A stretch of DNA of 64,000 bases. It comes from a virus. Every line of letters begins with the position of its first letter. The stretch's first letter is position 1. Under the pieces are notes generated by a model, which was not told where the DNA came from, ran no database searches, and was given only the letters and a program-made list of their open reading frames with translations. The stretch spans positions 4,098 through 68,097 of the IMG/VR virus record IMGVR_UViG_3300028030_000012; one strand, given 5' to 3'. The position numbers and the translations under genes were made by a program. This document shows positions 1 through 64,000 of this stretch, piece after piece.

Positions 1-196
1 GAGATTTTGTAAGATTAGTAAGAGTTTTAGCATGATTTGCCTTAAGACAAATGCTTGCAGTTTTCTTTTTTGTTAAATACACCATTTCTGCTACTGTTTT
101 TTCCAACTCTATAGAATTTTGTCGAGAGGGGGCATTTAAAAACTTTTTGACTGTAGTTACTAATTCTTTTAATAATTTTTTATATTGATTTGCCAT
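1..196 (-). CDS. hypothetical protein, runs off the left edge of the window
   Basis: ATG at 196 after an A-rich leader; open frame MANQYKKLLKELVTTVKKFLNAPS... to the edge. Confidence 0.6.
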   Translation of the reverse strand, partial: MANQYKKLLKELVTTVKKFLNAPSRQNSIELEKTVAEMVYLTKKKTASICLKANHAKTLTNLTKS

Positions 197-223
197 ATTT
201 GTAATTTTAGGTTAGTAATAGAA

Positions 224-243
224 CCTACCCCCGAAGGGGTAGG
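224..243 (-). terminator. hairpin with cUUCGg tetraloop after the SSB-like gene
   Basis: minus strand CCTACCCC-TTCG-GGGGTAGG followed by TTCTATT. Confidence 0.65.
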
Positions 244-252
244 GTATATTAT

Positions 253-900
253 TTAAAAGGGTAAATCTTCAGTTTTATCAACTGGAATATCAGTAACCGT
301 GGGGTAGGTATTAGATGTTTCCAGTAAAGGGTTTTTAGTACGTTGGTAGCCATTGTCCTGTTTTGGACGAATTAAGACATCTCTTCCATCAATCATCTGG
401 ATTCGAGTATCGGCATCGGCCACTTTGTCTTTACGTTCAATCCATTCAGTACTGTCGTAAATATAAGAAGGGGTAGTTACCCAACCATTTTTATCATAAG
501 TAGCTTTAATACGTAGTTTAATTCCTTTAGTTTTACCTTCTAATTTTGTTTTAATAAAACTACAGAATTCGGAAAAACCAGAGAAACTTTTATCTTTAAA
601 TTCCTCTTCAGGTACGAATAATTTAGCAACCTTCAGAATTCTTTTCATCTGTAGGTCAATAACGGCTTCATATCCTTGTTTTTTCTTATCTGGAAGACTT
701 TCGTAATTCTCAGGAAGATTAACTTCCCATTCAGTCTTTGAGAGTCGTTGTCCTGCACTATTAGTATAGTAATACGCAAAGAATGTCTTATTATTCTTTG
801 ATTTATCAAGTACAGTTTCGGTTAGCTCAACTTCATGTATCCCTACACCAATGTAAGAAGGAGCTTTGGTTGTTAGAACCTCTTCAGTTATTTTATACAT
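253..900 (-). CDS. putative single-stranded DNA-binding protein
   Basis: acidic C-tail ending EDLPF; follows an AAA ATPase as in crAss-like replication modules. Confidence 0.6.
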   Translation of the reverse strand: MYKITEEVLTTKAPSYIGVGIHEVELTETVLDKSKNNKTFFAYYYTNSAGQRLSKTEWEVNLPENYESLPDKKKQGYEAVIDLQMKRILKVAKLFVPEEEFKDKSFSGFSEFCSFIKTKLEGKTKGIKLRIKATYDKNGWVTTPSYIYDSTEWIERKDKVADADTRIQMIDGRDVLIRPKQDNGYQRTKNPLLETSNTYPTVTDIPVDKTEDLPF

Positions 901-905
901 AGTTC

Positions 906-1604
906 TTATTTTTCATACTCCTTGTATTTCTCAATAACATTTTGTAAATTATTGGGGATACGGTATTCTGGAAATAGGTTTAGTGGAGACCTACAAGTGT
1001 TTTTTCCATTATTTTGTGTTAAAAAGTAATATTCTGGTTTTCCATCTTTCATTACAACCTCTGTATAGAGAATTAAATGAAAAAAAGATTCCGGTACTAT
1101 TTTTTCCTTAATTAATTTCCCCCCTATAACTTTAAAAGAGGATTTTAATTCGCCATTTACATCATAATTATCTTCTATGTGCGACATGATTACTATAACA
1201 AGGTCATCACGAAGTTTTCTAGCAGATTTAATGATGTTATAAGTATCTAATGCAAAATCCCCAAATTTATCAAACCCTTTTTCTTTGAGTCTAAGCATAA
1301 ACTCATTTGTCATGATACTTGTAATAGTATCAATAATTAAAGTTTTAATATGGGGCATATCTTTAGATACAGCTTTCATAAGCTCTAACACTATGACAGG
1401 GTCAGTAGTTTCGAAATAGTTACTTTTTTGTAGATCAAGTTTGTTATTTTCTTTGTAAACAGTTTTGTAATTGGTTTTTGACCCTGGCAACGGTAAAGGT
1501 TTTTCGTCAGAATGTATGACGAAAGTTGTTTTTGGGTCCAATTCTTGTATACTAGTAGTTTTACCAGTACCAGGAGGTCCCATTACTAATATGGGTGTTG
1601 CCAT
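906..1604 (-). CDS. AAA_24/Sak4-like P-loop ATPase
   Basis: Walker A GPPGTGKT, Walker B LIIDT. Confidence 0.8.
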   Translation of the reverse strand: MATPILVMGPPGTGKTTSIQELDPKTTFVIHSDEKPLPLPGSKTNYKTVYKENNKLDLQKSNYFETTDPVIVLELMKAVSKDMPHIKTLIIDTITSIMTNEFMLRLKEKGFDKFGDFALDTYNIIKSARKLRDDLVIVIMSHIEDNYDVNGELKSSFKVIGGKLIKEKIVPESFFHLILYTEVVMKDGKPEYYFLTQNNGKNTCRSPLNLFPEYRIPNNLQNVIEKYKEYEK

Positions 1605-1639
1605 TAATTACATTTAAGAAAATAAATTATTGTTTATAT

Positions 1640-2275
1640 TTACGAAATAGAAAAAATATTTTTTAGGATATAAGGTACGCCTTGTTCTTCAGATTGTTTT
1701 TTAGTTGAAGGCTTTTTATTTTTAAGTAAGGCCTCTATAGAACAAGTGTCATCATAATCTATACGAGAATTACCTACACGTATAAAATTAGAGTGGTAAG
1801 TAATTTTGGTACATGAAGATTGGTTTTTAGCTTTTTCATTAGCTTTCTCATTAGCTTTCTTAAAGGTATGTACGACGAATTTTTCAAGTCTATCCAAAAT
1901 AGTACTGAAATCTTTTTCCATATCGAATACGGGAAGTGTGTATATAGGTAAGTTTGGAAATGCTTGGTAATCTGCAAGAGTGCCAAAAGAAATGTCATCT
2001 TTATGGCTTACTCCTACTAGAATAACATCTGATGAAGTATTCTCAATGCGACCTTCTTCACGATAACGTTTGAAATTAGGAGTTACAGAAAGTGTTTCCA
2101 TTACTTTAGTTAATTCTCCTTTAAACTTATGTTTAGTATTTAAACCTTCTATTTTAAGAGTAGGTAACAGTGTTAGAGAAGCTGTTAGGGCAGCAAGCCA
2201 AATATCTTTGTTAATAGATTTGGAAGTTGTTTTATATTTAATTGCAAATGCGAATTCTTTGTTTTTAATAGTCAT
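1640..2275 (-). CDS. hypothetical protein
   Basis: 211-aa ORF in the operon. Confidence 0.7.
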   Translation of the reverse strand: MTIKNKEFAFAIKYKTTSKSINKDIWLAALTASLTLLPTLKIEGLNTKHKFKGELTKVMETLSVTPNFKRYREEGRIENTSSDVILVGVSHKDDISFGTLADYQAFPNLPIYTLPVFDMEKDFSTILDRLEKFVVHTFKKANEKANEKAKNQSSCTKITYHSNFIRVGNSRIDYDDTCSIEALLKNKKPSTKKQSEEQGVPYILKNIFSIS

Positions 2276-2288
2276 GTGGCAATATGTA

Positions 2289-3269
2289 TTAATTATTATT
2301 GAGTTTTAAAACACTTTCGGCAGGATCGCCTTTTGGGGCATCTTCTATTCGATTGTATTTTAAATTATTATTAAATTGTAGTACTTTGACTTCCCCATCC
2401 CTGTTTTTGAGTAGGTGAAGATAAATTTTATTTTTAGTGGGCCAATTCTTTTTTCCATATAATGCTATACCTAAAATTTCTGGTCTATGTATAACAATTA
2501 AATAGTCAGAAGCTTGGAACAGGGAATCTCCACCAAATATATCAGAACGCATAGGAAAATGCATAGAAGGGCTAGTAACACGATCACTTTTTTCTATATT
2601 CCTATTCATTTGAGAGAGTTGTATAATAGAAGTTCTACTCAGCTTTTTTACACGCATAAACATGTATTGAAGGTCTGTTAAAATCTTCCTCTCTGCGTCC
2701 CCAGTTCTACCTTTTGTTAGAAGTACATGGTCTAGCATTACGATAAGCCATTTATTTTTCGCTAAGGTTCTTAGGAAATGATGAATAGTTTCTTCAATTT
2801 CCTCCACATTGCCAGGCATATCTACATAATAGATTTCGTAATTTTTTATTTTCTCAGCAGCTCCTTTGACAGCGTCAAGGTCTGAATCTGAGAGTTTTTT
2901 AGAAGAATCTCCGCTATAGAGTTCTTTAGTTGTCTTATTTAGTTTACTAGAAAGTTTTCTGCCTACTTGTCGTGCGCTTAACATTTCAAAATTGAAAGAT
3001 AAAACGACAAAATTAGCATTTGGGTTTAGATCAAATAAATCTGTTTCAAGGCTATTTGCAAAACTACTTTTACCACTTCCTGAAATTCCTGCTATAGTCA
3101 TTATAATATTGGGTTCTATTCCTCCCATCGTAAGACGATTTAACTTTGACCAGCGAGTTTTAAGGGAATTTAAAATACCCTTTTTTCTTTTAGTGATATA
3201 ATCTACAGCTTCGTCAGATGCCACTGATATGTGCTTGTAATGAAGTATTTTATTCGAGCTCTTCTCCAT
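2289..3269 (-). CDS. dnaB: DnaB-like replicative helicase (motor domain only)
   Basis: AGISGSGKS, FNFEM, VMLDH, LSQMNR, LLKNRDG superfamily 4 motifs. Confidence 0.9.
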   Translation of the reverse strand: MEKSSNKILHYKHISVASDEAVDYITKRKKGILNSLKTRWSKLNRLTMGGIEPNIIMTIAGISGSGKSSFANSLETDLFDLNPNANFVVLSFNFEMLSARQVGRKLSSKLNKTTKELYSGDSSKKLSDSDLDAVKGAAEKIKNYEIYYVDMPGNVEEIEETIHHFLRTLAKNKWLIVMLDHVLLTKGRTGDAERKILTDLQYMFMRVKKLSRTSIIQLSQMNRNIEKSDRVTSPSMHFPMRSDIFGGDSLFQASDYLIVIHRPEILGIALYGKKNWPTKNKIYLHLLKNRDGEVKVLQFNNNLKYNRIEDAPKGDPAESVLKLNNN

Positions 3270-3819
3270 AGGTCTCTTCTTTAAGATCTAAGATGGAATT
3301 TCTAGCCTCATCTTTCATACGCTCTCCCCAAATAACCCATTCTTCTGAATTGAGCCAATTAGGTAATTTCTTCATCCATTGCATTTCGTTATTTAAAGTG
3401 CGATGTTTAATTTCGAATTTTAAACAGCTCATGATAAAGTCATGCATATCTCTGCGGCGACCTACTTTGCGTAAGTATTTAGTTTTGCTTCTTTTAGTAT
3501 CTGTTTTTAGGTAGTCTTTTTTACCGTCAGGGCGTATTACTGAAGTAGGGAAAAGGTTCAAGATATCTTTAAAAATATCAGTACCTTCTACCATCTCTTT
3601 GCCTTGTGTGGTTAATTTTAATTTACTAGTTGTAGCCCCCTCAATAAGATTTCTTTCTTTAAGTTTTTCTATATCCTCTCTGAAAGGATCTTCATGAAGT
3701 TTGGTTTTTAACTTTTTAATTAAATTAATCTTATTACCTTGGATAAGGTAAAGTATAATTAATTGATTAGGAAGAAGTTTATTTTTTATTAAAAAATCCC
3801 CTTCCAAGTTTAGTTCCAT
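3250..3819 (-). CDS. putative replisome organizer / helicase loader
   Basis: overlaps the dnaB start; N-terminal wHTH-like segment, FP...WLN..W C-terminal pattern. Confidence 0.55.
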   Translation of the reverse strand: MELNLEGDFLIKNKLLPNQLIILYLIQGNKINLIKKLKTKLHEDPFREDIEKLKERNLIEGATTSKLKLTTQGKEMVEGTDIFKDILNLFPTSVIRPDGKKDYLKTDTKRSKTKYLRKVGRRRDMHDFIMSCLKFEIKHRTLNNEMQWMKKLPNWLNSEEWVIWGERMKDEARNSILDLKEETYGEELE

Positions 3820-4134
3820 ATCATAAGTATTATTAGAGAGCTAAATTATTTGTAAATTTAGGGATTTCTGATATGTATGCTCATATTAAATTTATAAGTA
3901 TAGGAAAAATCCTATAATTGCTACATTTTTATATTTATTATGGTATTAGGCTTGTTAAAGTTTTGTACTATGTGAGTGTTTTTTTCACTTAATGGGCAAT
4001 ATGTAACCGGTTTGCCGTCCGTTGTAATTATAGGATTTATTTATGTTTAAGGCTTTAATTATTGTTTGGGTAAAACTTTGCCTTTATATTATTAGAGTGT
4101 CTTAAATAGGCTTTAAAATGCGTTCTAGGGGGTA

Positions 4135-6108
4135 TCAATGACTCCAATGAGATGCTATTTCTGGAACAGTAGTCATTTTTATGTGTTTTACAAAAAATTC
4201 ACCTGCTTTTTCCATAGCATTTTTAAGTAGAGTGGAAGCTGTTTCAGCGAGTTCTTTTATAGCTTCTATGATTATTTCATCATGCACTACATTAACTAGC
4301 TTTATTTTAGCATTTTTAACAGGTCTTATATTTAATTTAAGAAGTTCGTTTCGAGCTAATATAAGGGCTGTTTTAGTCATATCTCCTGCAGTACCCTGTA
4401 CTGGAGTATTCATACCTTTACGTTCTACTCTACCTTTTGCTTTAGCAGCTTTACTTCGATCTTCTTTACTAAGTTGGTTATAGGGTTTATTTTGAAATTC
4501 TTGATAAATTTCCCATTCTGGTATCCATCTTATACGATTTGTAATAGTATTTGTACGAATATACCCATTAGTAAGTGCAAAGGTTTTATTTTTAGTAAAT
4601 AATGCTTTTAAAGTAGGGAACCCTGTATAAAAGGAATTTATAAGCTCTTCGGCTTCTGCTAATGCTATTTTAAGTGTTTTTGAAAGGGTAAAGGCAGACC
4701 CTCCGAAAGAGATCATAAAATTTAATATTTTTCCTTTTTGTCTGTATTCTTTATTTTCATTGGTTTTAGTCACAATGAATTTCTTGCCAAAAGAGGCTGA
4801 GAACATTTTAGTTGCAATAAAACTATGGGCATCTCCGTCACCATGATTAAAAAAATTAATGTAATCTTTATCTTTTGCTTTATCTGCCATTATTCTACCT
4901 TCTTGATTGGCATAATCAGCAGATATTATTAGATTACCAAATTCAGCTGTAAAAGCCTCTCTAAATTCTTTTTCACTTGGTATTTGCTGCATATTAGGAT
5001 TACTACTACTCATTCTACCAGTATCAACCATTTGATTAAAATGGGAATGTAGTCTACCATCTTTTTCTAAATGTTTTTCTAAGAACTTTTTTCCAAAAGT
5101 ACTTATTATTTTAGCTTCTTTTCTATACTGTATAAGTGCAGTTACGAATTCAGATTTACTATTCAGTAAGAGCAAAGCAGGAGTTCCTGAACCAGATTTT
5201 CCATCTTTGTCTTCAGGGAATATTTTAAATACTTCTGTAAGTATTTTATAAACTTGTTTGTCACTGTTCCAATTAACTGCAGTATATCTTTCTCTTTTAT
5301 TTGAGAAGAATAAGGATAATTGGAAAGCTTTTTGTTCGAAATTAGGATCTTTTTGAATTAAAAGAGTATCTAGTTTTTTAATGGTTTCTACTAATCTTAA
5401 TGAATAAGAAGTACTTATTTTTAACCATTTCCTAGTGCTAATAGCTATACCATTATATTCAATATCTGCTACTGCAAGTACAGATTTATTTTCGAGATTA
5501 ATAGTTTTATGTAATTTGTATTTTTTAATCCAATGTTTTTGAGCTTCTTTTATCTCTAAAGGGTATACTACATCCATAGCTCCATATTTTATTTGGTCAA
5601 AAGTAAAAGGGCTAGAGCTTAGTGTTGTAAATTCATTACGTATAGTTTTAGAGATTTCCTTTTCAAAATAATGTAAATAAACACCTGCTAAAGAAAAGCG
5701 TTTATTCAGCCTTATATAAGTTTGAGAGTATTTTCCATTATATATAACTTTGTCGGCTAACATAGTATCATATACTTTATACAAAACAATATTATATTGT
5801 TTTAACATATTGTAGTCAAATTTGATATTATGCCCTATAAATGTTATACTTTTTCTTTCTAAAAAGGGCTTTATGGTAGAAAAATCAAAACCCCTTGTGT
5901 CAATTACCAATTGAATATTTTTAAAACCTATTTGAAGCATTACGATATTGTCTGTTAGGGGGTTGAGGCCAGTAGTTTCAACATCTAAAGCTGCAAAATG
6001 ATTAATTTTAAACAGTTCTTTCAGTTTAACAAGGAGTTCGGATTTATCTATTTGTTTTATTTCAGAATCTTTCAAAAACGAAGTCTGTTCAGAATAGAAA
6101 TATATCAT
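4135..6108 (-). CDS. polA: family A DNA polymerase with 3'-5' exonuclease
   Basis: ExoI ALDVETTG, ExoII GHNIKFD, TGRMSSSNPNMQQIP, motif A DYANQE, motif B RQKGKILNF, motif C HDE. Confidence 0.95.
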   Translation of the reverse strand: MIYFYSEQTSFLKDSEIKQIDKSELLVKLKELFKINHFAALDVETTGLNPLTDNIVMLQIGFKNIQLVIDTRGFDFSTIKPFLERKSITFIGHNIKFDYNMLKQYNIVLYKVYDTMLADKVIYNGKYSQTYIRLNKRFSLAGVYLHYFEKEISKTIRNEFTTLSSSPFTFDQIKYGAMDVVYPLEIKEAQKHWIKKYKLHKTINLENKSVLAVADIEYNGIAISTRKWLKISTSYSLRLVETIKKLDTLLIQKDPNFEQKAFQLSLFFSNKRERYTAVNWNSDKQVYKILTEVFKIFPEDKDGKSGSGTPALLLLNSKSEFVTALIQYRKEAKIISTFGKKFLEKHLEKDGRLHSHFNQMVDTGRMSSSNPNMQQIPSEKEFREAFTAEFGNLIISADYANQEGRIMADKAKDKDYINFFNHGDGDAHSFIATKMFSASFGKKFIVTKTNENKEYRQKGKILNFMISFGGSAFTLSKTLKIALAEAEELINSFYTGFPTLKALFTKNKTFALTNGYIRTNTITNRIRWIPEWEIYQEFQNKPYNQLSKEDRSKAAKAKGRVERKGMNTPVQGTAGDMTKTALILARNELLKLNIRPVKNAKIKLVNVVHDEIIIEAIKELAETASTLLKNAMEKAGEFFVKHIKMTTVPEIASHWSH

Positions 6109-6175
6109 TTTTCTTTCTCATTTTATAGATTTAATAAATTAATTCTGAAATATAAAATGAAAAATTTGAAAAGTG

Positions 6176-6715
6176 TTAAAGTGGAATTGCTAGATATTCT
6201 ACTCTAATCCGCATACTTTTATTATAATTGGCTTGTTTAAAGTAAATATCTTCTATTTTTTCTTTGCAATTCTTTACTTGGGTATCTAAATAAGTCTTAA
6301 ATTTTGAAGAGGGTTTATCTTTTTCAAATAAACGATAAGCAAGTTTGGAATAAATAGATTTTAAAGTTTGTAAATCACTTGAACGATATATATGAGCATT
6401 TATACCAAAAGTCATATTATCGGGATCTCCTACGTTTGCAATAGCGTTTAATTGTTTAAAGATGGTTAAATTATATTGTAACCCCTCTATAACTTTAATT
6501 CTAGCTTTTATATTCTCTTCAGACAATTTAGAATTATTTAATATTTCTGCGGATATGGATTTAATTTTTGTAACTGTACGCAGCTTTAACTCAATTAATT
6601 CTTTTAGAGACATTTCTTTTATTACAGTTACCCAATTAGTTGAAGGAGGGGGGGTTAAGACAGCTTTTAATGTGGGGTTAATGATTTTATTTGGAATGTT
6701 TGAGTTTTTTCCCAT
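6176..6715 (-). CDS. hypothetical protein
   Basis: 179-aa helical ORF in the operon. Confidence 0.65.
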   Translation of the reverse strand: MGKNSNIPNKIINPTLKAVLTPPPSTNWVTVIKEMSLKELIELKLRTVTKIKSISAEILNNSKLSEENIKARIKVIEGLQYNLTIFKQLNAIANVGDPDNMTFGINAHIYRSSDLQTLKSIYSKLAYRLFEKDKPSSKFKTYLDTQVKNCKEKIEDIYFKQANYNKSMRIRVEYLAIPL

Positions 6716-7353
6716 TTTTTGTAATTTTGAAAATTTAACATAATGTTTAGTAAATCTTCTTTACTACATGATAATAACTTTGTTAAATCTATACTTTTAT
6801 TATGTATGCGAATCTCATAATGCAGGTGAGGGCCAGTAGAGATACCTGTATTTCCTAATAAAGCTATTTTTTGGCCTATTTTAATAACACTTCCTTTTTT
6901 TACGAGGGTTTTGTTTAAATGCCCGTACATAGAAGTAATACCTTTACCATGATCTATCATGATGTATTTACCATAACCATGGGCATAACATACTTTTTTA
7001 ACGATGCCGTTAGCAGTTGCATAAACAGGTGTTTTTAGTTTACCTGCAAAATCAATTCCTTTATGTAATCTTACTATTCCTAGTATAGGGTGCTTACGTT
7101 TTCCATAAAAATCACTTATTCTTGAAAACCCTTCTAAATCTAAGGGGAATGCAAGTGGTAAATTAGTAGTAGTTATATTAAAATGATTTTTTAGATAGGA
7201 ATTTGCTGAGGTATTCGCTAGTAATGCTCTGAATATAATACTTTTTAAGTTTCTAGAAATCACTGTTTTTGTAAAAGATTTGAAAGAAAATGAATTCACT
7301 TTTGTCGAAAAACTATTAAGTATTAGTAGCAAAGCTATAAATAAATTTCTCAT
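6667..7353 (-). CDS. M23 family peptidoglycan metallo-endopeptidase with signal peptide
   Basis: HKGIDF, YGHL, STGPHLHYE; hydrophobic N-terminus. Confidence 0.9.
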   Translation of the reverse strand: MRNLFIALLLILNSFSTKVNSFSFKSFTKTVISRNLKSIIFRALLANTSANSYLKNHFNITTTNLPLAFPLDLEGFSRISDFYGKRKHPILGIVRLHKGIDFAGKLKTPVYATANGIVKKVCYAHGYGKYIMIDHGKGITSMYGHLNKTLVKKGSVIKIGQKIALLGNTGISTGPHLHYEIRIHNKSIDLTKLLSCSKEDLLNIMLNFQNYKKWEKTQTFQIKSLTPH

Positions 7354-7431
7354 TTTCTAAGTTTTCGTTAATACTTGCATTTCTTATTCTGATGTTTCAG
7401 ATAGGAATGCTTAACTTTAGAGCCATTAGTC

Positions 7432-7458
7432 TACGTAGTAGGAAGATATAAGGTTTAG
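7432..7458 (-). promoter_or_regulatory. AAC-N17-CGTA promoter-like motif, copy 1
   Basis: minus strand CTAAAC-cttatatcttcctacta-CGTA right after a terminator, about 80 nt before the M23 ATG. Confidence 0.5.
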
Positions 7459-7459
7459 T

Positions 7460-7492
7460 GCTAAAAGGGGTACTTAAATTCCCCCTTTTAGC
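7460..7492 (-). terminator. intrinsic terminator-like hairpin
   Basis: 11-bp stem GCTAAAAGGGG/CCCCTTTTAGC. Confidence 0.6.
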
Positions 7493-7537
7493 TTGGTGTA
7501 GGTTGTTCGTTTATTTCTTTATTTATTTCCATCCAGT

Positions 7538-8518
7538 TTAAAAGGGTATATTTAATTCTATTTGTTTAGCGTTAAATATATTTTTAGCTCTTTGGTGGTT
7601 GGAATAAGAAGCGGTATATTTTTTTCTAAAGCGGATATTCTTTTGCTTCTTTTTAGACTTAATTTGTTCTATGATAGGGGCTTTATCACCTATTGTTAAA
7701 GTTTTTACCATTATTAATTTAGGGTGATTTGCAGTACCTATGACTTTTATAATTCGTTTTTTTCTTTTGGCTCTGGCTTTTACAGCTTTAATTAAAGCTT
7801 CTTCTTTCTGTCTTTTTTTCTTTCGATCATTTCTTTTAAATCGAGCAAAGGATTTATCCATATTTTGAGGACTTCCTGGTAGAGTTAATTTACCTACTGT
7901 CCATAAAAGAGTTATATTAGATGATTTTTCTGCTCTAGCATTTTTCCATTCTTGTTTAGGTATAAATGCCCAATTTTCAGAAGCTACCATAGTGGTTGCA
8001 AGAGATTGGAGCACTCTTGCTATAGTATTTTCTTTTCTAATACAGACTAATCTGTTAGAGTGTCTAATATGCTTTTTATGCCTTTGTTTAAGGGCGTATG
8101 CTTCTCGTTTTAGCTTGTTTTCTTTTATACAGGCTTCAACATACTTATGGTGTCTTTTAGCTTGCATAGAAGGTGTATAAACCTTTTTTTCTTTTTTTAC
8201 AGCTCTTTTAGATGAATTGAGTTCTTTTTGAATTTCTTTAGCCCGTTCTATACTAATTGCTATAGTAAGACCTGGATCTTTAGAATAACAATAATTTTTA
8301 ATTACTTCTTCTAAAGTATATAATTGTGATTTACCAGGTTTTGTAATTTTTTTAATAGGTCGAGACTTCTTTCTATTTTTAAGTAATTTATTTTTTTTAA
8401 TTTGTTTTTTCTTTGCTCTTCGTTGAGCTAAAGTGGTTTTATTTTTAGTAATTGCTTTTTGCTTAGCATTTACTTTTATTTCCGGTTTTTTAATAACTTT
8501 CTTTTCTAGTATAACCAT
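7538..8518 (-). CDS. very basic Lys/Arg-rich hypothetical protein
   Basis: 326-aa ORF with K/R runs. Confidence 0.65.
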   Translation of the reverse strand: MVILEKKVIKKPEIKVNAKQKAITKNKTTLAQRRAKKKQIKKNKLLKNRKKSRPIKKITKPGKSQLYTLEEVIKNYCYSKDPGLTIAISIERAKEIQKELNSSKRAVKKEKKVYTPSMQAKRHHKYVEACIKENKLKREAYALKQRHKKHIRHSNRLVCIRKENTIARVLQSLATTMVASENWAFIPKQEWKNARAEKSSNITLLWTVGKLTLPGSPQNMDKSFARFKRNDRKKKRQKEEALIKAVKARAKRKKRIIKVIGTANHPKLIMVKTLTIGDKAPIIEQIKSKKKQKNIRFRKKYTASYSNHQRAKNIFNAKQIELNIPF

Positions 8519-8553
8519 TTATTTGTAAATTTTAGTTGGGGAAACTAAATAGT

Positions 8554-8583
8554 AGCAGGCTTTAAATCGAATTAAAGCCTGCT
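8554..8583. terminator. intergenic hairpin
   Basis: 12-bp perfect stem AGCAGGCTTTAA/TTAAAGCCTGCT. Confidence 0.5.
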
Positions 8584-8605
8584 TATGATTATATTTATTG
8601 CTGAG

Positions 8606-9727
8606 TTATATCAGATCTAAAGATTCTGTTAATCTGTATACTCTAGCCATTTTTCTATCTAAATTTGGAATACCTGTTAAGCATATTCCAACTTGTTTTA
8701 AACTGTAATTTGGTCTATCTGTCTCTAATATTTCTTGTAAAGAAAGTAAAGAAGCTGAAGGCAAAGCTTTAATTTTTTTAAAAGCTACATTATTAGTTGA
8801 AGGTACCCATCTAGTTAATAAAACATTCAGATTTAACTGTTTTATACTAGAAACTTGTTCAGTTAATATGTTTTTAGTTCTAACAAGGGATTTCTTTAAA
8901 TAAGATTGTTCATAGTCTATTGGTAGACTTCTGCCAGCATACCCTACTTCAAGACAGAAATTACTAAAATGATTATAAGCAGTTAAGAATAATGCGGTAT
9001 TTGAATTGTTGTTATTCAATTCTACAATTGCTTGTTGGTAATCTTCAGCTAAATCTTTACTTAAAGCAATCATGCTTTTAGGTATAATATAATTTATTAC
9101 TTCTTTTATGGAAGTTATAACTTTTTTTCTTGAGTACCAATGTTTTTTAATAACAATAGTCCCATCAGATTTTATTCTGAAAGATTTTTTACCTGTGAAT
9201 AGTAATTGTAAAATTGCTTTTAAATGTTGTTTGTTTTTTTTATGCATATTTAAAGTATTAGAATATGATTTTATACTTGCAATTCTTAGAGTTGGATAAT
9301 TACTAATCTCAGGGTATTTTAATCCGGGAGATCTAGCTTTTGCATCAGTTTTACTAATTTTTGCATTAGCTTCGTTTTGAATTTTGGTTTTTAGAGGTTG
9401 CTCTAAGGATGCTGTAGTTTTGTTTAAAATTAAAGAACTTTTTATAATAATTGGTTTACGTACAATTATATGTCCTTTTTTGTAATACTTCTGAAAAAGA
9501 GTTGTTGTATCTTTAACAGCTGTAACTGTTATTTCTGGTAGAAAGTAACTTGCTTCAAATACCTCGAAAGGCTCCACAATTTTGGGGGATGTTACAGTTA
9601 TTTTTTCTTTGGTTTCAATATGCTGTTTAGCAGTATTTACTTCACAATTTACATAAGAAATTGTAAATATACTTCCTAGCATAAAGCTTACCAAATACCC
9701 CATTAAAGTAATAATAAATTTAGACAT
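8606..9727 (-). CDS. hypothetical protein with N-terminal membrane anchor
   Basis: 373 aa; N-terminal hydrophobic helix. Confidence 0.65.
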   Translation of the reverse strand: MSKFIITLMGYLVSFMLGSIFTISYVNCEVNTAKQHIETKEKITVTSPKIVEPFEVFEASYFLPEITVTAVKDTTTLFQKYYKKGHIIVRKPIIIKSSLILNKTTASLEQPLKTKIQNEANAKISKTDAKARSPGLKYPEISNYPTLRIASIKSYSNTLNMHKKNKQHLKAILQLLFTGKKSFRIKSDGTIVIKKHWYSRKKVITSIKEVINYIIPKSMIALSKDLAEDYQQAIVELNNNNSNTALFLTAYNHFSNFCLEVGYAGRSLPIDYEQSYLKKSLVRTKNILTEQVSSIKQLNLNVLLTRWVPSTNNVAFKKIKALPSASLLSLQEILETDRPNYSLKQVGICLTGIPNLDRKMARVYRLTESLDLI

Positions 9728-9992
9728 ACTAAAATTATTTAAGGTTTATTTTGAAATGTTCGTGCTTATCGGTGGGAACGTCTCACCGCTATACATAATG
9801 CATAGATACGTTAGATACGTATTTTTTTCGTAATAGGCTTTCTTAAAATCCATTTAAATTTTTAATCTTCCCTTAAGGTACTATAAAGTATTCTAACGAC
9901 TAGTCAACTTTGATTAAAATTTGTAAATTTTGAAAATTTCTGACAACAGGGACCTACGGGTAATATTGTTATTTACCTAATTACTGTTTTGA

Positions 9993-10514
9993 TTAAGAGC
10001 TGAGAATAGCGTCAATTTCTTTTTTGATTGTTCGATATGCTTCACGATATTTTTTAATTTCTGCTTTTCTCTGGTTATAGATTAAGTTGAAAAAATCAAC
10101 TTGTGAGAGAGTACCTTCTTTACTAGTATTTACACAATGTTCAGAATATAAGGCATAAAAATTATCTTCGATAGAAAATAAAGATTTGCCCTTCGCATTT
10201 AAAATATCTTGTGTAAAGTCAGTTTCAAAACTTTTTTTAAGGTAATGTAAATGAAGTTTTGAATAAGCGTATTTATGTAAAGAAGTACAATAAGCACAAC
10301 CACATCCAATAGATCTAGTCATTGCATGTGGTGAAAAAAAAGCTTCGTGGTCAGTTTTTTTAAAATTATACTTTTCTAAAAGTAAATTAATTCTTCTGAT
10401 TTTCTCTGCGTACTCTTTGCGAATTCGCATATTTAAGCCTTCTTTATCTCTTTCTAATTCATAAAAAGCTTTAAGTCTTGTAAGAAGTAAGTAAGAAGAT
10501 TTCTGTACGGACAT
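9993..10514 (-). CDS. hypothetical protein, possible Zn-binding motif
   Basis: H-x7-CGCAYC. Confidence 0.65.
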   Translation of the reverse strand: MSVQKSSYLLLTRLKAFYELERDKEGLNMRIRKEYAEKIRRINLLLEKYNFKKTDHEAFFSPHAMTRSIGCGCAYCTSLHKYAYSKLHLHYLKKSFETDFTQDILNAKGKSLFSIEDNFYALYSEHCVNTSKEGTLSQVDFFNLIYNQRKAEIKKYREAYRTIKKEIDAILSS

Positions 10515-10936
10515 TATTTTACAAGTTTTGCAAGGTTATCCCAATTTTCTTTACCTCCTATTTCCATTGTCTTATCAATAGCTTTATATAAGGTTTCGAG
10601 AGTTGAGGTTACTTTTCTAATTCGTTGCACCGCTTGTTCATCAAAAATCTGCTTTTCAATGAATTTTCCATCTTTGTCTTGTTCAAATGACTTCTTTCCA
10701 ACCTTGAGTTTGCTTTTTTCGGCTTCAAGAACTTCAGCTTCTTCAATGGCTTTCCCATAGGTTTCTATATATTTTTTAATAATAGCTTCTTTCTCTCTTT
10801 CCATTGTAGTATTGAATACTGTAGTGGATAAAGAGTTGCCTTCTACCATTTTTTTAAATTCTTCATCTCGTTTAATTATGTGGCGAGATGTAATTATTGT
10901 ATTTTCAGCCATTTCTTTTCGTTTAAATAAGTTCAT
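10514..10936 (-). CDS. hypothetical coiled-coil protein
   Basis: 140 aa, stop overlaps the next start. Confidence 0.7.
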   Translation of the reverse strand: MNLFKRKEMAENTIITSRHIIKRDEEFKKMVEGNSLSTTVFNTTMEREKEAIIKKYIETYGKAIEEAEVLEAEKSKLKVGKKSFEQDKDGKFIEKQIFDEQAVQRIRKVTSTLETLYKAIDKTMEIGGKENWDNLAKLVK

Positions 10937-11139
10937 TAGTCAAGTTAAAATTTTACTTGTTAAATTTGTAGCTTTATCTAAATGCTATATGAGTATCATT
11001 AAAAATTATTTGAATTTAATAATTCTGCTTGATTAATTTCATAATGCAATTATAAAATGTTTCTTATCATTTTAAGGGCAAGGGTAACTCGCACTTTCTA
11101 TGCGAAGTCCACCCCTTAAAGATCTATAGGCCTTGACCT

Positions 11140-11598
11140 TTATACTCCTTTATCAATGAAATCTTCCAACTCTACTTGAAATTTTTCAAAGGATTCTTGT
11201 ATACGTTTTACAGCGGCACGAGTAGAGATATTAATGGTTTTAGCAAAGGCCTGTGCCATTTTTTCTTTGTCAAACCATGATCCGGGTTGTACTGTTACAT
11301 TTGCCTGGTCGAAAGGAATTTCAATTTTATCCTTAAAATTTTTTTTGATGTTGTCTGGATATAAAGGGGAGCCCTTTTTATTGATAAGGCTTCCACTTAT
11401 TAACAAAGCTGTTTTACTTTCGTTTGGCATTATTACCGCAATTTCTAAAGTTTCGATAGCGGCATAATTAAGGCTGTTAGGCACAATATGTTCTTTTAAA
11501 ATTGGGTCGTTGGACATTGGGGCAGTTACTACCCTGTGAATTTTTTGTCCGTAATGAAGTTTTATTACTTCTTCAATTCCTTTACTAAATGTGTTCAT
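11140..11598 (-). CDS. hypothetical protein
   Basis: 152-aa ORF. Confidence 0.7.
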   Translation of the reverse strand: MNTFSKGIEEVIKLHYGQKIHRVVTAPMSNDPILKEHIVPNSLNYAAIETLEIAVIMPNESKTALLISGSLINKKGSPLYPDNIKKNFKDKIEIPFDQANVTVQPGSWFDKEKMAQAFAKTINISTRAAVKRIQESFEKFQVELEDFIDKGV

Positions 11599-11926
11599 GG
11601 ATTATTTTTTTTAAAATTTTGAAAATTTCTTTATCTTCTCCTTTATTCCACATAGGCCGTTTGAATGCAAGTGTATCTATGATTGATTGAAAGGTTGTTA
11701 TAGGGTGTTTTAGTTCATAAAAAGTAATAGGTGAGTTTTTAGGGCAGTAGTACCAAGAATACTTTGTTTTTGATAGTATATTGAATCCATAGATTCTGTA
11801 AAGTAACTTATGGTGCTCTAGCGTTATGAATTTCCCAACTATTTTTTCTAAAGAAGTTACATCCTTTGTATTTTTTTCGGTTATTAATTTAGGAATTTCT
11901 TCTGTAAAATTAAAAATTATTTTCAT
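11585..11926 (-). CDS. hypothetical protein
   Basis: 113-aa ORF overlapping the next gene. Confidence 0.6.
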   Translation of the reverse strand: MKIIFNFTEEIPKLITEKNTKDVTSLEKIVGKFITLEHHKLLYRIYGFNILSKTKYSWYYCPKNSPITFYELKHPITTFQSIIDTLAFKRPMWNKGEDKEIFKILKKIIHEHI

Positions 11927-11934
11927 TTTTTAAA

Positions 11935-13120
11935 AGATTAGTAAGAGTAAGAACCTTAATAAGCTAAGTGTGGCAAAGTTAATGAGACTTCTTCACAGTC
12001 TTACTCTTACTCTTTTGATTCTATTATTCTAGATTCGCAATTTATTTCAGGTTGCGTTGATTTGTTCATGACGTTTCATGAACAGGTGTAAAAAAATTTT
12101 AAGGGGTTTTGTAAAATAAGGGCCTTTAGGATATCAAACAGTTTTAAATGTATTTCGTAAGATTGTGCTACTTTTACACCATAACCCTGTTGTAGGGTTT
12201 TGTAGGGTTCTATTCTGTTTTTATTTAATAAATATCGTTTACAGTACGACCTACTGTATTTTTCAGCGACTCTGTCTGCTTTTTACTTTATTCATTAATA
12301 AGATTAGTCTACCTACACCTTTCTTAAATTAAGTAGTTTATAGAAAGTTTTACGTTACGTATATTACAATTATACTTTTAAGAAAAACATTTATACTATT
12401 TATACTTCCTTTTTTTACTAATTTTGCATATTAAACTGCTGTTGGCCTTTAATATAGTATTTATAAAGTACTATATACCTAATCCAATGATGGCGGGATT
12501 CGAACTCTTTATAATCATTTCTAAGTATTTTACTAAGGAATAATCGCGTAACATGTCTCAACGGACTTCAACTTTAAAAGTATATATCTTTGACCTCTTG
12601 AATACACCATTGCATAATTTTAACAAATGTCACTAACCTCATCCTCATCAGGAATCTACTGTTAGTATAGACAGGGTACTATTTAGATCGTTATACTCTA
12701 ATAACATATCCTTTCTTTTATTTCCCAACTCTACGTTTACTCTATGTTTACCCAAGCCTCTGTATACTTAGGCCCCTCTTTTACCCGCATGGTTTTGGAC
12801 GCCATTGTTTTGACCTTATACATTTGATAAATGTCACTACGGTTATAGAAGTATTATTAGGCATGTATACTGCTGCACGTATAGGTAGGCAGCCATCCTA
12901 GGGCAGCATCCTGTTTACGGCAGTGTCTCACCTTTATTTGATTTTAAAGGGGCCGCCCATTTATTTCAACGTTTCTTAACAAAGTAATAAATACTTTTCA
13001 AGACCCTTCCTATAAATTAAAGTTTCAGGAGTTATTATAGTCTTCTAAACCTACTTAATTTCTTCACCGCTAGTCAGTACAGCGGTCCCTATTTGCGTTG
13101 TAATAGGTGTTTTAGGGGTT
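11935..13120. ncRNA. candidate large structured non-coding RNA region
   Basis: about 1.2 kb with no ORF of 60 aa or more in the track; many local and long-range inverted repeats. Confidence 0.5.
12485..12612 (-). ncRNA. tRNA-like element or degenerate tRNA
   Basis: acceptor-like CAATGGTG/CATCATTG, D-arm-like TATTCAAGAGGTCAAAGA, T-loop GTTCGAATCCC; T-stem broken and middle enlarged. Confidence 0.45.
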
Positions 13121-13124
13121 AATT

Positions 13125-14753
13125 TTAAAAATGATAAGAAACAATTTTAAAGTTTTTTCTAGGCAATCCCGAGGAATTTGCCAATGCAGTTACTTCTTGA
13201 ATTTTTGAAAAGGGCTTTACAGATTTGTTAACAACTTTTTTTATTTTAGATAATTCTTTTTTCAAAGTTTCTATATTATTAAAAGAGGAGTTAAATTCTA
13301 TATATTCAAAATCAAGTTCTATTATTAAAATCAGCCTTTTGTTATGTATAGCTATAGTAGCTTCATTTACAATTTTGAATCGTTTGGCTATTGATAATAT
13401 CTTTCCTGTTTCGATTACTAGACCTTTTTCATTAACAAAAATATTTTTTGTTTTGTTTTTAATTAAAACTTTATTATTGCGTACTAATCCAACGTCTTCA
13501 GTTCTAAATTTATTATTTTCGTCCTTAGGACTTGTTTGTTGTACTGTAATGTCAAAGTATTTCCATTTGTTATTATTTTCTAGGTAGCTATGAAAAAGAT
13601 CTGTACTAGTAACATTCAGTTCTCCAAAATCACTTACATCTCCAGTAGTATCAATAGATACGTTTTGTCTGGGAGTAAGCCATAAGTGCTTAGGTAACCT
13701 TGTCCAAGTTCCAGAAGCAATATAAGAGGACACTTCACTCATTACATAGAGCACTGTGTATTTTTTCTTGATTGAATTAAGTAATTTTCTTTTTGTAATT
13801 TTACCGTGTGTTATTATAGTTTTTATATGTTTACTAATGTGTTTTTTAAACAATCTCCTCATTATAAAGGAATGGCATAGTAATTTACAAAAAGGTGTAG
13901 ATTCTTGTTCTAATGTTTTTAATAGTATTTCTAATTTTTGAGTGTTAATATAAAGAGTTTTAACTTCAATTTCTTTAAAGGAATTGAATAAATCAGCGAT
14001 ATTATTTCCTTTACCTATTGTAACATGTTTACCATGTAATATAGGCGCTATTATACCATTTAAGATATCGTATAGGGAATTAAAAGGTTCTACTGTTAAT
14101 AAAGTATTTTCTATGTTATTAGAAAGTTCTTCATAAGAATCTTTTATTCCTTGATATATAGCGGAATGTTTTATGCGAGAGGCGGTATATAACCCTTTAG
14201 AAATCCCCTGATGAAAGAAAGTGCCTGTTACATGTTCAAAATTGGGATGCAAGTATGCTTCAGCTAGAGAAATATCGTCTTTATTGATTAAAGAGTCTTT
14301 TCCTGTACCTATACTGCTTACTACTTCAAATATTTTAGACATATAATCTTTTGTATCTTCATCTAATGCATTATAATTCCATCCTTTGGATATGATTTTG
14401 AATGTTCCAGGATGTAAGGTCAATAAAGTTTCATCTATAACTTCTTCTGCAATTATTACCCCATAACTTAATTTAGTTAACACTGTTTTTACTTTAGTAT
14501 CTTCTATATTATCTGAGGTGTCAAGAATTACAAAATTAGTCTCATAACTTAAACAAGCAATTATTGCAGCTATTCCATACATTTCATTGGTAACATATAT
14601 TCCAATTGTATCTGTAGTACTTACTCCTATACAACTTAAACTGCGTTCAATAAGTTCAGCTTTTTTAAGAATTTCTCCAGCAGTGTATGTCTTACCTTCA
14701 CTTGTTGTTAGTACAACTTCTAAGAAGTGTTTTTTTAGTTTTTTTTGAAGCAT
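13125..14753 (-). CDS. divergent AMP-binding (ANL, long-chain acyl-CoA ligase-like) protein
   Basis: 542 aa; colinear remnants PFNSLYD, YVMSE, FGELNV, FRTEDVG, IKNKTKNIFVNEKG. Confidence 0.65.
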   Translation of the reverse strand: MLQKKLKKHFLEVVLTTSEGKTYTAGEILKKAELIERSLSCIGVSTTDTIGIYVTNEMYGIAAIIACLSYETNFVILDTSDNIEDTKVKTVLTKLSYGVIIAEEVIDETLLTLHPGTFKIISKGWNYNALDEDTKDYMSKIFEVVSSIGTGKDSLINKDDISLAEAYLHPNFEHVTGTFFHQGISKGLYTASRIKHSAIYQGIKDSYEELSNNIENTLLTVEPFNSLYDILNGIIAPILHGKHVTIGKGNNIADLFNSFKEIEVKTLYINTQKLEILLKTLEQESTPFCKLLCHSFIMRRLFKKHISKHIKTIITHGKITKRKLLNSIKKKYTVLYVMSEVSSYIASGTWTRLPKHLWLTPRQNVSIDTTGDVSDFGELNVTSTDLFHSYLENNNKWKYFDITVQQTSPKDENNKFRTEDVGLVRNNKVLIKNKTKNIFVNEKGLVIETGKILSIAKRFKIVNEATIAIHNKRLILIIELDFEYIEFNSSFNNIETLKKELSKIKKVVNKSVKPFSKIQEVTALANSSGLPRKNFKIVSYHF

Positions 14754-15034
14754 AGTTCATTTTTAAGAATGGAGACTGAAATTTCTTCTTTAACATTAAT
14801 AATGTCGCCTTTTACAATGGTAATTTTGATATCCGCTTCTTTACTTATGAGTATAAAAGCAGTAGACTTTGCATTTTTAATTTTTCTAGTAAGTCTATTA
14901 CCTAAATGTGTAAATCTAAAATACTTTTTTATATACCCGTATCCTTTATTTGAATAAGTGAGCATCTCAGTTTCTATGAAAGTCCTGACAAGCATTTCGA
15001 TTCTTTTTTCAGAGTTATTATTATTTTTGATCAT
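14735..15034 (-). CDS. hypothetical protein
   Basis: 99-aa ORF overlapping the ANL-like gene start. Confidence 0.6.
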   Translation of the reverse strand: MIKNNNNSEKRIEMLVRTFIETEMLTYSNKGYGYIKKYFRFTHLGNRLTRKIKNAKSTAFILISKEADIKITIVKGDIINVKEEISVSILKNELCFKKN

Positions 15035-15179
15035 TTATCCAGGTATTTAGTATATTTACAAATTTTTTAGCTTGTGTGACATTTATAGACGTTTCAACCT
15101 TTTTTTTATTTTTTGTCAAAATTAATTGTAATAAATGAGGTTCTGTCTCTTTAGTACCAAATAATAGTTCTTCTACCAT
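15021..15179 (-). CDS. small hypothetical protein (52 aa, not in the ORF track)
   Basis: MVEELLFGTKETEPHLL...; fills the gap and overlaps the next gene. Confidence 0.5.
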   Translation of the reverse strand: MVEELLFGTKETEPHLLQLILTKNKKKVETSINVTQAKKFVNILNTWINDQK

Positions 15180-15243
15180 AGTGTTTAAAAATTAAGCCCT
15201 GTATTACATGCTAATGCAATACCTAAGGGCAATTATCAAAAAT

Positions 15244-17442
15244 TTAGATAGCTGTTTTTTCTGCTAGAAAGGTAATATCTCCTGAACTAAAGTCAGGCTT
15301 CATATGAATTTGCTTACCTTTTGTTGTAGAATTTTTTGCTTTTTCATTCTCTTTTTTAATCTTTTGAGAATACTTTAATAAGGCTTCTACAAAATCAATT
15401 TTAGCAGATTCCATAGATTTAGATCCGGTTGTTTTTATAGTCTCATTAAATCCGTTTAAAGTACAGCTATATGTACCGTCTGTTTCCAAAGTAATAGTGG
15501 CTGAATATTGAGGTCTTGTTAAAAGGTCTGTTGAAGTAGACTTAATAGTAAGCTTAGGATCGCTTTGAGTGTCCTTTTTAGCTTGTTTAAGAGCCTCTTT
15601 CTCTTCTGGTGTCTTTTGGAACTTCTCTCCTCCTTTAACTTCTTCATTAGGCTCTTCTTTAACCTTTTGATTATTATTAGCTCTATATCTTTTTTTATTA
15701 AATTCAGCAATAGCTTTAGAAAAATATTTGATTCTAAATTCTTTCTTATCTTTCTCTCCTATAGCTTCTTTTATAGAAGTTTCAAGGGATTTTTCAAAAC
15801 TGTAGATAGAAGTTAAAATGTTAGTACTTTTTTCAACTAATGTAACTAAAGCTTGGCGTGTTTCTTTTGCAACATTATTAACAGTTTCGGACTTGGTCGA
15901 TACAGCCATTTGGTTGCTGGGTACACTATTGGGTTTAGTCTTTTCTTCAGTTTTTGTGGCGGTCCCATCCGCCTTATTTGAAAAATCATATTCGAAATTA
16001 AGCTTACTTTTACATTCTTGTTCGGTATCGGCACTTTGAGCTTTTACATGAACATCTATTAAAGTATTTACAGCCTGTTTGAAATCCTCTTCTTTAGCAT
16101 AACCTTTTATAATAGTTTGTACTCCAGGCCCCTCAACTTTACCTTGGAAAAATTGTTTAGAATCTTTGGTTACTTTAATAGAGTATTCTAATATTTTTAT
16201 TTCGGAAGAGGTAGTTGATTTTTCTTCTTTTACAATCTCTTCTTTTTTAGTTGAAGGTTTAAGAACTCCGTTATCATTAAGACGTACAATTAATTTATCA
16301 ATAAAGTTATTTATTTTACTATCTTCCCAAGTACGTTTGGTTTTAGAAGTACCTTTTTCATTAACTGTATATCTTGTGTAAGCTCTTACAAGATTTTTAG
16401 CATGTTTAATACCTTCTTTATAGGAACCTTTTTGTTCTTGTTTAAAAACTAAGATATTTTCAATTAACTTTTCTAAATGTTTAAAAGAATTTGTAATAAA
16501 TAGGTTATTTAAAAACCACCTTACTTTTTCAACTGGCCATATACTCCCTGTTTTAGAGTCAGAATAAAATTTGGTTAACTCATCAATCGCTTGATTTTCT
16601 CTACCAGTTATTCTGAGATACATAGCTCGTTGCTTAACAAAATCTTGAGGATTTACATTATCAACATTATTTTTACCTGTTAACAGCATTAAATTGAAAT
16701 TATTGTCTACAGTGTATAAGGTTTTTCCATTTAGCAGTTCTTCTCCTTTGATAAGAGATTCTAAGGGTACTGTAATGGCAGTATCAATTCCTTCTTTTTT
16801 AATTTCTTCGGCAAATACCTCAAGATTGGCATTAGCTTGTTCTTTTATAACTACTTGTACAAATTTTGATAAGATACTTCTAATATTTGTAATTCCTAAA
16901 TCTTGGTTATTTAAAAGATCTTTAACTTTTGTATAAAGTTTAGCTTTAGCAACATTTCCTTTTGAAGATTGCCATTCTTTTACTATACTGTCTTTAAATT
17001 CGTCTGTTAATTTTTCTTTAGGCAGGTCGAATAAAGACTTAAAAGTGGGTCGTTTTTTAATATTTTCTTTTTTAGGCATTAGTGCAATAACTGAATTGGT
17101 AGATTCATTAACTGTTTCAGTAATAACACTTGTTTCTGCATCTACTACAAGCTCTTTTTCAGCTACTTTTTCAACTACTTTGTTGATTATTTGAGGTGAT
17201 TGGGCAGTAAGTTGTAAAGCATAAGATTCTAAGGATTGCTCAATATTATCTAATACTTTTCTATAATAAGTAGTTTTTCCAGATAATTTTACCATTTTGA
17301 CATTATCTACTTGAACAAGATCTGGTATTTTGATTCCAGATTCGGGTAAAGATACTTCATCCTTTAAAGCTTTTCTGAAATATTTAGCTAGTGTTACTAA
17401 AGGTTCGATAGTCTCTGTACCAATAATTTTTACATTTCCCAT
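15244..17442 (-). CDS. 732-aa protein with two putative HicB-like domains
   Basis: YSATITLETDGTYSC...AKIDFVEAL and YSIKVTKDSKQFFQG...LNFEYDF. Confidence 0.6.
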   Translation of the reverse strand: MGNVKIIGTETIEPLVTLAKYFRKALKDEVSLPESGIKIPDLVQVDNVKMVKLSGKTTYYRKVLDNIEQSLESYALQLTAQSPQIINKVVEKVAEKELVVDAETSVITETVNESTNSVIALMPKKENIKKRPTFKSLFDLPKEKLTDEFKDSIVKEWQSSKGNVAKAKLYTKVKDLLNNQDLGITNIRSILSKFVQVVIKEQANANLEVFAEEIKKEGIDTAITVPLESLIKGEELLNGKTLYTVDNNFNLMLLTGKNNVDNVNPQDFVKQRAMYLRITGRENQAIDELTKFYSDSKTGSIWPVEKVRWFLNNLFITNSFKHLEKLIENILVFKQEQKGSYKEGIKHAKNLVRAYTRYTVNEKGTSKTKRTWEDSKINNFIDKLIVRLNDNGVLKPSTKKEEIVKEEKSTTSSEIKILEYSIKVTKDSKQFFQGKVEGPGVQTIIKGYAKEEDFKQAVNTLIDVHVKAQSADTEQECKSKLNFEYDFSNKADGTATKTEEKTKPNSVPSNQMAVSTKSETVNNVAKETRQALVTLVEKSTNILTSIYSFEKSLETSIKEAIGEKDKKEFRIKYFSKAIAEFNKKRYRANNNQKVKEEPNEEVKGGEKFQKTPEEKEALKQAKKDTQSDPKLTIKSTSTDLLTRPQYSATITLETDGTYSCTLNGFNETIKTTGSKSMESAKIDFVEALLKYSQKIKKENEKAKNSTTKGKQIHMKPDFSSGDITFLAEKTAI

Positions 17443-17526
17443 AATGTTATAGGTTAATTTAATTAAATATAAATATTGATTTTAAATGTTGGGTTAGGTT
17501 TGAATAGTTTAATTTATATTTTTAGG

Positions 17527-18144
17527 CTAAGTGTTATGTTTATCCGGATCGTATCGAGATATAGGTTTCCATTTAAAAAATTGATGGTATATAAGATAAC
17601 CTAAGATAAATAAAACAATCATAAATATTATAATACTTATTAAAATACTGGATAATCTAGGGGGGTCTTTTCCAAAAAATTTAATTGGGTTTTTATTTTC
17701 TATTTGAGATTCAAAATCTGAAAGAGTAAGCATAGGCATTCCTTGATAGTGAAGATATCCATTAAATAGAATATAGTTGGAATGTTTCATTTTTTGGTAG
17801 CAGGAATGATAATTTACTACACTTTTAAAATGTGCTTTGAATCTTTGATAATTTTTTCTGAGGGTAATATTACGGATATTGAGATCTGTATAATAAGCCT
17901 CCAAGTTTCCATTTTTATAATATACCATTTCAGCAAAATTATCTTTAACTTTCGTACTCTTTACACTGTCTATAGTATGCTTATCTACCGTAATATAATA
18001 AGGCAGGGCAGAAGTATGCAGTGCTGGCACAGGATTGTCTTTAATCAGTATTGAATCCTTTTTGTCTTCTGTACAACGTGTAAAAAGAGTTGTTAAAGAT
18101 AGAAGAACGAATAAAATACTAAAGATAATTTGTTTTTTTTTCAT
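17527..18144 (-). CDS. exported or membrane protein (possible lipoprotein with C-terminal TM)
   Basis: signal-like N-terminus ending FTRC; C-terminal hydrophobic helix. Confidence 0.65.
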   Translation of the reverse strand: MKKKQIIFSILFVLLSLTTLFTRCTEDKKDSILIKDNPVPALHTSALPYYITVDKHTIDSVKSTKVKDNFAEMVYYKNGNLEAYYTDLNIRNITLRKNYQRFKAHFKSVVNYHSCYQKMKHSNYILFNGYLHYQGMPMLTLSDFESQIENKNPIKFFGKDPPRLSSILISIIIFMIVLFILGYLIYHQFFKWKPISRYDPDKHNT

Positions 18145-18175
18145 GTTTTTAAGTTTTAATATTGATTAAAAATAC

Positions 18176-18376
18176 TTAAGAAATTTTAGCAAAGTTTTCT
18201 AGAGTTTGAATTCTCTTTTCAATTCTGCCTTTTAGAGTAAATACAGTAGCGGATGTATAAGCATCATTTTGCTTATTAAAGCTTTTTACTCTGGTTCTTA
18301 TAGAAAGTTGATCTTGCACTTTCTTTAATTGGTTGTGCAATTTTTTTAATTGTTTAGTTCTGCTTTTTGGTTTCAT
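18176..18376 (-). CDS. hypothetical protein
   Basis: 66-aa basic ORF. Confidence 0.55.
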   Translation of the reverse strand: MKPKSRTKQLKKLHNQLKKVQDQLSIRTRVKSFNKQNDAYTSATVFTLKGRIEKRIQTLENFAKIS

Positions 18377-18665
18377 TTAAATAATTTTGATTTTTGTTTA
18401 TGTAAATTTCTTTACATTTATCACAAATATTCACTTCAAACCAGTAAAATCTATCTCGATGATTATACAATTGAAGAAGTTTACTTTGTGCAAGTAGAAT
18501 GTCGTTCTTAAAAGTTTTATGCTTGCCACAAGTAGGGCACTGAAACGTTTTAGAAAGGGGTGCATTTGGATAGGTTTTTTTAAGCTTTGAAAAACTACGA
18601 AAACGACGTATTGATTTGTCGTCATGTGCGAAGTTATGACCTACAAACTCATTTTTTATTTTCAT
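18354..18665 (-). CDS. Zn-ribbon protein
   Basis: CPTC...CDKC. Confidence 0.65.
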   Translation of the reverse strand: MKIKNEFVGHNFAHDDKSIRRFRSFSKLKKTYPNAPLSKTFQCPTCGKHKTFKNDILLAQSKLLQLYNHRDRFYWFEVNICDKCKEIYINKNQNYLNETKKQN

Positions 18666-18666
18666 A

Positions 18667-18870
18667 TTAAATATTTATTACAACAGTTCCTTTTGGATTA
18701 CCTTTTAAGTTTAATATACTAACTATTTTATTCCCTTTTTTAAACTTCATTTTATTATAGTCAAAGGTACTCTTAGAAAGTATATTAATAATACGCAATA
18801 CTTTACTGGGGTCGCCAGTAATAGAAATTAAAGCATCTACTACTAGGCGACTATTTGTTTTAGAACACAT
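18667..18870 (-). CDS. hypothetical protein
   Basis: 67-aa ORF tightly packed with neighbours. Confidence 0.55.
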   Translation of the reverse strand: MCSKTNSRLVVDALISITGDPSKVLRIINILSKSTFDYNKMKFKKGNKIVSILNLKGNPKGTVVINI

Positions 18871-19024
18871 CTTCAGTAATTTTAAATTTAGTTTTTAAAA
18901 GCTTATTCTTTTTTTCCAAATGTTTTTTGAAAGTATTATGGTCTATTGCTATTTTGATTGCTATAATAATTACCATAACTGCAGTTAATAATAAAAATAT
19001 TACTACAATATCATTTTCATGCAT
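18860..19024 (-). CDS. small single-pass membrane protein (54 aa, not in the track)
   Basis: MHENDIVVIFLLLTAVMVIIIAIKIA plus a basic tail. Confidence 0.55.
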   Translation of the reverse strand: MHENDIVVIFLLLTAVMVIIIAIKIAIDHNTFKKHLEKKNKLLKTKFKITEDVF

Positions 19025-19039
19025 TAATTCAATCATTGT

Positions 19040-19450
19040 TTAGAAATAATCTGTTTTTTTAATTACTTTAGAGTTTGCTAGAAATTTTAAATAGGTTTTT
19101 AAGGCAAGTATTGAAGACTGGCTATATTTTTCAGACTCTATTCGAGTTACAAAACTACTTAAGGATTCTGCATGTAAGGAAGACTCTTTTTCTAAGTCCC
19201 TGATTATTTTATACACGTCTTCAATAAAAGCTTTATTGGCTCTATATTTTTTTCGTATAGTTAATTTGTGAATAGGTTTTTCTTTTTCAACATGGGAAGT
19301 TTTAAAAGTATAGACTGAGTTTTTAAGGTTTTGTAAATCTTTCTCTATTTCATCTAGTTGTTTTTTAGGCCCGTAATTAACTATAAACACTGTTAGAAAA
19401 ATCAGTGCTACAATAATTCCTAAAATTACTATTACTTCTGTATTAGTCAT
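19040..19450 (-). CDS. single-pass membrane protein
   Basis: N-terminal TM followed by coiled coil. Confidence 0.7.
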   Translation of the reverse strand: MTNTEVIVILGIIVALIFLTVFIVNYGPKKQLDEIEKDLQNLKNSVYTFKTSHVEKEKPIHKLTIRKKYRANKAFIEDVYKIIRDLEKESSLHAESLSSFVTRIESEKYSQSSILALKTYLKFLANSKVIKKTDYF

Positions 19451-19583
19451 TTTTTTCCTTTCTGTTTAAATGGTTAACATAAATTACTAGTATAAATGTA
19501 ATTACTACAATAACAGCTGCTAAGTAGTATAAGGGTATGAAATTAGTAAGTATTTCATTTATTTCCTTTAGAATTTCTTTCAT
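19443..19583 (-). CDS. small single-pass membrane protein (46 aa, not in the track)
   Basis: MKEILKEINEILTNFIPLYYLAAVIVVITFILVIYV...; ATGA overlap with the upstream gene. Confidence 0.55.
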   Translation of the reverse strand: MKEILKEINEILTNFIPLYYLAAVIVVITFILVIYVNHLNRKEKND

Positions 19584-19849
19584 TTTGAATTAATTTGAAA
19601 GTTATTAAATGTTTTTAACACGGTTATCTGTGCGTTGTTACGTACAAAATCTCTCCCAGTAGTATTTTTTTGAATACTGGTTATTAAACTGCTTTTGATT
19701 TTTAGAGTTTTAGAGTCTTGATTAAAACAGACTTGTAAAGGTAGAAATCGTAAAGCGCATTTTTTACATATGCCTGACCCTTCTTTTATTTCTAAGGGTT
19801 TTTTGCAAGGAGGCATAAATAAGTCAGCAAGTACATTTTTCTTTTTCAT
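19580..19849 (-). CDS. hypothetical Cys-containing protein
   Basis: 89 aa, ATGA overlaps on both sides. Confidence 0.6.
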   Translation of the reverse strand: MKKKNVLADLFMPPCKKPLEIKEGSGICKKCALRFLPLQVCFNQDSKTLKIKSSLITSIQKNTTGRDFVRNNAQITVLKTFNNFQINSK

Positions 19850-20193
19850 TTTGACTTAAGATTTTGAATAATTGTTTTTACTACTTCTATACGCATGGCT
19901 AACCCCTCTGAATTTAAAGGCCACCAGAAAGGGTAATAATAGCTATCGACACCTTTATAATACTTATAGAATTCAGGGAATAGAGCAGATAAGTAATGGA
20001 AACTTTTAAAATAATAAGGGGAATGTAATGTAACTTGCCTGTCTATTAAGAAGCATAAAGCTGTCTCTCCCCATACATTTATTATTGGGGCTTCCTTACT
20101 GTGTTTTTTTAATACTACTAAAACATTAGAATAAATGAGTATTTTTGATTGGGTATTAAAGGGAATGATTTTTTTGCCATTTGAATCCTTCAT
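19846..20193 (-). CDS. hypothetical protein of xLC...WW type (start revised from 20235)
   Basis: ATG at 20193 forms an ATGA overlap with the upstream stop. Confidence 0.6.
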   Translation of the reverse strand: MKDSNGKKIIPFNTQSKILIYSNVLVVLKKHSKEAPIINVWGETALCFLIDRQVTLHSPYYFKSFHYLSALFPEFYKYYKGVDSYYYPFWWPLNSEGLAMRIEVVKTIIQNLKSK

Positions 20194-20501
20194 GATACTA
20201 TCTTTAAGTGTTTTTGTAACCAATAAATGCGCCATCTTTGATCTCCTTCTTTCCAGAAATAAAAAATTCGTATATCTATTATACCTTTTTTAGAAGCTTT
20301 AATTACTGTTTTAGTCGGATGTTTATGAAGATATTCTAACATCCATTGGTGTTCTAATACACTTATAGTGTTATCTTTCATTAACATATCATCCCAATAA
20401 CTACACAAACCAGTTTTAATTGGAATTTTATTTTCAAGAATATTGTGTAAGGTTAAAGAAATTATTTTCTTGATAACAGAATTATTATCTATTTTTTTCA
20501 T
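20190..20501 (-). CDS. hypothetical protein of GLC...FW type
   Basis: 103 aa; TGLC and YFW...WRI. Confidence 0.65.
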   Translation of the reverse strand: MKKIDNNSVIKKIISLTLHNILENKIPIKTGLCSYWDDMLMKDNTISVLEHQWMLEYLHKHPTKTVIKASKKGIIDIRIFYFWKEGDQRWRIYWLQKHLKIVS

Positions 20502-20524
20502 AATGTTTTATTTAAGTAAAAAAT

Positions 20525-20557
20525 GAAAGGACTGTTACTATTATTCACAGTCCTTTC
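20525..20557. terminator. intergenic hairpin
   Basis: 11-bp stem GAAAGGACTGT/ACAGTCCTTTC. Confidence 0.55.
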
Positions 20558-20580
20558 TTCATTTCTGACAAAATGAAATA

Positions 20581-20943
20581 TTATTTAGAAGCATCTTGAT
20601 CCGCTTCTCTAACTACGTCAAAAAACCATTTGTTTTTTAATTGTACAAAAACATTACCATTAAAATTTTGTAGTCTTTCGTGTAATAATTTAAAAAATCT
20701 CAATATGTTTAACTCTTCCTCTTTTGTAGGAAGTAAATCAGAAGTGTTTGAGTAAGGTATTGTATTTCTATTTAAACAGTATTTGTTTTTACTACCTTCT
20801 TTAAAAGCTCTCATTATGCATTTATCACAGTTATTTTTTGCAACTTTACATAAAGGGGTTTCTAATATTTCTACTCTATTCTTGATAAAATAAAGCTGTC
20901 TTGTTCTAAGTATGGCCCAAAGCCACTCTTTTTTTCTAGTCAT
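20581..20943 (-). CDS. Cys-rich hypothetical protein
   Basis: PLC...CDKC...YC. Confidence 0.65.
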   Translation of the reverse strand: MTRKKEWLWAILRTRQLYFIKNRVEILETPLCKVAKNNCDKCIMRAFKEGSKNKYCLNRNTIPYSNTSDLLPTKEEELNILRFFKLLHERLQNFNGNVFVQLKNKWFFDVVREADQDASK

Positions 20944-20959
20944 CTTGTCAGTTTTATAA

Positions 20960-21130
20960 TTAAATTAGTTTGTCTTTATCTTTTCGTTTGTCGTAGGGAG
21001 TAGTAGGGTGTATGAGCCAGTAGATTAAAGCGAATATTATAAATCCAATTAAAGACCATCTCCTGTTCATAGCTTCGCTTTCTAAAGCTCTGTCACACCA
21101 GCTTGTAGCTAGTAATAAGAAGTTTAACAT
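20960..21130 (-). CDS. small membrane protein (56 aa, not in the track)
   Basis: WSLIGFIIFALIYWLI TM and charged tail. Confidence 0.5.
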   Translation of the reverse strand: MLNFLLLATSWCDRALESEAMNRRWSLIGFIIFALIYWLIHPTTPYDKRKDKDKLI

Positions 21131-21190
21131 AATGAAAGGTATAAAAAGCAGATTTTGATAGTCTGCTTTAATTAATTTAATATGTTAAAA

Positions 21191-21742
21191 TTATAAAGGG
21201 TAATCTATAAGAATATCCTCCATATATTCTTTAAGTTCATCTTCTTGGTTAAATCTAGAGCCGTTTAACATTGCAGCTCTTACTGCGAACTTAAATTGTT
21301 CTGCTAGCCCTTGAACAGAAGTGTTATCTTCTTCCCCCACAAAAATAAGTATGTTTTGCCATTTTTTCCGGTCTTTATCTTCATGGGGTGCGGGCACAGC
21401 ATAAAAAGCTCCCCCAATTGCAATTTGAGTATCAAAAGGGGCTGTAGGCTTCGGCTCTTCTTCAAGTAGGGCTTCTTCAAATGTTTCGAATTGCTCTTTT
21501 TGCCACTTATTAAAGATGCAAACAACAGGGTTATTTGTCCTTAATGATATTTTTTTTAAGCCTGAGCTTGATCTTTGAGGTGGTTTTCTTAGTTCAACTA
21601 TCAAATAGTCAAGGTCTCTTTGTTTAGCAGAGCGCTCTATAAAACCCTTGTTAGCTTTATCTGGGCGTAGCCATGCTACATACTCTGTGGGTGTTTGAAT
21701 CTGTATTTTTAGTTCAAACCCTGTTTTATTTTCTTCAGTCAT
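21191..21742 (-). CDS. hypothetical protein
   Basis: 183-aa ORF. Confidence 0.7.
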   Translation of the reverse strand: MTEENKTGFELKIQIQTPTEYVAWLRPDKANKGFIERSAKQRDLDYLIVELRKPPQRSSSGLKKISLRTNNPVVCIFNKWQKEQFETFEEALLEEEPKPTAPFDTQIAIGGAFYAVPAPHEDKDRKKWQNILIFVGEEDNTSVQGLAEQFKFAVRAAMLNGSRFNQEDELKEYMEDILIDYPL

Positions 21743-21858
21743 GATTTTGGTTTGTTTAGTTTAACAATTTGTTTTATTTTACTACGTTCACCCTTAGTGA
21801 GTAGATGGTGCAAAGCTTTATTACTAACACCTGTAATTGATTTTAATGTTTCTTTCAT
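21739..21858 (-). CDS. small basic protein (39 aa, not in the track)
   Basis: preceded by the AAAACTGACAAAATG motif; ATGA overlap with the next gene. Confidence 0.55.
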   Translation of the reverse strand: MKETLKSITGVSNKALHHLLTKGERSKIKQIVKLNKPKS

Positions 21859-21961
21859 TTTGTCAGTTTTAAGTTATTTTATAGTTAAAAGCATAGAGCT
21901 TGACGTTTCAAGATATGCTTTAGCAAAATAAACGTACTACTACGCCTATATTCTGAATTGA

Positions 21962-22189
21962 TTAATAAAAAGTTACCTCTGTTATAGAATTTATTGGGAT
22001 GTATTTTATGATATTTACAAGAGGTATTACATTATTAGAAGTAGGATAGTCAGGGTTAGTTATAACCTTATGAGATACCCTAAGGCACTTTAAACCTAAT
22101 TGATTAGTGAGTTTACTATAGTTTGTGTGTACTTTATATTCTGTATTATTTGCAGTAATAAAGAGGCCTTGTTTTTTATAATTCCCCAT
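21962..22189 (-). CDS. hypothetical protein
   Basis: 75-aa ORF. Confidence 0.55.
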   Translation of the reverse strand: MGNYKKQGLFITANNTEYKVHTNYSKLTNQLGLKCLRVSHKVITNPDYPTSNNVIPLVNIIKYIPINSITEVTFY

Positions 22190-22201
22190 AATAATATTAA
22201 A

Positions 22202-22363
22202 TTAAAAGTCTTTGTCACACATTGAATAAGCAAAAGCAAGTATAGCAGCAATGCCTATTACGACAAATACTGTAGTGAGTTCAAAAGGTTTAAAACCTAA
22301 GGAGTGTGATAGTATTACACTAAAAGTAGCTATTAAAAGAATTGTAAATGTTTGACGTTTCAT
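22202..22363 (-). CDS. small two-TM membrane protein (53 aa, not in the track)
   Basis: MKRQTFTILLIATFSVIL...VFVVIGIAAILAFAY. Confidence 0.55.
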   Translation of the reverse strand: MKRQTFTILLIATFSVILSHSLGFKPFELTTVFVVIGIAAILAFAYSMCDKDF

Positions 22364-22508
22364 TTTGAATAAGTTTTAGTTATGTAATAATGATAAGCTA
22401 TATGAATACATCTCAATCGAAGGTAAACTAGGCACTGTCTAATTGAGGGAAAGAGGGAAGGTTCTACTATATAAAATAAGAGCATAAACACTATAAAATA
22501 AGGCTAAA

Positions 22509-22527
22509 TAGCCCTAAAATAGGGCTA
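22509..22527 (-). terminator. hairpin after the first leftward gene
   Basis: TAGCCCTA-aaa-TAGGGCTA. Confidence 0.45.
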
Positions 22528-22534
22528 AATAAGG

Positions 22535-22735
22535 TTATTCTAGTAGTTTTAGAGCCTCCTCTGGGACTTTAATAGCATCATCTACTTTGTAGCTTATATG
22601 ACCCTCTGGTGCGAACCAAGCAATGTAAGCATTACCTGCTTTAAGGAAGTCTCCAATTACTTCATTATCAAGTCCAATCATGTACCATTGGCCATTTTTG
22701 GCCTGTTTTAATTTAATAATCAATAAAGTTTTCAT
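22535..22735 (-). CDS. hypothetical protein, first gene of the leftward arm
   Basis: 66 aa, preceded by AAAACTGACAAAATG. Confidence 0.65.
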   Translation of the reverse strand: MKTLLIIKLKQAKNGQWYMIGLDNEVIGDFLKAGNAYIAWFAPEGHISYKVDDAIKVPEEALKLLE

Positions 22736-22814
22736 TTTGTCAGTTTTTGTGATTAAACATAGGGGGCTTCGCCCGCTTAGTTAGCATAGGGGGGACTTGA
22801 TGTATGATGGAATG

Positions 22815-22887
22815 GGCATTTAGACATATGCATAAAAATAAAAATTACTGAAATTTTTTTTGAGTAGGCATTTAGACATATACATAA
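22815..22887. repeat. 21-bp direct repeat pair at the strand switch
   Basis: GGCATTTAGACATATGCATAA (22815) and GGCATTTAGACATATACATAA (22867). Confidence 0.85.
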
Positions 22888-22976
22888 TTTTAATATATAA
22901 AATTCTAAAAAAATCACATATAAGCTATATAAAAATTATCGAAATCAAAAAAGTAGTAATTTTTTTTAGGTTTTAT

Positions 22977-23003
22977 TGAAACCTTTTGCCTACTATCCTC
23001 GTA
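22977..23003 (+). promoter_or_regulatory. AAC-N17-CGTA promoter-like motif, copy 2
   Basis: TGAAAC-cttttgcctactatcct-CGTA at the head of the rightward arm. Confidence 0.55.
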
Positions 23004-23132
23004 CCTATTATTAGAATTTTTTAATAAAAGAAAAGTAATACAAAAGAAAACAAAGCATAGAAGTAAGAATGTAAGACTATCGAAAGAGTAGTATAAATAG
23101 TTTGAGCGTTCAATTCACAACATGAATGTAGT

Positions 23133-23360
23133 GTGAATTTCACTAACAAAAGTAAATTAATATTAAGGTATATGAATATTAGTAAATACAAGTATAGTAA
23201 AAGTAGAATTACTGATTCCTTAAATGCTAATAGGTTAATACCTTTAGATATTAATAACAGCAGGGGGAAGAAGGCCAAACCTAAAGTACGTAAGCTAGTA
23301 CCTATGGCAACAGCCCTAGCAGACCCTATTTTAAAGGCTAAAATGGTTGGTAAATGGTAG
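23133..23360 (+). CDS. possible small basic protein (start uncertain, perhaps 23172)
   Basis: ORF overlapping the next start. Confidence 0.35.
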   Translation: MNFTNKSKLILRYMNISKYKYSKSRITDSLNANRLIPLDINNSRGKKAKPKVRKLVPMATALADPILKAKMVGKW

Positions 23361-23656
23361 AGTTAGTGGGGGATGTAGTTATTAGTGAAACCCTAGAGAG
23401 GGTGAATGGTAATATTATAGGCTTTGACGCTAATGGGGATAAAGCTTATGAGTTAACTTTTATTAAAGGGGGTTATAAGGCTAAACTGTTTGGGGCTACT
23501 AAAGCAGCGGTATATGCTGCACGAGCTAAGGTAGTGCCTGTTGAAGCAATGTCAGACCCTTCTATACTGGGTTTATCAGGGGGTAAATCCATAGGTACAA
23601 GCAATGGGGTAGGGCAAGGGTTTTCGGCGGCCCCTACAATAAATACATTTAATTAG
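23354..23656 (+). CDS. hypothetical protein
   Basis: 100-aa ORF. Confidence 0.6.
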   Translation: MVELVGDVVISETLERVNGNIIGFDANGDKAYELTFIKGGYKAKLFGATKAAVYAARAKVVPVEAMSDPSILGLSGGKSIGTSNGVGQGFSAAPTINTFN

Positions 23657-23662
23657 TTTAAC

Positions 23663-23899
23663 ATGGCGCATGTAGTAGGGGTTACAGTTTACCCGCAATT
23701 AACTGACAAAATAGTAATGGGGGGCACACCTTTCGTGTTTAACCGCTCTTCTAAGTTAAAAGGGACAGCTTCGTTTAACGTTACGGTACCTACTACAGCT
23801 AAATATAAGACATTTGAATGGGAGAATGAGGTTATTGACAATATGTTAGATTTGCTAACAGGCACTGATTTGAAAGCCGTTGCATCTTTTGATTATTAA
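23663..23899 (+). CDS. hypothetical protein
   Basis: 78-aa ORF followed by a terminator. Confidence 0.65.
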   Translation: MAHVVGVTVYPQLTDKIVMGGTPFVFNRSSKLKGTASFNVTVPTTAKYKTFEWENEVIDNMLDLLTGTDLKAVASFDY

Positions 23900-23923
23900 T
23901 AATTAGTTTACTTATTCAAATAC

Positions 23924-23950
23924 GGGGCCTTTAGGGGCCCCTTTTATTTT
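23924..23950 (+). terminator. intrinsic terminator
   Basis: GGGGCC-tttagg-GGCCCC plus TTTTATTTT. Confidence 0.7.
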
Positions 23951-23961
23951 AAATAAACATT

Positions 23962-24153
23962 ATGGGGAAGAATGCTGACAAGCGAATGGCTGCTTTTTTA
24001 GCCTCTAAGAATTATAAAGGGGCTACGTGGATGACTGAGGAGATTGAATATACCAGATGGGTTGAAGAGGGTCGCCCTATGTATATGGAGCCCATTGTAA
24101 TAACAGGATTTACACAAAAAAGCAAGGCAAGTAAAGACAACATACTTACTTGA
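23962..24153 (+). CDS. hypothetical protein
   Basis: 63-aa ORF between two terminators. Confidence 0.6.
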   Translation: MGKNADKRMAAFLASKNYKGATWMTEEIEYTRWVEEGRPMYMEPIVITGFTQKSKASKDNILT

Positions 24154-24176
24154 GGATAAGTGCAAATAATTAAGGG

Positions 24177-24203
24177 AAAGGGGGCTAAATGCCCCCTTTT
24201 GTT
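24177..24203 (+). terminator. intrinsic terminator
   Basis: AAAGGGGGC-taaat-GCCCCCTTT plus TGTT. Confidence 0.7.
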
Positions 24204-24212
24204 GTGTTTAAA

Positions 24213-24239
24213 CGTAACTTTAATCAATTTCTATCCGTA
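24213..24239 (+). promoter_or_regulatory. AAC-N17-CGTA promoter-like motif, copy 3
   Basis: CGTAAC-tttaatcaatttctatc-CGTA right after a terminator, 26 nt before an ATG. Confidence 0.55.
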
Positions 24240-24265
24240 TAAGGTGTACTAACACGTTAACTATT

Positions 24266-24463
24266 ATGGCGCATCATGCGGACTATGAAGAAAAAGAATG
24301 CAAATTTTGTTTTGAACCTTTCTGGGTTAGGTGGGTTGATTCTAAGCCTTATAATGATAGTGGGTTTTGTTCTGCTAGGTGTAGCAGGGATTATAGTAAG
24401 TATATTAGAATTAATAGTGAAATTAGTAAACAAATTAAAAAGACGTTATTAAATTTTATTTAA
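24266..24463 (+). CDS. small Zn-finger protein (TRASH/MYM-like)
   Basis: CKFC...FCSARC. Confidence 0.65.
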   Translation: MAHHADYEEKECKFCFEPFWVRWVDSKPYNDSGFCSARCSRDYSKYIRINSEISKQIKKTLLNFI

Positions 24464-24772
24464 ATGACAGGTATAATTGATATTAATAAAGGCAGGATAC
24501 CTAAAGGTAAAGCCTTATTAAAAGTAGTAAATAACTTACCTAAAAACATTATCTTACCGAATGAATCTGACAAAGCTGAGTATTTCAGTCATTACGAAGT
24601 GATGATGCTAAATGATGTAGATACTATAGACGTTAAAGTAGGTGACTATGTAATAGCTGCTAACGGTATCTCTCAACATGGGGGTTTTGAAATAGATGAT
24701 GAATTGTATATTATAATCTCAGGGTATAATATAGATATGGTAACAATCCCTGATAATTTTAAACGTAAGTAA
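24464..24772 (+). CDS. GroES/Cpn10-like co-chaperonin
   Basis: IILP mobile-loop-like motif, VKVGDYV, EIDDELYIII; about 100 aa. Confidence 0.65.
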   Translation: MTGIIDINKGRIPKGKALLKVVNNLPKNIILPNESDKAEYFSHYEVMMLNDVDTIDVKVGDYVIAANGISQHGGFEIDDELYIIISGYNIDMVTIPDNFKRK

Positions 24773-24773
24773 A

Positions 24774-25022
24774 ATGAATAATTGTGAAAACGAAGTAACT
24801 GGTGAAAAATTGCAGGAGCTCAGTGAAGATAAGCCTAACAGTAACGAACCTAAGATTAAAATAGAATTAGAAGAACTTACAGTATCTATTAATGGTAAGC
24901 TAATCACTGTACTTAAAAAAGACATTATAGAAGCCAATTTGCAAAACAGGTGGTCTATACAAAGAATAACAAATGATGAAGATTTATTGAAATTGTTTTT
25001 ATTTATATTGATAAATAATTAA
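24774..25022 (+). CDS. hypothetical protein
   Basis: 82-aa ORF. Confidence 0.6.
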   Translation: MNNCENEVTGEKLQELSEDKPNSNEPKIKIELEELTVSINGKLITVLKKDIIEANLQNRWSIQRITNDEDLLKLFLFILINN

Positions 25023-25024
25023 TT

Positions 25025-25243
25025 ATGAAATTAGTTTTAGAGTATGAAAAAGCCAATCCGTGTGACAAGGGTCCGGATACTATCTATAGGACTATAGAAA
25101 TAAAAGGGCTTACACGCAAAGAACGTAAGAAAAAAAATCCTCGCAAAGTGATGGACATTCTAGTAGAATTAAAAGCAGCTTTGCGGAATGAAAGTTGGAC
25201 TGTAAGGGCTGAGACTTATAGTTTATTAAAAAATTGGTTATAA
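25025..25243 (+). CDS. hypothetical protein
   Basis: 72-aa ORF. Confidence 0.6.
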   Translation: MKLVLEYEKANPCDKGPDTIYRTIEIKGLTRKERKKKNPRKVMDILVELKAALRNESWTVRAETYSLLKNWL

Positions 25244-25263
25244 TATTAATAATAAATAATTAT

Positions 25264-25647
25264 ATGAGATACAAAGTAATACAAGAATTCCCGGGCCTTA
25301 AGGTAGGCGATATAGCCGTTAAAGAAGGTGACTTCTATACATTTGAGAGTACTGAAGAGGACTATTCGGAAGATAGGGAAATTATACGCATAAACTCTGT
25401 AGCTTTGGGCCAAGAGGTTGTAGAAGGCTCCCCAGAATTCTTTGAGGCTCTTGAAGAGGTTGAAGAGGTTGAAGAAACACCCTCTAATAAAAGGGTCGAG
25501 GAACTTATAAACGACGTGATGCAAGTTGCCTCCCTACTTGAAGGCGATTTAGTTTGTTCTATAAATGAGTATCATAGTGAGCGTATTCAGGAAATGATTA
25601 ATAAAGCTTATGATGACGCTAATTTTTTAAGTACTTTATTAAACTAA
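25264..25647 (+). CDS. acidic hypothetical protein (likely start MRYKVIQEFPG)
   Basis: ATG after an A/T-rich leader inside the track ORF. Confidence 0.65.
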   Translation: MRYKVIQEFPGLKVGDIAVKEGDFYTFESTEEDYSEDREIIRINSVALGQEVVEGSPEFFEALEEVEEVEETPSNKRVEELINDVMQVASLLEGDLVCSINEYHSERIQEMINKAYDDANFLSTLLN

Positions 25648-25651
25648 TATC

Positions 25652-26080
25652 ATGCAGCATACTAATAAAGGAGTAGAAGACCCTAAAATAGATAATCCTA
25701 CAGTGTTCAAGTACGCAGATGCTTTTTTGAAATGTCACAAGTGTGGTGCGGACACTAAAGTTTTTGAAAATGTAAAAGGGGGTATGGAGGTTGTTCTTTA
25801 TACCACTGACCAACATAAGCTTATCTTACACTGTGCCAAATGTGATAATAGATTAGAAATAGGATTTAAAGAGGCTTCTAACCCACCTAAAGAAGATAAG
25901 AAAGCGGATGAATTACCTAAACCTACTAACGAGGTTCCTCAGATTGAGGATGTGGAGTGTACCCAAGATGGAAATGTTGAAGAGGCCTCCTCAGAGGAAG
26001 GTGGTAAGCTTGTGGACAAAGACTTCCAATATACAGAGTCCTTTGAGGAACCACTTGAACCGGCACTTAAGGAGGACTAG
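25652..26080 (+). CDS. Zn-ribbon protein with acidic tail
   Basis: CHKC...CAKC. Confidence 0.7.
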   Translation: MQHTNKGVEDPKIDNPTVFKYADAFLKCHKCGADTKVFENVKGGMEVVLYTTDQHKLILHCAKCDNRLEIGFKEASNPPKEDKKADELPKPTNEVPQIEDVECTQDGNVEEASSEEGGKLVDKDFQYTESFEEPLEPALKED

Positions 26081-26082
26081 TT

Positions 26083-26454
26083 ATGAATAAGTACAGGAAA
26101 CATATAAAGCCTAAAAATAAGTACAGGGAATTTCTTAAAGTACTTAATGGCAATCTACATTTAACAGAGAGGGAACTTGATATATTTTCTGTTATGATGA
26201 AGATAGATGAGGAATGGGAACCTGTAGAGGAGGGGGGTTTTAAACATATTATAAGTACTTCTAATAGAAAGAGGATTATGAAAGAGACTTTGGTCAATAA
26301 GAATAATCTTACAAAGTATGTAAGACTGTTTAGGAGTAAAGGATTGTTGATTTCCAATAGTAATGGGGGTGTTGAAGTAACCCCAATGTTTATGCCCTCG
26401 ATAAAAGGAGAGACTATAAAGATAGTATTTATGCTCGATTGGAGCGCTAAATAA
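26083..26454 (+). CDS. putative winged-HTH DNA-binding protein
   Basis: LTERELDIF...NNLTKYVRLFRSKGLL. Confidence 0.6.
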   Translation: MNKYRKHIKPKNKYREFLKVLNGNLHLTERELDIFSVMMKIDEEWEPVEEGGFKHIISTSNRKRIMKETLVNKNNLTKYVRLFRSKGLLISNSNGGVEVTPMFMPSIKGETIKIVFMLDWSAK

Positions 26455-26459
26455 AAATT

Positions 26460-26624
26460 ATGAATTATATTAAATTCCCGAAGATATTCGGTAAGAAGAA
26501 AGCTAAAATTAAAGCTTTAGAATTACAAGTAGAAGCCCTGGAAGCTGAGATTAAGATTCTAGAAACTAGGAAGAGGACTAGACGACATCCTAATAAAGTA
26601 GTTACAGCTAATAAAATTAAATAA
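26460..26624 (+). CDS. small coiled-coil protein (54 aa, not in the track)
   Basis: IKALELQVEALEAEIKILE; fills the gap exactly. Confidence 0.55.
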   Translation: MNYIKFPKIFGKKKAKIKALELQVEALEAEIKILETRKRTRRHPNKVVTANKIK

Positions 26625-26625
26625 T

Positions 26626-26841
26626 ATGAGTATTAAGGATTTGAAAATAGGGAAAAGATTTTTAATAGAGCCTGCTGATAGGTATGACCCATTTTTAATG
26701 GAAGTGAAGGTTTTAGATATTACCACTAAAGCAATTAAGTGGGAAAGGGTTGATAGAAAACCTGAGGCTGTTTCCCCTAGTTGGGCACTGATTGCAGGTT
26801 TTAGTAAGAATTATTCTGTAATTGAAGAATTGGAAGATTAA
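26626..26841 (+). CDS. hypothetical protein, SH3-like
   Basis: 71 aa, DLKIGKRFLI...VKVLDI. Confidence 0.6.
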   Translation: MSIKDLKIGKRFLIEPADRYDPFLMEVKVLDITTKAIKWERVDRKPEAVSPSWALIAGFSKNYSVIEELED

Positions 26842-26846
26842 GTGAA

Positions 26847-27119
26847 ATGCTAAAAAAAGACGAATTAGTTAGGAAAATAGCTAAGCGCAAAGGCATGGAT
26901 GAGAGGGTAGTTCGCTTAGTTGCAGATTACCCTCTTAAATTTGTAAAAGACAGGTTTGCAGATGACGATGATTGGAAACCTATAAGGATAAGGTATTTTG
27001 GAATGTTCGGTTTAAAAAGGAAATATGAAAATACGGAGTTATCTAAACAAGGTAACGCAATAAAGGTTTCACAACTTAAAGAGAAACAAGTAAAGGACGC
27101 CCCTCGTAGGATTAAATAA
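26847..27119 (+). CDS. HU/IHF-like DNA-binding protein
   Basis: KDELVRKIAK...IRIRYFGMF; upstream of the terminase as in crAss-like phages. Confidence 0.7.
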   Translation: MLKKDELVRKIAKRKGMDERVVRLVADYPLKFVKDRFADDDDWKPIRIRYFGMFGLKRKYENTELSKQGNAIKVSQLKEKQVKDAPRRIK

Positions 27120-27230
27120 TTACACACCTTATCTGCGAGTAGTTTATTAATTAAAAACTTAAAAGCTTTTGTTTGGCTTGCCTTTACTAAAGGCAGTTAC
27201 CACTCAGAAGCTTTTTATCAATATGGAAGA

Positions 27231-27746
27231 ATGAATAGGTTATTTGACATAGATCGTGGAAAGTTAGTACTTAATCCTACTGTATTATGGGTACCCGAGT
27301 TTAAAAAGCTTTGGGATAGGGATAAGAAGAAAAATAAAGATAGGGCAATAGCTGAGATAAGTTATGTTGTATTTATGCATTCTTTTAAATCTCCTTATGC
27401 AGCTTACAATGAAGGGGAACGTAAAACTAAAGTTACTGAAGATTTTCTTAAGGGGGTTAAAAATTGGGAACCAGATGAAGAGGTGAAGGCAGCCATAGAA
27501 AAATATTTAGAGTTGCAAGATAGCGTTTCACTAAGGTTATTCCGATCTACTAGGCTAGCTTTAGAAAAGATTGAAGAGTATTTTAGGGAGGCCGACAAAA
27601 ACGATATCAATACTATTGTAAAGAATAGTAAAGAGTTAGGCAATTTAGTACAGTCTTTAGATAAGTTAGAAAAGCAAGTACAAAAAGAACAATTAGAAAG
27701 TACCAGTATTAGAGGTCAATCTGAAGCTGGCTTATTCGAGATTTAA
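27231..27746 (+). CDS. helical protein preceding TerL (candidate small terminase)
   Basis: position; LWDRDK...YV...SPY pattern. Confidence 0.55.
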   Translation: MNRLFDIDRGKLVLNPTVLWVPEFKKLWDRDKKKNKDRAIAEISYVVFMHSFKSPYAAYNEGERKTKVTEDFLKGVKNWEPDEEVKAAIEKYLELQDSVSLRLFRSTRLALEKIEEYFREADKNDINTIVKNSKELGNLVQSLDKLEKQVQKEQLESTSIRGQSEAGLFEI

Positions 27747-27748
27747 AT

Positions 27749-30700
27749 ATGAAAGCTGAGTTAAAAGTAACAAAGAACAGTAATAAATTTAGAAAACCTG
27801 CATTACACTATCAAAAATATGACCAGTATTTGTTTGCTCCACAAGGCACTTCAGAATATGTAAAATACTGGTCTACAGAATATGATAGGTGTAAATTTGG
27901 TTATACAGCTGAGGATGGTGATTTCATCCCCGGCTATTTTTATTTCTACTTGAATTACTTTCCTATTAGTCTGATTAAAGAGGTTGAGGTAGAAATAGGG
28001 GTAGGTAAAACAAGTAGGAGGGCTTCGGCTATACGGGACTTTCCTAGTTTTTATGATTATGACAGGTTTTTCTTTGAGTCTATAGAGAATTGTGAAGAGG
28101 AGGGCAAACACCTTATAGTTCTAAAAGCTCGTCGTAAAGGGTATAGTTACAAAATAGCTTCAATGTTATTACGCAACTATTATTTTTTTAGAGGTTCTAA
28201 AGGATTTGCCCTAGCTGCAGAGGCAGAGTTTTTAGTAAAGGACGGTATTCTAACTAAGACTTGGGATGGCATGGACTTTTTAGATCAGCATACCGCTTGG
28301 TTTAAAAAAAGGCAAGTTAAGAATACTATGATGTGGCGTAGAGCCTCTTTCTTACAAAAAGATGACACTGGTGTAGATATTGAAATAGGCTACAAGTCTG
28401 AGATAATGGGGGTTACTTTAAAGAATGATCCTCAGAAAGCTAGGGGTAAAGGCGGCCGGCTTATTATATTTGAAGAGGCTGGTAAGTTTAGAAACCTATT
28501 ACAAGTATGGCAAATTGCGAGACCCTCTGTAGAACAAGGCTCTTTTGTACAAGGGACAATGATTGGTTTTGGATGTACGTTAGCGGGTACAAAGCTTTAT
28601 ACCAAAGAGGGTAGGTTAGTTAATGTAGAAGATTTAAAAATAGAGAGTGGGACTATAGGTTATAATGGATATTCTCATGAGAAGGAAGATATTGTAGGTA
28701 CCCTTTTTAGTTTTAAAAAACAGAGTTATAAAATTACATTGAATTCTGGTAGGTTTATAGAATGTAGTTATGACCATCCTATGCTATTCAGTAAAAGGGA
28801 TTTACAAGAGAGAGTGCCTGGGTTTAGAGGAGAAGGGCTGAGGCGTAAAAAAGTAAAATGGGCAAAAACTGAAGATTTAAAAATAGGGGATCAATTAGCT
28901 GTTTTAGAAGAATTTCCTTTTGAATCAAATAAAGAAATGTGGGAACCTCGTTTTATAGGGTTACTTATTGGAGATGGTTCTTATGGTTATAATAAAACAC
29001 CAGTACTATCTAATGCTGATGAAGAAGTTAATTCTTTTATAGATGATAGATTTAACACAGTAATAGAAAAATCTTATATTACAAAAGATGGTAGACTATA
29101 TAGAGAAACTAGAATAAAAGGAATTACTAAAAAATTACGGGGACTAGGGATCTATGGGCAAACTAAAAATAGAAAAGCTTTTCCCATTGATATACATTCT
29201 TATTCTGAAAATACTGTTACAGAAATATTAAGTGGGTTTTTTGATGCTGATGGGTATATTTATCAAACAAAAACAGGGCGTATTAGAATTAATTTTTCTT
29301 CTTCTTTTGATTTACTATTAGAAGTGCTTTATTTATTACAAAGATTGGGTATACATGGTAAAATACATTTTATAAAAGATGAAAGAAAAAATAGAAAAAT
29401 AAAAAGTAATGGGGGGTACTATAGACTTTCTATAGAAGATCTTAAGAGTTTACTTGTATTTTCTACTAAAATAATTTCACTTATTAATAGGAAACAAACC
29501 CTTTTAAATAAAATAGTTGGGTATGCATCTGTACATGAAAGTTCCTTAAGTAAATATATTTCTGGTATAAGATTCGAAAGGATTGTAAAAATAGAAGATT
29601 TAGGGGAACAGCCTGTTTATAATTTGCAAACTTCGAACACTCATACCTATATCGCTAATGGTATTGTAACTAAAAACACAGGGGGTGAGGAAGGCGAAGA
29701 TTTTGATGGTCTTAAAGAATTGTTTGAGAGGCCTAAAGCATACAATTGTTTAGAGTTAGATAATATATGGGATGAGGAAAATATTGGTCAAAAGGTAGGA
29801 TTCTTTGTACCACAGTATGCTAACTTAGAAGGGGAATATTATAATGAGGATGATAAGGATGACCCTTTAAATGGAGAGCCCTTTATGGATGATCAAGGTA
29901 ATACTAGAACTTTAGTAGCTAAGAAGTATGTGCTATTACAAAGGTCAAAAGTAATAAAGAATGCTTCAGATAGACGTGCTATAGATAGGCATATTGCTGA
30001 GCAGCCTATAATACCTGCAGAAGCCCTACTTGATTTAAGTTCTAATATATTCCCTAAAGCTGATTTGCAAAGGCATTTAGCTCATATAAGGAATGACGAA
30101 AAGTTACGTCAGTTTAAACAAGTGGGAGATTTATATTTTGATAATGAAGGTATTATAAAGTGGATGCCTGTAGAAGCTGATAAAGCTAAAGATATTATAA
30201 GGTATCGTTTAGATCCGCAAGACGACCCTAAGGGTCAAATAGTAATATGGGAACACCCTATGAAAGCCCCTCCTTGGGGCTTATATATAGCAGGCTGTCT
30301 TACTCCAGGTGAGAAAGTAAATACTTCAGAAGGATTAAAGAATGTGGAGGATGTAACACTAGAAGATAAACTCATAAATAAAGAAGGGGAAGAAGTCGAA
30401 ATAAATACTTTATTAAGATATGAAAAAGTAAACGAACCTACTTATAAAGTGCATATGTATAATGTGGATAGGCCTACTAATTATACACAAGAACATCCTT
30501 TATATGTAGCAGATATTCCTGAAGGTAAGTTCGATTTTATAAGGGCAGAAGAAGTTGAAAAAGGCATGTGGACTAAAGCTCCTAATTATTATAAAATAAA
30601 TTCTAAAGAGATTGATACTACTATTTGGGATAATTATAAAACTAGAAATACAAAAGATACTAATCCTTTGTTAGATGAAGATTTTTGGTGGTTTGTAGGA

Positions 30701-32083
30701 CATTGGTTAGGAGACGGGTTCAATCATAAACAAGGGAGAAATTATACTATTTACAATTCTTTCGGTAAAAAAGAAACTGATTATATAGACAAGTATAAAA
30801 GAATTGTTAAAGAACTTTTTAATAGAAATCCTAATCCCAAAGTTCAAAATGGATCTGGTACGCATAAGTTTGAATTTAAACAATTATTCTTATTCTTAGA
30901 AGATAATTTTGGTAAATATGCCGATGGTAAGTATATTTCTGAATGGGTTAAGTATATACCTGAAGAATATAAACTTCAATTAGTTTTAGGATATTTAGAT
31001 TCTGACGGATCTGTTTATTTAGATAACAATAGAATAGTTAGTAGTTTTAAAAGTATTAATAGAAAATTACTTTATGATATACAAGACATTTTATTTTCGG
31101 TAGGAATTGTATCTAGTTTTCATTTGTCTGAAAAGAAAGGGAAATACAATATTAAGGGGAAAATTGGAAATAGAAAAGAAAGTTATCGTTTAAGAGTGAA
31201 TCAGACAAATACTGTAAAATTATATAATTTATACAATTCTTTATACAATAGTAGAAAATTAAAGTTGATAGGAGTTAATAAAAACGGAATAAATTTTGTT
31301 AAAAGCAGAGGTTGTCAAATGTCTGAGGATTTAACTTATATTTACATTAAAATAAAAAATATAGAAGTGTCTACATATTCGGGTACCGTTTATAATTTTG
31401 ATTGTAAAACACACAGTTTTATATGTCAGTACTTCTCGGGACATAACTGTGACCCCTATGATCACGATAAATCAGGGACTAATTCTTTAGGTTCTACTTT
31501 TATATTTAAACGAATACAGAGTTTTGAAGAATATTATGATATGCCTGTAGCAGAGTATACTGGTAGGCCGGATACTGCAGCAGAATATTATGAGAATGTT
31601 CGTAAATTACTTATGTATTATAATGCTACTTTATTATATGAAAATGAGAAGAAAGGTTTATTCTTTTATTTTGAAAAAGTAAACGCCACTTATTTATTAG
31701 CAGACCAGCCTAATGATTTAATAGGAGATATTGTAAAAGATAGTAAAGTAGACAGGAAAAAAGGAATCCATATGTCTCAGTTTATTAAGGACTGGGGAGA
31801 GGGTGCAATAAGGGACTGGTTAGTCGAAGAGTTTGCCCCAGGTAAAAAGAATCTTACCAAAATAATGTCGGAACCTTTATTAGAGGAACTCATAGCCTAC
31901 AATGATAAAGGTAATTTCGATAGGGTAATGGCATTCATGTTGGTCATGATGTACCGACAACAACTGCATAAGTTGCATGTTAAGAAAAATCGTTTGGAAA
32001 ATAAAAAGCGCTTGTTATTTCCTGATGGTTTATTTACAGGCTATGATGATGAGGAAAATTATACGTATAACATTTCAATTTAA
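27749..32083 (+). CDS. terL: terminase large subunit with two inteins (about 692 aa after splicing)
   Basis: LKARRKGYS Walker A, IFEEAG Walker B, CDPYD nuclease, GNFDRV. Confidence 0.93.
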   Translation: MKAELKVTKNSNKFRKPALHYQKYDQYLFAPQGTSEYVKYWSTEYDRCKFGYTAEDGDFIPGYFYFYLNYFPISLIKEVEVEIGVGKTSRRASAIRDFPSFYDYDRFFFESIENCEEEGKHLIVLKARRKGYSYKIASMLLRNYYFFRGSKGFALAAEAEFLVKDGILTKTWDGMDFLDQHTAWFKKRQVKNTMMWRRASFLQKDDTGVDIEIGYKSEIMGVTLKNDPQKARGKGGRLIIFEEAGKFRNLLQVWQIARPSVEQGSFVQGTMIGFGCTLAGTKLYTKEGRLVNVEDLKIESGTIGYNGYSHEKEDIVGTLFSFKKQSYKITLNSGRFIECSYDHPMLFSKRDLQERVPGFRGEGLRRKKVKWAKTEDLKIGDQLAVLEEFPFESNKEMWEPRFIGLLIGDGSYGYNKTPVLSNADEEVNSFIDDRFNTVIEKSYITKDGRLYRETRIKGITKKLRGLGIYGQTKNRKAFPIDIHSYSENTVTEILSGFFDADGYIYQTKTGRIRINFSSSFDLLLEVLYLLQRLGIHGKIHFIKDERKNRKIKSNGGYYRLSIEDLKSLLVFSTKIISLINRKQTLLNKIVGYASVHESSLSKYISGIRFERIVKIEDLGEQPVYNLQTSNTHTYIANGIVTKNTGGEEGEDFDGLKELFERPKAYNCLELDNIWDEENIGQKVGFFVPQYANLEGEYYNEDDKDDPLNGEPFMDDQGNTRTLVAKKYVLLQRSKVIKNASDRRAIDRHIAEQPIIPAEALLDLSSNIFPKADLQRHLAHIRNDEKLRQFKQVGDLYFDNEGIIKWMPVEADKAKDIIRYRLDPQDDPKGQIVIWEHPMKAPPWGLYIAGCLTPGEKVNTSEGLKNVEDVTLEDKLINKEGEEVEINTLLRYEKVNEPTYKVHMYNVDRPTNYTQEHPLYVADIPEGKFDFIRAEEVEKGMWTKAPNYYKINSKEIDTTIWDNYKTRNTKDTNPLLDEDFWWFVGHWLGDGFNHKQGRNYTIYNSFGKKETDYIDKYKRIVKELFNRNPNPKVQNGSGTHKFEFKQLFLFLEDNFGKYADGKYISEWVKYIPEEYKLQLVLGYLDSDGSVYLDNNRIVSSFKSINRKLLYDIQDILFSVGIVSSFHLSEKKGKYNIKGKIGNRKESYRLRVNQTNTVKLYNLYNSLYNSRKLKLIGVNKNGINFVKSRGCQMSEDLTYIYIKIKNIEVSTYSGTVYNFDCKTHSFICQYFSGHNCDPYDHDKSGTNSLGSTFIFKRIQSFEEYYDMPVAEYTGRPDTAAEYYENVRKLLMYYNATLLYENEKKGLFFYFEKVNATYLLADQPNDLIGDIVKDSKVDRKKGIHMSQFIKDWGEGAIRDWLVEEFAPGKKNLTKIMSEPLLEELIAYNDKGNFDRVMAFMLVMMYRQQLHKLHVKKNRLENKKRLLFPDGLFTGYDDEENYTYNISI
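28574..29677 (+). mobile_element. intein 1 with LAGLIDADG endonuclease (368 aa)
   Basis: GFG|CTLAGT ... YIANGIVTKN|T; FIGLLIGDG and LSGFFDADG. Confidence 0.9.
30296..31447 (+). mobile_element. intein 2 with LAGLIDADG endonuclease (384 aa)
   Basis: IAG|CLTPGE ... FSGHN|CDPYD; VGHWLGDG and LGYLDSDG. Confidence 0.9.
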
Positions 32084-32087
32084 TAAA

Positions 32088-34436
32088 ATGGCATCATCTT
32101 ACAATCCTGAGAGCAGTGTGGTACCTTACCAAATGCTTTCGCTAAGGGAGAAAAATGAAAAATGGAAAAAGGCCAGTGTAGACGCTTTTATATCAAAGTT
32201 CTATTTTGGAAATAATAATACTGCTGGTCGTAAGCAGCAAATGAAAATATCCTATGATTTATACAATGGGATATTTGATGAGAAGGATCTTAAATATGTT
32301 ACAGATCCTTATAAAGTTAATGATAGTTTCCCAGCTTCATTGCAGAATTTTAATATTATCAAGCCTAAAATAGACTTGTTAATGGGAGAAGAAACTAAAA
32401 GGCCTTTTTCTCTTAGGGTAGCCCAGACTGATGGGGAAGCCACTACGAAATTTCAGTCTAAACATAAAGAACTTTTAATAGCTACTTTATCGGATATATT
32501 AGGGGAAGGGGATTCTGACGCTCCTCTTACAGAAGAAGAGATGGATAAACTACTTTCAGTTGGGGACTACATGTCTAAAGATTATTCAGATATATCTGAG
32601 ACTACTGCTTTTCATACTTTAAATTATTTGAAGGAAAAAGAAAATTTAAAATATAAATTTATGGAGGGCTTCCATGATTTGATTTGTGCAAGTATGGAGG
32701 TTTATTATACAGGCCAGTTAAATGGGGAGCCTATTGCTGAGCGTGTTAACCCTCTATTTTTTAGTTTTGACTATAGTCCAGAAGTTCAGTTTATAGAGGA
32801 TGGGGAATGGGCAGTTAGAAGATTGCGCATGACCCCTGCAGCTATTTATGATCGTTTTTATGATATAATGGACGAGTCTGATTTAAAGGAGCTTACTTTA
32901 AGGCATAGTCAATCGGGTTATGAGAGTAAAGGAAATAGCAGGGAATATAATCATATAAGATGGAGAAATATTTCTGTAGATGGAAACGATAGCTGTGATG
33001 CCTTTACAGGCAATACTATAGATGTGTGGCATGCCACTTGGAAGTCTTATAAGAAAGTGGGGTTTCTGGCTTATTTAGACGAGAATGGGGAACCTCAAGA
33101 AGAAGTTGTAGATGAGACCTATAAGGTACAAGAAAATGAAGAGGTTACTTGGGACTGGGTTTTAGAAGTTTGGGAAGGCTATAGAATAGGTGACGGTATA
33201 TATGTAGGAATAAGGCCTATACCGGAACAATCTGTATCTATAGATAATCCTAATGGTAATAAATTACCCTATGTAGGTGTTGTCTATAATAATAACAATA
33301 CAGCCCCTAAGTCTTTAGTAGAGACTATGAAGCCTTTACAGTATATGTATATTGTAATATGGTATCGGCTAGAGTTAGCTATTGCAAGAGATAAGGGCAA
33401 AATTATAAACATGGATGTTACTCAAATACCTAAATCAATGGGTGTAGATGTTAATAAATGGCTTCATTATTTATCCTCAGCTGGTGTAAATCTTATTAAT
33501 CCTTATGAAGAAGGATGGGATGTGCCAGGTAGAGAAGGGGGGAAAGCCTCTCAATTCAACCAATTTAGTCAAGTGGATCTTACGATGTCTTCAGTTATTT
33601 CTGAATATATAGGCCTCATGGATAAGATAGAGGATATGATGGGAGAAATTTCAGGGGTATCCAGACAGCGTCAAGGGCAGGTACAGTCTAATGAACTTGT
33701 AGGCAATGTACAGCAAACGATAACGCAGTCATCTCATATCACAGAACCTTTGTTTTTTGCGCATATGCAAGTTAAAAAAAGAGTTTTATCAAACCTGTTA
33801 AATATTGCTAAAAATGTGTGGCACAAGTCTGGCAAAGAAAAACTAAACTACATCTACGATGACGTTACAAGGGTATTTTTAGATATTACAGATGATTTTG
33901 TGTATGCGGATCATACTATATTTGTAACCGACAGTACAGAGGAGAATAGAAACTTAGAGATGATTAAAAATCTTTACCAACCTGCTATGCAGAATGGGGC
34001 TTCACTATCAGAAATTGCTGAGATTATGGCGTCTAACAATCTTACAGATATTAAAAATAAACTTAAAAAATTAGAAATGGATAGGGCTAAGCAGGAACAG
34101 CAACAGCAACAGCAGCAACAACAATCTCTTATGGAAATAGAGAAGATGCGCAAGGAAGCTGAGGATAACAAGCTAAAATTAGAAATGAATAAGTTAGAAG
34201 TAACAGAGAGGGATTCTATTCGGGATTCTGAAACTTCTATAGAAGTAGCTTTGATTGGGGCAGACTCTAAAGAAGTTTTAGAAGTGCATAAGAATAGAAT
34301 TGCTCAAGATAAAGTGGATAAAGAGACATCAGTGAAAAGAGAAGAATTAGAGGAACAACGAAGATCTAATCAATCTATTGAAGAAATTAAAAGAATGGAG
34401 GCTAGAAATAAAGCCAAACAAAAAACAATAAACTAG
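32088..34436 (+). CDS. portal protein (start revised from 31977)
   Basis: follows TerL; YDLYNG, NFNIIKPKIDLLMGEE, GVSRQRQG; ATG 4 nt after the TerL stop. Confidence 0.88.
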   Translation: MASSYNPESSVVPYQMLSLREKNEKWKKASVDAFISKFYFGNNNTAGRKQQMKISYDLYNGIFDEKDLKYVTDPYKVNDSFPASLQNFNIIKPKIDLLMGEETKRPFSLRVAQTDGEATTKFQSKHKELLIATLSDILGEGDSDAPLTEEEMDKLLSVGDYMSKDYSDISETTAFHTLNYLKEKENLKYKFMEGFHDLICASMEVYYTGQLNGEPIAERVNPLFFSFDYSPEVQFIEDGEWAVRRLRMTPAAIYDRFYDIMDESDLKELTLRHSQSGYESKGNSREYNHIRWRNISVDGNDSCDAFTGNTIDVWHATWKSYKKVGFLAYLDENGEPQEEVVDETYKVQENEEVTWDWVLEVWEGYRIGDGIYVGIRPIPEQSVSIDNPNGNKLPYVGVVYNNNNTAPKSLVETMKPLQYMYIVIWYRLELAIARDKGKIINMDVTQIPKSMGVDVNKWLHYLSSAGVNLINPYEEGWDVPGREGGKASQFNQFSQVDLTMSSVISEYIGLMDKIEDMMGEISGVSRQRQGQVQSNELVGNVQQTITQSSHITEPLFFAHMQVKKRVLSNLLNIAKNVWHKSGKEKLNYIYDDVTRVFLDITDDFVYADHTIFVTDSTEENRNLEMIKNLYQPAMQNGASLSEIAEIMASNNLTDIKNKLKKLEMDRAKQEQQQQQQQQQSLMEIEKMRKEAEDNKLKLEMNKLEVTERDSIRDSETSIEVALIGADSKEVLEVHKNRIAQDKVDKETSVKREELEEQRRSNQSIEEIKRMEARNKAKQKTIN

Positions 34437-34443
34437 TTAAACT

Positions 34444-35589
34444 ATGAAAGAAGATATATTTGGTGGGTTTTCAGCAGTGGCCCAAAGCATCTCGGATAGA
34501 ACAAATTCGATAGAGGCAGAATCGGAAGGAGGAGAGGAGCTTCCTACCGCTGAAGAAATAGCTGCTAATCTTAAATTAGAGGAAGAGGCTGAGCAATTAG
34601 GTAAAGAAGGGACTGATGAAATTCCTTTTAGAGAGGATCCAAGTGACGAAGAGGATGGGGAGGATGACGAAGATGACGAAGACCCAAAAGGGGGTAGTGG
34701 AAGTGAAGGCGATTCTGACCCAGATTTAGGTACTAATTTTGGGGAGGCTGAGCCTGATTTAGCTGCTTATCTGCAGGACCGACTATTTGAAGGATTTGGT
34801 TTTGAGAAGGGGGAGGAAGAGTTTAAAAGTGTAGAAGATGTTATAGATTTTGTTAAAAAGGTAGTTGATGAGAATTCTAAGCCTTCTTATGCAGACGAGA
34901 CTCTTGCTTTAGCAGATGAATATGTTAAAGAAGGTGGTAAATTAGAGGAGTTTTTAGAGACTGTTAAAGGCGGTGTAAACCCTGCCACAATTGATATAGA
35001 TTCTTATAAAGATCAGAAAAGTGTTATTACAGAACTTTTAAAAACGAAAGGATATTCCGAAGCTAAGATAACTAGAGCTATAGATAGGTATGAAGATGCG
35101 GGTGTTTTAAAGGAAGAGGCTGAAGACGCTTTAGAAATGATAGAGGAGGCTAAAGAAGGAATTGCAGAAAAGCTATTAGAACAGCAAAGAATAGACAATG
35201 ATGCCCAAATAAAGAAACAACAAAAATACGTAGGTGACGTAAAGAAAGAAATAGAAGGTCTGAAGGACGTTAGGGGTATAACTCTTACTAAAAGAGAGAA
35301 AAAAGATCTCTTTGATTATATATTTAAACCCACTCGTTCCGGGAAGACTAAGTACCAAGAGGATTATGTGAAATCTCAACGTAACATGATTGAGTCTGCT
35401 TTCTTCACTATGAAGGGCGACACTCTAGTACAAAAGGTTCAGAAGAAAGCAACTTCTGAAGCTGCTAGTAGACTAAAAAAGAGGCTCGCAAATAAAGGCT
35501 TACGTGTAAGAAATGAAAGTGGCCAAGGAGGTAATACAGTTTCTGATATTTGGGATATGGCTAGCAGTCAATTGAGAAATCCTTTTTAA
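34444..35589 (+). CDS. acidic scaffold-like protein between portal and MCP
   Basis: D/E-rich N-terminus, coiled coil, typical position. Confidence 0.65.
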   Translation: MKEDIFGGFSAVAQSISDRTNSIEAESEGGEELPTAEEIAANLKLEEEAEQLGKEGTDEIPFREDPSDEEDGEDDEDDEDPKGGSGSEGDSDPDLGTNFGEAEPDLAAYLQDRLFEGFGFEKGEEEFKSVEDVIDFVKKVVDENSKPSYADETLALADEYVKEGGKLEEFLETVKGGVNPATIDIDSYKDQKSVITELLKTKGYSEAKITRAIDRYEDAGVLKEEAEDALEMIEEAKEGIAEKLLEQQRIDNDAQIKKQQKYVGDVKKEIEGLKDVRGITLTKREKKDLFDYIFKPTRSGKTKYQEDYVKSQRNMIESAFFTMKGDTLVQKVQKKATSEAASRLKKRLANKGLRVRNESGQGGNTVSDIWDMASSQLRNPF

Positions 35590-35606
35590 ACTAAAAACTA
35601 ATTTAA

Positions 35607-37899
35607 ATGACTAATACAGTTCTTAACGGATTACAGCTGTACCGTGCCAAATGGTTTTCAGATTTAGTAGATGAGAATATGTTATCAAATGCTTTGATGA
35701 CAAAACCTCACGAAGTTTCTACTATACTGTCTTATGTATTTGGTACTTATGAAAGTAGTGTAATCGACTTCCTGACCTCAGGATTAGGAAAAACAGTTAC
35801 TGTTGAAAACAGACAGTACGAATGGCCAGTTATGATACAACATGACAAAGCCATTGAAATATTTGATGCTAAGTGGCAAGGTGCGGCTATTACCGATAAT
35901 CTTACACCAGGCATAAACCAAACTCCTATACTTTTGTATTTGAAAGAAAAGTGGTTAACCAATGGGCTGAGCCACGCTGCATAGTAATATGTAGAAAAAT
36001 AAATTTCGTGAATTGCTGGAAACTCTTAAAGATATTTAGACCGTAGAGTAATACTTAAATATATAGAGATGAAAATTAAAAATAGACAATCAGCAGCCGA
36101 GCTAGTAGAAATGAAACCAATTCCTGGATGGGAAGATTCCTATTCTATAACTGAAGATGGAAAAGTTTTTTCAAATAGAAGTAACAAATTTTTATCCCCT
36201 AGAGAATCAATGGATGGGTATAATAGAGTTGCTTTACAAAAAGAAGGTTATAGGAGAGAATATAGAATAGCAAGATTAGTAGCTATTACATATATTCCAA
36301 ATCCAGAAAATAAAGAACAAGTAAACCATAAAGATTATAATAGAAAAAACGATTTTATAAATAATCTAAAATGGGTTACCCCAAAAGAAAATACAGACTA
36401 TTCCTTTAAAAAAGAAAGTAGGTTTAAAATACCTGAAACTTATAAAGTCTATACTTTTACAAATGTATTTAACAATAATTCATTTACAATAATAGGAATT
36501 AAAAATGTAGCTAAACAATTTGGATGTTCTGCTAAAAACTTTAAAGCACTAATTACAAAATATGCCAATACTGGTATGTACGTAAAACAAGGTTACTTTA
36601 AAGGACTTAGAATTGATTCAGACTACTTGAAGGTTCAGAGACTATCCGAAAGGAGTACACTCTAGTGAGTGGAAGTGCGAAACATCCCTAGTGGATGAAG
36701 ATATAGTCCGATCTCATGTGAGAGCATGAGCAGCTTAAAAAGCGGGTAGGGAATAACGCCCCCTACTGAACATCAACAGAAATGTTGGCCCAGGCGCAAT
36801 CTTGGCTTTTGATGAACGTGAGTTTCAGGTAAGAGTTTCAGGCGCCCCTTATCAAGATGGTGATTATTTTGTATACACTGTTTTTGTAGCCGATGGTAGA
36901 TCGGAATCTTATATTCCGCCTGAGCTATTGGAAAAAAGTAAAAGGGTAAGCCGTGAAGGCTCTGCTTACGAAGAGTACAGTGATGAGTCAGATATCGTGA
37001 ATTATAATACTCCATTGAAGTTAAGGAATCACCTTACTACAATGAGATTATCTTATGATATTACAGGTTCTGCTTATTCGTCTAAGATGGTAATCGAGAT
37101 GAAAGATCCTAAAACAGGAAAATCATCTTATCTATGGTCTGATTATCAGGAGTGGGTGGCCCTACGTCAATGGTATCAAACAATGGATCGTTTCTTAGTT
37201 TATTCTAAGTATAACGCTAATCCAGACGGTACTACTGATTTAAAAGGTACTAATGGACGTCCTGTATATATTGGCGCTGGTTTGTTACAGCAGATTGCTG
37301 CTTCTAACCGTCAATCCTATACAAAACTGACAGCGGATCTACTTGAGGATTATCTCTTCAATTTGTCTTATAACATCATGGCCAAAGGGGAGCGTAAGTT
37401 TGTAGCTCTTACAGGTGAGATGGGAATGAAAGAATTTGACCGTATACTTAAAGAAAAAGCTTCAGGTTACCAATTAGTTGATACTAAATTTGTATCAGGT
37501 TCTGGGCAAGAGCTTACTTTAGGCGGGCAGTTCACTACTTATAAAATGCTCAATGGCATAGAACTTACATTGAAGCACTTCCCATTGTATGATGATATTG
37601 TATATAATCGTAGTTTACACCCAGTTAGTGGCAAGCCTTTAGAATCTTATAGGATGACCTTTGTTGACTTTGGAATGCGTGATGGCGAATCCAATGTGCA
37701 GAAAGTTGTTCGTAAAGATCGTGAGATGGCTATGTGGCATATTGCTGGTTCTGTAGCTCCAGGTACTGGACATGCAAAATCTAAATCAACTCTTCGTGCT
37801 AATGCTAAAGATGGTTATTCAGTTAACTTCTTAACAGAGCAGGGAATCATGATGAAAGATCCTACAACGAGTGGGGAATTAATCATGGATATTGCCTAG
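35607..37899 (+). CDS. major capsid protein, spliced (exons 35607-35955 and 36785-37899; 487 aa)
   Basis: splicing restores KEKW-F-GPGAILAFD in frame; AYEEYS, LRNHLTTMRLSYDITG. Confidence 0.9.
35956..36784 (+). mobile_element. group I intron (IA-type), 829 nt
   Basis: P 36011 AATTGCTGGAAA, Q 36088 AATCAGCAGC, R 36633 GTTCAGAGACTA, S 36698 AAGATATAGTCC; exon ends in U, intron ends in G; P1 and P10 pairings. Confidence 0.92.
36069..36665 (+). CDS. intron-encoded NUMOD4-HNH homing endonuclease
   Basis: KPIPGWEDSYSITEDGKV; RLVAITYIPN...VNHKDYNRKNDFINNLKWVT..EN. Confidence 0.85.
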   Translation: MKIKNRQSAAELVEMKPIPGWEDSYSITEDGKVFSNRSNKFLSPRESMDGYNRVALQKEGYRREYRIARLVAITYIPNPENKEQVNHKDYNRKNDFINNLKWVTPKENTDYSFKKESRFKIPETYKVYTFTNVFNNNSFTIIGIKNVAKQFGCSAKNFKALITKYANTGMYVKQGYFKGLRIDSDYLKVQRLSERSTL

Positions 37900-37911
37900 T
37901 AATAATTATTT

Positions 37912-37941
37912 GATCGGGGGCTTCGGCCCCTTGATCTTTTT
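37912..37941 (+). terminator. intrinsic terminator after MCP
   Basis: GATCGGGGGC-TTCG-GCCCCTTGATC-TTTTT. Confidence 0.8.
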
Positions 37942-37962
37942 AAAACCTTCTAACTAATAGTT

Positions 37963-38706
37963 ATGGAAGTAAGAATAAAACACCTGCATAAGCAGGACTG
38001 GTCAGGTATAACAAGATATCCAAATTGTTTTGATGCCTTAGGACCATATTTCACAAGGTCGGGTAGAATATATACAGGCCTATCAAAAGAGGATGCTGAC
38101 CGTTTAGGTGAGATTTTGAGTTTGGATTTAGCCCCGGGCTCTGCCTATTGGGACACTTTTAGAATTCGAATGGGTTCTGAAGATTTTTATCTAGACACTA
38201 CTGACCCTTTTGATGAATTAAAATATTTGTTCCTTAAGGGGCACAAGCGAGTAGCTGAATCATTGGATTCTATCAAGCCTACCGCTCAATATTATATTAG
38301 CAATCCACAAGAGGAGGCTAGTAAAAATAATATTCAGAACAGGCTTAAGAGACAAGCGTATAAAGAATTTGATAAAATGAAGTCTGGGGATATTAAGAAA
38401 TGCTTACGACTTTATGGCTTTAAATCTGACAGCGTTTCAGATTCTGTAGCTGAAGAAAGGTTAATGACACTGTTAGAACAAAGTCCCGCAAGATTTTTCG
38501 ATAAATGGGTAAACAATAAAAATAGGGCTACTGAGTATTTGATTAAAGAAGCGATTTCTAAGAATGTAGTAAGGAAAAATAAAAACATATATTCTTACGG
38601 CACTACTACTTTAGGGAATACTTTAGAGGCTGCTATAGAGTATATTGATGAAAAAGAAAATTCTGAAATCAAAGCAACTATTATAAACGAAACTATTATT
38701 AAGTAA
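37963..38706 (+). CDS. crAss-like protein following MCP
   Basis: position; YTGLSKEDA.RL...W pattern. Confidence 0.7.
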   Translation: MEVRIKHLHKQDWSGITRYPNCFDALGPYFTRSGRIYTGLSKEDADRLGEILSLDLAPGSAYWDTFRIRMGSEDFYLDTTDPFDELKYLFLKGHKRVAESLDSIKPTAQYYISNPQEEASKNNIQNRLKRQAYKEFDKMKSGDIKKCLRLYGFKSDSVSDSVAEERLMTLLEQSPARFFDKWVNNKNRATEYLIKEAISKNVVRKNKNIYSYGTTTLGNTLEAAIEYIDEKENSEIKATIINETIIK

Positions 38707-39485
38707 TGACAGTTCTTGAGATGATAAACAGTTTTAATATAGGGGTGGATAAAACTACCTCTTTCCAAACTGTGTCTTTTGAAGAGGAAGAAGTACTTTA
38801 TTGGTTGAATGAGGCGCAATTGCAAGTCATCAAGCAAAAGATGTTTGGGAATAATTTTAGGAAAGAGGGTTTTGACACTTTGTATAAAGGCAAGGTCACT
38901 AAAAGATCTGATGACTTAAGTAACCTTATAAGGAATACCGAAAGGTTGAATTATTATCCCACAGGCAATCCTAGTGCTATATATCCTCATTTTAGACCTC
39001 ACGAGTATCATCCAAATGTAGCCACTATAAATATAGTAGCTGACAATATGCCGCGATACCTCTTCTACATAGATACCTACTTTAAAGCAGTAGGCCAAGA
39101 TGGTCCTATGGAAACAGAAGTTATAGAGCAGAAGGATATTAGAGATTTTGTAGAAACCCCTACTAACAAGCCTTTTTTAAGGAATGGGCTCGTTTATTTA
39201 AAGGGTAATGAGGTTAACATAATACACGACCCTTTTGTAACACCAGAATGGGCATATATTTCTTATGTAATGCAACCTAAGAAATTGGCTTTATTTACTA
39301 ATCCTGATGCTTGGATTACTGACTACAGTATAAAATCTCATTGGGATGACGAAGTGGTATCTCAGGGACTTGTAAGTGAGCAAATACATCCAGAAATTGT
39401 ATCTTTGGCAGTAAATCTTGCTTTGGAAAATGTTGCAGATCCTCGTTATCAATCACATTCAATAGAGTTAAATAAAAAAGAATAG
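38706..39485 (+). CDS. putative tail ring / head-tail connector protein
   Basis: EEVLYWLNEAQ...DDLSNL...HPEIVSLAV. Confidence 0.7.
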   Translation: MTVLEMINSFNIGVDKTTSFQTVSFEEEEVLYWLNEAQLQVIKQKMFGNNFRKEGFDTLYKGKVTKRSDDLSNLIRNTERLNYYPTGNPSAIYPHFRPHEYHPNVATINIVADNMPRYLFYIDTYFKAVGQDGPMETEVIEQKDIRDFVETPTNKPFLRNGLVYLKGNEVNIIHDPFVTPEWAYISYVMQPKKLALFTNPDAWITDYSIKSHWDDEVVSQGLVSEQIHPEIVSLAVNLALENVADPRYQSHSIELNKKE

Positions 39486-39486
39486 T

Positions 39487-40161
39487 ATGAGCCCTAGAGA
39501 ATTTCAGGAAGCTTTTGAATATACAGTTAATAAATATGATGAAGTGGGAATTGTTCCTTCTGACACTATATTTTATTGGTTAAATACAGCTATTATTGAA
39601 TTTGTAGAAGTAAACTATTCTAATGAGAAGGAGTCTTTTGAAGAGACTCAAAAAGTTACAGATGTTCTTAAAAACTTAGTAGTTGAAGAAAGTTTACAAA
39701 CAGCTAACTACACTTTCAGAAATAATAGTCTTATGGCTACTTTACCAGAGGACTATCTACATGCAGTTAATGAAGAAGTTAAGATTCAATACTCTGTTAC
39801 TGCAGAAGCTACTGAAGTAAAGAGGGTAGGTGTAACCGACTCTTCATCAGCCTTGCTTGCAAATCAATTAGCAGATCCTTATAGTCCTTATAGGTTACAT
39901 TACAGGAGTGCTAAACCTTTACGTTTGTTTAACAGTGGTAAAGTAATACTAATTACTGATGGTAATTATACTGTACTTGAATACTATTTAAGGTATTTAC
40001 GGAATCCGGCTCTTTTAGTATTATCTAATACATCAGAAGATTATAAAGACCTGCCTAAAAATGTACATAGGGATATAGTTAAAATTGCCGCATCCTTATA
40101 TTTAAGAAGTGTGGGAGTGTCGCTAGCCCACCAACCAAAACAACAAGAAAGTAATAAATAA
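39487..40161 (+). CDS. putative tail ring protein, paralog of the previous gene
   Basis: IFYWLNTA...LPEDYL...YLRNP...HRDIVKIA. Confidence 0.7.
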   Translation: MSPREFQEAFEYTVNKYDEVGIVPSDTIFYWLNTAIIEFVEVNYSNEKESFEETQKVTDVLKNLVVEESLQTANYTFRNNSLMATLPEDYLHAVNEEVKIQYSVTAEATEVKRVGVTDSSSALLANQLADPYSPYRLHYRSAKPLRLFNSGKVILITDGNYTVLEYYLRYLRNPALLVLSNTSEDYKDLPKNVHRDIVKIAASLYLRSVGVSLAHQPKQQESNK

Positions 40162-40172
40162 TAAAATATATT

Positions 40173-41249
40173 ATGTTAAAAAGAGTAAATGAAATATTAA
40201 TCGGTAAGGATATTGACCGCTTCGCAGGAGAATTTGGCGGCAGTTCTATTAACGAAATACAGCAAAATATTGCTGAAGGTGAGATAGTAGTTTTAACACA
40301 GGATTTTAAAGGGTATATTAGAGGTACCGATTCTTTTACTACTACCCCTACAATTTATATAGCAGAAGGTTCTGCAGATATGGGGACTGAAACAGCCCCT
40401 GATGGTACAGAGAGTGCTATGCGTAGACTTATTATATCAGCTCCTATAGACGGGAATTTGGTAAAAACCTACAGTAAAACTTCTTATACTGCAAAAACTG
40501 AAAAGAGTGTTACATTCGGACCTATTACAGATCCTATAGTAGCAGGTACAGAGTATCTTATTAAATTTGTTTATAAAGATATTATAGAGCGTCCAGCCCC
40601 TTACTCACAGACTTACAGATACACTGCTAAAACTGGGGATACTTCTGTAGAAGTTTTTGACGGATTACGTGCTAGAATACGTAACAATAAAGGGCAGCTT
40701 TCTATTAAAGGGGGTGCTAGAATTTCTGTTAATGCTAATGGCCAAGCTAATTTTGTAGCTACAGGTAAAGCAATCCCAGAATGTACTTCTAAGGTTAATG
40801 ATATAGATGAGTTAACACAGGTTGATTTTGAAGCTTATCTTAATTATGTAGATAATGACGGTAATTGGACAGCTGTAACTACTGCCCCAACAAAATCTTA
40901 TGGCGCTGCTTTTAGAGGGCAAGGTTCTTGGGAAGTTATAAGGGATATTGAAAAACATTCTTTGAGTTATAGAGGAATTGAGAATAGAATATGGTTCCCA
41001 GTAGCTTATCCAGTACAACGTGTACAAAAAAATGGTGAGTATAATACTATTGTAATAGAGCATGATGCTGCATATGTAAGTGCTGACAACCAATATACTA
41101 AACAAACTTCTCTTACAACTCAAACAGCTTTTGAAAAAGCTTTAGGTGCTCCTACCCTTAATCAAGGTAGTGGTATTGAGGACGACTTGGATGATTGGAT
41201 GGCTTCTTTACCAGCTTCTAAATCTGATGATGATTTAGTTTGGTTATAG
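40173..41249 (+). CDS. virion structural protein (auxiliary capsid candidate)
   Basis: position; G.GSWEVIRDIEK...YRG motif; terminator follows. Confidence 0.6.
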   Translation: MLKRVNEILIGKDIDRFAGEFGGSSINEIQQNIAEGEIVVLTQDFKGYIRGTDSFTTTPTIYIAEGSADMGTETAPDGTESAMRRLIISAPIDGNLVKTYSKTSYTAKTEKSVTFGPITDPIVAGTEYLIKFVYKDIIERPAPYSQTYRYTAKTGDTSVEVFDGLRARIRNNKGQLSIKGGARISVNANGQANFVATGKAIPECTSKVNDIDELTQVDFEAYLNYVDNDGNWTAVTTAPTKSYGAAFRGQGSWEVIRDIEKHSLSYRGIENRIWFPVAYPVQRVQKNGEYNTIVIEHDAAYVSADNQYTKQTSLTTQTAFEKALGAPTLNQGSGIEDDLDDWMASLPASKSDDDLVWL

Positions 41250-41274
41250 AGTAATCAATATAGTACTAATAAGG

Positions 41275-41310
41275 AAGGGCGGTCGAGTTAATCGTCCGCC
41301 TTTTTATTTT
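41275..41310 (+). terminator. intrinsic terminator
   Basis: GGCGG...CCGCC plus TTTTTATTTT. Confidence 0.6.
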
Positions 41311-41317
41311 AAAATAT

Positions 41318-44300
41318 ATGAAGGACATACAAGAGATATTAAGAGGGGATAATTCTGTATCTTTAGAGTTTACTAGTAAAGAGTACCAAGGTAATATTAC
41401 GTTTAGGGAAAATGCTTTTTGGCTTGATAGGGAAATATACGATACCAGAGGAAAGATGCTGAACGGCACTGCACTTTTTACAGAACTTACTGATACCCCT
41501 AATTCATTAACAGGAGAGGCCGGGAAATATGTAAGGGTAAATCCAGCAGAAAATGGCTTAGTTTTTGTAACGGGACAAGACCCTACAGTAGCCACTACTT
41601 GGGGGGAAATAGTAGGGGATATTACAACTCAAGTAGACCTAAATACTCTTTTGACGTCCAAAGAAAGTAATCTAGGGGACCCTGTTGCAGATAACATGGT
41701 GCTTAGTTCCCTTGTCAATGGTACAAGATCTTGGGTAGACGCTGCTACTATTAGCGGGGTACCTCAAACTACTGACAGTTTAATAGAAGGGAATTCTAAT
41801 TTTTACTTTACAGAGGCTAGGGTAACAAACAATACAGACGTATTGCTAAATACCATGAACCGACATAACCATTCTAATAAACCCCTACTTGATAGCTTAA
41901 TTACTACAGGTACAGGTATTAAGTTTCTTGCGGATGACGGTGTTTATAGAGAAGGTGTAGGTGGCGTGACGGACCATTCTATGTTAGTAAATAGGAATCT
42001 GGCAGACCAACATTCTATTTCTTCTATAACTGATTTACAGCCACTTTTAGACCATATACCTAATACTACAGATAATTTAACAGAAGGGGTAGCTAACCAG
42101 TACTATACCGATGCTAAAGTAAGTACTAATGGGGATGTATTAGGGAATACTACTGCTAGGCATACTCATTCTAATAAAGCCTTATTGGACAGCCTAATTA
42201 CTACAGGTACAGGTAATAAATACCTATCTGATGATGGTACTTATAATCCTGTAATAGGTGGAGGGGCCGCTACTTGGGGGAGTATAGGGGGTCTCTTATC
42301 GGATCAGTCTGATTTACAAACAACTTTAGATAGTAAAGAAGCTTCTTTAGGCAATCCTGTTACAACAGGCTTATTTCTAAGTTCTACATCTACTGGTGTA
42401 CGTTCTTGGGTAGCTGTAGATGGGGGACAGTTAGAAGAGGATGTTATTATATTAAAGCATACTTACGATTCTTTTGCTTCTATACAAGTACAGATAGATG
42501 TTTTACCTAAGGATATGGCAGGTAAAGAAATTGTTATACTGTTTGCTGATGGGGCCCATGATTGGGGGAATGATATGCTAAATCTTATGGGGTTTCATAA
42601 TGGCCGTATAAGGTTAGAGGCTGCTACAATGATTGCTGCAGCAGGTACTAATCAAAATGCTACATGGAATTTAAATGGTACAGGTTATTTAAAAGCTGAC
42701 AATGTATATGGTAATATAAGTATAGCTGGTATAAAAGTGACTCCTACAATAGGTAATGTAGTTTTTCAAATATCTGGCAATGCCAAAGTAACTACTACTT
42801 TAATGTATTGGGACGCTCACTTATGTAACTATGAAACAAGTGTATTTTACTCAGCAGGTGTAGATATTTCTTCTTATAAGGATACTTTTACAGGGTCTCT
42901 TTCATACATTACTAATTTTGTAAAATTTGTTAGAGGTGTAGAAGAAGTACAAGGGGGACATATAGCCATTTTTGAAGCTTCTATGAATACAAGGGTATTC
43001 ACAAATGCAGCTAATGGCGTAGGGACAGCCTCTTTTAACTCTTCAGAAGGTGTGTTTACAAATAAAGTAGTTGGAGATGCTGTAGATTTAAGTGCGGCAG
43101 TAGAAGGCGAAGAGAATATAAACCTACTTCAGTATACGGCATTAGGGAATCATTCGCATTCGCCAGGAAATGGACAAGTATCTACAGACGGGTATTTCAT
43201 ATATTTCAATTTGTTTAATGCATCTGGGAGCTATATTAAGCGCATACTATTAACGATTGAGGTTGGGGATACTGTTGCGATGACTGAAAAAACTAGTGGC
43301 GGGGGCGACAAATATTTTATTTATGTTGTAAAATCCGTATCAATTAGTGGGTCTGTTTGTACTATTGAAAGAGAAACAAGTGCAACTGGGGGTTTAGATT
43401 TTGATTCAGGGGATAATATAGAGATTGAACTTTTTACTGTAAAAGGTACAGGTACAGGCTCTAATGTAGCCTCTGTATCTTATCCTTATATAGGTACTGT
43501 AACAGATACTAGTATAGAAATTACCCCTTCTTTTAATAGAAATGGTATTATTTATTGGGGGGCTTATTTAAGTACTTCTAGCGTGCCTTTAAAGTCTGAA
43601 ATAGAAGCTGGTACTAATGCAGAAGTGTTTGGCAATACGACTGTTACAGGAGGAGGTTCTAATAGTATTGTTATTACAGGCCTTTCTGCAGAAACTGATT
43701 ATACTAATTACATATTTGGTAGAGATGGTTGGAAGAATGATAGTGAGGTAAGAAGTACTTCTGCTACCACTTCTATGGCAGTTGATAATTTACCTACAGC
43801 GACTAATGTTACTATTGCAGGTACAGAAACAGAAGGGGAGACCCTTACAGGAACCTACACTTATACGGATGCCGATGGGGATGCTGAAAGTGGTTCTACT
43901 TATGCATGGTATAGGGCTGATGATGCTTCAGGTACTAATTTAGCAGCTATCAGTGGAGCTACTTCCCAAACTTATACGCTTATAGCAGCAGATGTAAGTA
44001 AGTTCATTATGTACGGTGTAACGCCTGCAAATGCTAATGGTACTGGTATAGAAGGCACTAGTGCGTATACGGGGGCAATAGCAGCAGCTGCAAGTGCAAT
44101 GGTTGCTCCTACACTTACTTTAGGTACAGTTACAGATCATACAATTCCTATTTCTTGGAATGACCCTAATAGTGGGGCAGACACAGGACTTGTTATTGAA
44201 GTAAAGGAGAGTTCAGAGGCTACTTGGGATAAAATGTTCATTGCTAGTAGGGGTATTTCAGACTATACTATCAAAGGTATTTGGGAATCTGGTATAGGGG

Positions 44301-45883
44301 CTGATTTACTTGTACCGGGAACCAATTACGATATTAGGGCTTATTTCAGGGGTAACGGTATGCTTGGAGATAGTGACTACACAACAATTAGTAATACCAC
44401 AACAACCGGCTCACTTCCCGGGCAAGATACAATGGGGACTGCTACGGTTGAAGATATAAGGCCTCGTGGTTTTAGGATTAGTTTTGGACATGTGAATAAT
44501 GCGACTAATCTTAGGGTTGAGTATAGAGTATCAGGCACAACAGATTGGGTTCATTATAAACACGGTGTTAAAGTAAACGACAGTATCTATGTTACAGGGC
44601 TTACTCCAAACACTGATTATGAAGCAAGGGTTAAAGCAGTGACAAATGGAGGTAGGCAGTTTACTGTATGGAGTAATACAGTCACAGTTACTACCTTGGC
44701 AGTTTCAGGCGATATGCTTATGACTATTAGTGTAACTACAGATGGGGATAGTTTTACTCTCCCTTTCAATGGTACAAATGATATAAATATAGATTGGGGG
44801 GACGGTAACAGTGATGCTAGCATTACAGTTTCAAATCCTACTCATACTTATGCAACCGCAGGAACTTATCTCGTGAAGGTAGGGGGTACAGCTACTTCGT
44901 TTAGTTTCTTATCTACCAATACCAGTGCTTCAATGGTAATAGGCATTGACCAAATGGGTATTATCTCTTATTCTAATATAGTAGGGTTATTGTCAAATTG
45001 TCCTAATGTGGAGTACTTGTATATGCAAGATATAAATCTTACAAATATTACAACTTTAGAAAGTTTGGTGAACAATGCTCCTAATCTTTATACTATAGAC
45101 GCTAGAAATCTTAATTTTACAAGCATTACATCAATGCGAACCATGCTTTATCGAACTAAAGCTTATTTGTATAATGAAGGATGGTCGAATACTAATAATA
45201 TTACAGACTTTTATAGATTTGCTTACCAGTCTACTTCAAGGGAAATACCTGTAGAAAATATTGATTTTTCTGGTGCTACTAATTTGCAATATACTTTCTT
45301 AGGTATAAAATCAGAATATTTAGATACTCTTAATATGAATGTGGGTACTGCTACAACTATGTACGGAATGTTCAATGATAATAAAATATTATCACTATTT
45401 ACCAGAAATTGGGTTACTGCAAGTCCTAATATGGAAATATTTGCGAGAAGGTCTGATTTCAAATGTTGGATTAACCCTAATGCATTCTGGGGGAATGGCG
45501 GTATAGCAAGTCATTCTAGAGCATTTGAGGATGCCTTAGAGATATCAAACTATTCCGATATACCTAATAATTGGAAAAATATAGCACTTACTGCACCTGC
45601 TTTAAATGCGCCTACAATGGGCTCTACCACAGCAGATTTGACATGGTCAGATCCTAACCCTGATTCAGGGGCAGGTAATGAAAACGAGGAGAACGTTATT
45701 GTACTTTATAGAACAGCAGGAGGAGGTTCTTGGACAACAGTATCTCTTGCAGCAGATACTGTTAGTTATCAGATAACAGGGCTTAGTGCTAGTACAAATT
45801 ATGACTTTGCGATAAGAGTAACTAATGCAACGTCAGAAAACTCTCCAGAAAGTAATATACAAACAGCATCTACAACAGCATAA
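41318..45883 (+). CDS. large fibre/adhesin: HxH fibre repeats, FN3, Ig-like, PKD, DUF285-like repeats
   Basis: GLSAETDY, GLTPNTDYE and GLSASTNY FN3 signatures; IDWGDG..HTY PKD. Confidence 0.75.
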   Translation: MKDIQEILRGDNSVSLEFTSKEYQGNITFRENAFWLDREIYDTRGKMLNGTALFTELTDTPNSLTGEAGKYVRVNPAENGLVFVTGQDPTVATTWGEIVGDITTQVDLNTLLTSKESNLGDPVADNMVLSSLVNGTRSWVDAATISGVPQTTDSLIEGNSNFYFTEARVTNNTDVLLNTMNRHNHSNKPLLDSLITTGTGIKFLADDGVYREGVGGVTDHSMLVNRNLADQHSISSITDLQPLLDHIPNTTDNLTEGVANQYYTDAKVSTNGDVLGNTTARHTHSNKALLDSLITTGTGNKYLSDDGTYNPVIGGGAATWGSIGGLLSDQSDLQTTLDSKEASLGNPVTTGLFLSSTSTGVRSWVAVDGGQLEEDVIILKHTYDSFASIQVQIDVLPKDMAGKEIVILFADGAHDWGNDMLNLMGFHNGRIRLEAATMIAAAGTNQNATWNLNGTGYLKADNVYGNISIAGIKVTPTIGNVVFQISGNAKVTTTLMYWDAHLCNYETSVFYSAGVDISSYKDTFTGSLSYITNFVKFVRGVEEVQGGHIAIFEASMNTRVFTNAANGVGTASFNSSEGVFTNKVVGDAVDLSAAVEGEENINLLQYTALGNHSHSPGNGQVSTDGYFIYFNLFNASGSYIKRILLTIEVGDTVAMTEKTSGGGDKYFIYVVKSVSISGSVCTIERETSATGGLDFDSGDNIEIELFTVKGTGTGSNVASVSYPYIGTVTDTSIEITPSFNRNGIIYWGAYLSTSSVPLKSEIEAGTNAEVFGNTTVTGGGSNSIVITGLSAETDYTNYIFGRDGWKNDSEVRSTSATTSMAVDNLPTATNVTIAGTETEGETLTGTYTYTDADGDAESGSTYAWYRADDASGTNLAAISGATSQTYTLIAADVSKFIMYGVTPANANGTGIEGTSAYTGAIAAAASAMVAPTLTLGTVTDHTIPISWNDPNSGADTGLVIEVKESSEATWDKMFIASRGISDYTIKGIWESGIGADLLVPGTNYDIRAYFRGNGMLGDSDYTTISNTTTTGSLPGQDTMGTATVEDIRPRGFRISFGHVNNATNLRVEYRVSGTTDWVHYKHGVKVNDSIYVTGLTPNTDYEARVKAVTNGGRQFTVWSNTVTVTTLAVSGDMLMTISVTTDGDSFTLPFNGTNDINIDWGDGNSDASITVSNPTHTYATAGTYLVKVGGTATSFSFLSTNTSASMVIGIDQMGIISYSNIVGLLSNCPNVEYLYMQDINLTNITTLESLVNNAPNLYTIDARNLNFTSITSMRTMLYRTKAYLYNEGWSNTNNITDFYRFAYQSTSREIPVENIDFSGATNLQYTFLGIKSEYLDTLNMNVGTATTMYGMFNDNKILSLFTRNWVTASPNMEIFARRSDFKCWINPNAFWGNGGIASHSRAFEDALEISNYSDIPNNWKNIALTAPALNAPTMGSTTADLTWSDPNPDSGAGNENEENVIVLYRTAGGGSWTTVSLAADTVSYQITGLSASTNYDFAIRVTNATSENSPESNIQTASTTA

Positions 45884-45885
45884 TT

Positions 45886-48800
45886 ATGAAACACGATTTA
45901 ACAGGCCCTAGAGCCGTTACTATTAGAATGTACCCTACAGAGGACCGGTTTCCTTTTGACTTCAATATAGGTATGGAGGATAATTGGTGGCTTACAGAAG
46001 AGGAGCTTGGCTTACAGTATTTATTTTTGAATTCTGAAGGTAAAAACGAACATGTACATGCTGAAGATGAAGATGCTACTATTACTAGATGGTATCGTTG
46101 TCCAAATACTGATGTAGCAAACGTGCAATTAATAGCTTCAGGTAACAATATTGATAGGTACATTCTTACAAATGATGATGTTGGTTATTATATGGTAGCT
46201 TCCGTAGAAGTTGTTACTAAAGCAGGGGTCCATGGGCCAGAGGTATTTTCTGATTTTTCAGATAAGAAAGTAAGGCTTCGACCAAGTGATACTCCTGAAT
46301 GTTTTAATGTCTTCATCTCCGGAACTCCTATGGTTAATAGGGTAATGACATTGGACTATAGGTATAAGGACTTGTCATTATCAGAAGAACAATGGAAAAC
46401 TAATAAAACACCCCACACTGAAATTAAATGGTATTTAGCAGATGATGCTGTAGGCACTAATGCAACACAGATAAATGGGGAGACTACAAAAGACTATTTA
46501 CCTACTACTGACATTATAGGGAAATATGTAGCAGTCAGTGTTACTCCAGCTAATAAGCTAGATAGGGTAGGTAATGAATACTTTTCAGAGTATATAGGTG
46601 TAGGCATGGCCGAGACAACTGAATTTATTACTAGATGGTCTAATGTAAGTTCAGTGACACTTCCTTTAACCCCTTCAGGTACCTATAATTTTATAGTAGA
46701 TTGGGGGGATGGGAATTCTGATACAATAACTACTTGGGATGCCGCTAGTAAATCTCATGTATACTCTTCTAATGGTACTTATGATATTTCTATTACAGGA
46801 GTGCTGACACATTGGAGCTTTAGAACGGGGGCTCATGGAGATTACTCAAGCCATGATGGTATTACGGAAGTAGTACAGTGGGGAAATATACCTTTTAGGG
46901 AGTTGTCGTTTCAGAATTGTAACAATATAACTTCATTATCTTTTGATGATTTTAATGGGGCTGACTTTACTAATTTTGGTTATGGTATCTACGGCATGAG
47001 TAGTCTTACTCATTTTTATAGTGAGAATTTGAATACGTCTCGCATATCTAATTTTTCTTATTTCGCACGTAATGCCTCTAAATTAGAGGTGGTGAAAAGT
47101 AGTAGGTGGGCATTTAGTTCGGTTTTAAATATTGCAAATATGTTTGTCCAAAACTCAGAATTAATAGAGTTAGACACTTCAAAGTGGAATGTATACAAAG
47201 CGGAGGTAGCTTATAATGCATTTACACACTTGGCCAAGTTAGAATATATAGATACAAGAGATTGGATTACACACAAGATACCCATTAATGATAGGCACAA
47301 TCCTACATTTGGGGGAGCTTTTTCAAACAACCCTTTATTGAAAGGGCATTTTCCATCAAAAAACTGGTGGTATAATTTCTATTTTCCAGAGGAATATATT
47401 AAAAATACTTTTTTAGGGAGTCCTTCATTAGTAAATTATAATGAAATCCCTGTAAAATGTGGGGGAGCTTATCATCCTGAGACATTTGAAATGGAAGTGC
47501 TTATTTCAGAATCAGGCACTGTGTTTACTTTACCTGCTTATTCTTCAAGTAATGATTTTGTAATAAATTGGGGGGATGGCTCTGATACTGAGTCTGTAAC
47601 AGGTGTAAACCCTTCCCATACTTACATGTTAATAGGTAGATTTACAATTACCATAAAAGGCACTATGCCCGCATTTGGGTTTAAAGGGGGTTTTGGAGTT
47701 GAGAAGGTTATTAAAATAAATCAAGTGGGGGATGTGGGACTTACCCAAGTCGAAGGATTTGTCCAAGGGGCTGTACGTTTAATGTACGCTAATATTTCAA
47801 GCCTCCCTAATAGTATTACAGACTTAAGTTATTTCTTTGATGGGTGTGCGTATCTAAATACTGTGGATACAGGAAACCTTATCTTTGATAATGTAGTAAA
47901 TTTTAGAAACTTTGTCTCCGGATGTCATAGTTTAGTTTCAATGGACACGTCTTTATGGGTATTATCTAGTAACCCTGTTATGACAGAGTTTGCTAAAAAT
48001 GCTTCTCTATTTACTACTTCTCTTAATAGTACTGCTTTTTGGGGGAATGTAGGTATTGTGACCTATACGGACGCTTTTACAAACTGTAATGGGAATCTCA
48101 ATTGGGCAAATGTGCCAGAGTCTTGGGGGGGTGAAGCGGGTGCCATTAATCCTACTTATCCTAACGGGGTGTATACAGTCCCTTATGGTAGAAGTAATGC
48201 TGACGGTACTGCTGGGAATCCTTATGGTGTAAAAGATATACTTGAAGATAATGTCTTAGCAGGTTCCAATGTCTTTTTTAGAAGAGGTTACTATATTAAT
48301 GAAAGCTTTGATTTCAAAATAGGAGGTACTAGTGGAAGTACTATACATATGCAAGCTTATAATAATGAGCAAGTTATTTTTGTTTTATGGCAATCTAATA
48401 TAGTTCTGGGTGATTTTATCGAACTTAAGGATGTTATTGTTACTTATCCTGAAAATTTAAAGTCCGTCAAATATGCTTGGGACGATCCACTAGTTCCTAT
48501 AGATGGTGGGTTTGCTGTATTGAAAGGTGAAGAGAGCGCTATAGTAAATTGTATTTTGTACGACTCTACTGGATTGCATAGCCCTGTCTCTTCAGTTAAC
48601 CCCTTAGTATATGGTAATATATTATTTTATGGAGGGACTCATGATGGTACAGTTAACCAATCTAACTATGGTAGGGAACATGGTATGTACTTTGAAAATG
48701 GTGTGGGCAGTAGAATGCAGGTTTATGATAATGTGATAATGCACTTTTTTGGTAATGGTATTCAATACTATAGTGATGGGGGAGCTCAAGTGTATGGTTC

Positions 48801-50454
48801 CGATTTTTACAACAATCTTATAATAAATTCAGGCAGTATTAACTCCAAAGAAGGGGTGGCCTCTATGTACCAATATCTATTAGATTGTGGAGGGGCTTCT
48901 ATAGAGGATTCTAATGTTGTAGATAACTGTCATGGGTATATGTTTAGGTCTAATACAGGTACTGTGTTTCAACTTGGGTATCATTACAATGGGTATACTC
49001 ATATAATGAGAGATTGTACTAGTACTAATGGGGGAGTGCAATTACAAATGGCTGCTAATTGTGATGTACAGCGTAACACTTTTACTATACGCCCAACTTA
49101 CTATAGGGGACATTATGGTTACGGTGCGCCAGATTTCGTAATACTTAATCCTGTAGATACTCCCGATACTTATTTCTTCGACCATAATAATTACTATGAT
49201 TGGGCTTCTAAGACGTCTGGATTTCATGTACAAGGGGTTGAAAATGGTTATTGGGGAAATTTTGAAGGGTGGCAAACAGAGGAAGGGCATGATTTACATA
49301 GTGCTTATGCGTCCTATTCTGATTTTACTTTAATGCCAGATTCTATACATCTTTACCCTAACGCTCATGAGGGTAAAAGATGCAATGTTTTTATACACAA
49401 TAACAGCTTGTCTGCAAGCGTACCAGTAGATATTTCGTCAGTGTTTTCAAATGGGGATACTTATTATGTCTATGATTTAGAGAATTTAGAAGCCCCTATA
49501 ATGGAAGGGGTTTATAATAATTCTAACATTAATATTTCAACCAATCAGATTAAAAGTTTTCCTTATATTCGAAGTAAACATGTAGCCGAAGAAGCTACTC
49601 ATACTGGGGATGATTTCGGGGCATTTTTAATAATAGGGCGTAAATTAGAACTTCTACCTGAAAACAGTGAAGTTAATAATAATCCTATAGCAAGAAATGA
49701 TACTTCTTCGGTAGATAAAGGGGGGAGTGTAGTTTTAAATATAGTTAGTAATGACGAGGTAGTTGCAGAAGGTGCCTCTTTAGATGTAAACAGCATTGTA
49801 ATTACTGAAGTAGTAGCTGGTTCTGTTGTAGATAATGGTAACGGAACTGTGACCTTTACTCAAGATGGTTCTGCAGTAAGTCTGGGCGGGTTCTTCTATA
49901 CTATTGAGGACAGTCTAGGAAATGTCTCAAATAAAGCGTATGTTTCTATAACTGTCAATCCAGATATACCTGATGATATTATATCTTCTGATCAAGAACT
50001 TACTGACTATATTAATACAGGGGGAACCCCTGGAGATGTAAAATATTTGTCAGGTACTTTTACACAAACACATAATATTTCTATAGACGGTACAGGGGAA
50101 AATACAATCTCTTTTTTGGCTTATGCTTCAGCCCCTCCTGTAATGCAAGGCAAAACTATTATAAGTGGTAGTTACATTGTAATGGACAATATTACATTTG
50201 AAGATGAAGTAGAATTGCATGGGTTTGTTACAATCAGCAACTGTAATTTTAATGCTAACGCTGGAAATTTTATATACAATCTTGTATTCCCTGCTAATGA
50301 TTGGAGAGGCTATTATTTACAAATAGACAGTAATACTTATAATGTAAGACCTGACACAAAATTTACAGGGGTCGCTTGGCAGGAAAATTGGTCAGGTTAT
50401 AATGCAAGATTTCCTAAATTTGATAATAATAGTATTTTTCAAATACTGCCTTAA
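45886..50454 (+). CDS. large fibre/adhesin: Ig-like x2, PKD plus DUF285-like x2, beta-helix, cadherin-like
   Basis: VDWGDG and INWGDG; ELDTSKWNV-type repeats; HGMYFE..VYDNVI beta-helix; PIARND. Confidence 0.72.
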   Translation: MKHDLTGPRAVTIRMYPTEDRFPFDFNIGMEDNWWLTEEELGLQYLFLNSEGKNEHVHAEDEDATITRWYRCPNTDVANVQLIASGNNIDRYILTNDDVGYYMVASVEVVTKAGVHGPEVFSDFSDKKVRLRPSDTPECFNVFISGTPMVNRVMTLDYRYKDLSLSEEQWKTNKTPHTEIKWYLADDAVGTNATQINGETTKDYLPTTDIIGKYVAVSVTPANKLDRVGNEYFSEYIGVGMAETTEFITRWSNVSSVTLPLTPSGTYNFIVDWGDGNSDTITTWDAASKSHVYSSNGTYDISITGVLTHWSFRTGAHGDYSSHDGITEVVQWGNIPFRELSFQNCNNITSLSFDDFNGADFTNFGYGIYGMSSLTHFYSENLNTSRISNFSYFARNASKLEVVKSSRWAFSSVLNIANMFVQNSELIELDTSKWNVYKAEVAYNAFTHLAKLEYIDTRDWITHKIPINDRHNPTFGGAFSNNPLLKGHFPSKNWWYNFYFPEEYIKNTFLGSPSLVNYNEIPVKCGGAYHPETFEMEVLISESGTVFTLPAYSSSNDFVINWGDGSDTESVTGVNPSHTYMLIGRFTITIKGTMPAFGFKGGFGVEKVIKINQVGDVGLTQVEGFVQGAVRLMYANISSLPNSITDLSYFFDGCAYLNTVDTGNLIFDNVVNFRNFVSGCHSLVSMDTSLWVLSSNPVMTEFAKNASLFTTSLNSTAFWGNVGIVTYTDAFTNCNGNLNWANVPESWGGEAGAINPTYPNGVYTVPYGRSNADGTAGNPYGVKDILEDNVLAGSNVFFRRGYYINESFDFKIGGTSGSTIHMQAYNNEQVIFVLWQSNIVLGDFIELKDVIVTYPENLKSVKYAWDDPLVPIDGGFAVLKGEESAIVNCILYDSTGLHSPVSSVNPLVYGNILFYGGTHDGTVNQSNYGREHGMYFENGVGSRMQVYDNVIMHFFGNGIQYYSDGGAQVYGSDFYNNLIINSGSINSKEGVASMYQYLLDCGGASIEDSNVVDNCHGYMFRSNTGTVFQLGYHYNGYTHIMRDCTSTNGGVQLQMAANCDVQRNTFTIRPTYYRGHYGYGAPDFVILNPVDTPDTYFFDHNNYYDWASKTSGFHVQGVENGYWGNFEGWQTEEGHDLHSAYASYSDFTLMPDSIHLYPNAHEGKRCNVFIHNNSLSASVPVDISSVFSNGDTYYVYDLENLEAPIMEGVYNNSNINISTNQIKSFPYIRSKHVAEEATHTGDDFGAFLIIGRKLELLPENSEVNNNPIARNDTSSVDKGGSVVLNIVSNDEVVAEGASLDVNSIVITEVVAGSVVDNGNGTVTFTQDGSAVSLGGFFYTIEDSLGNVSNKAYVSITVNPDIPDDIISSDQELTDYINTGGTPGDVKYLSGTFTQTHNISIDGTGENTISFLAYASAPPVMQGKTIISGSYIVMDNITFEDEVELHGFVTISNCNFNANAGNFIYNLVFPANDWRGYYLQIDSNTYNVRPDTKFTGVAWQENWSGYNARFPKFDNNSIFQILP

Positions 50455-50951
50455 TGAGAACTTTAAAAATGGATAATAAGGATGAGAAGTTAATGAATGA
50501 AAAATTCGAAGGGGTTTATCGTTCATTCGAAGATAATTTCAGTAATATAGTAGGTAAGTTAGATGAGGTAATTAAACATCAAAAAATAACAAATGGCAGA
50601 GTAACGGCTCTTGAAACAAATCATATTATAGATGTGTCAGAAAGAAGGAGAATGACAGACACATTAAACAAGGTGGTTACAACTTTGGATAGCTTAGCAG
50701 ATAAGATTGCGGTTTTAGATAAAGACAGGGCTGTTAATGAACTGAACCATGTGAGCATAAAAGAGGATTTAAAAACTATTACAGAAACTGTTAAAGAAGC
50801 CGATAAAAGAGGTATGGGGTTTTGGTTATGGTTCTCAGAAAGTAAGATACGTTTAGTAGCACTATTCTTCCCTGTTGTATTAGTATTATTCCCTTCTTCA
50901 AGAGACTGGATTATAGATATGGTTGGCAAATTATTTCTTAAAATGTTTTAA
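50454..50951 (+). CDS. coiled-coil protein with C-terminal TM (lysis-associated)
   Basis: TNGRVTALE motif; C-terminal hydrophobic helix. Confidence 0.6.
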   Translation: MRTLKMDNKDEKLMNEKFEGVYRSFEDNFSNIVGKLDEVIKHQKITNGRVTALETNHIIDVSERRRMTDTLNKVVTTLDSLADKIAVLDKDRAVNELNHVSIKEDLKTITETVKEADKRGMGFWLWFSESKIRLVALFFPVVLVLFPSSRDWIIDMVGKLFLKMF

Positions 50952-51202
50952 TGATGGATAAATTTATAGATAAAATAAACAAAGGGCTTAGTAAATGTAC
51001 TGAAGTTTTAGAGGAAGATAATGGAAGATTAAGCATGACTAGGTTGGTGGTATTATTTGTCACTGCTTTTGTAATGTTTGAGACACACAAGCTTTTAAAT
51101 GCTCCTGGTACTCAAATAATGGATGTTATTAAGTTCTTTACTTCTATTGAAGGTGTGGCATTAGGAGTTAAAGTGAGCCAGAAAATAGTTGAAAATAAAT
51201 AA
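50951..51202 (+). CDS. putative holin
   Basis: 83 aa, two hydrophobic segments, GRLSMTRL, next to the endolysin. Confidence 0.55.
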   Translation: MMDKFIDKINKGLSKCTEVLEEDNGRLSMTRLVVLFVTAFVMFETHKLLNAPGTQIMDVIKFFTSIEGVALGVKVSQKIVENK

Positions 51203-51203
51203 T

Positions 51204-51620
51204 ATGGTAAATGTTTATATAAAAAGAATAGAGGAGGGGAGTCAAGGTACTTTCGGTTATTTAGCGGTACCTCAAGTAGGGTTTAGTTGTTTCACAGCTG
51301 AATTGCCTTGGTTAGATAATGCACGTAATAAGTCATGTATACCTAAAGGTACCTATATTCTAGAGCCTTTTGATAGCCCTGACCATCCAAACGTGTATAA
51401 AGTAAAAGATGTTCCAGGTAGGGGGGCCATTCTAATTCATGTAGGTAACTACGCAGGGGATAAAGCCAAAGGGTATAAGACTGATTCTGATGGCTGCATA
51501 TTGCTAGGCAAATCCTTGGGGTATTTAGGGAGACAAAGGGCTGTGATAAGCAGCAGGGTAGCTATAAGAGAGTTTGTAAGAAAAGTCAAAAAGTACCCAT
51601 TAAAATTAATTATAGAATAA
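51204..51620 (+). CDS. putative endolysin (DUF5675, YkuD-like; start revised from 51189)
   Basis: TFGYL...SCIPKGTY...VPGR..ILIHVGN...DSDGCILLG. Confidence 0.8.
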   Translation: MVNVYIKRIEEGSQGTFGYLAVPQVGFSCFTAELPWLDNARNKSCIPKGTYILEPFDSPDHPNVYKVKDVPGRGAILIHVGNYAGDKAKGYKTDSDGCILLGKSLGYLGRQRAVISSRVAIREFVRKVKKYPLKLIIE

Positions 51621-51621
51621 A

Positions 51622-52230
51622 ATGGTATTAAGCGGATTAATAGGAGTGGTTACGGGGCTATTAGGGAATGTTGTGACTTCCTTCACTAACCTTAAAGCCC
51701 AACGGTTAAAGAACGAGCATGAAGAGAAGCTAATAGGACTTAAGACTACTGCAATGGTAGCAGAGACTGAAGCTACTATAAGAATTGCAAAAGCTAAGAT
51801 AACAGGGGCATTGGATAAACTAGAACAGTCCACCTATAAAACTAATATAGAAAAAGCTAATCAAAATATTTTAGAAAAGGGGGTTATACCTAAATTATTT
51901 GATAATAAGAGTACTAGATGGTTAGGTGCAGTACTTACATCTTTACTAGGACTTGTAGATGTAGTAAAGGGGTTTATAAGGCCCTCTCTTACCATATACT
52001 TAGTTATTTTGACTAGTTGGATAACCTATTACTCTGCTGAAATATTGACTGCTAAACAAGCTTTATTAGACGTTTCAGAAGCTTCAAGATTATTTGGGGA
52101 AGTAGTAGAGATAGTTATATACTTGACAGTATCAGTAGTAACCTGGTGGTTTGCAGATAGAAGGGTAGCTAAGTTCCTTAGTAGATTAGATGATGGTAAT
52201 ATAAAAAAGGTAGAAAATGATAAAAAATAA
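51622..52230 (+). CDS. multi-TM membrane protein (holin-like)
   Basis: IRPSLT and terminal WWFADR with TM helices. Confidence 0.6.
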   Translation: MVLSGLIGVVTGLLGNVVTSFTNLKAQRLKNEHEEKLIGLKTTAMVAETEATIRIAKAKITGALDKLEQSTYKTNIEKANQNILEKGVIPKLFDNKSTRWLGAVLTSLLGLVDVVKGFIRPSLTIYLVILTSWITYYSAEILTAKQALLDVSEASRLFGEVVEIVIYLTVSVVTWWFADRRVAKFLSRLDDGNIKKVENDKK

Positions 52231-54727
52231 TCCAGGGGGGTCTAAGAGTATTAGGCAGATAAAGTACCCTGCAGACGATACAGTCCTTAGATTTACTTCT
52301 AAAGATCATATAGGGGAAATTACTTTAGATAACATAACAGGGTATTTTAAATTCGAACCGGGCTTAGCTCCTGAAGAATTAGAAGGTTATGTTACCTTAG
52401 AGACGGTGCAGGAGATAACAGGGGAAAAATCTTTCGATACTACTACAGTTAAGTTTACAGGGGGGACCTCTTTAAAATGGTCTGACTTTGTAGATAATGG
52501 AATGTCTAGCCCTCAAGAGATAGTGTGTGAATTACGTAACGGTACTTCTGTAAACCCAGGGGATAATAAAGGGCGCCTTTTGCTCAATGACAAAGCTATA
52601 TTTACCGAGGATACCCTTAAAGGGGGTACGGGTATAACTATAGAACAAGCTATGGGGGCAGCTTCGTATACCTATACAATCTCTACTAATGCTCTGCAGT
52701 ATGTTGATCTAGAAACTGTGTACGGGCCTAATTCAATCACTGTGAGTACAGATGAGATGGGAGGCTATTTCACAGAAATACATTCCGCTACTACTTCTGT
52801 AGCAGGAGTAATGTCTGCTGCTGATAAGCAAAGTATAGGGGTTTTAAAAACAAATGGGGAAGGCAGTAAATACCTAAATGATAAAGGGGAGTATTTAGAA
52901 GTTTTACCTTATGTTAGCGGACCTATAAGTAAATTTAATACTGCAAATAATGAGGTTGTATTATGTAAGGTAAGTATGGTTTTGGGGGATTCCTTAAATG
53001 AGCATATTATTGTAGATTCTTCCTATGGTTCTTTTGATATAGCCTTGTCAATAAGGGATGCTAATATTTATGTAAGTGTTCGACAGACTATTACAAATAA
53101 TATTCATACACCTGCTATATATGTAAATAGGGAATATGATAACGGTATCAACTTAGAAGTAAAATACCACTCTGGTACAGGGACGTCAGAAGATGAAGTA
53201 AAGTATAAGGTACTAAACAGTGAAGCCCCAAGCGGCTCCGGCTTTTTGATAGAAAGGGGAAATGCTTTTATAAACAGCAGTGCAAATAATGAAAGCCACA
53301 TTACAGTATGGGATAGCGCAACTGCCCCTTTAGTTGCTACTTTAACTGATTTGGGTACTGGCTCTAATGTACTCGCAGATAATGGTACTTATGTAGATAT
53401 AAGTGGATTGGGGGGAGGTGACATGGCTAAGGCCACATATGACCCCACTAGTATAAACGCTTCCGCGTTTGATTATACTAATTTTATTAATACCCCTACT
53501 ATACCAGCTACTACAGATAATTTACCTGAGGGAGGATCTAATCTCTATTTTCAAAACAGCCGAGTAACTGCTAATCCTGAAGTAACCCTTAATACATATG
53601 CTCGACACTCTCACGCTAATAAAACTCTTTTAGATGCGTTAACAAGTTCAGGCGGGGGAAATAAATATCTTAATGATGCAGGAAATTATGTAGCAGTATC
53701 TGCAGGTTCAGGCTCTGCGGATTGGGGGAGTATAGGGGGTATAATAGCTAATCAAATAGATTTAAACCAGGCGTTTCCAGCCAAAGCTTCTACAGCTACT
53801 ATTTCAGGAACTAGATGGACTTTTCTTCATGATATTACTGTTAGTGGTAATATAGATAATTGGTTCTTCGATCTTTGGGAATGGGATGGTTTAAATAACG
53901 TACTTAAATGTAAACATAATTTATCCGCCTCTGGGGAAATAACAGCATTTGCTGAAGCTAACCCCCCCGATGTAAATTGGTGGAATAGTATGCCTTTGGC
54001 TACTAATATTTCAAATGGGGGTATAAAAGCTCAAACTACGTTTACTAATGGGATAAGGATAGGAGCTGGAGGATTTTTAGAAGTAGACCCTTCGTATTCA
54101 ACAAGTGGGGATGTAGATCAGACTCTTACATACGCGCATCCAAATCTCACCATTACAGGTAGTGGGGGCAATACAGTGACACTCACGCATACACATGCCA
54201 TAACAGAGGTAGATACACTGTCGGATGCCCTTACTAATAGACCTACTAGGTCTGGAAATTCTTATATTACAGGTAATTGGATATTCGGTAATGGACTTAC
54301 TATATCTAATGGGGCTAATATTACAGGTGGGCTTGTTTCAGAGAATAATATACATGCTTACGAAGATGTGGTTGTAGAAGGCAATATAACAGCTGAAGGA
54401 GAAATCACTGCTTTCTATGCTTCTGATAAACGTTTGAAACAAGGGGTTAAAACTATAGATAACGGTTTAAATATTGTAGAAAATTTAAGGCCGGTAGAGT
54501 TTAATTGGAATACAAAAGCTGTCGAATTAAATAATAATAAAGAGACTATAAGTTTGCAGGCAGGTTTAATAGCACAAGAGGTGGAGGAAGTATTACCGAA
54601 TATAGTAGGGTCAATGTATGTAGACTATAAGTCTTTGGATTATGTGCAATTAATCCCCTATTTAATAAACGCTGTGCAAGAACTTAGTAAAGAAGTTAAG
54701 GAATTAAAAAGAAGAGGCGATGAATAA
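52217..54727 (+). CDS. tail fibre with C-terminal intramolecular chaperone (Peptidase S74)
   Basis: SDKRLK...LRPVEFNW...GLIAQEVEEVLP...LINAVQEL. Confidence 0.85.
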   Translation: MIKNNPGGSKSIRQIKYPADDTVLRFTSKDHIGEITLDNITGYFKFEPGLAPEELEGYVTLETVQEITGEKSFDTTTVKFTGGTSLKWSDFVDNGMSSPQEIVCELRNGTSVNPGDNKGRLLLNDKAIFTEDTLKGGTGITIEQAMGAASYTYTISTNALQYVDLETVYGPNSITVSTDEMGGYFTEIHSATTSVAGVMSAADKQSIGVLKTNGEGSKYLNDKGEYLEVLPYVSGPISKFNTANNEVVLCKVSMVLGDSLNEHIIVDSSYGSFDIALSIRDANIYVSVRQTITNNIHTPAIYVNREYDNGINLEVKYHSGTGTSEDEVKYKVLNSEAPSGSGFLIERGNAFINSSANNESHITVWDSATAPLVATLTDLGTGSNVLADNGTYVDISGLGGGDMAKATYDPTSINASAFDYTNFINTPTIPATTDNLPEGGSNLYFQNSRVTANPEVTLNTYARHSHANKTLLDALTSSGGGNKYLNDAGNYVAVSAGSGSADWGSIGGIIANQIDLNQAFPAKASTATISGTRWTFLHDITVSGNIDNWFFDLWEWDGLNNVLKCKHNLSASGEITAFAEANPPDVNWWNSMPLATNISNGGIKAQTTFTNGIRIGAGGFLEVDPSYSTSGDVDQTLTYAHPNLTITGSGGNTVTLTHTHAITEVDTLSDALTNRPTRSGNSYITGNWIFGNGLTISNGANITGGLVSENNIHAYEDVVVEGNITAEGEITAFYASDKRLKQGVKTIDNGLNIVENLRPVEFNWNTKAVELNNNKETISLQAGLIAQEVEEVLPNIVGSMYVDYKSLDYVQLIPYLINAVQELSKEVKELKRRGDE

Positions 54728-55769
54728 AACTATTAATAGCTATACTGTCTTGGGGACGACATTCACTGCTGCAGATATACAGAGTAGGTCAAGTCATATT
54801 GGGGGAGAGGCAGTTGTTGGTAATGATGTAGCTGTAACAGATATTAAAATTTCTGAAGTAAGGAGTGTTTTAGGGGAATCTGTTAATAATTTAAAGGGGT
54901 TGAATCAATCAGCTAATATAAATAAATATAGTAATTTTAGCCCTTTCTCTATAGAAGCCCCTTTTAATAGTGTCGTGTTTAACAATACAGCTCCTTTTAA
55001 TTTGGGGGACTTTGCTTGTTATAATAAAGACGCGGTCACTCCTTCTATAGGAGTTGTAGGTGTGGAAGAAGGCGGTACTATACTCATACATCATTGTAAC
55101 TCACTTCCAGAATATGGTCTTATAGAAACGGATATTCATCTAGGGGAGATTGACTATGAAGGGCTGTATAACGGTGTAAACAGCTTTGTAGTACAGGTAG
55201 AATCTTTAGGTAAAGATGATGTTTTTCAACCTGCTATACTTGCGGATTTTACTAAAATTTCAAATAACGATATTCAAGTATCTACTTCTGTTACAATAGA
55301 TTTAGAAGGGGTCACTGAACTTTCTTCTAGAGAATATACTATGAGCGCCTATTTTACAGATGGGGGAAATAAAAAAATATATTTGCCAGCGGCCTCTTTT
55401 AGCTTTAATGTTAGAGCAAGAATAGACCATCCTACTATCGACTTAAATAATCCACCACCTTCTTGGCAAGATGAAGGGGAGTGCGTTACTGAAAGTTTAC
55501 TCGCATCTTGGGATGCTGTACTGCATTCAGGTCGTTACTTGCACGTGAATAATGTATATGTTATTGGCGAAGTTGCTGGAGAAGGAATGTCCAGAATGTA
55601 TAGTGGGGATGCAACTTTAAGAGTAATACTTGATGGGGGAACTCCTATAGTTAATACAGTCACTATTCAAAATGGAGGGGCTTTGAGTGAGGAACTCGTT
55701 ATTGATATGGGAGGATATGTTAATTGTACTGCAGAAGTAGAGTCTTCTATAACTTACACTTCTTGTTAA
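54720..55769 (+). CDS. tail-associated hypothetical protein
   Basis: INKYS..PF..PFNLGDFACY pattern; follows the fibre gene. Confidence 0.6.
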   Translation: MNKTINSYTVLGTTFTAADIQSRSSHIGGEAVVGNDVAVTDIKISEVRSVLGESVNNLKGLNQSANINKYSNFSPFSIEAPFNSVVFNNTAPFNLGDFACYNKDAVTPSIGVVGVEEGGTILIHHCNSLPEYGLIETDIHLGEIDYEGLYNGVNSFVVQVESLGKDDVFQPAILADFTKISNNDIQVSTSVTIDLEGVTELSSREYTMSAYFTDGGNKKIYLPAASFSFNVRARIDHPTIDLNNPPPSWQDEGECVTESLLASWDAVLHSGRYLHVNNVYVIGEVAGEGMSRMYSGDATLRVILDGGTPIVNTVTIQNGGALSEELVIDMGGYVNCTAEVESSITYTSC

Positions 55770-55787
55770 TAAAATAATTTTATAGAG

Positions 55788-56447
55788 ATGATATTTACAA
55801 CATTAAATACAATAGTGGAAGATATACTTAAGATTATACGGGGGAGTATAATTAATTCCACAGAACCTATATCGAGAAGGCAAATTGAAGACTGGGTACA
55901 TCAGTATAGGGCTCTCCTTATTAAACAGGATTTGGACAAAGGTTATTACCCTAACCCTGATTATATACAAGAACTTAATAATTTACTTGTAAATGATGAA
56001 GCTTCTCAAGGAGACTTCAAGACGGAATTGAAAATCCCTAAAACCCTTGATTTAAGGTACAAGAATGGCATTACTTGGGTAGGGAGATATACTCCGGGCA
56101 ATAATACGGTTTATGAACATACCCTGATACCTCAAAGTAGGTTCTTTTGGTCTAGGTTCAAACGCTATTCTTTTGGGGAAAATTATGCTTATCTAGAAGA
56201 GGGGTATATGCATATTACTAACCCAGGGATCACTCCTGCTTTCATTAGTATTAAAGGAGTATTTGAAAATCCTATGGAAGTAATGCTGATGAATAACCCT
56301 TCTGTAAATGGTGATTTTCCTTACCCTATTCCTAATAATAAACTTCCGGTATTAAAGAAAATGATTTTAGAAACAGAGTTAAAAATAGAGGCGGTAGTTC
56401 CTTCAGATGTAACAAATGATGACAAGCATAACCCTAAACCAGTTTAA
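55788..56447 (+). CDS. putative tail ring protein
   Basis: TLNTIVEDIL...QIEDWVHQYRALLIKQDLDK...GVFENP. Confidence 0.72.
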   Translation: MIFTTLNTIVEDILKIIRGSIINSTEPISRRQIEDWVHQYRALLIKQDLDKGYYPNPDYIQELNNLLVNDEASQGDFKTELKIPKTLDLRYKNGITWVGRYTPGNNTVYEHTLIPQSRFFWSRFKRYSFGENYAYLEEGYMHITNPGITPAFISIKGVFENPMEVMLMNNPSVNGDFPYPIPNNKLPVLKKMILETELKIEAVVPSDVTNDDKHNPKPV

Positions 56448-56449
56448 TA

Positions 56450-56923
56450 ATGTATTTCGGCAGAGGTAAGAATAAACATCAAAAACCCTATGTATTCAAG
56501 CACATGTATAAAGAGTATATTAAGGATAAGGAAGGGCCGTATGCTATTTCCTATAGTGACTTTGTAGATATATGTAATGAGTTTTATAAGGGTATAGCTG
56601 AGTATATTTTAGATGGGGGTCTTTATAAGCTTCCTTATAGACTTGGTGATATGTCAGTTATAAAAAAGAAACCTCGCTTGATGGATACTATAGCCACCCC
56701 AATAAATTGGGTTGAGACTAATAAGTTAGGGAAGCAAGTCCTAGAAAGCAACGATCACAGTGATTACTTTCGGTTTAGGTTTAAATGGACTAAAATGGGG
56801 GTAGCACAAGTAAAGCATATAAAAATGTATCAAGTTATTTTTACTCGTGCTAATAAAAGAAAGCTGGCTAAAATAATAAAATCAGGGGAATACGATTTCT
56901 TTGAAGAAGTTAAAATAATATAA
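56450..56923 (+). CDS. IHF/HU-like protein of the tail module
   Basis: KLPYRLG...INW.ET...FTRANKRKLAKII. Confidence 0.65.
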   Translation: MYFGRGKNKHQKPYVFKHMYKEYIKDKEGPYAISYSDFVDICNEFYKGIAEYILDGGLYKLPYRLGDMSVIKKKPRLMDTIATPINWVETNKLGKQVLESNDHSDYFRFRFKWTKMGVAQVKHIKMYQVIFTRANKRKLAKIIKSGEYDFFEEVKII

Positions 56924-56924
56924 T

Positions 56925-57746
56925 ATGATTTACAATAATGTATCGGTAAAGCAGGTTATTGCTAAAGTGTTCACCGATTATGATTTACATGAAGAAAGCC
57001 ATCGTATAGCGGATTATATAGAATGGGCTGGGGAAGCTCTAGAAAAAATAGGGGCCTTTCCACAACTAGAGATTAAAGTTACTGGTAAGGGCGGGGTTCC
57101 ACTACTCAAAATAGAGAACTATCAAGTAAGCCTGCCTGTTGGACTGTACGGTATAATACAAGCTGTGTATACCGCTAAAGAAGGGCAAGGGGCTTCTTAT
57201 CAACCTATGCAGTATGGTACAGGTAGTTTTGATGCTGTTAAAGGGGTGACTGTTCATAATACAGTTGATAATACTTACTCTACTAGAGATGAGACTTGTG
57301 GGGAAACTAGTAAAGCGTCCGGTATTACATATGTAGTAGCCGGGGGTTATTTAAAAACTAATGTTAGAGATGGTTATATAATGCTATCCTATACTTCAAT
57401 CCCTTTGGATGAAGAGGGTTACCCTAAGGTGCCCGATAACATGTCTTTCTTAGATGCCCTTTACTGGTATATTGTAATGAAGTCACTTTATCCTAAATGG
57501 GTCAATGGTACTATTCGTGATATGGTCTACTTTGAGGCAAGAAGGTCTTGGAATTACTATAGGAAACAAGCTTACGGAGAAGCTCTAATGCCACAAGGGG
57601 ATCAATTAGAATCTGTAAAAAATATATGGAATCAATTAATGCCAGAACTAGGGTCGGGTAAAGACTTTTACTCCAGTATAGGAGGGGAACAAGCTATTTA
57701 TAATCAAACTAATTGCAATGCAAAACATTATCCAGTCCTTTGCTAA
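56925..57746 (+). CDS. tail tubular/ring protein (P22 gp4-like)
   Basis: SVKQVIAKV..D...EWAGEALEKIG...P.DEEGYPKVPD. Confidence 0.75.
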   Translation: MIYNNVSVKQVIAKVFTDYDLHEESHRIADYIEWAGEALEKIGAFPQLEIKVTGKGGVPLLKIENYQVSLPVGLYGIIQAVYTAKEGQGASYQPMQYGTGSFDAVKGVTVHNTVDNTYSTRDETCGETSKASGITYVVAGGYLKTNVRDGYIMLSYTSIPLDEEGYPKVPDNMSFLDALYWYIVMKSLYPKWVNGTIRDMVYFEARRSWNYYRKQAYGEALMPQGDQLESVKNIWNQLMPELGSGKDFYSSIGGEQAIYNQTNCNAKHYPVLC

Positions 57747-60700
57747 GGGGATGAATACAGACACTGACCTTTCAGGATTAGGCAAAGGGGTGTATAGGGA
57801 GGCTAGAAATTTAACCTTTACCTCCGTAGATGGAGGGGGTATAGGCGCTTTGGAAAATGTGAGGGGCAATGCCTTACTTGCGACTATAGGTTCCCCAGAA
57901 GAGGTGATTGTGGGCTATGTGAATATTGTAGAAGATACAGTATTTTTTACATATAATACTGTGGACCTCAATTCTTCTATATGGTTAGTAGAGTCAGCTA
58001 CAAACACTGTTATTTTAAAATATACAGATGATATTACTGTAGACGGTTCTAAATTAAATTTTAGTACTGCCAAGAAGGATCGGATAGTAGGAGTAGGGAG
58101 GCATGAGAATGAAAATGTACGTAAAGTATATTGGACTGATGGCCTTAATGAAGTTAGATATATACACATTGAAAGAGATTATCAATCCACTATTCCTGGG
58201 ACATATCTTTCAGTTGATAAATTTAGTATGCTCCCTTCAGTAAACTTAGGCAAAATAGACATTACTGAAGACTCTCTAATCCAAGGGGGTAATATAGAGG
58301 CAGGTGCAGTACAATATGTTTACAAACTTTTTAATAAGTACGGTGCCGAGTCTAATTTCAGTTCTGCTACAAAACTTTTATTTATAACAGAACTTCTACC
58401 AGAAGGTTCCAAACCTTTTGAAGGTGGGGATAAAGATGCTATTGCGCATAAATCAATTAAAATAGATTTTGTAGGTATAGATAATTCTTTCGATTATATT
58501 AGAGTGTACGCTATTTTCTACAAGTCCTTTTTCGAAGCTCCATTAGTTAATTTAGTACATGAAGGGGAATTAAGTAAAGATACTTTTAGTATAATAGATA
58601 CAGGGGATGTTTTAGAAGAGTTGACTTTAGAAGAATTTAACTCCATAGGGGGCAAGTTATTTACAGCTGAAGCCCTTGCTTCTAAACATAATCATTTATT
58701 TGCAGCTAATACTAAAGAGAAGTATTTTGAAGCTGTAGACAATACAGGGGAGCCTTTAGACTGCAGGTCTTACAGATTTAGGGATAATGCTGGCACTATG
58801 GAGAGTGTAGTAAGAAATGAGGATTTTTCAGAATCAGTAATAATATCCCCTAATGGGGATTGGGCTCTTTATAAAGATGGTGTGTTAGATACAGATGGCT
58901 CTGATTGGGGAATTCCTCTTACATTTGACTGTATAAATTGGGATAACGAAATTTACAATGGGCCTTTGTTAAAGAATCTTTCAACACTCTATCAAAAAGA
59001 TGGGCTGCATATAGGAGGTTCTGGTAAAATAATAAATTATAAATTTGTTTATGATGCCTCTACTACTATAGGAACTTCTTATTTACCCCATTTGGATAAA
59101 ACTATTTTAAAAGTAAATACCCATAAACGTAATGAAGTTTACAGATACGGTATCATATTTTACGATAAGAAAGGGAGGCCTTCTTTTGTAAACTGGATAG
59201 GGGATATAATCATCCCTTATTTTAGTACAGAAGAAGCCACTTCTTATCATTATGCTGTGGACACCTCTCTCCATCCCGTGAATATAAGTATAGAATTCAC
59301 TGTAGATACCTCTTCTTTTTCATCTGATATTAAAGGGTACAAAATTGTATATGTAGAAAGAAAGAGTTCAGATACAAGTGTTTTAGCACAGGGTATTCTA
59401 GGAACCGCCTATGATTCAGATTTCCCTAATAGGGTATTTAAAGGTTTTAGTATTCCTTCAGCAAATTCTGTGTGGAAAGGGAAGGTAGCTTATTTTTATT
59501 CTCCTGATGTTACAGTAGGCAAGGCAAGACTTTCTGAGACAGGGCTTAAATGGAGGTCTCTTTCTTGGTTATCCACTCCTAAAGCGGTAGGCGGTGATAA
59601 TTATAAAAACATATGGTCAGATGAGAATTTCCCAGTAGGGAATGCTTTAGCCCCAGATTTAACATTACATTCAGGGGTAGAATTCAGTGGGCTAGTTCCA
59701 TTGGTATTGGAGGAAGACGGTATTGCACCCACTCCTTTTGGTATTGGGTTTTCTTCAGGTTCTTTCAGTAATAGAATAGCTTCTACTACTGGTGCGGATA
59801 GTTTGTACGGACCTACTTGTTACGGGGTATTTTTTGACACCTTGCCTTATGAATACACAGGGACAGAAGACCCTACTTTCCTTGTTATAGGGGAATTTTA
59901 TAGGGATGTTTTTAAAACAATGTATGGGGGTATTACATATGCCGATAGGTTTATAAATACTTACATTCCCGCCTCAGAGTATTCCCCTGTATCCAATAGT
60001 ACGGTAACTACCTTTGGTGATTCGTTTGTATCTTATTATGAGCAGTTAGTGGAGACTTGGGATCCCAGTATTCCTTTTTCCGGTACCACTATGCAAGCTT
60101 GTTGGTATTTCCCTGTAGAGTCTAAGATAAATTGTGCTTACACTACTTCTAAACTTTCTAAGTATAACCACAGTCACTGGGCTCCTGATAAGATGAGTAT
60201 AATGGAGGAGCAAGTAGAGGGGATAACAAGGTGGCCAGATAAATACCCTAAAGAATTAAAAGATCTTTACACTTATAATAATGTATACTCATTACCTGCT
60301 TATGGGTTGTTTCCTAAATATACTCCTAAACCTTTATTATTCGAATCTAATCAATTTAATGAGGTATTAGTAATAACTTCAGAGCCTAAAACTAATGCCG
60401 AAATAGTAGACAACTGGACTAAATTTAAATACAATAATTTACTTGAAGTTGACACAGCTTATGGGGCTGTTCACACTTTAGAAGTTATGGATAATAATTT
60501 ATTTTTCTGGCAAGATAAGGCTTTTGGCACGCTTGCTGTGAATGAAAGGGCTTTAATCCAAAATGGCTCTACTGGGCAACTTACCTTAGGTACTGGTGGA
60601 GTGTTAGAAAGGTATGATTATATATCAAACAATGTGGGCAATGTTGATAAATATAACGTATCACAATCGGAAAATGAATTATTTTGGGTATACAGTGTTA

Positions 60701-61452
60701 ACTCTAAAATCTATAAATTTGGGCAACAGCTAAGAGAACTATCTACTGTTAAAACAGTTAATTCTTACTTAGCTACCAAAGATATAAATAATCCTATTAC
60801 GATTACAGATTTTGTGGGTAATGAGACTTTATTCAAGATAGGGAACGAAGTTCTAGTATACGATTGGTTAACTCAAGCCTTTACTGCTATTTATGAATTT
60901 GAGCCTGATTGGTTTATTAGGGGATACGACGGCAACTTTTCCTCTTCCCCTACTTCAGGCCCTTATCAAATATGGGAGCATAATAGGGATTTTAAAGAAA
61001 ATGGTGACCCTATTAACAGGGCAGATTTTTATGGTTTAGGGGCTAAAGAATCTTTTATACATATTGTAGTAAATGATAAATACCCTAATGTAAAAGTATT
61101 TGATAATGTAACTTGGCATTCGGTATCAGAGAATGGTGAAGGGGTTATATTATATAATGATACTTTTAAGGAATTTAAAGTGTACACAGAGTACCAAACT
61201 ACGGGGTGGCAGAACATAAACTGGCAAAGGAGAGAGCGTAATTTTCATACTAGAGTGCCTAGGGATATAATGAGGTACCGTCAAGATTCTAATATGAATA
61301 TAAATGATTCTAATAATTGGGATACAAACCAAACTTTTAAAAGGAGAATACGTGATAATTTAATGAATTTAGAACTGAAGTATGATAACACTAGTGGGAA
61401 CAAGTTCTCTTTTCCTTACGTAATAATTAACTATAGGCAGAGTGCTAGATAA
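57718..61452 (+). CDS. tail stabilization / muzzle protein (P22 gp10-like)
   Basis: SFAKGMNTD, VYWTDGLN, KRNEVYRYGI.FY, LGTGGVLERYDYIS. Confidence 0.85.
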   Translation: MQNIIQSFAKGMNTDTDLSGLGKGVYREARNLTFTSVDGGGIGALENVRGNALLATIGSPEEVIVGYVNIVEDTVFFTYNTVDLNSSIWLVESATNTVILKYTDDITVDGSKLNFSTAKKDRIVGVGRHENENVRKVYWTDGLNEVRYIHIERDYQSTIPGTYLSVDKFSMLPSVNLGKIDITEDSLIQGGNIEAGAVQYVYKLFNKYGAESNFSSATKLLFITELLPEGSKPFEGGDKDAIAHKSIKIDFVGIDNSFDYIRVYAIFYKSFFEAPLVNLVHEGELSKDTFSIIDTGDVLEELTLEEFNSIGGKLFTAEALASKHNHLFAANTKEKYFEAVDNTGEPLDCRSYRFRDNAGTMESVVRNEDFSESVIISPNGDWALYKDGVLDTDGSDWGIPLTFDCINWDNEIYNGPLLKNLSTLYQKDGLHIGGSGKIINYKFVYDASTTIGTSYLPHLDKTILKVNTHKRNEVYRYGIIFYDKKGRPSFVNWIGDIIIPYFSTEEATSYHYAVDTSLHPVNISIEFTVDTSSFSSDIKGYKIVYVERKSSDTSVLAQGILGTAYDSDFPNRVFKGFSIPSANSVWKGKVAYFYSPDVTVGKARLSETGLKWRSLSWLSTPKAVGGDNYKNIWSDENFPVGNALAPDLTLHSGVEFSGLVPLVLEEDGIAPTPFGIGFSSGSFSNRIASTTGADSLYGPTCYGVFFDTLPYEYTGTEDPTFLVIGEFYRDVFKTMYGGITYADRFINTYIPASEYSPVSNSTVTTFGDSFVSYYEQLVETWDPSIPFSGTTMQACWYFPVESKINCAYTTSKLSKYNHSHWAPDKMSIMEEQVEGITRWPDKYPKELKDLYTYNNVYSLPAYGLFPKYTPKPLLFESNQFNEVLVITSEPKTNAEIVDNWTKFKYNNLLEVDTAYGAVHTLEVMDNNLFFWQDKAFGTLAVNERALIQNGSTGQLTLGTGGVLERYDYISNNVGNVDKYNVSQSENELFWVYSVNSKIYKFGQQLRELSTVKTVNSYLATKDINNPITITDFVGNETLFKIGNEVLVYDWLTQAFTAIYEFEPDWFIRGYDGNFSSSPTSGPYQIWEHNRDFKENGDPINRADFYGLGAKESFIHIVVNDKYPNVKVFDNVTWHSVSENGEGVILYNDTFKEFKVYTEYQTTGWQNINWQRRERNFHTRVPRDIMRYRQDSNMNINDSNNWDTNQTFKRRIRDNLMNLELKYDNTSGNKFSFPYVIINYRQSAR

Positions 61453-61464
61453 TAGATATAAAAG

Positions 61465-63105
61465 ATGTATATAAAACAAAAATCAAAGATGGATAAAAGG
61501 AAGCTTTCTAGAGAAAGTTTACCTGAGTATAGTCTTGGGGGAGATGTATTTGCAGGCGCTGCTGCAGGTGCTGGTACTGGAGTAGCTGTCGGAGGCCCTT
61601 GGGGGGCCGTTATAGGGGGCGTTATTGGTGCGGGTACAGGTCTAGCAAAAGGCCTTCATGTTCAAAAACAAGAGGCTGGGCAAGAAAAGCTGCAACTCCA
61701 AAATAAGATAAGGCAGCAAAGGTTAGGTAGCTATGTAGCTGCTCCCGAATACGAATCTCTATATGCTATGGGAGGTATGACAGGTATGCCTAATGCAGAG
61801 GTGGAGGGTGGAGAGTCTTTGGCTATGCCTCAAGGTGTTGACGCAGCTGTAGAAGGCCCTTCTCATGCTCAAGGCGGAGTTCCTTTGAACCTTCCAGGCG
61901 GTACTAAAGTGTATAGTGATAGGTTAGAAGTGCCTGGTAAGTCTGGGATTACTTTTGCAGATGAACATAAGAGATTGGCAGCTTTAAAAAAGAAGGAGGA
62001 ATCTCGTAAAGGGAAGAATGGGTCTACCAGAGTTACTGAGCGGACTATAGAAAGAAACATAAAGAATATTGAGAAAGAGGAAGAGGCTTTATTTGCCCTA
62101 CAGCAAGAGCTAAATGGAGAAGCTGAAAAAGAAAGGCAACAACAAATGCAGGCCTCTCAAGGACTATCTGGACAAATGGCACCTCCTCAAGATATGAGTG
62201 GCTTAAATAGGCCTCAAATGGCCTCACAAGGCCCTTCAGCACAGGTACCTCAGGGTATACCTCAAATGGGGGGATTGCCTCAAGGCGCTTACGGTATGGA
62301 GTTACCTAAATATGGGAGGGGGGATAAAACTCCACTTCCTGATGAATCGACTCTAGCCATGCAGGAACTACTTAACCCAACATATTCTAGAATTGAAGGT
62401 TTAGACAGTCCTAAGATGTCCCAGGATTTACAATTGGATAGGGTGTCAAATTCTCCTAAGGCTGTAGGTAATTTTAATAAAACTGCAAGTACTATAGCCA
62501 CCCTAGCACCTATGGCTTATAATTTAATTGAGGGATTTAGTAAAAAGGATAAGATTAATCCTGCAGATTATCAAAATAATGCTGGAATGGTAGCGGCAGC
62601 TAAGACACGGGGATTGCGTTATGATATAGACCCTATACTAAGGGCTAATAACGCTGCTTTTCAAGCGGGGGCAAGGAATTTAGCTACAAGGTCTAGAGGG
62701 GAGCAATTAGCTAATATGGTAGCTTTATCTACAGGATTAGCTAATTCTAACGCTCAAGCACATGCTCAAAAAAATAATGTAGAAAATCAATATAAAATAA
62801 GGGGTAATAGGTTAACAGCTACGGTAGGTGGTCAGAACGCTAGATCTTCTTTTGCTGCTAAACAGTATAATGATGAAGTAGATAATTCAGCCTCTAGATT
62901 AAAAGGGGCAGGTTTAACTGGCCTGAGTCATTTAGCACAGCAACGCTATAAAGATAGGCAGATGATGAAGTCTCAAATATTAGGGTATAATGCAATGACT
63001 TCTATGTATGGTGATGTTGCCTTGAATTCAAAAGGTGAGTACGTACAAAAGAATTTACTGAAACCAGGAGAGGAATTTGACCTTGAAAAATATTTAAACC
63101 AATGA
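61465..63105 (+). CDS. putative virion cargo (ejection) protein
   Basis: glycine zipper GPWGAVIGGVIGAG; AEVEGGE..GPSHAQGG..VYSDRL. Confidence 0.7.
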   Translation: MYIKQKSKMDKRKLSRESLPEYSLGGDVFAGAAAGAGTGVAVGGPWGAVIGGVIGAGTGLAKGLHVQKQEAGQEKLQLQNKIRQQRLGSYVAAPEYESLYAMGGMTGMPNAEVEGGESLAMPQGVDAAVEGPSHAQGGVPLNLPGGTKVYSDRLEVPGKSGITFADEHKRLAALKKKEESRKGKNGSTRVTERTIERNIKNIEKEEEALFALQQELNGEAEKERQQQMQASQGLSGQMAPPQDMSGLNRPQMASQGPSAQVPQGIPQMGGLPQGAYGMELPKYGRGDKTPLPDESTLAMQELLNPTYSRIEGLDSPKMSQDLQLDRVSNSPKAVGNFNKTASTIATLAPMAYNLIEGFSKKDKINPADYQNNAGMVAAAKTRGLRYDIDPILRANNAAFQAGARNLATRSRGEQLANMVALSTGLANSNAQAHAQKNNVENQYKIRGNRLTATVGGQNARSSFAAKQYNDEVDNSASRLKGAGLTGLSHLAQQRYKDRQMMKSQILGYNAMTSMYGDVALNSKGEYVQKNLLKPGEEFDLEKYLNQ

Positions 63106-64000
63106 TACACCCAAGAATGCAGCCGGCCCAGATGCCGGTAATGAGTACTTTTGTTCCTATTCCTTTTGAAGCTATGGCTAAAGCTGGTGCGGCACAACAG
63201 AATCTCTATGACCAAACTCAAGAGGTACAGGGTAATGTTACAGACCTTTTAGAGGGGGCTAAAGGACTAAGTGGAGTGCAATTAACCAATGGTTATATGG
63301 AAGCACATGGTCAGGAAAGAGTAGATGCTAAAGTAAAAGAAATCTTAGGGGAGGTAGACAGTCTCTCTAAAGGAACTCCTAATACTCTGGGCACCGAGTA
63401 CCAGACTAAGCTTAAACGTATTTTACGTAATGCAAAGAATGCTTTTTCTAGTAGTGGGGTAATAGGACAAGAGAAAGCTAATATGGAAGCTTATCAGAAA
63501 GTCAGGGCCAAATTAGCTAAAAATACTCAATGGATGGATGATCCTTCAACTGCGTTACAAGTTGATAGTATGCTTAGGGCTTATGCAGAAACTCCTGCTG
63601 ATACGTTAGGAAGTATAAACTCTGATGTGAACATATCTGATTATGTAGATGTAGGGGAAAAAATGGACAAAATTATTAAGGGTGCTAGAGAAACTTATCA
63701 AGGTGGTACTTTTGCAAAAGGTCCTAATGGTTGGTTAAAATATACAGAGAGTTATGGACTATCTGGAAACCGTATAAAAAGAATAGTACAAGATAGGATT
63801 GCAAGCGACCCGCAACTAAATAGTACTATAAATAGAAGAGCTGCTTATTTAAAAACCAGGGGGGCTGAAGGAACTGTAGAGGAGATTAAAGACCGACTCA
63901 TTGATAATGAAGCTATTAATGCCATAAATTTACATGCTGGCTCTAAAGGGACTTCTACTAAGTGGTTTGATATGAATTCTAAGGACTCTAACAATCCTAA
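63102..64000 (+). CDS. putative cargo protein, runs off the right edge (not in the track)
   Basis: ATGA overlap; MIHPRMQPAQMPVMSTFVPIPFEAM...; appears open to the edge. Confidence 0.7.
   Translation, partial: MIHPRMQPAQMPVMSTFVPIPFEAMAKAGAAQQNLYDQTQEVQGNVTDLLEGAKGLSGVQLTNGYMEAHGQERVDAKVKEILGEVDSLSKGTPNTLGTEYQTKLKRILRNAKNAFSSSGVIGQEKANMEAYQKVRAKLAKNTQWMDDPSTALQVDSMLRAYAETPADTLGSINSDVNISDYVDVGEKMDKIIKGARETYQGGTFAKGPNGWLKYTESYGLSGNRIKRIVQDRIASDPQLNSTINRRAAYLKTRGAEGTVEEIKDRLIDNEAINAINLHAGSKGTSTKWFDMNSKDSNNP

Follow-up and report, generated by a model that had tools for sequence, protein, structure and literature searches.

GOLLD (RF02032) is a large non-coding RNA of phages and prophages whose function is unknown; the portions of its description that bear on this locus (bioRxiv 10.1101/2024.12.08.627333) divide it into a conserved and a less conserved part, and report that its linker region sometimes embeds tRNAs. 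According to portions of the same source (bioRxiv 10.1101/2024.12.08.627333), ROOL (RF03087) is an RNA of about 0.6 kb, likewise borne by phages and prophages and of unknown function, which is often found near tRNA genes. The 64,000-nt stretch of DNA analysed here (the window) comes from a crAss-like phage of a hydrothermal-vent metagenome, with crAss-like TerL, portal and capsid proteins present, and contains a block of 1.2 kb that the original prediction had set beside GOLLD and ROOL. The family models lend this kinship no match. The GOLLD model (gathering score 150 bits) has no match at E up to 10 in the two phage genomes G000 and G001, none at its gathering score in the window, and is absent from the sub-threshold cmscan matches; ROOL (99.1 bits) gives no match at E up to 10, with the control genomes silent too, so that this search contributes little more than cmscan, which likewise gives none. 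As for the usual setting of GOLLD, in phages or prophages and often beside tRNA genes, the phage origin is present, a tRNA gene is found in neither genome, and the locus offers a tRNA-shaped module only. The best reading of the block is a conserved, modular non-coding element that acts at the RNA level in a small clade of environmental crAss-like phages.

The block occupies the gap at 11927-13124 (1198 nt), which is, as originally proposed, the window's longest stretch uncovered by an open reading frame of at least 60 aa in any frame; at an 80-aa threshold, 21743-23020 slightly exceeds it in length. Every gene between 21742 and 253 is encoded on the minus strand and separated from the next by a short gap, and the neighbourhood is a replication module that includes a DnaB-like helicase (2289-3269), a family A polymerase (4135-6108) and an AAA_24 protein (906-1604). 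The comparison set consists of the three retrieved loci whose sequence extends downstream of the 542-aa gene that precedes the gap, namely the window, L003 and L002. In all three, an ORF-free gap of 1198, 1128 and 1129 nt, respectively, lies between the same genes, and the neighbouring proteins share only 49% and 33% identity with those of the relatives. The termini of the flanking genes, both ends and starts, are conserved in all relatives, and the order of the 113-aa and 152-aa homologues is kept in L003 and L002. From 5' to 3' on the minus strand, the features of the locus are as follows.

13125-14753, minus strand: divergent 542-aa protein with a predicted adenylate-forming (ANL, adenylation-domain) fold; upstream neighbour, directly after whose stop codon the gap begins
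13066-13107, minus strand: twin hairpins H1 (13107-13088) and H2 (13086-13066), starting 18 nt past the stop codon
12681-13050, minus strand: conserved core of about 370 nt, including the GC-richer part; two sequences only (window and L003)
13050-13044 / 12687-12681, minus strand: possible closing helix of the core (window and L003)
12958-12952 / 12907-12901, minus strand: inner helix of the core, GGGCGGC/GCTGCCC (window and L003)
12672-12654, minus strand: small hairpin between core and module, nearly identical in L003
12653-12642, minus strand: small hairpin with a 4-bp stem, TCCT/AGGA in the window and GGGA/TCCC in L003
12476-12618, minus strand: tRNA-shaped module of about 140 nt, pairing kept in three loci
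12612-12605 / 12492-12485, minus strand: closing (acceptor-like) helix of the module, 8 bp
12605-12588, minus strand: UA linker, then a D-arm-like 3-bp hairpin within a conserved motif, followed by a variable middle
12547-12537 / 12521-12511, minus strand: long arm, 11 bp
12513-12492, minus strand: invariant T-loop-like motif of 22 nt, identical in all three loci
12086-12475, minus strand: AT-rich variable spacer of about 400 nt, no detectable sequence conservation
12036-12084, minus strand: short hairpins at 12063-12084 (9-bp stem) and 12036-12056
11940-12011, minus strand: long terminal hairpin, its 13-nt arms (11940-11952 and 11999-12011) perfectly complementary; the next gene's ATG follows after 13 nt
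11585-11926, minus strand: 113-aa protein without assigned function; downstream neighbour
11140-11598, minus strand: 152-aa conserved protein, after the 113-aa gene

The 542-aa protein adjoins the gap in each of the three loci, and the protein database contains 11 further members of its family. Its Pfam AMP-binding match (E 1.3e-5) falls under the family cut-off, and its AlphaFold model has a pLDDT of 69.7. Foldseek comparison of this model with the PDB returns NRPS A-domains, MatB and DltA (E about 1e-16, TM 0.44), and the fold predicted by the model is clearly that of an ANL enzyme. No carrier-protein motif was recognised by eye in the 99-aa upstream protein. Neither downstream protein belongs to a Pfam or PHROG family; the 152-aa protein has few homologues, and its model (pLDDT 80.8) has no PDB fold match with an E below 0.06.

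Protein, profile and DNA-motif searches found two relatives with the gap only. A profile scan of viral contigs yielded one locus and a metagenome scan two, L004 ending before the gap, and no relatives came from single-protein scans of viral contigs or from a scan of genome contigs. Scanning with the 152-aa family recovered the same contig and no further one, and each DNA-motif scan of the viral contigs led to that contig again: one such scan returned a single stretch, a second returned 15, 14 of them by chance (the second motif being absent), and a third returned five, four of which were rejected by the covariance model. A motif match among the genome contigs, in a high-GC Acidobacteriota MAG, was dismissed as a chance match. 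GenBank phages gave no match by blastn or tblastn, and a literature search found no description of such an element. Among sequencing runs, one DNA run, from which the assembly probably came, is listed as containing this DNA, and no RNA run is.

The gap is non-coding, as had been predicted, and its place between the same genes is conserved. No long frame exists in it whether it is translated with table 11, with table 4 or with TAG=Q; the longest, of 125 aa, lies on the plus strand under TAG=Q when a start codon is not demanded, and no reading frame is conserved. Six-frame tblastn between the gaps gave at most 35 bits, scattered across all frames, versus 100-209 bits for the true frames of control genes. 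A protein-coding gene under an alternative code was therefore rejected, there being neither a long conserved frame nor frame-specific similarity between the gaps.

The statement that the block could be assigned to no family also held, in that none of the 4227 Rfam families matches the gap by cmscan. A group I or group II intron was rejected because no intron family appeared in cmscan and the gap sits between genes with conserved termini; the group-II-D1D4-1 model (RF01998) matches neither of the two phage genomes. ARAGORN at default settings finds no tRNA genes in the window, L002, L003 or L005, and RF00005 matches neither phage genome, neither of which has a working tRNA gene or a tRNA island. 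No tmRNA was found by default ARAGORN or by cmscan, and the "permuted" ARAGORN calls, which appear only at lowered thresholds, are spurious; at E up to 10, cmscan likewise matches no tmRNA or Y RNA. Pfam scans of 18 window proteins from the minus-strand block revealed no Ro-type or SmpB-type neighbour and no reverse transcriptase. The UG27 reverse-transcriptase RNAs of phages, as portrayed in portions of PMC9226505, were considered and set aside in the light of this last result.

The tRNA-shaped module is the firm result of the analysis and the best-supported element of the block. Under a structure derived from the same three sequences, 62 of its 66 pair cells are standard, versus 31-48% for slid partners, and 11 of its 22 pairs have changed on both sides, versus one or two for slid partners. 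None of 500 shuffles reaches this, and the closing helix forms in the same register in all three loci (shuffle p 0.024, 0.002 and 0.006). Furthermore, a hold-out model built from the window and L003 scores the syntenic site of L002 at 69.2 bits (E 3.7e-14); 21 of the 22 pairs are standard there, and the best decoy in 232,598 nt reaches 17.9 bits. The module motif is unique in the window and occurs in one copy per genome. Over all columns, the module is 52-59% identical in every pair of loci; over ungapped columns, L003 and L002 are 67% identical, compared to 50% at the first and 37% at the third codon position of the neighbouring gene. As judged from these sequences, the module is evidently under purifying selection, its pairing having been kept through compensatory changes. 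Folded alone, it has z values of +0.61, -2.35 and -1.48.

The composition of the helices also bears on the strand. G.U pairs make up 11 of the 62 paired cells, including three invariant pairs in the long arm, and since the plus strand would have C.A in their place, the minus strand is favoured; the G.U pairs and the gene orientation together point to the minus strand as the one presumably transcribed. The original prediction gave no strand and missed the module. When ARAGORN is run at a threshold of 80% with introns allowed, it draws a cloverleaf on the module in all three loci, albeit with three different anticodons and "introns", and alongside many plainly spurious calls. The T stem possesses two of five standard pairs, invariant in all three loci, and the module lacks a conserved anticodon arm and, at its 3' end, a conserved CCA.

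Upstream of the module, the core is 59% identical between the window and L003 over ungapped columns, where third codon positions of the neighbouring gene are 47% identical and first positions 0.60. RNAalifold on these two sequences predicts 81 pairs, 21 of them changed on both sides. In a 500-column test, the consensus energy of the core (-52.5) was the best of all windows, and its compensatory pairs numbered 21 versus 9.3 +/- 1.6; coding windows also reach energy z values of -4 to -7.5 in this test. The possible closing helix of the core has shuffle p values of 0.22, 0.16 and 0.017, and an nhmmer profile did not detect the core or 5' part in L002. Three of the four pairs of the 12653-12642 stem are changed on both sides in L003, L002 not being alignable there. 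At the 5' border, H1 and H2 form as adjacent hairpins in all three loci (z -3.8, -4.3 and -3.2), the flanks of H2 changing from AC..GT to TT..AA in L002, and no U-run follows them. MAFFT left the twin and terminal hairpins out of structural register, and these were judged per sequence and not by column counts.

The original prediction had described the entire 1.2 kb as hairpin-dense, and the stems and repeats that it listed are all in the sequence at the coordinates given. These include TGTTCATGA (12063-12071) with TCATGAACA (12076-12084), the long-range pair GGTGTAAAA (12085-12093) and TTTTACACC (12172-12180), TACAGTA (12240) with TACTGTA (12252), the nested pairs TTATAGAAG (12843) with CTTCCTATAA (13007) and AAGTATT (12850) with AATACTT (12990), and TGCTGC (12871) with GCAGCA (12903). 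ACCGCT (13066) with AGCGGT (13081), which is H2, and the long hairpin with 13-nt arms at 11940 and 11999 recur in the relatives. The 11-mer AAATGTCACTA is present at both 12625 and 12829, but its first site is not kept in the closest relative and the repeat may be due to chance.

The density of hairpins, however, applies to one end of the block. In 200-nt windows compared with 30 dinucleotide shuffles, folding is better than the controls only at 11901-12200, with z about -3 to -6: 11901-12100 has z -4.4 on the plus and -6.1 on the minus strand, and 12001-12200 has -3.7 and -2.9. The remaining windows of 12101-13200 range from +1.25 to -2.05. The thermodynamically striking part at 11901-12200 is the least conserved, without detectable sequence conservation. 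Conversely, folding the conserved 12476-13124 as a single piece of minus strand gives z -0.39, seven of 20 shuffles doing as well, and in none of the three loci do the conserved 5' 650-743 nt, read in this direction, fold better than their shuffles (z -0.39, -0.36 and -1.58).

Among the relatives, compensatory changes were found in the module; two of the three comparative tests failed to separate the gap from the flanking coding sequence. Alifold z values in 150-column windows did not distinguish the two, and single-sequence minimum-energy pairs, when projected onto the relative, were kept after change at 0.34-0.37 in the gap versus 0.26-0.36 in genes. Of the proposal that the block is one large RNA or a cluster of structured RNAs, the conserved structure and position in all three loci thus stand, whereas the picture of a uniform, hairpin-dense giant RNA does not.

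Downstream of the module, the spacer has a GC content of 0.25-0.32, z values near 0 except at its 3' end, and an identity between the window and L003 of 0.27 over all columns, versus 0.29 in a shuffled control. The wider 3' variable segment (12477-12025) measures 453, 350 and 307 nt in the three loci. The position of the terminal hairpin is occupied by a 13-bp hairpin in L003 and by an 8-bp hairpin followed by UUUUUU in L002, with unrelated sequences and z values of -4.1, -3.9 and -2.0 in the three loci. An intrinsic terminator has a GC-rich stem with a U run directly behind it; the L002 hairpin is a G-rich stem with its U tract, and the 13-bp stems of the window and L003 lack an immediate U run. 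A consensus scan of the minus strand called no terminator at 11940-12011, and neither a promoter nor a U-tract terminator that it placed within the block was convincing.

Together, these observations make it probable that the block has some function as a minus-strand RNA. We infer that it would be transcribed in the same direction as the genes, as twin hairpins, a core of about 370 nt, a module of about 140 nt, a spacer of about 400 nt and a terminal hairpin, and that processing would release 13112-12476 (about 0.65 kb) as a separate stable RNA. That this is a stand-alone RNA of a new family, possibly of about 0.65 kb and ending in the tRNA-like module, is a tentative proposal drawn from sequence comparison, to which we give somewhat less than an even chance. 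The module at the 3' end might serve as a handle for host enzymes of the RNase P or RNase Z type, such that the RNA would be cut from the operon transcript and its end thereby set; in view of the mismatched T stem and the absence of a conserved CCA, it is speculative that tRNA enzymes would recognise it. The spacer could then, with the terminal hairpin, act as a terminator or as the leader of the next genes.

The principal rival, which we consider rather unlikely, is that the block is no separate RNA and acts in cis, as an untranslated part of a long operon transcript. On this view the upstream message would be stabilised or brought to an end by the hairpins after the stop codon, the start of the next gene would be under the control of the terminal hairpin, and the module would function in intercistronic processing or protein binding, the remainder being spacer. 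Read-through is indeed the simplest expectation for an uninterrupted series of minus-strand genes with short gaps, and the lack of a convincing internal promoter or U-tract terminator on the minus strand, the ordinary folding energy of the bulk of the block and the location of structured pieces at both gene borders all agree with it. Yet more than 1.1 kb retained in three otherwise tightly packed genomes is much for a spacer, the core is as conserved between the window and L003 as first codon positions (0.59 vs 0.60), and the module lies mid-gap, away from the gene borders. An element acting at the DNA level, such as a replication origin, a packaging site or another protein-binding region, would explain the boxes, an AT-rich unwinding stretch and hairpins in single-stranded DNA. 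Its setting in the replication module, the low GC of 12201-12500 (0.25-0.26) with strong inverted repeats beside it, and conserved blocks of unexceptional RNA folding energy would suit this explanation, but we regard it as improbable: the module helices rely on G.U pairs that would be mismatched on the other strand, and two-sided changes keep pairing across 115 nt. A replication origin in particular was rejected, because the AT-rich stretch is accompanied by two-copy short repeats and no iterons, and the sole clear bend in cumulative GC skew lies at 21-23 kb, with none at 12-13 kb.

Less probable again is that the block consists of decaying remnants, a dead tRNA gene and dead protein genes with no present function. 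The module does resemble a degraded class II tRNA in its mismatched T stem and lack of an anticodon arm, the 3' 400 nt are unconserved, and neither phage genome has a working tRNA. Decay is nevertheless difficult to reconcile with a module more conserved between L003 and L002 than first codon positions (0.67 vs 0.50), with helices kept by compensatory changes, with the retention of the gap in three lineages despite protein divergence down to 33% identity, and with the lack of residual frame similarity. A further candidate origin for the module is an attachment site. Phage attP sites that target tRNA genes carry the T loop, the 3' strand of the T stem and the 3' strand of the acceptor, and the invariant motif can be read in just this way, as the 3' part of a host tRNA gene. 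No tyrosine integrase (PF00589) is found in the window's record, a third of whose genome is missing, or in the complete 96.4-kb relative; moreover, each of the three phages has its own version of the acceptor-like 3' strand, with a complementary strand in the same phage about 115 nt upstream. As an attP would have no reason to keep this complementary upstream strand, the explanation is disfavoured and, of all those weighed here, has the faintest chance. Scarcely more probable is a pairing of the module with the upstream ANL-fold enzyme as the phage's own RNA-charging system. The enzyme, standing outside the aminoacyl-tRNA synthetase families, would activate a carboxylic or amino acid and charge with it the 3' end of an RNA by which the phage mimics a tRNA acceptor arm; this would be a new large phage RNA with the core as its body.

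Compared with known systems, the conserved RNA-level element that we favour is similar to GOLLD in that a phage again carries conserved and variable parts together with a tRNA-shaped piece. Unlike in GOLLD, this piece is no genuine tRNA; folding energy is unremarkable, and an ornate covarying structure cannot be demonstrated. With ROOL, the candidate RNA shares its phage-borne nature and a scale of about 0.6 kb. The module itself recalls a tRNA in its 8-bp acceptor-like helix, UA linker and D-arm-like hairpin, in a long arm placed like the extra arm of class II tRNAs, and in a UUYRAAU T-loop-like motif that immediately precedes the closing helix's 3' strand; it departs from a tRNA in lacking a conserved anticodon arm or CCA, in its two-of-five T stem and in being missed at default thresholds. 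An acceptor-like helix and a T-loop-like element without an anticodon arm are also found in tmRNA and in the bacterial Y RNA YrlA, whose tRNA-like domains the module resembles in this respect, although the block matches neither family by cmscan at E up to 10. Finally, mascRNA at the 3' end of MALAT1 and the RNase P sites of bacterial operons are tRNA-like processing handles, and the module would similarly be a non-decoding tRNA shape behind a longer RNA whose 3' end tRNA enzymes would make by cleavage, an analogy of mechanism in which shape alone is compared.

The locus thus appears to join a non-decoding tRNA mimic to a conserved upstream body, beside an unusual adenylate-forming enzyme. A selected tRNA-shaped module in phages without tRNAs would offer a handle on how phages use the tRNA-processing or tRNA-binding machinery of the host, and even as an intercistronic processing site it would be a rare documented case in this phage order. 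Few large phage non-coding RNAs of the GOLLD and ROOL kind are known, none of them yet with a known function, and a further family in non-gut crAss-like phages, amenable to the same methods of study, would widen the set.

The longest stretch of the window without an ORF of at least 60 aa in any frame is the gap at 11927-13124, as originally noted; its neighbours, both on the minus strand, are genes of 542 aa (13125-14753) and 113 aa (11585-11926). No long reading frame was found in the gap under table 11, table 4 or TAG=Q, the longest being a plus-strand frame of 125 aa obtained with TAG=Q and without requiring a start codon. A cmscan of the whole 64 kb against 4227 Rfam families gave no match at the gathering score and assigned the block to no family; two sub-threshold matches inside it were at chance level (E 1.9 and 8.2), and none of the 10 sub-threshold matches in the relatives' loci was shared with the window. 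ARAGORN at default called neither tRNA nor tmRNA. In the two phage genomes searched, the models for GOLLD (RF02032), tRNA (RF00005) and a group II intron (RF01998) found no match; nor did that for ROOL (RF03087), a result of little added weight, as the control genomes were likewise silent.

Apart from the 542-aa protein itself, a database of 5.8 billion proteins contains 11 homologues, all metagenomic and 33-50% identical. The DNA of three of their loci was examined, and further searches for related loci beyond them returned no new ones:

L002: a complete IMG/VR genome (G001; 96,402 nt) with direct terminal repeats
L003: a 5.2-kb metagenome contig
L004: a sequence that stops before the end of the 542-aa gene homologue, the gap not being visible

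In L003 and L002, the homologue of the 542-aa gene is preceded by that of a 99-aa protein and followed by an ORF-free gap of 1128 and 1129 nt, respectively, on whose downstream side lie homologues of the 113-aa and 152-aa proteins. With the window counted, the gap is therefore present in all three loci where it can be examined. Conserved small ORFs do not explain the region: six-frame tblastn between the gaps yielded at most 35 bits, scattered across all six with no favoured frame, as against 100-209 bits for the true frames of control genes versus L003. Judged by sequence comparison, the recurrence in three loci and the lack of frame-specific similarity mean that the gap is a conserved non-coding feature, and neither an annotation hole nor an assembly artefact. 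Its total length is nearly constant (1198 nt in the window), the 5' part lengthening (447, 497 and 560 nt) as the variable part shortens (453, 350 and 307 nt by locus), a pattern that could reflect either chance or a spacing constraint.

Between the window and L003, the first ~650 nt past the stop codon on the minus strand are conserved about as well as the coding flanks, with 59% identity over the ungapped columns of the 5' part compared with 60%, 75% and 47% at the first, second and third codon positions in the 542-aa gene. Over the next ~300-450 nt, identity across all columns is 0.27, versus 0.29 in a shuffled control. The stems and the repeated 11-mer listed in the original prediction are all present at their assigned positions, and the most striking of those hairpins fall in this unconserved part. 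Against dinucleotide shuffles in 200-nt windows, 11901-12100 (z -4.4 on the plus strand, -6.1 on the minus) and 12001-12200 (z -3.7 and -2.9) are unusually stable, whereas the remaining windows within 12101-13200 are ordinary (z +1.25 to -2.05). The proposal of a hairpin-dense giant RNA is only partly supported: unusual folding is confined to 11901-12200, and the conserved part as a whole folds no better than its shuffles in any of three sequences (z -0.39, -0.36 and -1.58). An nhmmer profile of the 5' part from the window and L003 found no match in L002; what L002 has in common with them is a pair of twin hairpins just past the stop codon, a single ~140-nt module and a terminal hairpin.

The module, at 12618-12476 on the minus strand, contains two motifs conserved in all three loci: GTATKCAAGNGNNCRAAG and, 57-75 nt past it, TATAAAGAGTTYRAATCCCRCC, where 22 of 22 positions fit a degenerate pattern. 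The latter occurs once in the window, even at 3 mismatches. One further occurrence, lacking motif 1 and the helix partner, was seen at 6869-6890 of a contig (L007) from a high-GC Acidobacteriota MAG, the chance expectation in that contig collection being about 0.5 by our own estimate. A closing helix forms between the 8 nt that end on the first G in motif 1 and the 8 nt that start with the last C in motif 2:

window: CAATGGTG/CATCATTG
L003: CTTAAACG/CGTTTAAG
L002: TATATAAAAG/CTTTTATATA

Tested against shuffles, a helix of this length between two 12-nt windows has p-values of 0.024, 0.002 and 0.006 (Fisher combination ~3e-5, not counting the identical register). Inside it lie a 3-bp hairpin within motif 1 and an 11-bp arm just 5' of motif 2. 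In a plain MAFFT alignment, with counts that are favourably biased, standard pairs occupy 62 of 66 cells (93.9%) as opposed to 31-48% after the partners are shifted by 1-3 columns, and 11 of the 22 pairs are changed on both sides as opposed to 1-2 after the shift. None of 500 shuffles reached any of five pairing measures, and a model-fitted alignment gave identical pairing counts. Because the structure was derived from the sequences counted, a hold-out test carries more weight: trained on the window and L003 alone, a covariance model finds the syntenic site in the omitted L002 at 69.2 bits (E 3.7e-14) with a single non-standard pair, and no other match in 232,598 nt exceeds 17.9 bits. There is one copy per genome, which in the G001 record sits about 8 kb from an end. 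G.U pairs make up 11 of the 62 paired cells, three such pairs being invariant across the sequences, and since G.U would become C.A on the plus strand, the structure is assigned to the minus strand. The L003 and L002 modules share 67% identity (ungapped columns), compared with 50% and 37% at codon positions 1 and 3 of the neighbouring gene, which points to purifying selection on the module.

How closely does the module resemble a tRNA? ARAGORN calls nothing on it at default settings; at an 80% threshold with introns allowed, where other calls are plainly spurious, it draws a cloverleaf in all three loci, with an 8-bp acceptor helix, a UA linker, a D-like arm and a UUYRAAU loop. The 11-bp arm stands where class II tRNAs have their extra arm. 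However, the "anticodons" and "introns" disagree among the loci, the T stem has two of five pairs, and the middle is variable, L002 lacking 16 nt there. We consider the module, for these reasons, to be tRNA-shaped, yet not a tRNA.

In each of the three loci the twin hairpins start 18 nt past the stop codon (z -3.8, -4.3 and -3.2). The second is the originally noted ACCGCT/AGCGGT stem, which recurs in all three, its flanks exchanged compensatorily in L002. The long terminal hairpin ends 13-20 nt 5' of the next ATG in the three loci, in unrelated sequences, with a stem of 13 bp in the window and L003 and of 8 bp followed by UUUUUU in L002 (z -4.1, -3.9 and -2.0, respectively).

For the core (about 13050-12681, minus strand), RNAalifold run on the window together with L003 proposes 81 pairs, of which 21 carry changes on both sides. 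These include a GC-rich helix, GGGCGGC/GCTGCCC in the window versus GAGTAGC/GCTACTT in L003, and a long-range helix, GTTTAGA/TCTAAAT versus ATTTGAG/CTCAAAT, which would close ~370 nt. In 500-column windows, 13030-12599 (minus) has the lowest consensus energy (-52.5) among 26 window-strand combinations and the greatest excess of compensatory pairs (21 versus 9.3 +/- 1.6 in 12 shuffles). Yet in this test the energy z falls to between -4 and -7.5 in coding windows too, two further tests showed no difference between gap and genes, the closing helix taken by itself is weak (p 0.22, 0.16 and 0.017), and L002 is not alignable across the core. Given these results and the ordinary folding, the core is kept as conserved sequence with possible structure, rather than as a demonstrated ornate RNA.

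Pfam and PHROG searches of the nearby proteins revealed no family pointing to RNA work, and the model of the 152-aa protein has no significant fold match. The 542-aa protein is predicted to have the adenylate-forming (ANL) enzyme fold of NRPS adenylation domains, MatB and DltA (Foldseek E about 1e-16, TM 0.44; model pLDDT 69.7), its Pfam AMP-binding match lying under the family cut-off; no homologue was found in 50,697 GenBank phage records. Apparent remnants of the usual ANL core motifs are seen by eye in the family's alignment consensus.

The record holding the window, an IMG/VR virus of 68,097 nt (estimated completeness 66%), is from a crAss-like phage: in a PHROG search its terminase hit phrog_6681 (E 1.7e-132), its portal phrog_6547 (E 2.9e-155) and its major head protein phrog_11589 (E 6.7e-107). 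The portal matched 154 GenBank phage records, every one below 60% identity; the top matches (~47%) are crAss-like phages, e.g. cr131_1 and cr118_1. A single public run, a hydrothermal-vent metagenome DNA run, contains the window's DNA and is probably the source of the record. A minus-strand gene block, from 21742 down to 253, encodes a DnaB-like helicase, a family A DNA polymerase, an AAA_24 protein and an M23 peptidase. At its switch to the plus-strand block, 21743-23353 holds only small ORFs (43-85 aa) and the one clear bend in cumulative GC skew, and is more likely than the studied block to be an origin or divergent-promoter site. On the plus strand, a 1444-aa ORF (27749-32083) has three distinct segments that match the terminase large subunit family, along with weak matches to ribonucleotide reductase, primase and helicase families. 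It resembles a terminase gene split by domain insertions, which may be inteins, and shares its last ~100 nt with the portal ORF (31977-34436). Two adjacent ORFs, 41318-45883 and 45886-50454 (plus), encode 1521 and 1522 aa, the former almost without PHROG match.

The block is probably a minus-strand modular element acting as RNA, and we infer its transcription, processing and function. Within this reading we tentatively prefer a separate RNA of ~0.65 kb, in which the first part of the gap would be released as a distinct molecule and the 3' tRNA-shaped module would offer tRNA-processing enzymes a handle. An operon segment that acts purely in cis is the less probable alternative. Ranked below these RNA-level readings are a DNA element, which seems unlikely, and decay remnants, which seem more unlikely still. 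An attachment site with a fragment of a host tRNA likewise fits worse and is highly improbable: a tyrosine integrase was found in neither genome, G001 being complete, and the acceptor-like 3' strand covaries with an upstream strand of the phage itself.

In the paper texts searched on crAss-like phages and Crassvirales, no description of such an element was found. PMC7886860 makes no mention of non-coding, noncoding, intergenic or ncRNA, and in bioRxiv 10.64898/2026.08.21.746148 the lone "tRNA-like" passage concerns tRNA pseudogenes. On the sequences compared, the locus is real, conserved and non-coding, with a new tRNA-shaped RNA module. Membership in GOLLD or ROOL was rejected for want of a match to either model, the ROOL controls being silent too. 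These two are the nearest kind for the block: large phage or prophage RNAs of unknown function, described in bioRxiv 10.1101/2024.12.08.627333 as often lying near tRNA genes, the GOLLD linker sometimes holding tRNAs itself.

What the first reader, a model, noticed from the sequence alone, without database searches (positions are those of the whole stretch)
13125..14753. Phage-encoded acyl-CoA-ligase-like protein with eroded catalytic motifs
Seen: a full-length 542-aa ORF colinear with the ANL adenylate-forming fold, but with core motifs altered. The P-loop YTSGTTGxPKG reads FFHQGISKGLYT, LPLxH reads EPFNSLY, YGMTE reads YVMSE, TGD reads TED, and the hinge GRxKN reads NKTKN; a Lys remains in the C-terminal LPRKNFKI. 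Known: these motifs bind ATP/AMP in acyl-CoA synthetases, which are not a standard crAss-like gene to my knowledge. Inference: a host-derived enzyme kept intact but repurposed, for example as a pseudo-enzyme, ligand sponge or inhibitor of host lipid metabolism.
Basis: partly seen in the sequence, partly recalled or inferred. Interest (0 to 1): 0.7.

Follow-up and report, generated by a model that had tools for sequence, protein, structure and literature searches.

The report
Remodelled acyl-CoA-ligase-like enzyme in crAss-like phages
A crAss-like phage carries an intact, conserved relative of bacterial fatty-acid-activating enzymes that keeps the residues that hold AMP but has rebuilt the parts that handle ATP's outer phosphates and coenzyme A, so it is probably an enzyme with a changed reaction, not a dead one, and it sits next to an undescribed structured RNA.

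Summary
ORF 13125-14753 (-) encodes a 542-aa, full-length, colinear member of the ANL (adenylate-forming) fold. hhalign against Bacteroidales-type long-chain acyl-CoA synthetases gives 99.9% probability and E 5.7e-36. Foldseek gives E 5e-24, and every listed match is an ANL enzyme.

"Eroded" is the wrong word. The protein belongs to an old, diversified clade: 35 representative clusters, one tree branch with support 100, and the only DNA seen comes from crAss-like phage contigs. In this clade the altered motifs are themselves conserved (F-H-x-G-[IA]-[ST]; E-P-F-x-x-L-Y-D-I-x-N-G).

The only three columns invariant across 108 canonical and divergent sequences are Tyr336, Glu340 and Asp420, which sit in the A5 and A7 motifs that hold AMP and Mg. 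The residues lost are the P-loop hydroxyls, the A4 histidine (0 of 35) and the second half of A8.

Best reading (0.5): a working adenylate-binding or adenylate-forming enzyme with altered phosphate handling and a non-CoA acceptor. A pseudoenzyme or ligand binder remains possible (0.27).

Found in passing: a ~650-nt covarying structured RNA with no Rfam match lies directly 3' of the gene in 3 of 3 loci.

The parts
13125..14753 (-). Gene for the 542-aa divergent ANL-superfamily (acyl-CoA-synthetase-like) protein
   Evidence: ORF. Homology. Fold.
14178..14216 (-). Remodelled A3 / P-loop region (residues 180-192, F-H-Q-G-I-S-K-G-L-Y-T-A-S)
   Evidence: The canonical column Thr (71/73) is His in 33/35. 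Ser (73/73) becomes variable. Gly is kept in 32/35. Thr/Ser (73/73) becomes Ile/Ala/Val in 30/35. The canonical Lys column (71/73) is Lys in 21/35 and is Thr in the window protein. Gap placement differs. Model confidence dips here (block 181-190 has pLDDT 67).
14055..14090 (-). Remodelled A4 region (residues 222-233, E-P-F-N-S-L-Y-D-I-L-N-G)
   Evidence: The canonical His (73/73) is absent in 35/35. Canonical Leu (73/73) is Glu in 29/35. Tyr228 is kept in 33/35. New conserved residues are Asn232 (28/35) and Gly233 (30/35).
13731..13751 (-). A5 motif (residues 335-341, L-Y-V-M-S-E-V) with invariant Tyr336 and Glu340
   Evidence: Tyr and Glu are present in 35/35 divergent and 73/73 canonical sequences. 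Both flanking Gly are lost. The Thr column holds Ser or Thr in 15/35.
13488..13514 (-). A7 motif (residues 414-422, ending F-R-T-E-D-V-G) with invariant Asp420
   Evidence: Asp is present in 35/35 and 73/73, and Thr418 in 34/35. The Gly between them is kept in only 6/35 and is Glu in the window protein.
13443..13463 (-). A8 / hinge motif (residues 431-437, I-K-N-K-T-K-N)
   Evidence: Canonical Arg (72/73) is Lys in 32/35 and Arg in 2/35. Further on, Gly444 is kept in 28/35, while the canonical N-I-Y-P-E columns are replaced.
13143..13169 (-). C-terminal basic motif (residues 529-537, G-L-P-R-K-N-F-K-I), the candidate A10 lysine
   Evidence: Gly529 is present in 31/35 and position 536 is Lys or Arg in 30/35. 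It is one column away from the column that is Lys in 39/73 canonical sequences, so equivalence is not settled. hhalign stops at residue 525, and the model has pLDDT below 50 at 534-536 and 540-542.
14735..15034 (-). 99-aa ORF of no known family whose end overlaps the ANL start by 19 nt
   Evidence: The same 19-nt overlap occurs in 4 of 4 loci. Homologues are aligned. There is no Pfam match above cut-off.
12474..13124 (-). Candidate ~650-nt structured RNA directly 3' of the ANL stop codon (3' domain 12474-12688)
   Evidence: An ORF-free gap is present in 3 of 3 loci that have downstream DNA. Covariation. A covariance model finds the third locus. No Rfam match. The ANL-sense strand folds better, and G+C is 36% against 28% in the flanks.
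15244..17442 (-). Syntenic 732-aa Lys/Glu-rich protein of unknown function upstream
   Evidence: A homologous large ORF lies upstream in L001 (634 aa) and L003 (699 aa). No PHROG or Pfam family.

Best explanation
The gene encodes a functional, highly derived member of the ANL adenylate-forming superfamily. It belongs to an old clade so far seen only on crAss-like phage contigs or unnamed phage-sized contigs. That clade branches next to bacterial long-chain acyl-CoA-synthetase-like enzymes. The protein keeps the two-domain fold and the residues that hold the AMP moiety and Mg in canonical enzymes: the A5 Tyr and Glu, the A7 Thr and Asp, a basic A8 residue, and a C-terminal Lys/Arg. It has replaced three elements with new, conserved motifs. 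These are the hydroxyl-rich P-loop that grips the beta/gamma phosphates of ATP, the A4 histidine that gates the pantetheine tunnel, and the second half of A8. Most likely it still binds an adenine nucleotide and forms or uses an acyl-adenylate, but with altered leaving-group handling and an acceptor other than CoA. Shown here: fold, homology, which residues are kept or replaced, clade structure and synteny. Inferred: nucleotide binding, catalysis and the nature of the acceptor. The roles assigned to the motif residues come from general knowledge of ANL enzymes, not from a call.
For: Full-length colinear homology to canonical enzymes: hhalign probability 99.9, E 5.7e-36, 496 columns. Confident ANL model (pLDDT 90.4, pTM 0.84) whose listed PDB matches are all ANL enzymes, best E 5e-24. 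It is slightly nearer to adenylate-forming than to thioester-forming conformers: luciferase 4g36 at 0.64 against 4g37 at 0.60, and CBAL 3cw8 at 0.62 against 3cw9 at 0.55. The only invariant columns in 108 sequences are Tyr336, Glu340 and Asp420. Within 35 divergent sequences, Thr418 is kept in 34, Lys/Arg434 in 34, Gly183 in 32 and Lys/Arg536 in 30. 11 of 21 columns conserved at >=85% fall in the 66 core-motif residues (odds ratio 9.3, Fisher p 5e-6). The replaced motifs are themselves conserved: His181 33/35, Glu222 29/35, Tyr228 33/35, Asn232 28/35, Ser192 30/35. The clade is deep, with 35 rows, SH-like support 100 and three subclades, and every member read here is an intact ORF of ~470-555 aa. 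Gene order is conserved, including a 19-nt overlap with an upstream ORF in 4 of 4 loci.
Against: No activity or ligand binding was or could be measured. The canonical P-loop signature is absent, and in the window's own subclade the canonical Lys column is Asn or Thr. The A4 His is absent in 35/35. The Gly of the T-G-D motif is kept in 6/35, and the Thr column of A5 holds Ser/Thr in only 15/35. The equivalence of Lys536 with the catalytic A10 lysine is off by one column and poorly modelled. Retention of nucleotide-holding residues would equally fit a non-catalytic nucleotide or acyl-AMP binder. The confident model was built with canonical ANLs in the alignment, so it leans towards their shape; the family-only model reached only pLDDT 69.7 and was poor over residues 338-446. 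The motif windows for the enrichment test were chosen after seeing the alignment.
Confidence: 0.5

Rival explanations
1. Pseudoenzyme or ligand binder. The fold is kept as a non-catalytic binder of a fatty acid, acyl-AMP, CoA or another adenine nucleotide, or of a host protein. It would act as a sponge, sensor or inhibitor during infection.
For: The canonical P-loop hydroxyls, the A4 His (0/35), the T-G-D glycine (6/35) and the second half of A8 are lost. Pfam and NCBIfam scores are far below the curated cut-offs: 24.6 against 29.9, and 40.7 against 330. The clade sits on a long stem branch of 0.59. The retained Tyr, Glu and Asp could serve binding alone.
Against: Residues whose known role is catalytic or Mg-related, such as Glu340 and the basic residues at 434 and 536, stay conserved over a very deep clade. 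The new motifs carry a near-invariant His at the phosphate-loop position, which looks like replacement chemistry rather than loss. No match to anti-defence or defence profiles. 542 residues is large for a sponge.
Confidence: 0.27
2. Ordinary auxiliary metabolic gene: a working long-chain acyl-CoA synthetase that simply tolerates unusual motif sequences.
For: The nearest canonical relatives are named long-chain acyl-CoA synthetases. The alignment is colinear over the full length. A few phage proteins annotated as Acs-like exist in BFVD.
Against: The A4 His is invariant in 73/73 canonical relatives and absent in 35/35 clade members. The N-I-Y-P-E columns of A8 (57-70 of 73 canonical) are replaced. 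No AMP-binding_C or AMP-binding_C_3 domain is detected. All 75 rows with a canonical P-loop lie on the other side of a branch with support 100.
Confidence: 0.1
3. RNA-linked module. The protein acts on, is loaded with, or is regulated by the structured RNA encoded immediately 3' of it, for example through adenylation or acylation of an RNA end, or through an RNP.
For: The gene and the RNA are adjacent, on the same strand, in 3 of 3 loci whose proteins are only 33-49% identical. Both are present in 1 and both absent in 4 of 5 other crAss-like records searched. The putative CoA-side elements of the enzyme are the ones that were remodelled.
Against: This rests on adjacency only. The sample is three loci of one phage lineage that share the whole gene order, so they are not independent. 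No RNA-binding domain was detected. No expression data exist. No ANL enzyme acting on RNA is known to me (recalled).
Confidence: 0.06

Closest known systems
Bacteroidales-type long-chain acyl-CoA synthetase-like proteins (Pfam AMP-binding PF00501 + AMP-binding_C_3 PF23562; best NCBIfam NF004837; e.g. cluster of P0032, named by its sources 'long-chain acyl-CoA synthetase' or 'AMP-binding protein [Bacteroidales bacterium]')
   Same: Same two-domain fold, length and colinear order of all core motifs. They share the invariant A5 Tyr and Glu and the A7 Thr and Asp. These are the best canonical hits of the family profile.
   Different: Only 14-19% identical. The P-loop, A4 His, T-G-D Gly, A8 Arg and N-I-Y-P-E, and the C-terminal K-T-P motif are all replaced. 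No C-terminal Pfam domain is detected. They lie on the other side of a branch with support 100. They sit on bacterial contigs up to 1 Mb, against phage-sized contigs of <=96 kb for the clade.
ANL enzymes that do not make CoA thioesters (fatty acyl-AMP ligases, DltA, NRPS adenylation domains, luciferase, amide-bond synthetase McbA)
   Same: These are the top structural neighbours alongside the CoA ligases (DltA 3l8c TM 0.63, luciferase 4g36 TM 0.64, McbA, NRPS A domains). They show that the fold can deliver an adenylate to acceptors other than CoA, which is how I think this protein works (inference).
   Different: As far as I recall, all of them keep a canonical P-loop (recalled, not tested here). 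No carrier-protein gene, phosphopantetheine site or MbtH-like partner was recognised next to this gene.
Phage and giant-virus ANL-fold proteins in BFVD (e.g. A0A6J5L563 'Acs Acyl-coenzyme A synthetases/AMP-(Fatty) acid ligases [uncultured Caudovirales phage]')
   Same: Virus-encoded proteins with the ANL fold (E 1.4e-19, TM 0.53).
   Different: 10-13% identity. Only 9 BFVD entries reach E<=1e-3, of which six are annotated as ANL-type (AMP-binding or Acs), one as GH3 and one carries no name. Their motif status was not examined. No sequence-level relative of the clade exists in 50,697 deposited phage records.
Large phage-associated structured RNAs such as GOLLD and ROOL (for the neighbouring RNA; names recalled)
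   Same: A long (~650 nt), covarying, phage-borne non-coding element.
   Different: No match to any of 4227 Rfam families at E<=1 in the window or in the two related loci. No tRNA gene is nearby. Only three copies are known.

Membership tests
ANL superfamily (class I adenylate-forming enzymes) | Two-domain ANL fold (large N-terminal domain plus small C-terminal domain) | tested here: met
   Foldseek against the PDB: at least 500 matches, all listed ones ANL enzymes, best E 5e-24, TM up to 0.64. The family-only model also hits only ANLs among the listed matches. ESM Atlas structure TM 0.72 to AMP-binding clusters.
ANL superfamily (class I adenylate-forming enzymes) | Significant full-length sequence-profile homology | tested here: met
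   hhalign probability 99.9, E 5.7e-36, columns 2-525 against 26-550. The profile finds 777 proteins including NRPSs.
ANL superfamily (class I adenylate-forming enzymes) | Pfam PF00501 score above the gathering cut-off | tested here: not met
   24.6 bits against 29.9, N-terminal 99 residues only. 9 of the 12 family proteins carry a precomputed PF00501 hit. Several deeper relatives have none.
ANL superfamily (class I adenylate-forming enzymes) | A3 P-loop rich in Thr/Ser/Gly and ending in Lys-Gly | tested here: not met
   T-S-G-T-T columns read H-x-G-I-S. Thr to His in 33/35. The canonical Lys column is Thr in the window protein and Lys in 21/35.
ANL superfamily (class I adenylate-forming enzymes) | A5 aromatic residue and Glu (Y-G-x-T-E) | tested here: met
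   Tyr336 and Glu340 are present in 35/35 and 73/73. The Gly is replaced, and the Thr is Ser in the window protein.
ANL superfamily (class I adenylate-forming enzymes) | A7 Asp (T-G-D) | tested here: met
   Asp420 in 35/35 and Thr418 in 34/35. The middle Gly is Glu in the window protein and is kept in 6/35.
ANL superfamily (class I adenylate-forming enzymes) | A8 Arg and hinge (G-R-x-K-N/D) | tested here: inconclusive
   Arg to Lys in 32/35, a conservative change. Gly433 is kept in 18/35 and Lys436 in 15/35.
ANL superfamily (class I adenylate-forming enzymes) | A10 catalytic Lys in the C-terminal domain | tested here: inconclusive
   Position 536 is Lys or Arg in 30/35, but it is one column away from the column that is Lys in 39/73 canonical sequences. 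This region is outside the hhalign alignment and poorly modelled.
ANL superfamily (class I adenylate-forming enzymes) | ATP-dependent adenylation of a carboxylate | not testable with these tools
   Needs ATP-PPi exchange or acyl-AMP detection on purified protein.
Long-chain-fatty-acid--CoA ligase (FadD-like) | Score above a curated family cut-off (NCBIfam) | tested here: not met
   The only NCBIfam hit is menE at 40.7 bits against a cut-off of 330. There is no hit to NF004837, which is the best family for the canonical relatives.
Long-chain-fatty-acid--CoA ligase (FadD-like) | A4 His (L-P-x-x-H) at the pantetheine tunnel | tested here: not met
   His in 73/73 canonical relatives and 0/35 in the clade. 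The window protein has Ser226.
Long-chain-fatty-acid--CoA ligase (FadD-like) | Recognisable AMP-binding_C or AMP-binding_C_3 C-terminal domain | tested here: not met
   Not reported at E<=10 for the window protein. Present in canonical relatives P0032, P0037 and P0045.
Long-chain-fatty-acid--CoA ligase (FadD-like) | Formation of acyl-CoA | not testable with these tools
   Biochemical assay needed.
Any described RNA family (for the adjacent element) | Match to an Rfam covariance model | tested here: not met
   No match at E<=1 in window 11800-13300. No match inside the gaps of L001 or L002. ARAGORN finds no tRNA or tmRNA in the window.

The most novel reading that the evidence does not exclude
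The remodelled ANL enzyme and the ~650-nt structured RNA encoded directly behind it form one phage module. The enzyme keeps its adenylate site but has swapped its CoA-side machinery, so that it can act on or with the RNA, for example by charging or adenylating an RNA end, or by working as an RNP. That would make it the first ANL-fold enzyme with an RNA partner.
Probability: 0.06. Interest if true: 0.9.

Novelty: new variant of a known kind. Interest (0 to 1): 0.5.

Why it matters
ANL enzymes are among the best-studied enzyme superfamilies, and their ten core motifs are treated as near-universal. This is a deep, apparently phage-restricted clade that keeps the AMP-holding residues and systematically rebuilds the P-loop, the A4 gate and the A8 motif. 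It offers a natural experiment on which motifs are dispensable, and it points to an unknown reaction in an early-gene region of environmental crAss-like phages, whose biology is mostly uncharted. I found no paper linking crAss-like phages with such a gene: 0 papers hold 'crass-like' with 'acyl-coa synthetase' or with 'amp-binding'. Supplements were not searched. The neighbouring covarying RNA with no Rfam family is a second, independent lead.

Tried and rejected
Complex prediction of the ANL protein with the translationally coupled 99-aa ORF gave no answer (score 0.00, controls not run). It is no evidence either way.

The look-up of sequencing runs listed no RNA holder; the only holder is a DNA run that may be the source sample.

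PHROGs gave no significant family for the ANL protein. PADLOC gave none for it or four neighbours. phmmer of the single protein against PDB sequences gave 0 hits at E<=10; only the profile gave weak hits, mostly to ANL enzymes (best E 4e-4).

The search for related loci found few loci with DNA: 1 in viral contigs and 2 in metagenome contigs. The subclade-B alignment found the same viral record only. Alignments A4 and A6 were too diverse to make patterns. The genome-contig scan with A3 gave 10 weak partial matches (22-29% identity over ~100-180 residues) to ordinary bacterial ANLs and no clade member; that was one peptide pattern only.

Two RNA motif scans of viral contigs found only the already known record. 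blastn of the RNA against deposited phages found nothing.

Reading the ORF-free gap under TAG=Q or table 4 gave no long frame on the ANL strand in the conserved part. The sigma-70 promoter and terminator scan was not above shuffles.

The treekit maximum-likelihood run did not finish in 300 s, so FastTree was used. mafft-qinsi is not installed.

dN/dS was not computed. The only pairs with DNA are <=50% identical in protein, so synonymous sites would be saturated.

Paper searches with 'crass' were swamped by Neurospora crassa and similar names and are uninformative. 'adenylate-forming' + 'pseudoenzyme' gave 2 papers, of which 1 was listed, an aldehyde dehydrogenase review (listing only). The phage auxiliary-metabolic-gene search gave 4 unrelated listings, and none of the 10 papers listed in the Crassvirales / structured-RNA search holds the term 'Crassvirales'.

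The T-arm-like string in the RNA was considered as a tRNA or tmRNA remnant and rejected: ARAGORN and Rfam are negative, and the flanking bases do not form a T-stem (read).
Full report

Yes. One search lists an ATG-started ORF at 13125..14753 on the - strand, 542 aa, in a region of about 28-30% G+C where long open frames are rare.
- FFHQGISKGLYT (residues 179-190)
- EPFNSLY (222-228)
- YVMSE (336-340)
- TED (418-420)
- NKTKN (433-437)
- LPRKNFKI (530-537)

On its own the protein barely registers in curated libraries:
- Pfam AMP-binding scores 24.6 bits against a cut-off of 29.9, over residues 14-112 only.
- No PHROG family is significant.
- phmmer finds nothing among PDB sequences.
- NCBIfam's best hit is menE at 40.7 bits against a cut-off of 330.

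**2. Homology and fold**

The word-indexed protein search found 12 proteins, the window's own plus 11 relatives. All are 537-553 aa and 33-50% identical over 100% of the query; 9 of the 12 carry a precomputed PF00501 hit.

- A profile of these 12 (A1) finds weak PDB hits, mostly ANL enzymes (LgrA, MenE, 4-coumarate ligase), with the weakest rows (E>1) being BRCA1 chains. The ANL hits fall at both the N-terminal and C-terminal ends.
- The same profile finds 777 proteins at E<=1e-3 in the 1.84-billion-protein representative library (112 at <=1e-10, 20 at <=1e-30), including NRPS-sized proteins.
- A profile-profile comparison with 13 canonical hits (A5) gives probability 99.9, E 5.7e-36 and 496 aligned columns, covering query 2-525 against template 26-550.
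- An AF2 model from the 12-sequence alignment was mediocre: pLDDT 69.7, poor over 338-446. Even so, all of its listed PDB matches were ANL enzymes, at E~1e-16.
- A model from a 108-sequence alignment (A8) reached pLDDT 90.4 and pTM 0.84. Its listed PDB matches are all ANL enzymes, best E 5e-24, with TM up to 0.64. This second alignment contains canonical ANLs, so the model leans towards their shape.
- The ESM Atlas agrees: feature score 0.98, and TM 0.72 by structure.

Membership of the ANL fold and superfamily is therefore established.

**3. Which relatives, and where do they live?**

The best canonical hits (P0032, P0037, P0040, P0045) score 210-238 bits on PF00501. P0032, P0037 and P0045 also carry AMP-binding_C_3. 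Their best NCBIfam family is NF004837, long-chain-fatty-acid--CoA ligase.

The P0032 cluster has 45 members. Their sources name them 'long-chain acyl-CoA synthetase' or 'AMP-binding protein [Bacteroidales bacterium]', and they sit on contigs of up to 1 Mb.

The motif-altered relatives look different. Seven of the eight clusters looked up are singletons (one has five members), none carries a name, and their contigs are <=96.4 kb.

A FastTree of 125 full-length hits puts 35 motif-altered rows on one side of a branch with SH-like support 100 and length 0.59. They form three deep subclades of 14, 14 and 7 rows. All 75 rows whose P-loop matches a canonical regular expression lie on the other side. 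So do 15 regex-negative rows that I did not inspect. The tree is midpoint-rooted for drawing only, so 'derived from a host enzyme' is an inference.

DNA was accessible for four members only: the window, L001, L002 and L003.
- The window is crAss-like. Its portal is ~47% identical to the best-matching crAss-like phage records, e.g. cr131_1 and cr118_1, out of 155 matching records. Its muzzle protein scores E 4e-164. The terminase and portal match PHROGs.
- The record is a 68,097-base linear virus record, estimated 66% complete.
- L001 lies in a complete 96,402-base record with terminal repeats that also encodes a muzzle protein.

Searches elsewhere came back empty:
- tblastn of one member of each subclade found no match in 50,697 deposited phage records.
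- The clade profile found no match in four other crAss-like records, three of them complete.
- One pattern scan of 185,579 species genomes found only weak partial matches to ordinary ANLs.

The only sequencing run holding the stretch is labelled a hydrothermal vent metagenome and may be the source sample.

**4. What has changed and what has not**

The 108-sequence alignment compares 35 divergent with 73 canonical sequences, column by column.

Kept:

| Residue | Divergent | Canonical |
|---|---|---|
| Tyr336 | 35/35 | 73/73 |
| Glu340 | 35/35 | 73/73 |
| Asp420 | 35/35 | 73/73 |
| Thr418 | 34/35 | 72/73 |
| Gly183 | 32/35 | 73/73 |
| Gly414 | 31/35 | 70/73 |
| Basic residue at 434 | Lys 32 + Arg 2 | Arg 72/73 |
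| Gly444 | 28/35 | 73/73 |
| Gly377 | 27/35 | 70/73 |
| Glu378 | 25/35 | 71/73 |
| Lys/Arg536 | 30/35 | see below |

Replaced:
- P-loop Thr becomes His in 33/35.
- P-loop Ser (73/73) becomes variable.
- P-loop Thr/Ser (73/73) becomes Ile, Ala or Val in 30/35.
- The canonical P-loop Lys column (71/73) is Lys in 21/35, and is Asn or Thr in the window's subclade. That subclade instead has a Lys one position into a one-residue insertion.
- A4 Leu becomes Glu in 29/35.
- A4 His (73/73) is absent in 35/35.
- The Gly of T-G-D is kept in 6/35.
- The N-I-Y-P-E columns of A8 are replaced.
- The C-terminal K-T-P motif is replaced by R-K-N.

Gap placement in the P-loop differs between alignments. hhalign shows a 3-residue deletion followed by a 4-residue insertion. 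MAFFT on 39 sequences shows shifted gaps. MAFFT on 108 sequences shows a single insertion. Only the change in composition is robust, not a 'deletion'.

The only invariant columns over all 108 sequences are Tyr336, Glu340 and Asp420. In a separate alignment of 33 divergent sequences, 21 columns are >=85% conserved. Of these, 11 fall within the 66 residues I assigned to seven core motifs (odds ratio 9.3, Fisher p 5e-6). I drew those motif windows after seeing the alignment.

From general knowledge of ANL enzymes, not from a call:
- The A5 aromatic residue stacks on adenine.
- The A5 Glu binds Mg.
- The A7 Asp binds the ribose hydroxyls.
- The P-loop grips the beta/gamma phosphates.
- The A4 His gates the pantetheine tunnel.
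- A8 and A10 switch between the two half-reactions.

On that basis, the AMP side of the site is conserved and the pyrophosphate side and CoA side are rebuilt.

**5. Mechanism**

The pattern is not what decay produces. The substitutions are fixed and conserved over a clade whose members are down to ~19-25% identical, and all members read are intact.

I therefore favour (0.5) a working adenylate-binding or adenylate-forming enzyme with altered leaving-group handling and an acceptor other than CoA. A near-invariant His sits at the phosphate-loop position.

A non-catalytic nucleotide or acyl-AMP binder (0.27) explains the kept binding residues equally well, and it explains the lost P-loop better. 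It does not explain as well the conservation of the Mg-binding Glu and of the basic residues at 434 and 536.

An ordinary acyl-CoA synthetase (0.1) is hard to square with the loss of the A4 His in 35/35 and with the rebuilt A8.

**6. Context**

Gene order is conserved in all loci that reach far enough:
- A 630-730-aa Lys/Glu-rich protein comes first.
- A small ORF follows.
- A ~99-aa ORF comes next, whose end overlaps the ANL start by 19 nt in 4 of 4 loci.
- The ANL gene follows.
- An ORF-free stretch of 1.1-1.2 kb comes next.
- ORFs of ~110 aa and ~150 aa close the block.

None of the neighbours matches a Pfam family above its cut-off, and none of the four neighbours scanned matches a PADLOC model. 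A complex prediction for the 99-aa ORF gave no answer.

**7. The neighbouring RNA (outside the finding's coordinates)**

The first ~650 nt of the gap (window 12474-13124, - strand) are 65-80% identical to L002 in blocks, although the flanking proteins are only 49% identical.

- RNAalifold on the two sequences predicts 114 pairs, 37 of them with compensatory double changes.
- As an independent control I folded the window sequence alone and asked whether L002 keeps those pairs. 21 pairs stayed paired through double changes, against 7-14 when partners were slid. 73 were broken, against 95-112.
- A covariance model of the 3' domain recovered the third locus, L001, at 50.7 bits and E~5e-12. There the closing helix differs in sequence in all three loci and pairs in all three.
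- On that alignment, 99% of cells are paired against 36-48% when slid, 19 of 35 pairs change on both sides, and 0 of 500 shuffles reach the observed values. The caveats are that there are only three real sequences and the alignment was fitted to the model.
- The ANL-sense strand folds better: -75.4 against -58.6 kcal/mol. G+C is 36% against 28% in the flanks.
- There is no Rfam match, no tRNA and no similar sequence in deposited phages.
- The RNA model and the ANL profile hit the same 1 of 5 crAss-like records.

Whether the RNA and the enzyme are functionally linked is open. The three loci share the whole gene order, so they are not independent evidence.

**8. Verdict**

This is a new, apparently phage-restricted variant of a well-known enzyme kind. 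Its function is unknown, but its active site is clearly under constraint. An undescribed structured RNA lies beside it.

Noticed in passing
window 12474-13124 (-); L002 2187-2888 (+); L001 about 7651-8395 (+): A ~650-nt conserved, covarying, G+C-enriched non-coding element lies directly 3' of the ANL gene in 3 of 3 loci. It has no Rfam family and no tRNA. Its 3' domain is modelled as R1.
   Followed up: partly
window 11927-12473 (-): The rest of the ORF-free gap is AT-rich and is not conserved with L002. It ends in a long inverted repeat just before the next gene's start at 11926. L001 has a G+C-rich hairpin followed by a T-run at the same place (read).
   Followed up: no
window 14735-15034 (-): A 99-aa ORF of no known family overlaps the ANL start codon by exactly 19 nt in 4 of 4 loci. 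It has only weak sub-threshold HTH-like Pfam hits. The complex prediction gave no answer.
   Followed up: partly
window 27749-32083 (+): The terminase large-subunit ORF is 1444 aa and carries an intein with a LAGLIDADG endonuclease: Intein_splicing E 1.3e-13, LAGLIDADG_3 E 6e-19. PHROG hits to RNR, primase and helicase in the insert probably reflect shared inteins.
   Followed up: partly
window 41318-45883 and 45886-50454 (+): Two adjacent giant ORFs of 1521 and 1522 aa carry fn3, Ig-like, cadherin-like and DUF285 domains. They are probably tail or adhesin proteins.
   Followed up: no
window about 21750-23350: A strand switch: all ORFs of >=100 aa are on the - strand before 21.7 kb and almost all are on the + strand after 23.3 kb. 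G+C, GC skew and AT skew jump at the same point.
   Followed up: no
whole window / G000: This crAss-like phage has a portal only ~47% identical to the best-matching deposited crAss-like phage records. The only run holding the stretch is labelled a hydrothermal vent metagenome. Its closest portal relatives (60-81% identity) are short IMG/VR contigs.
   Followed up: no
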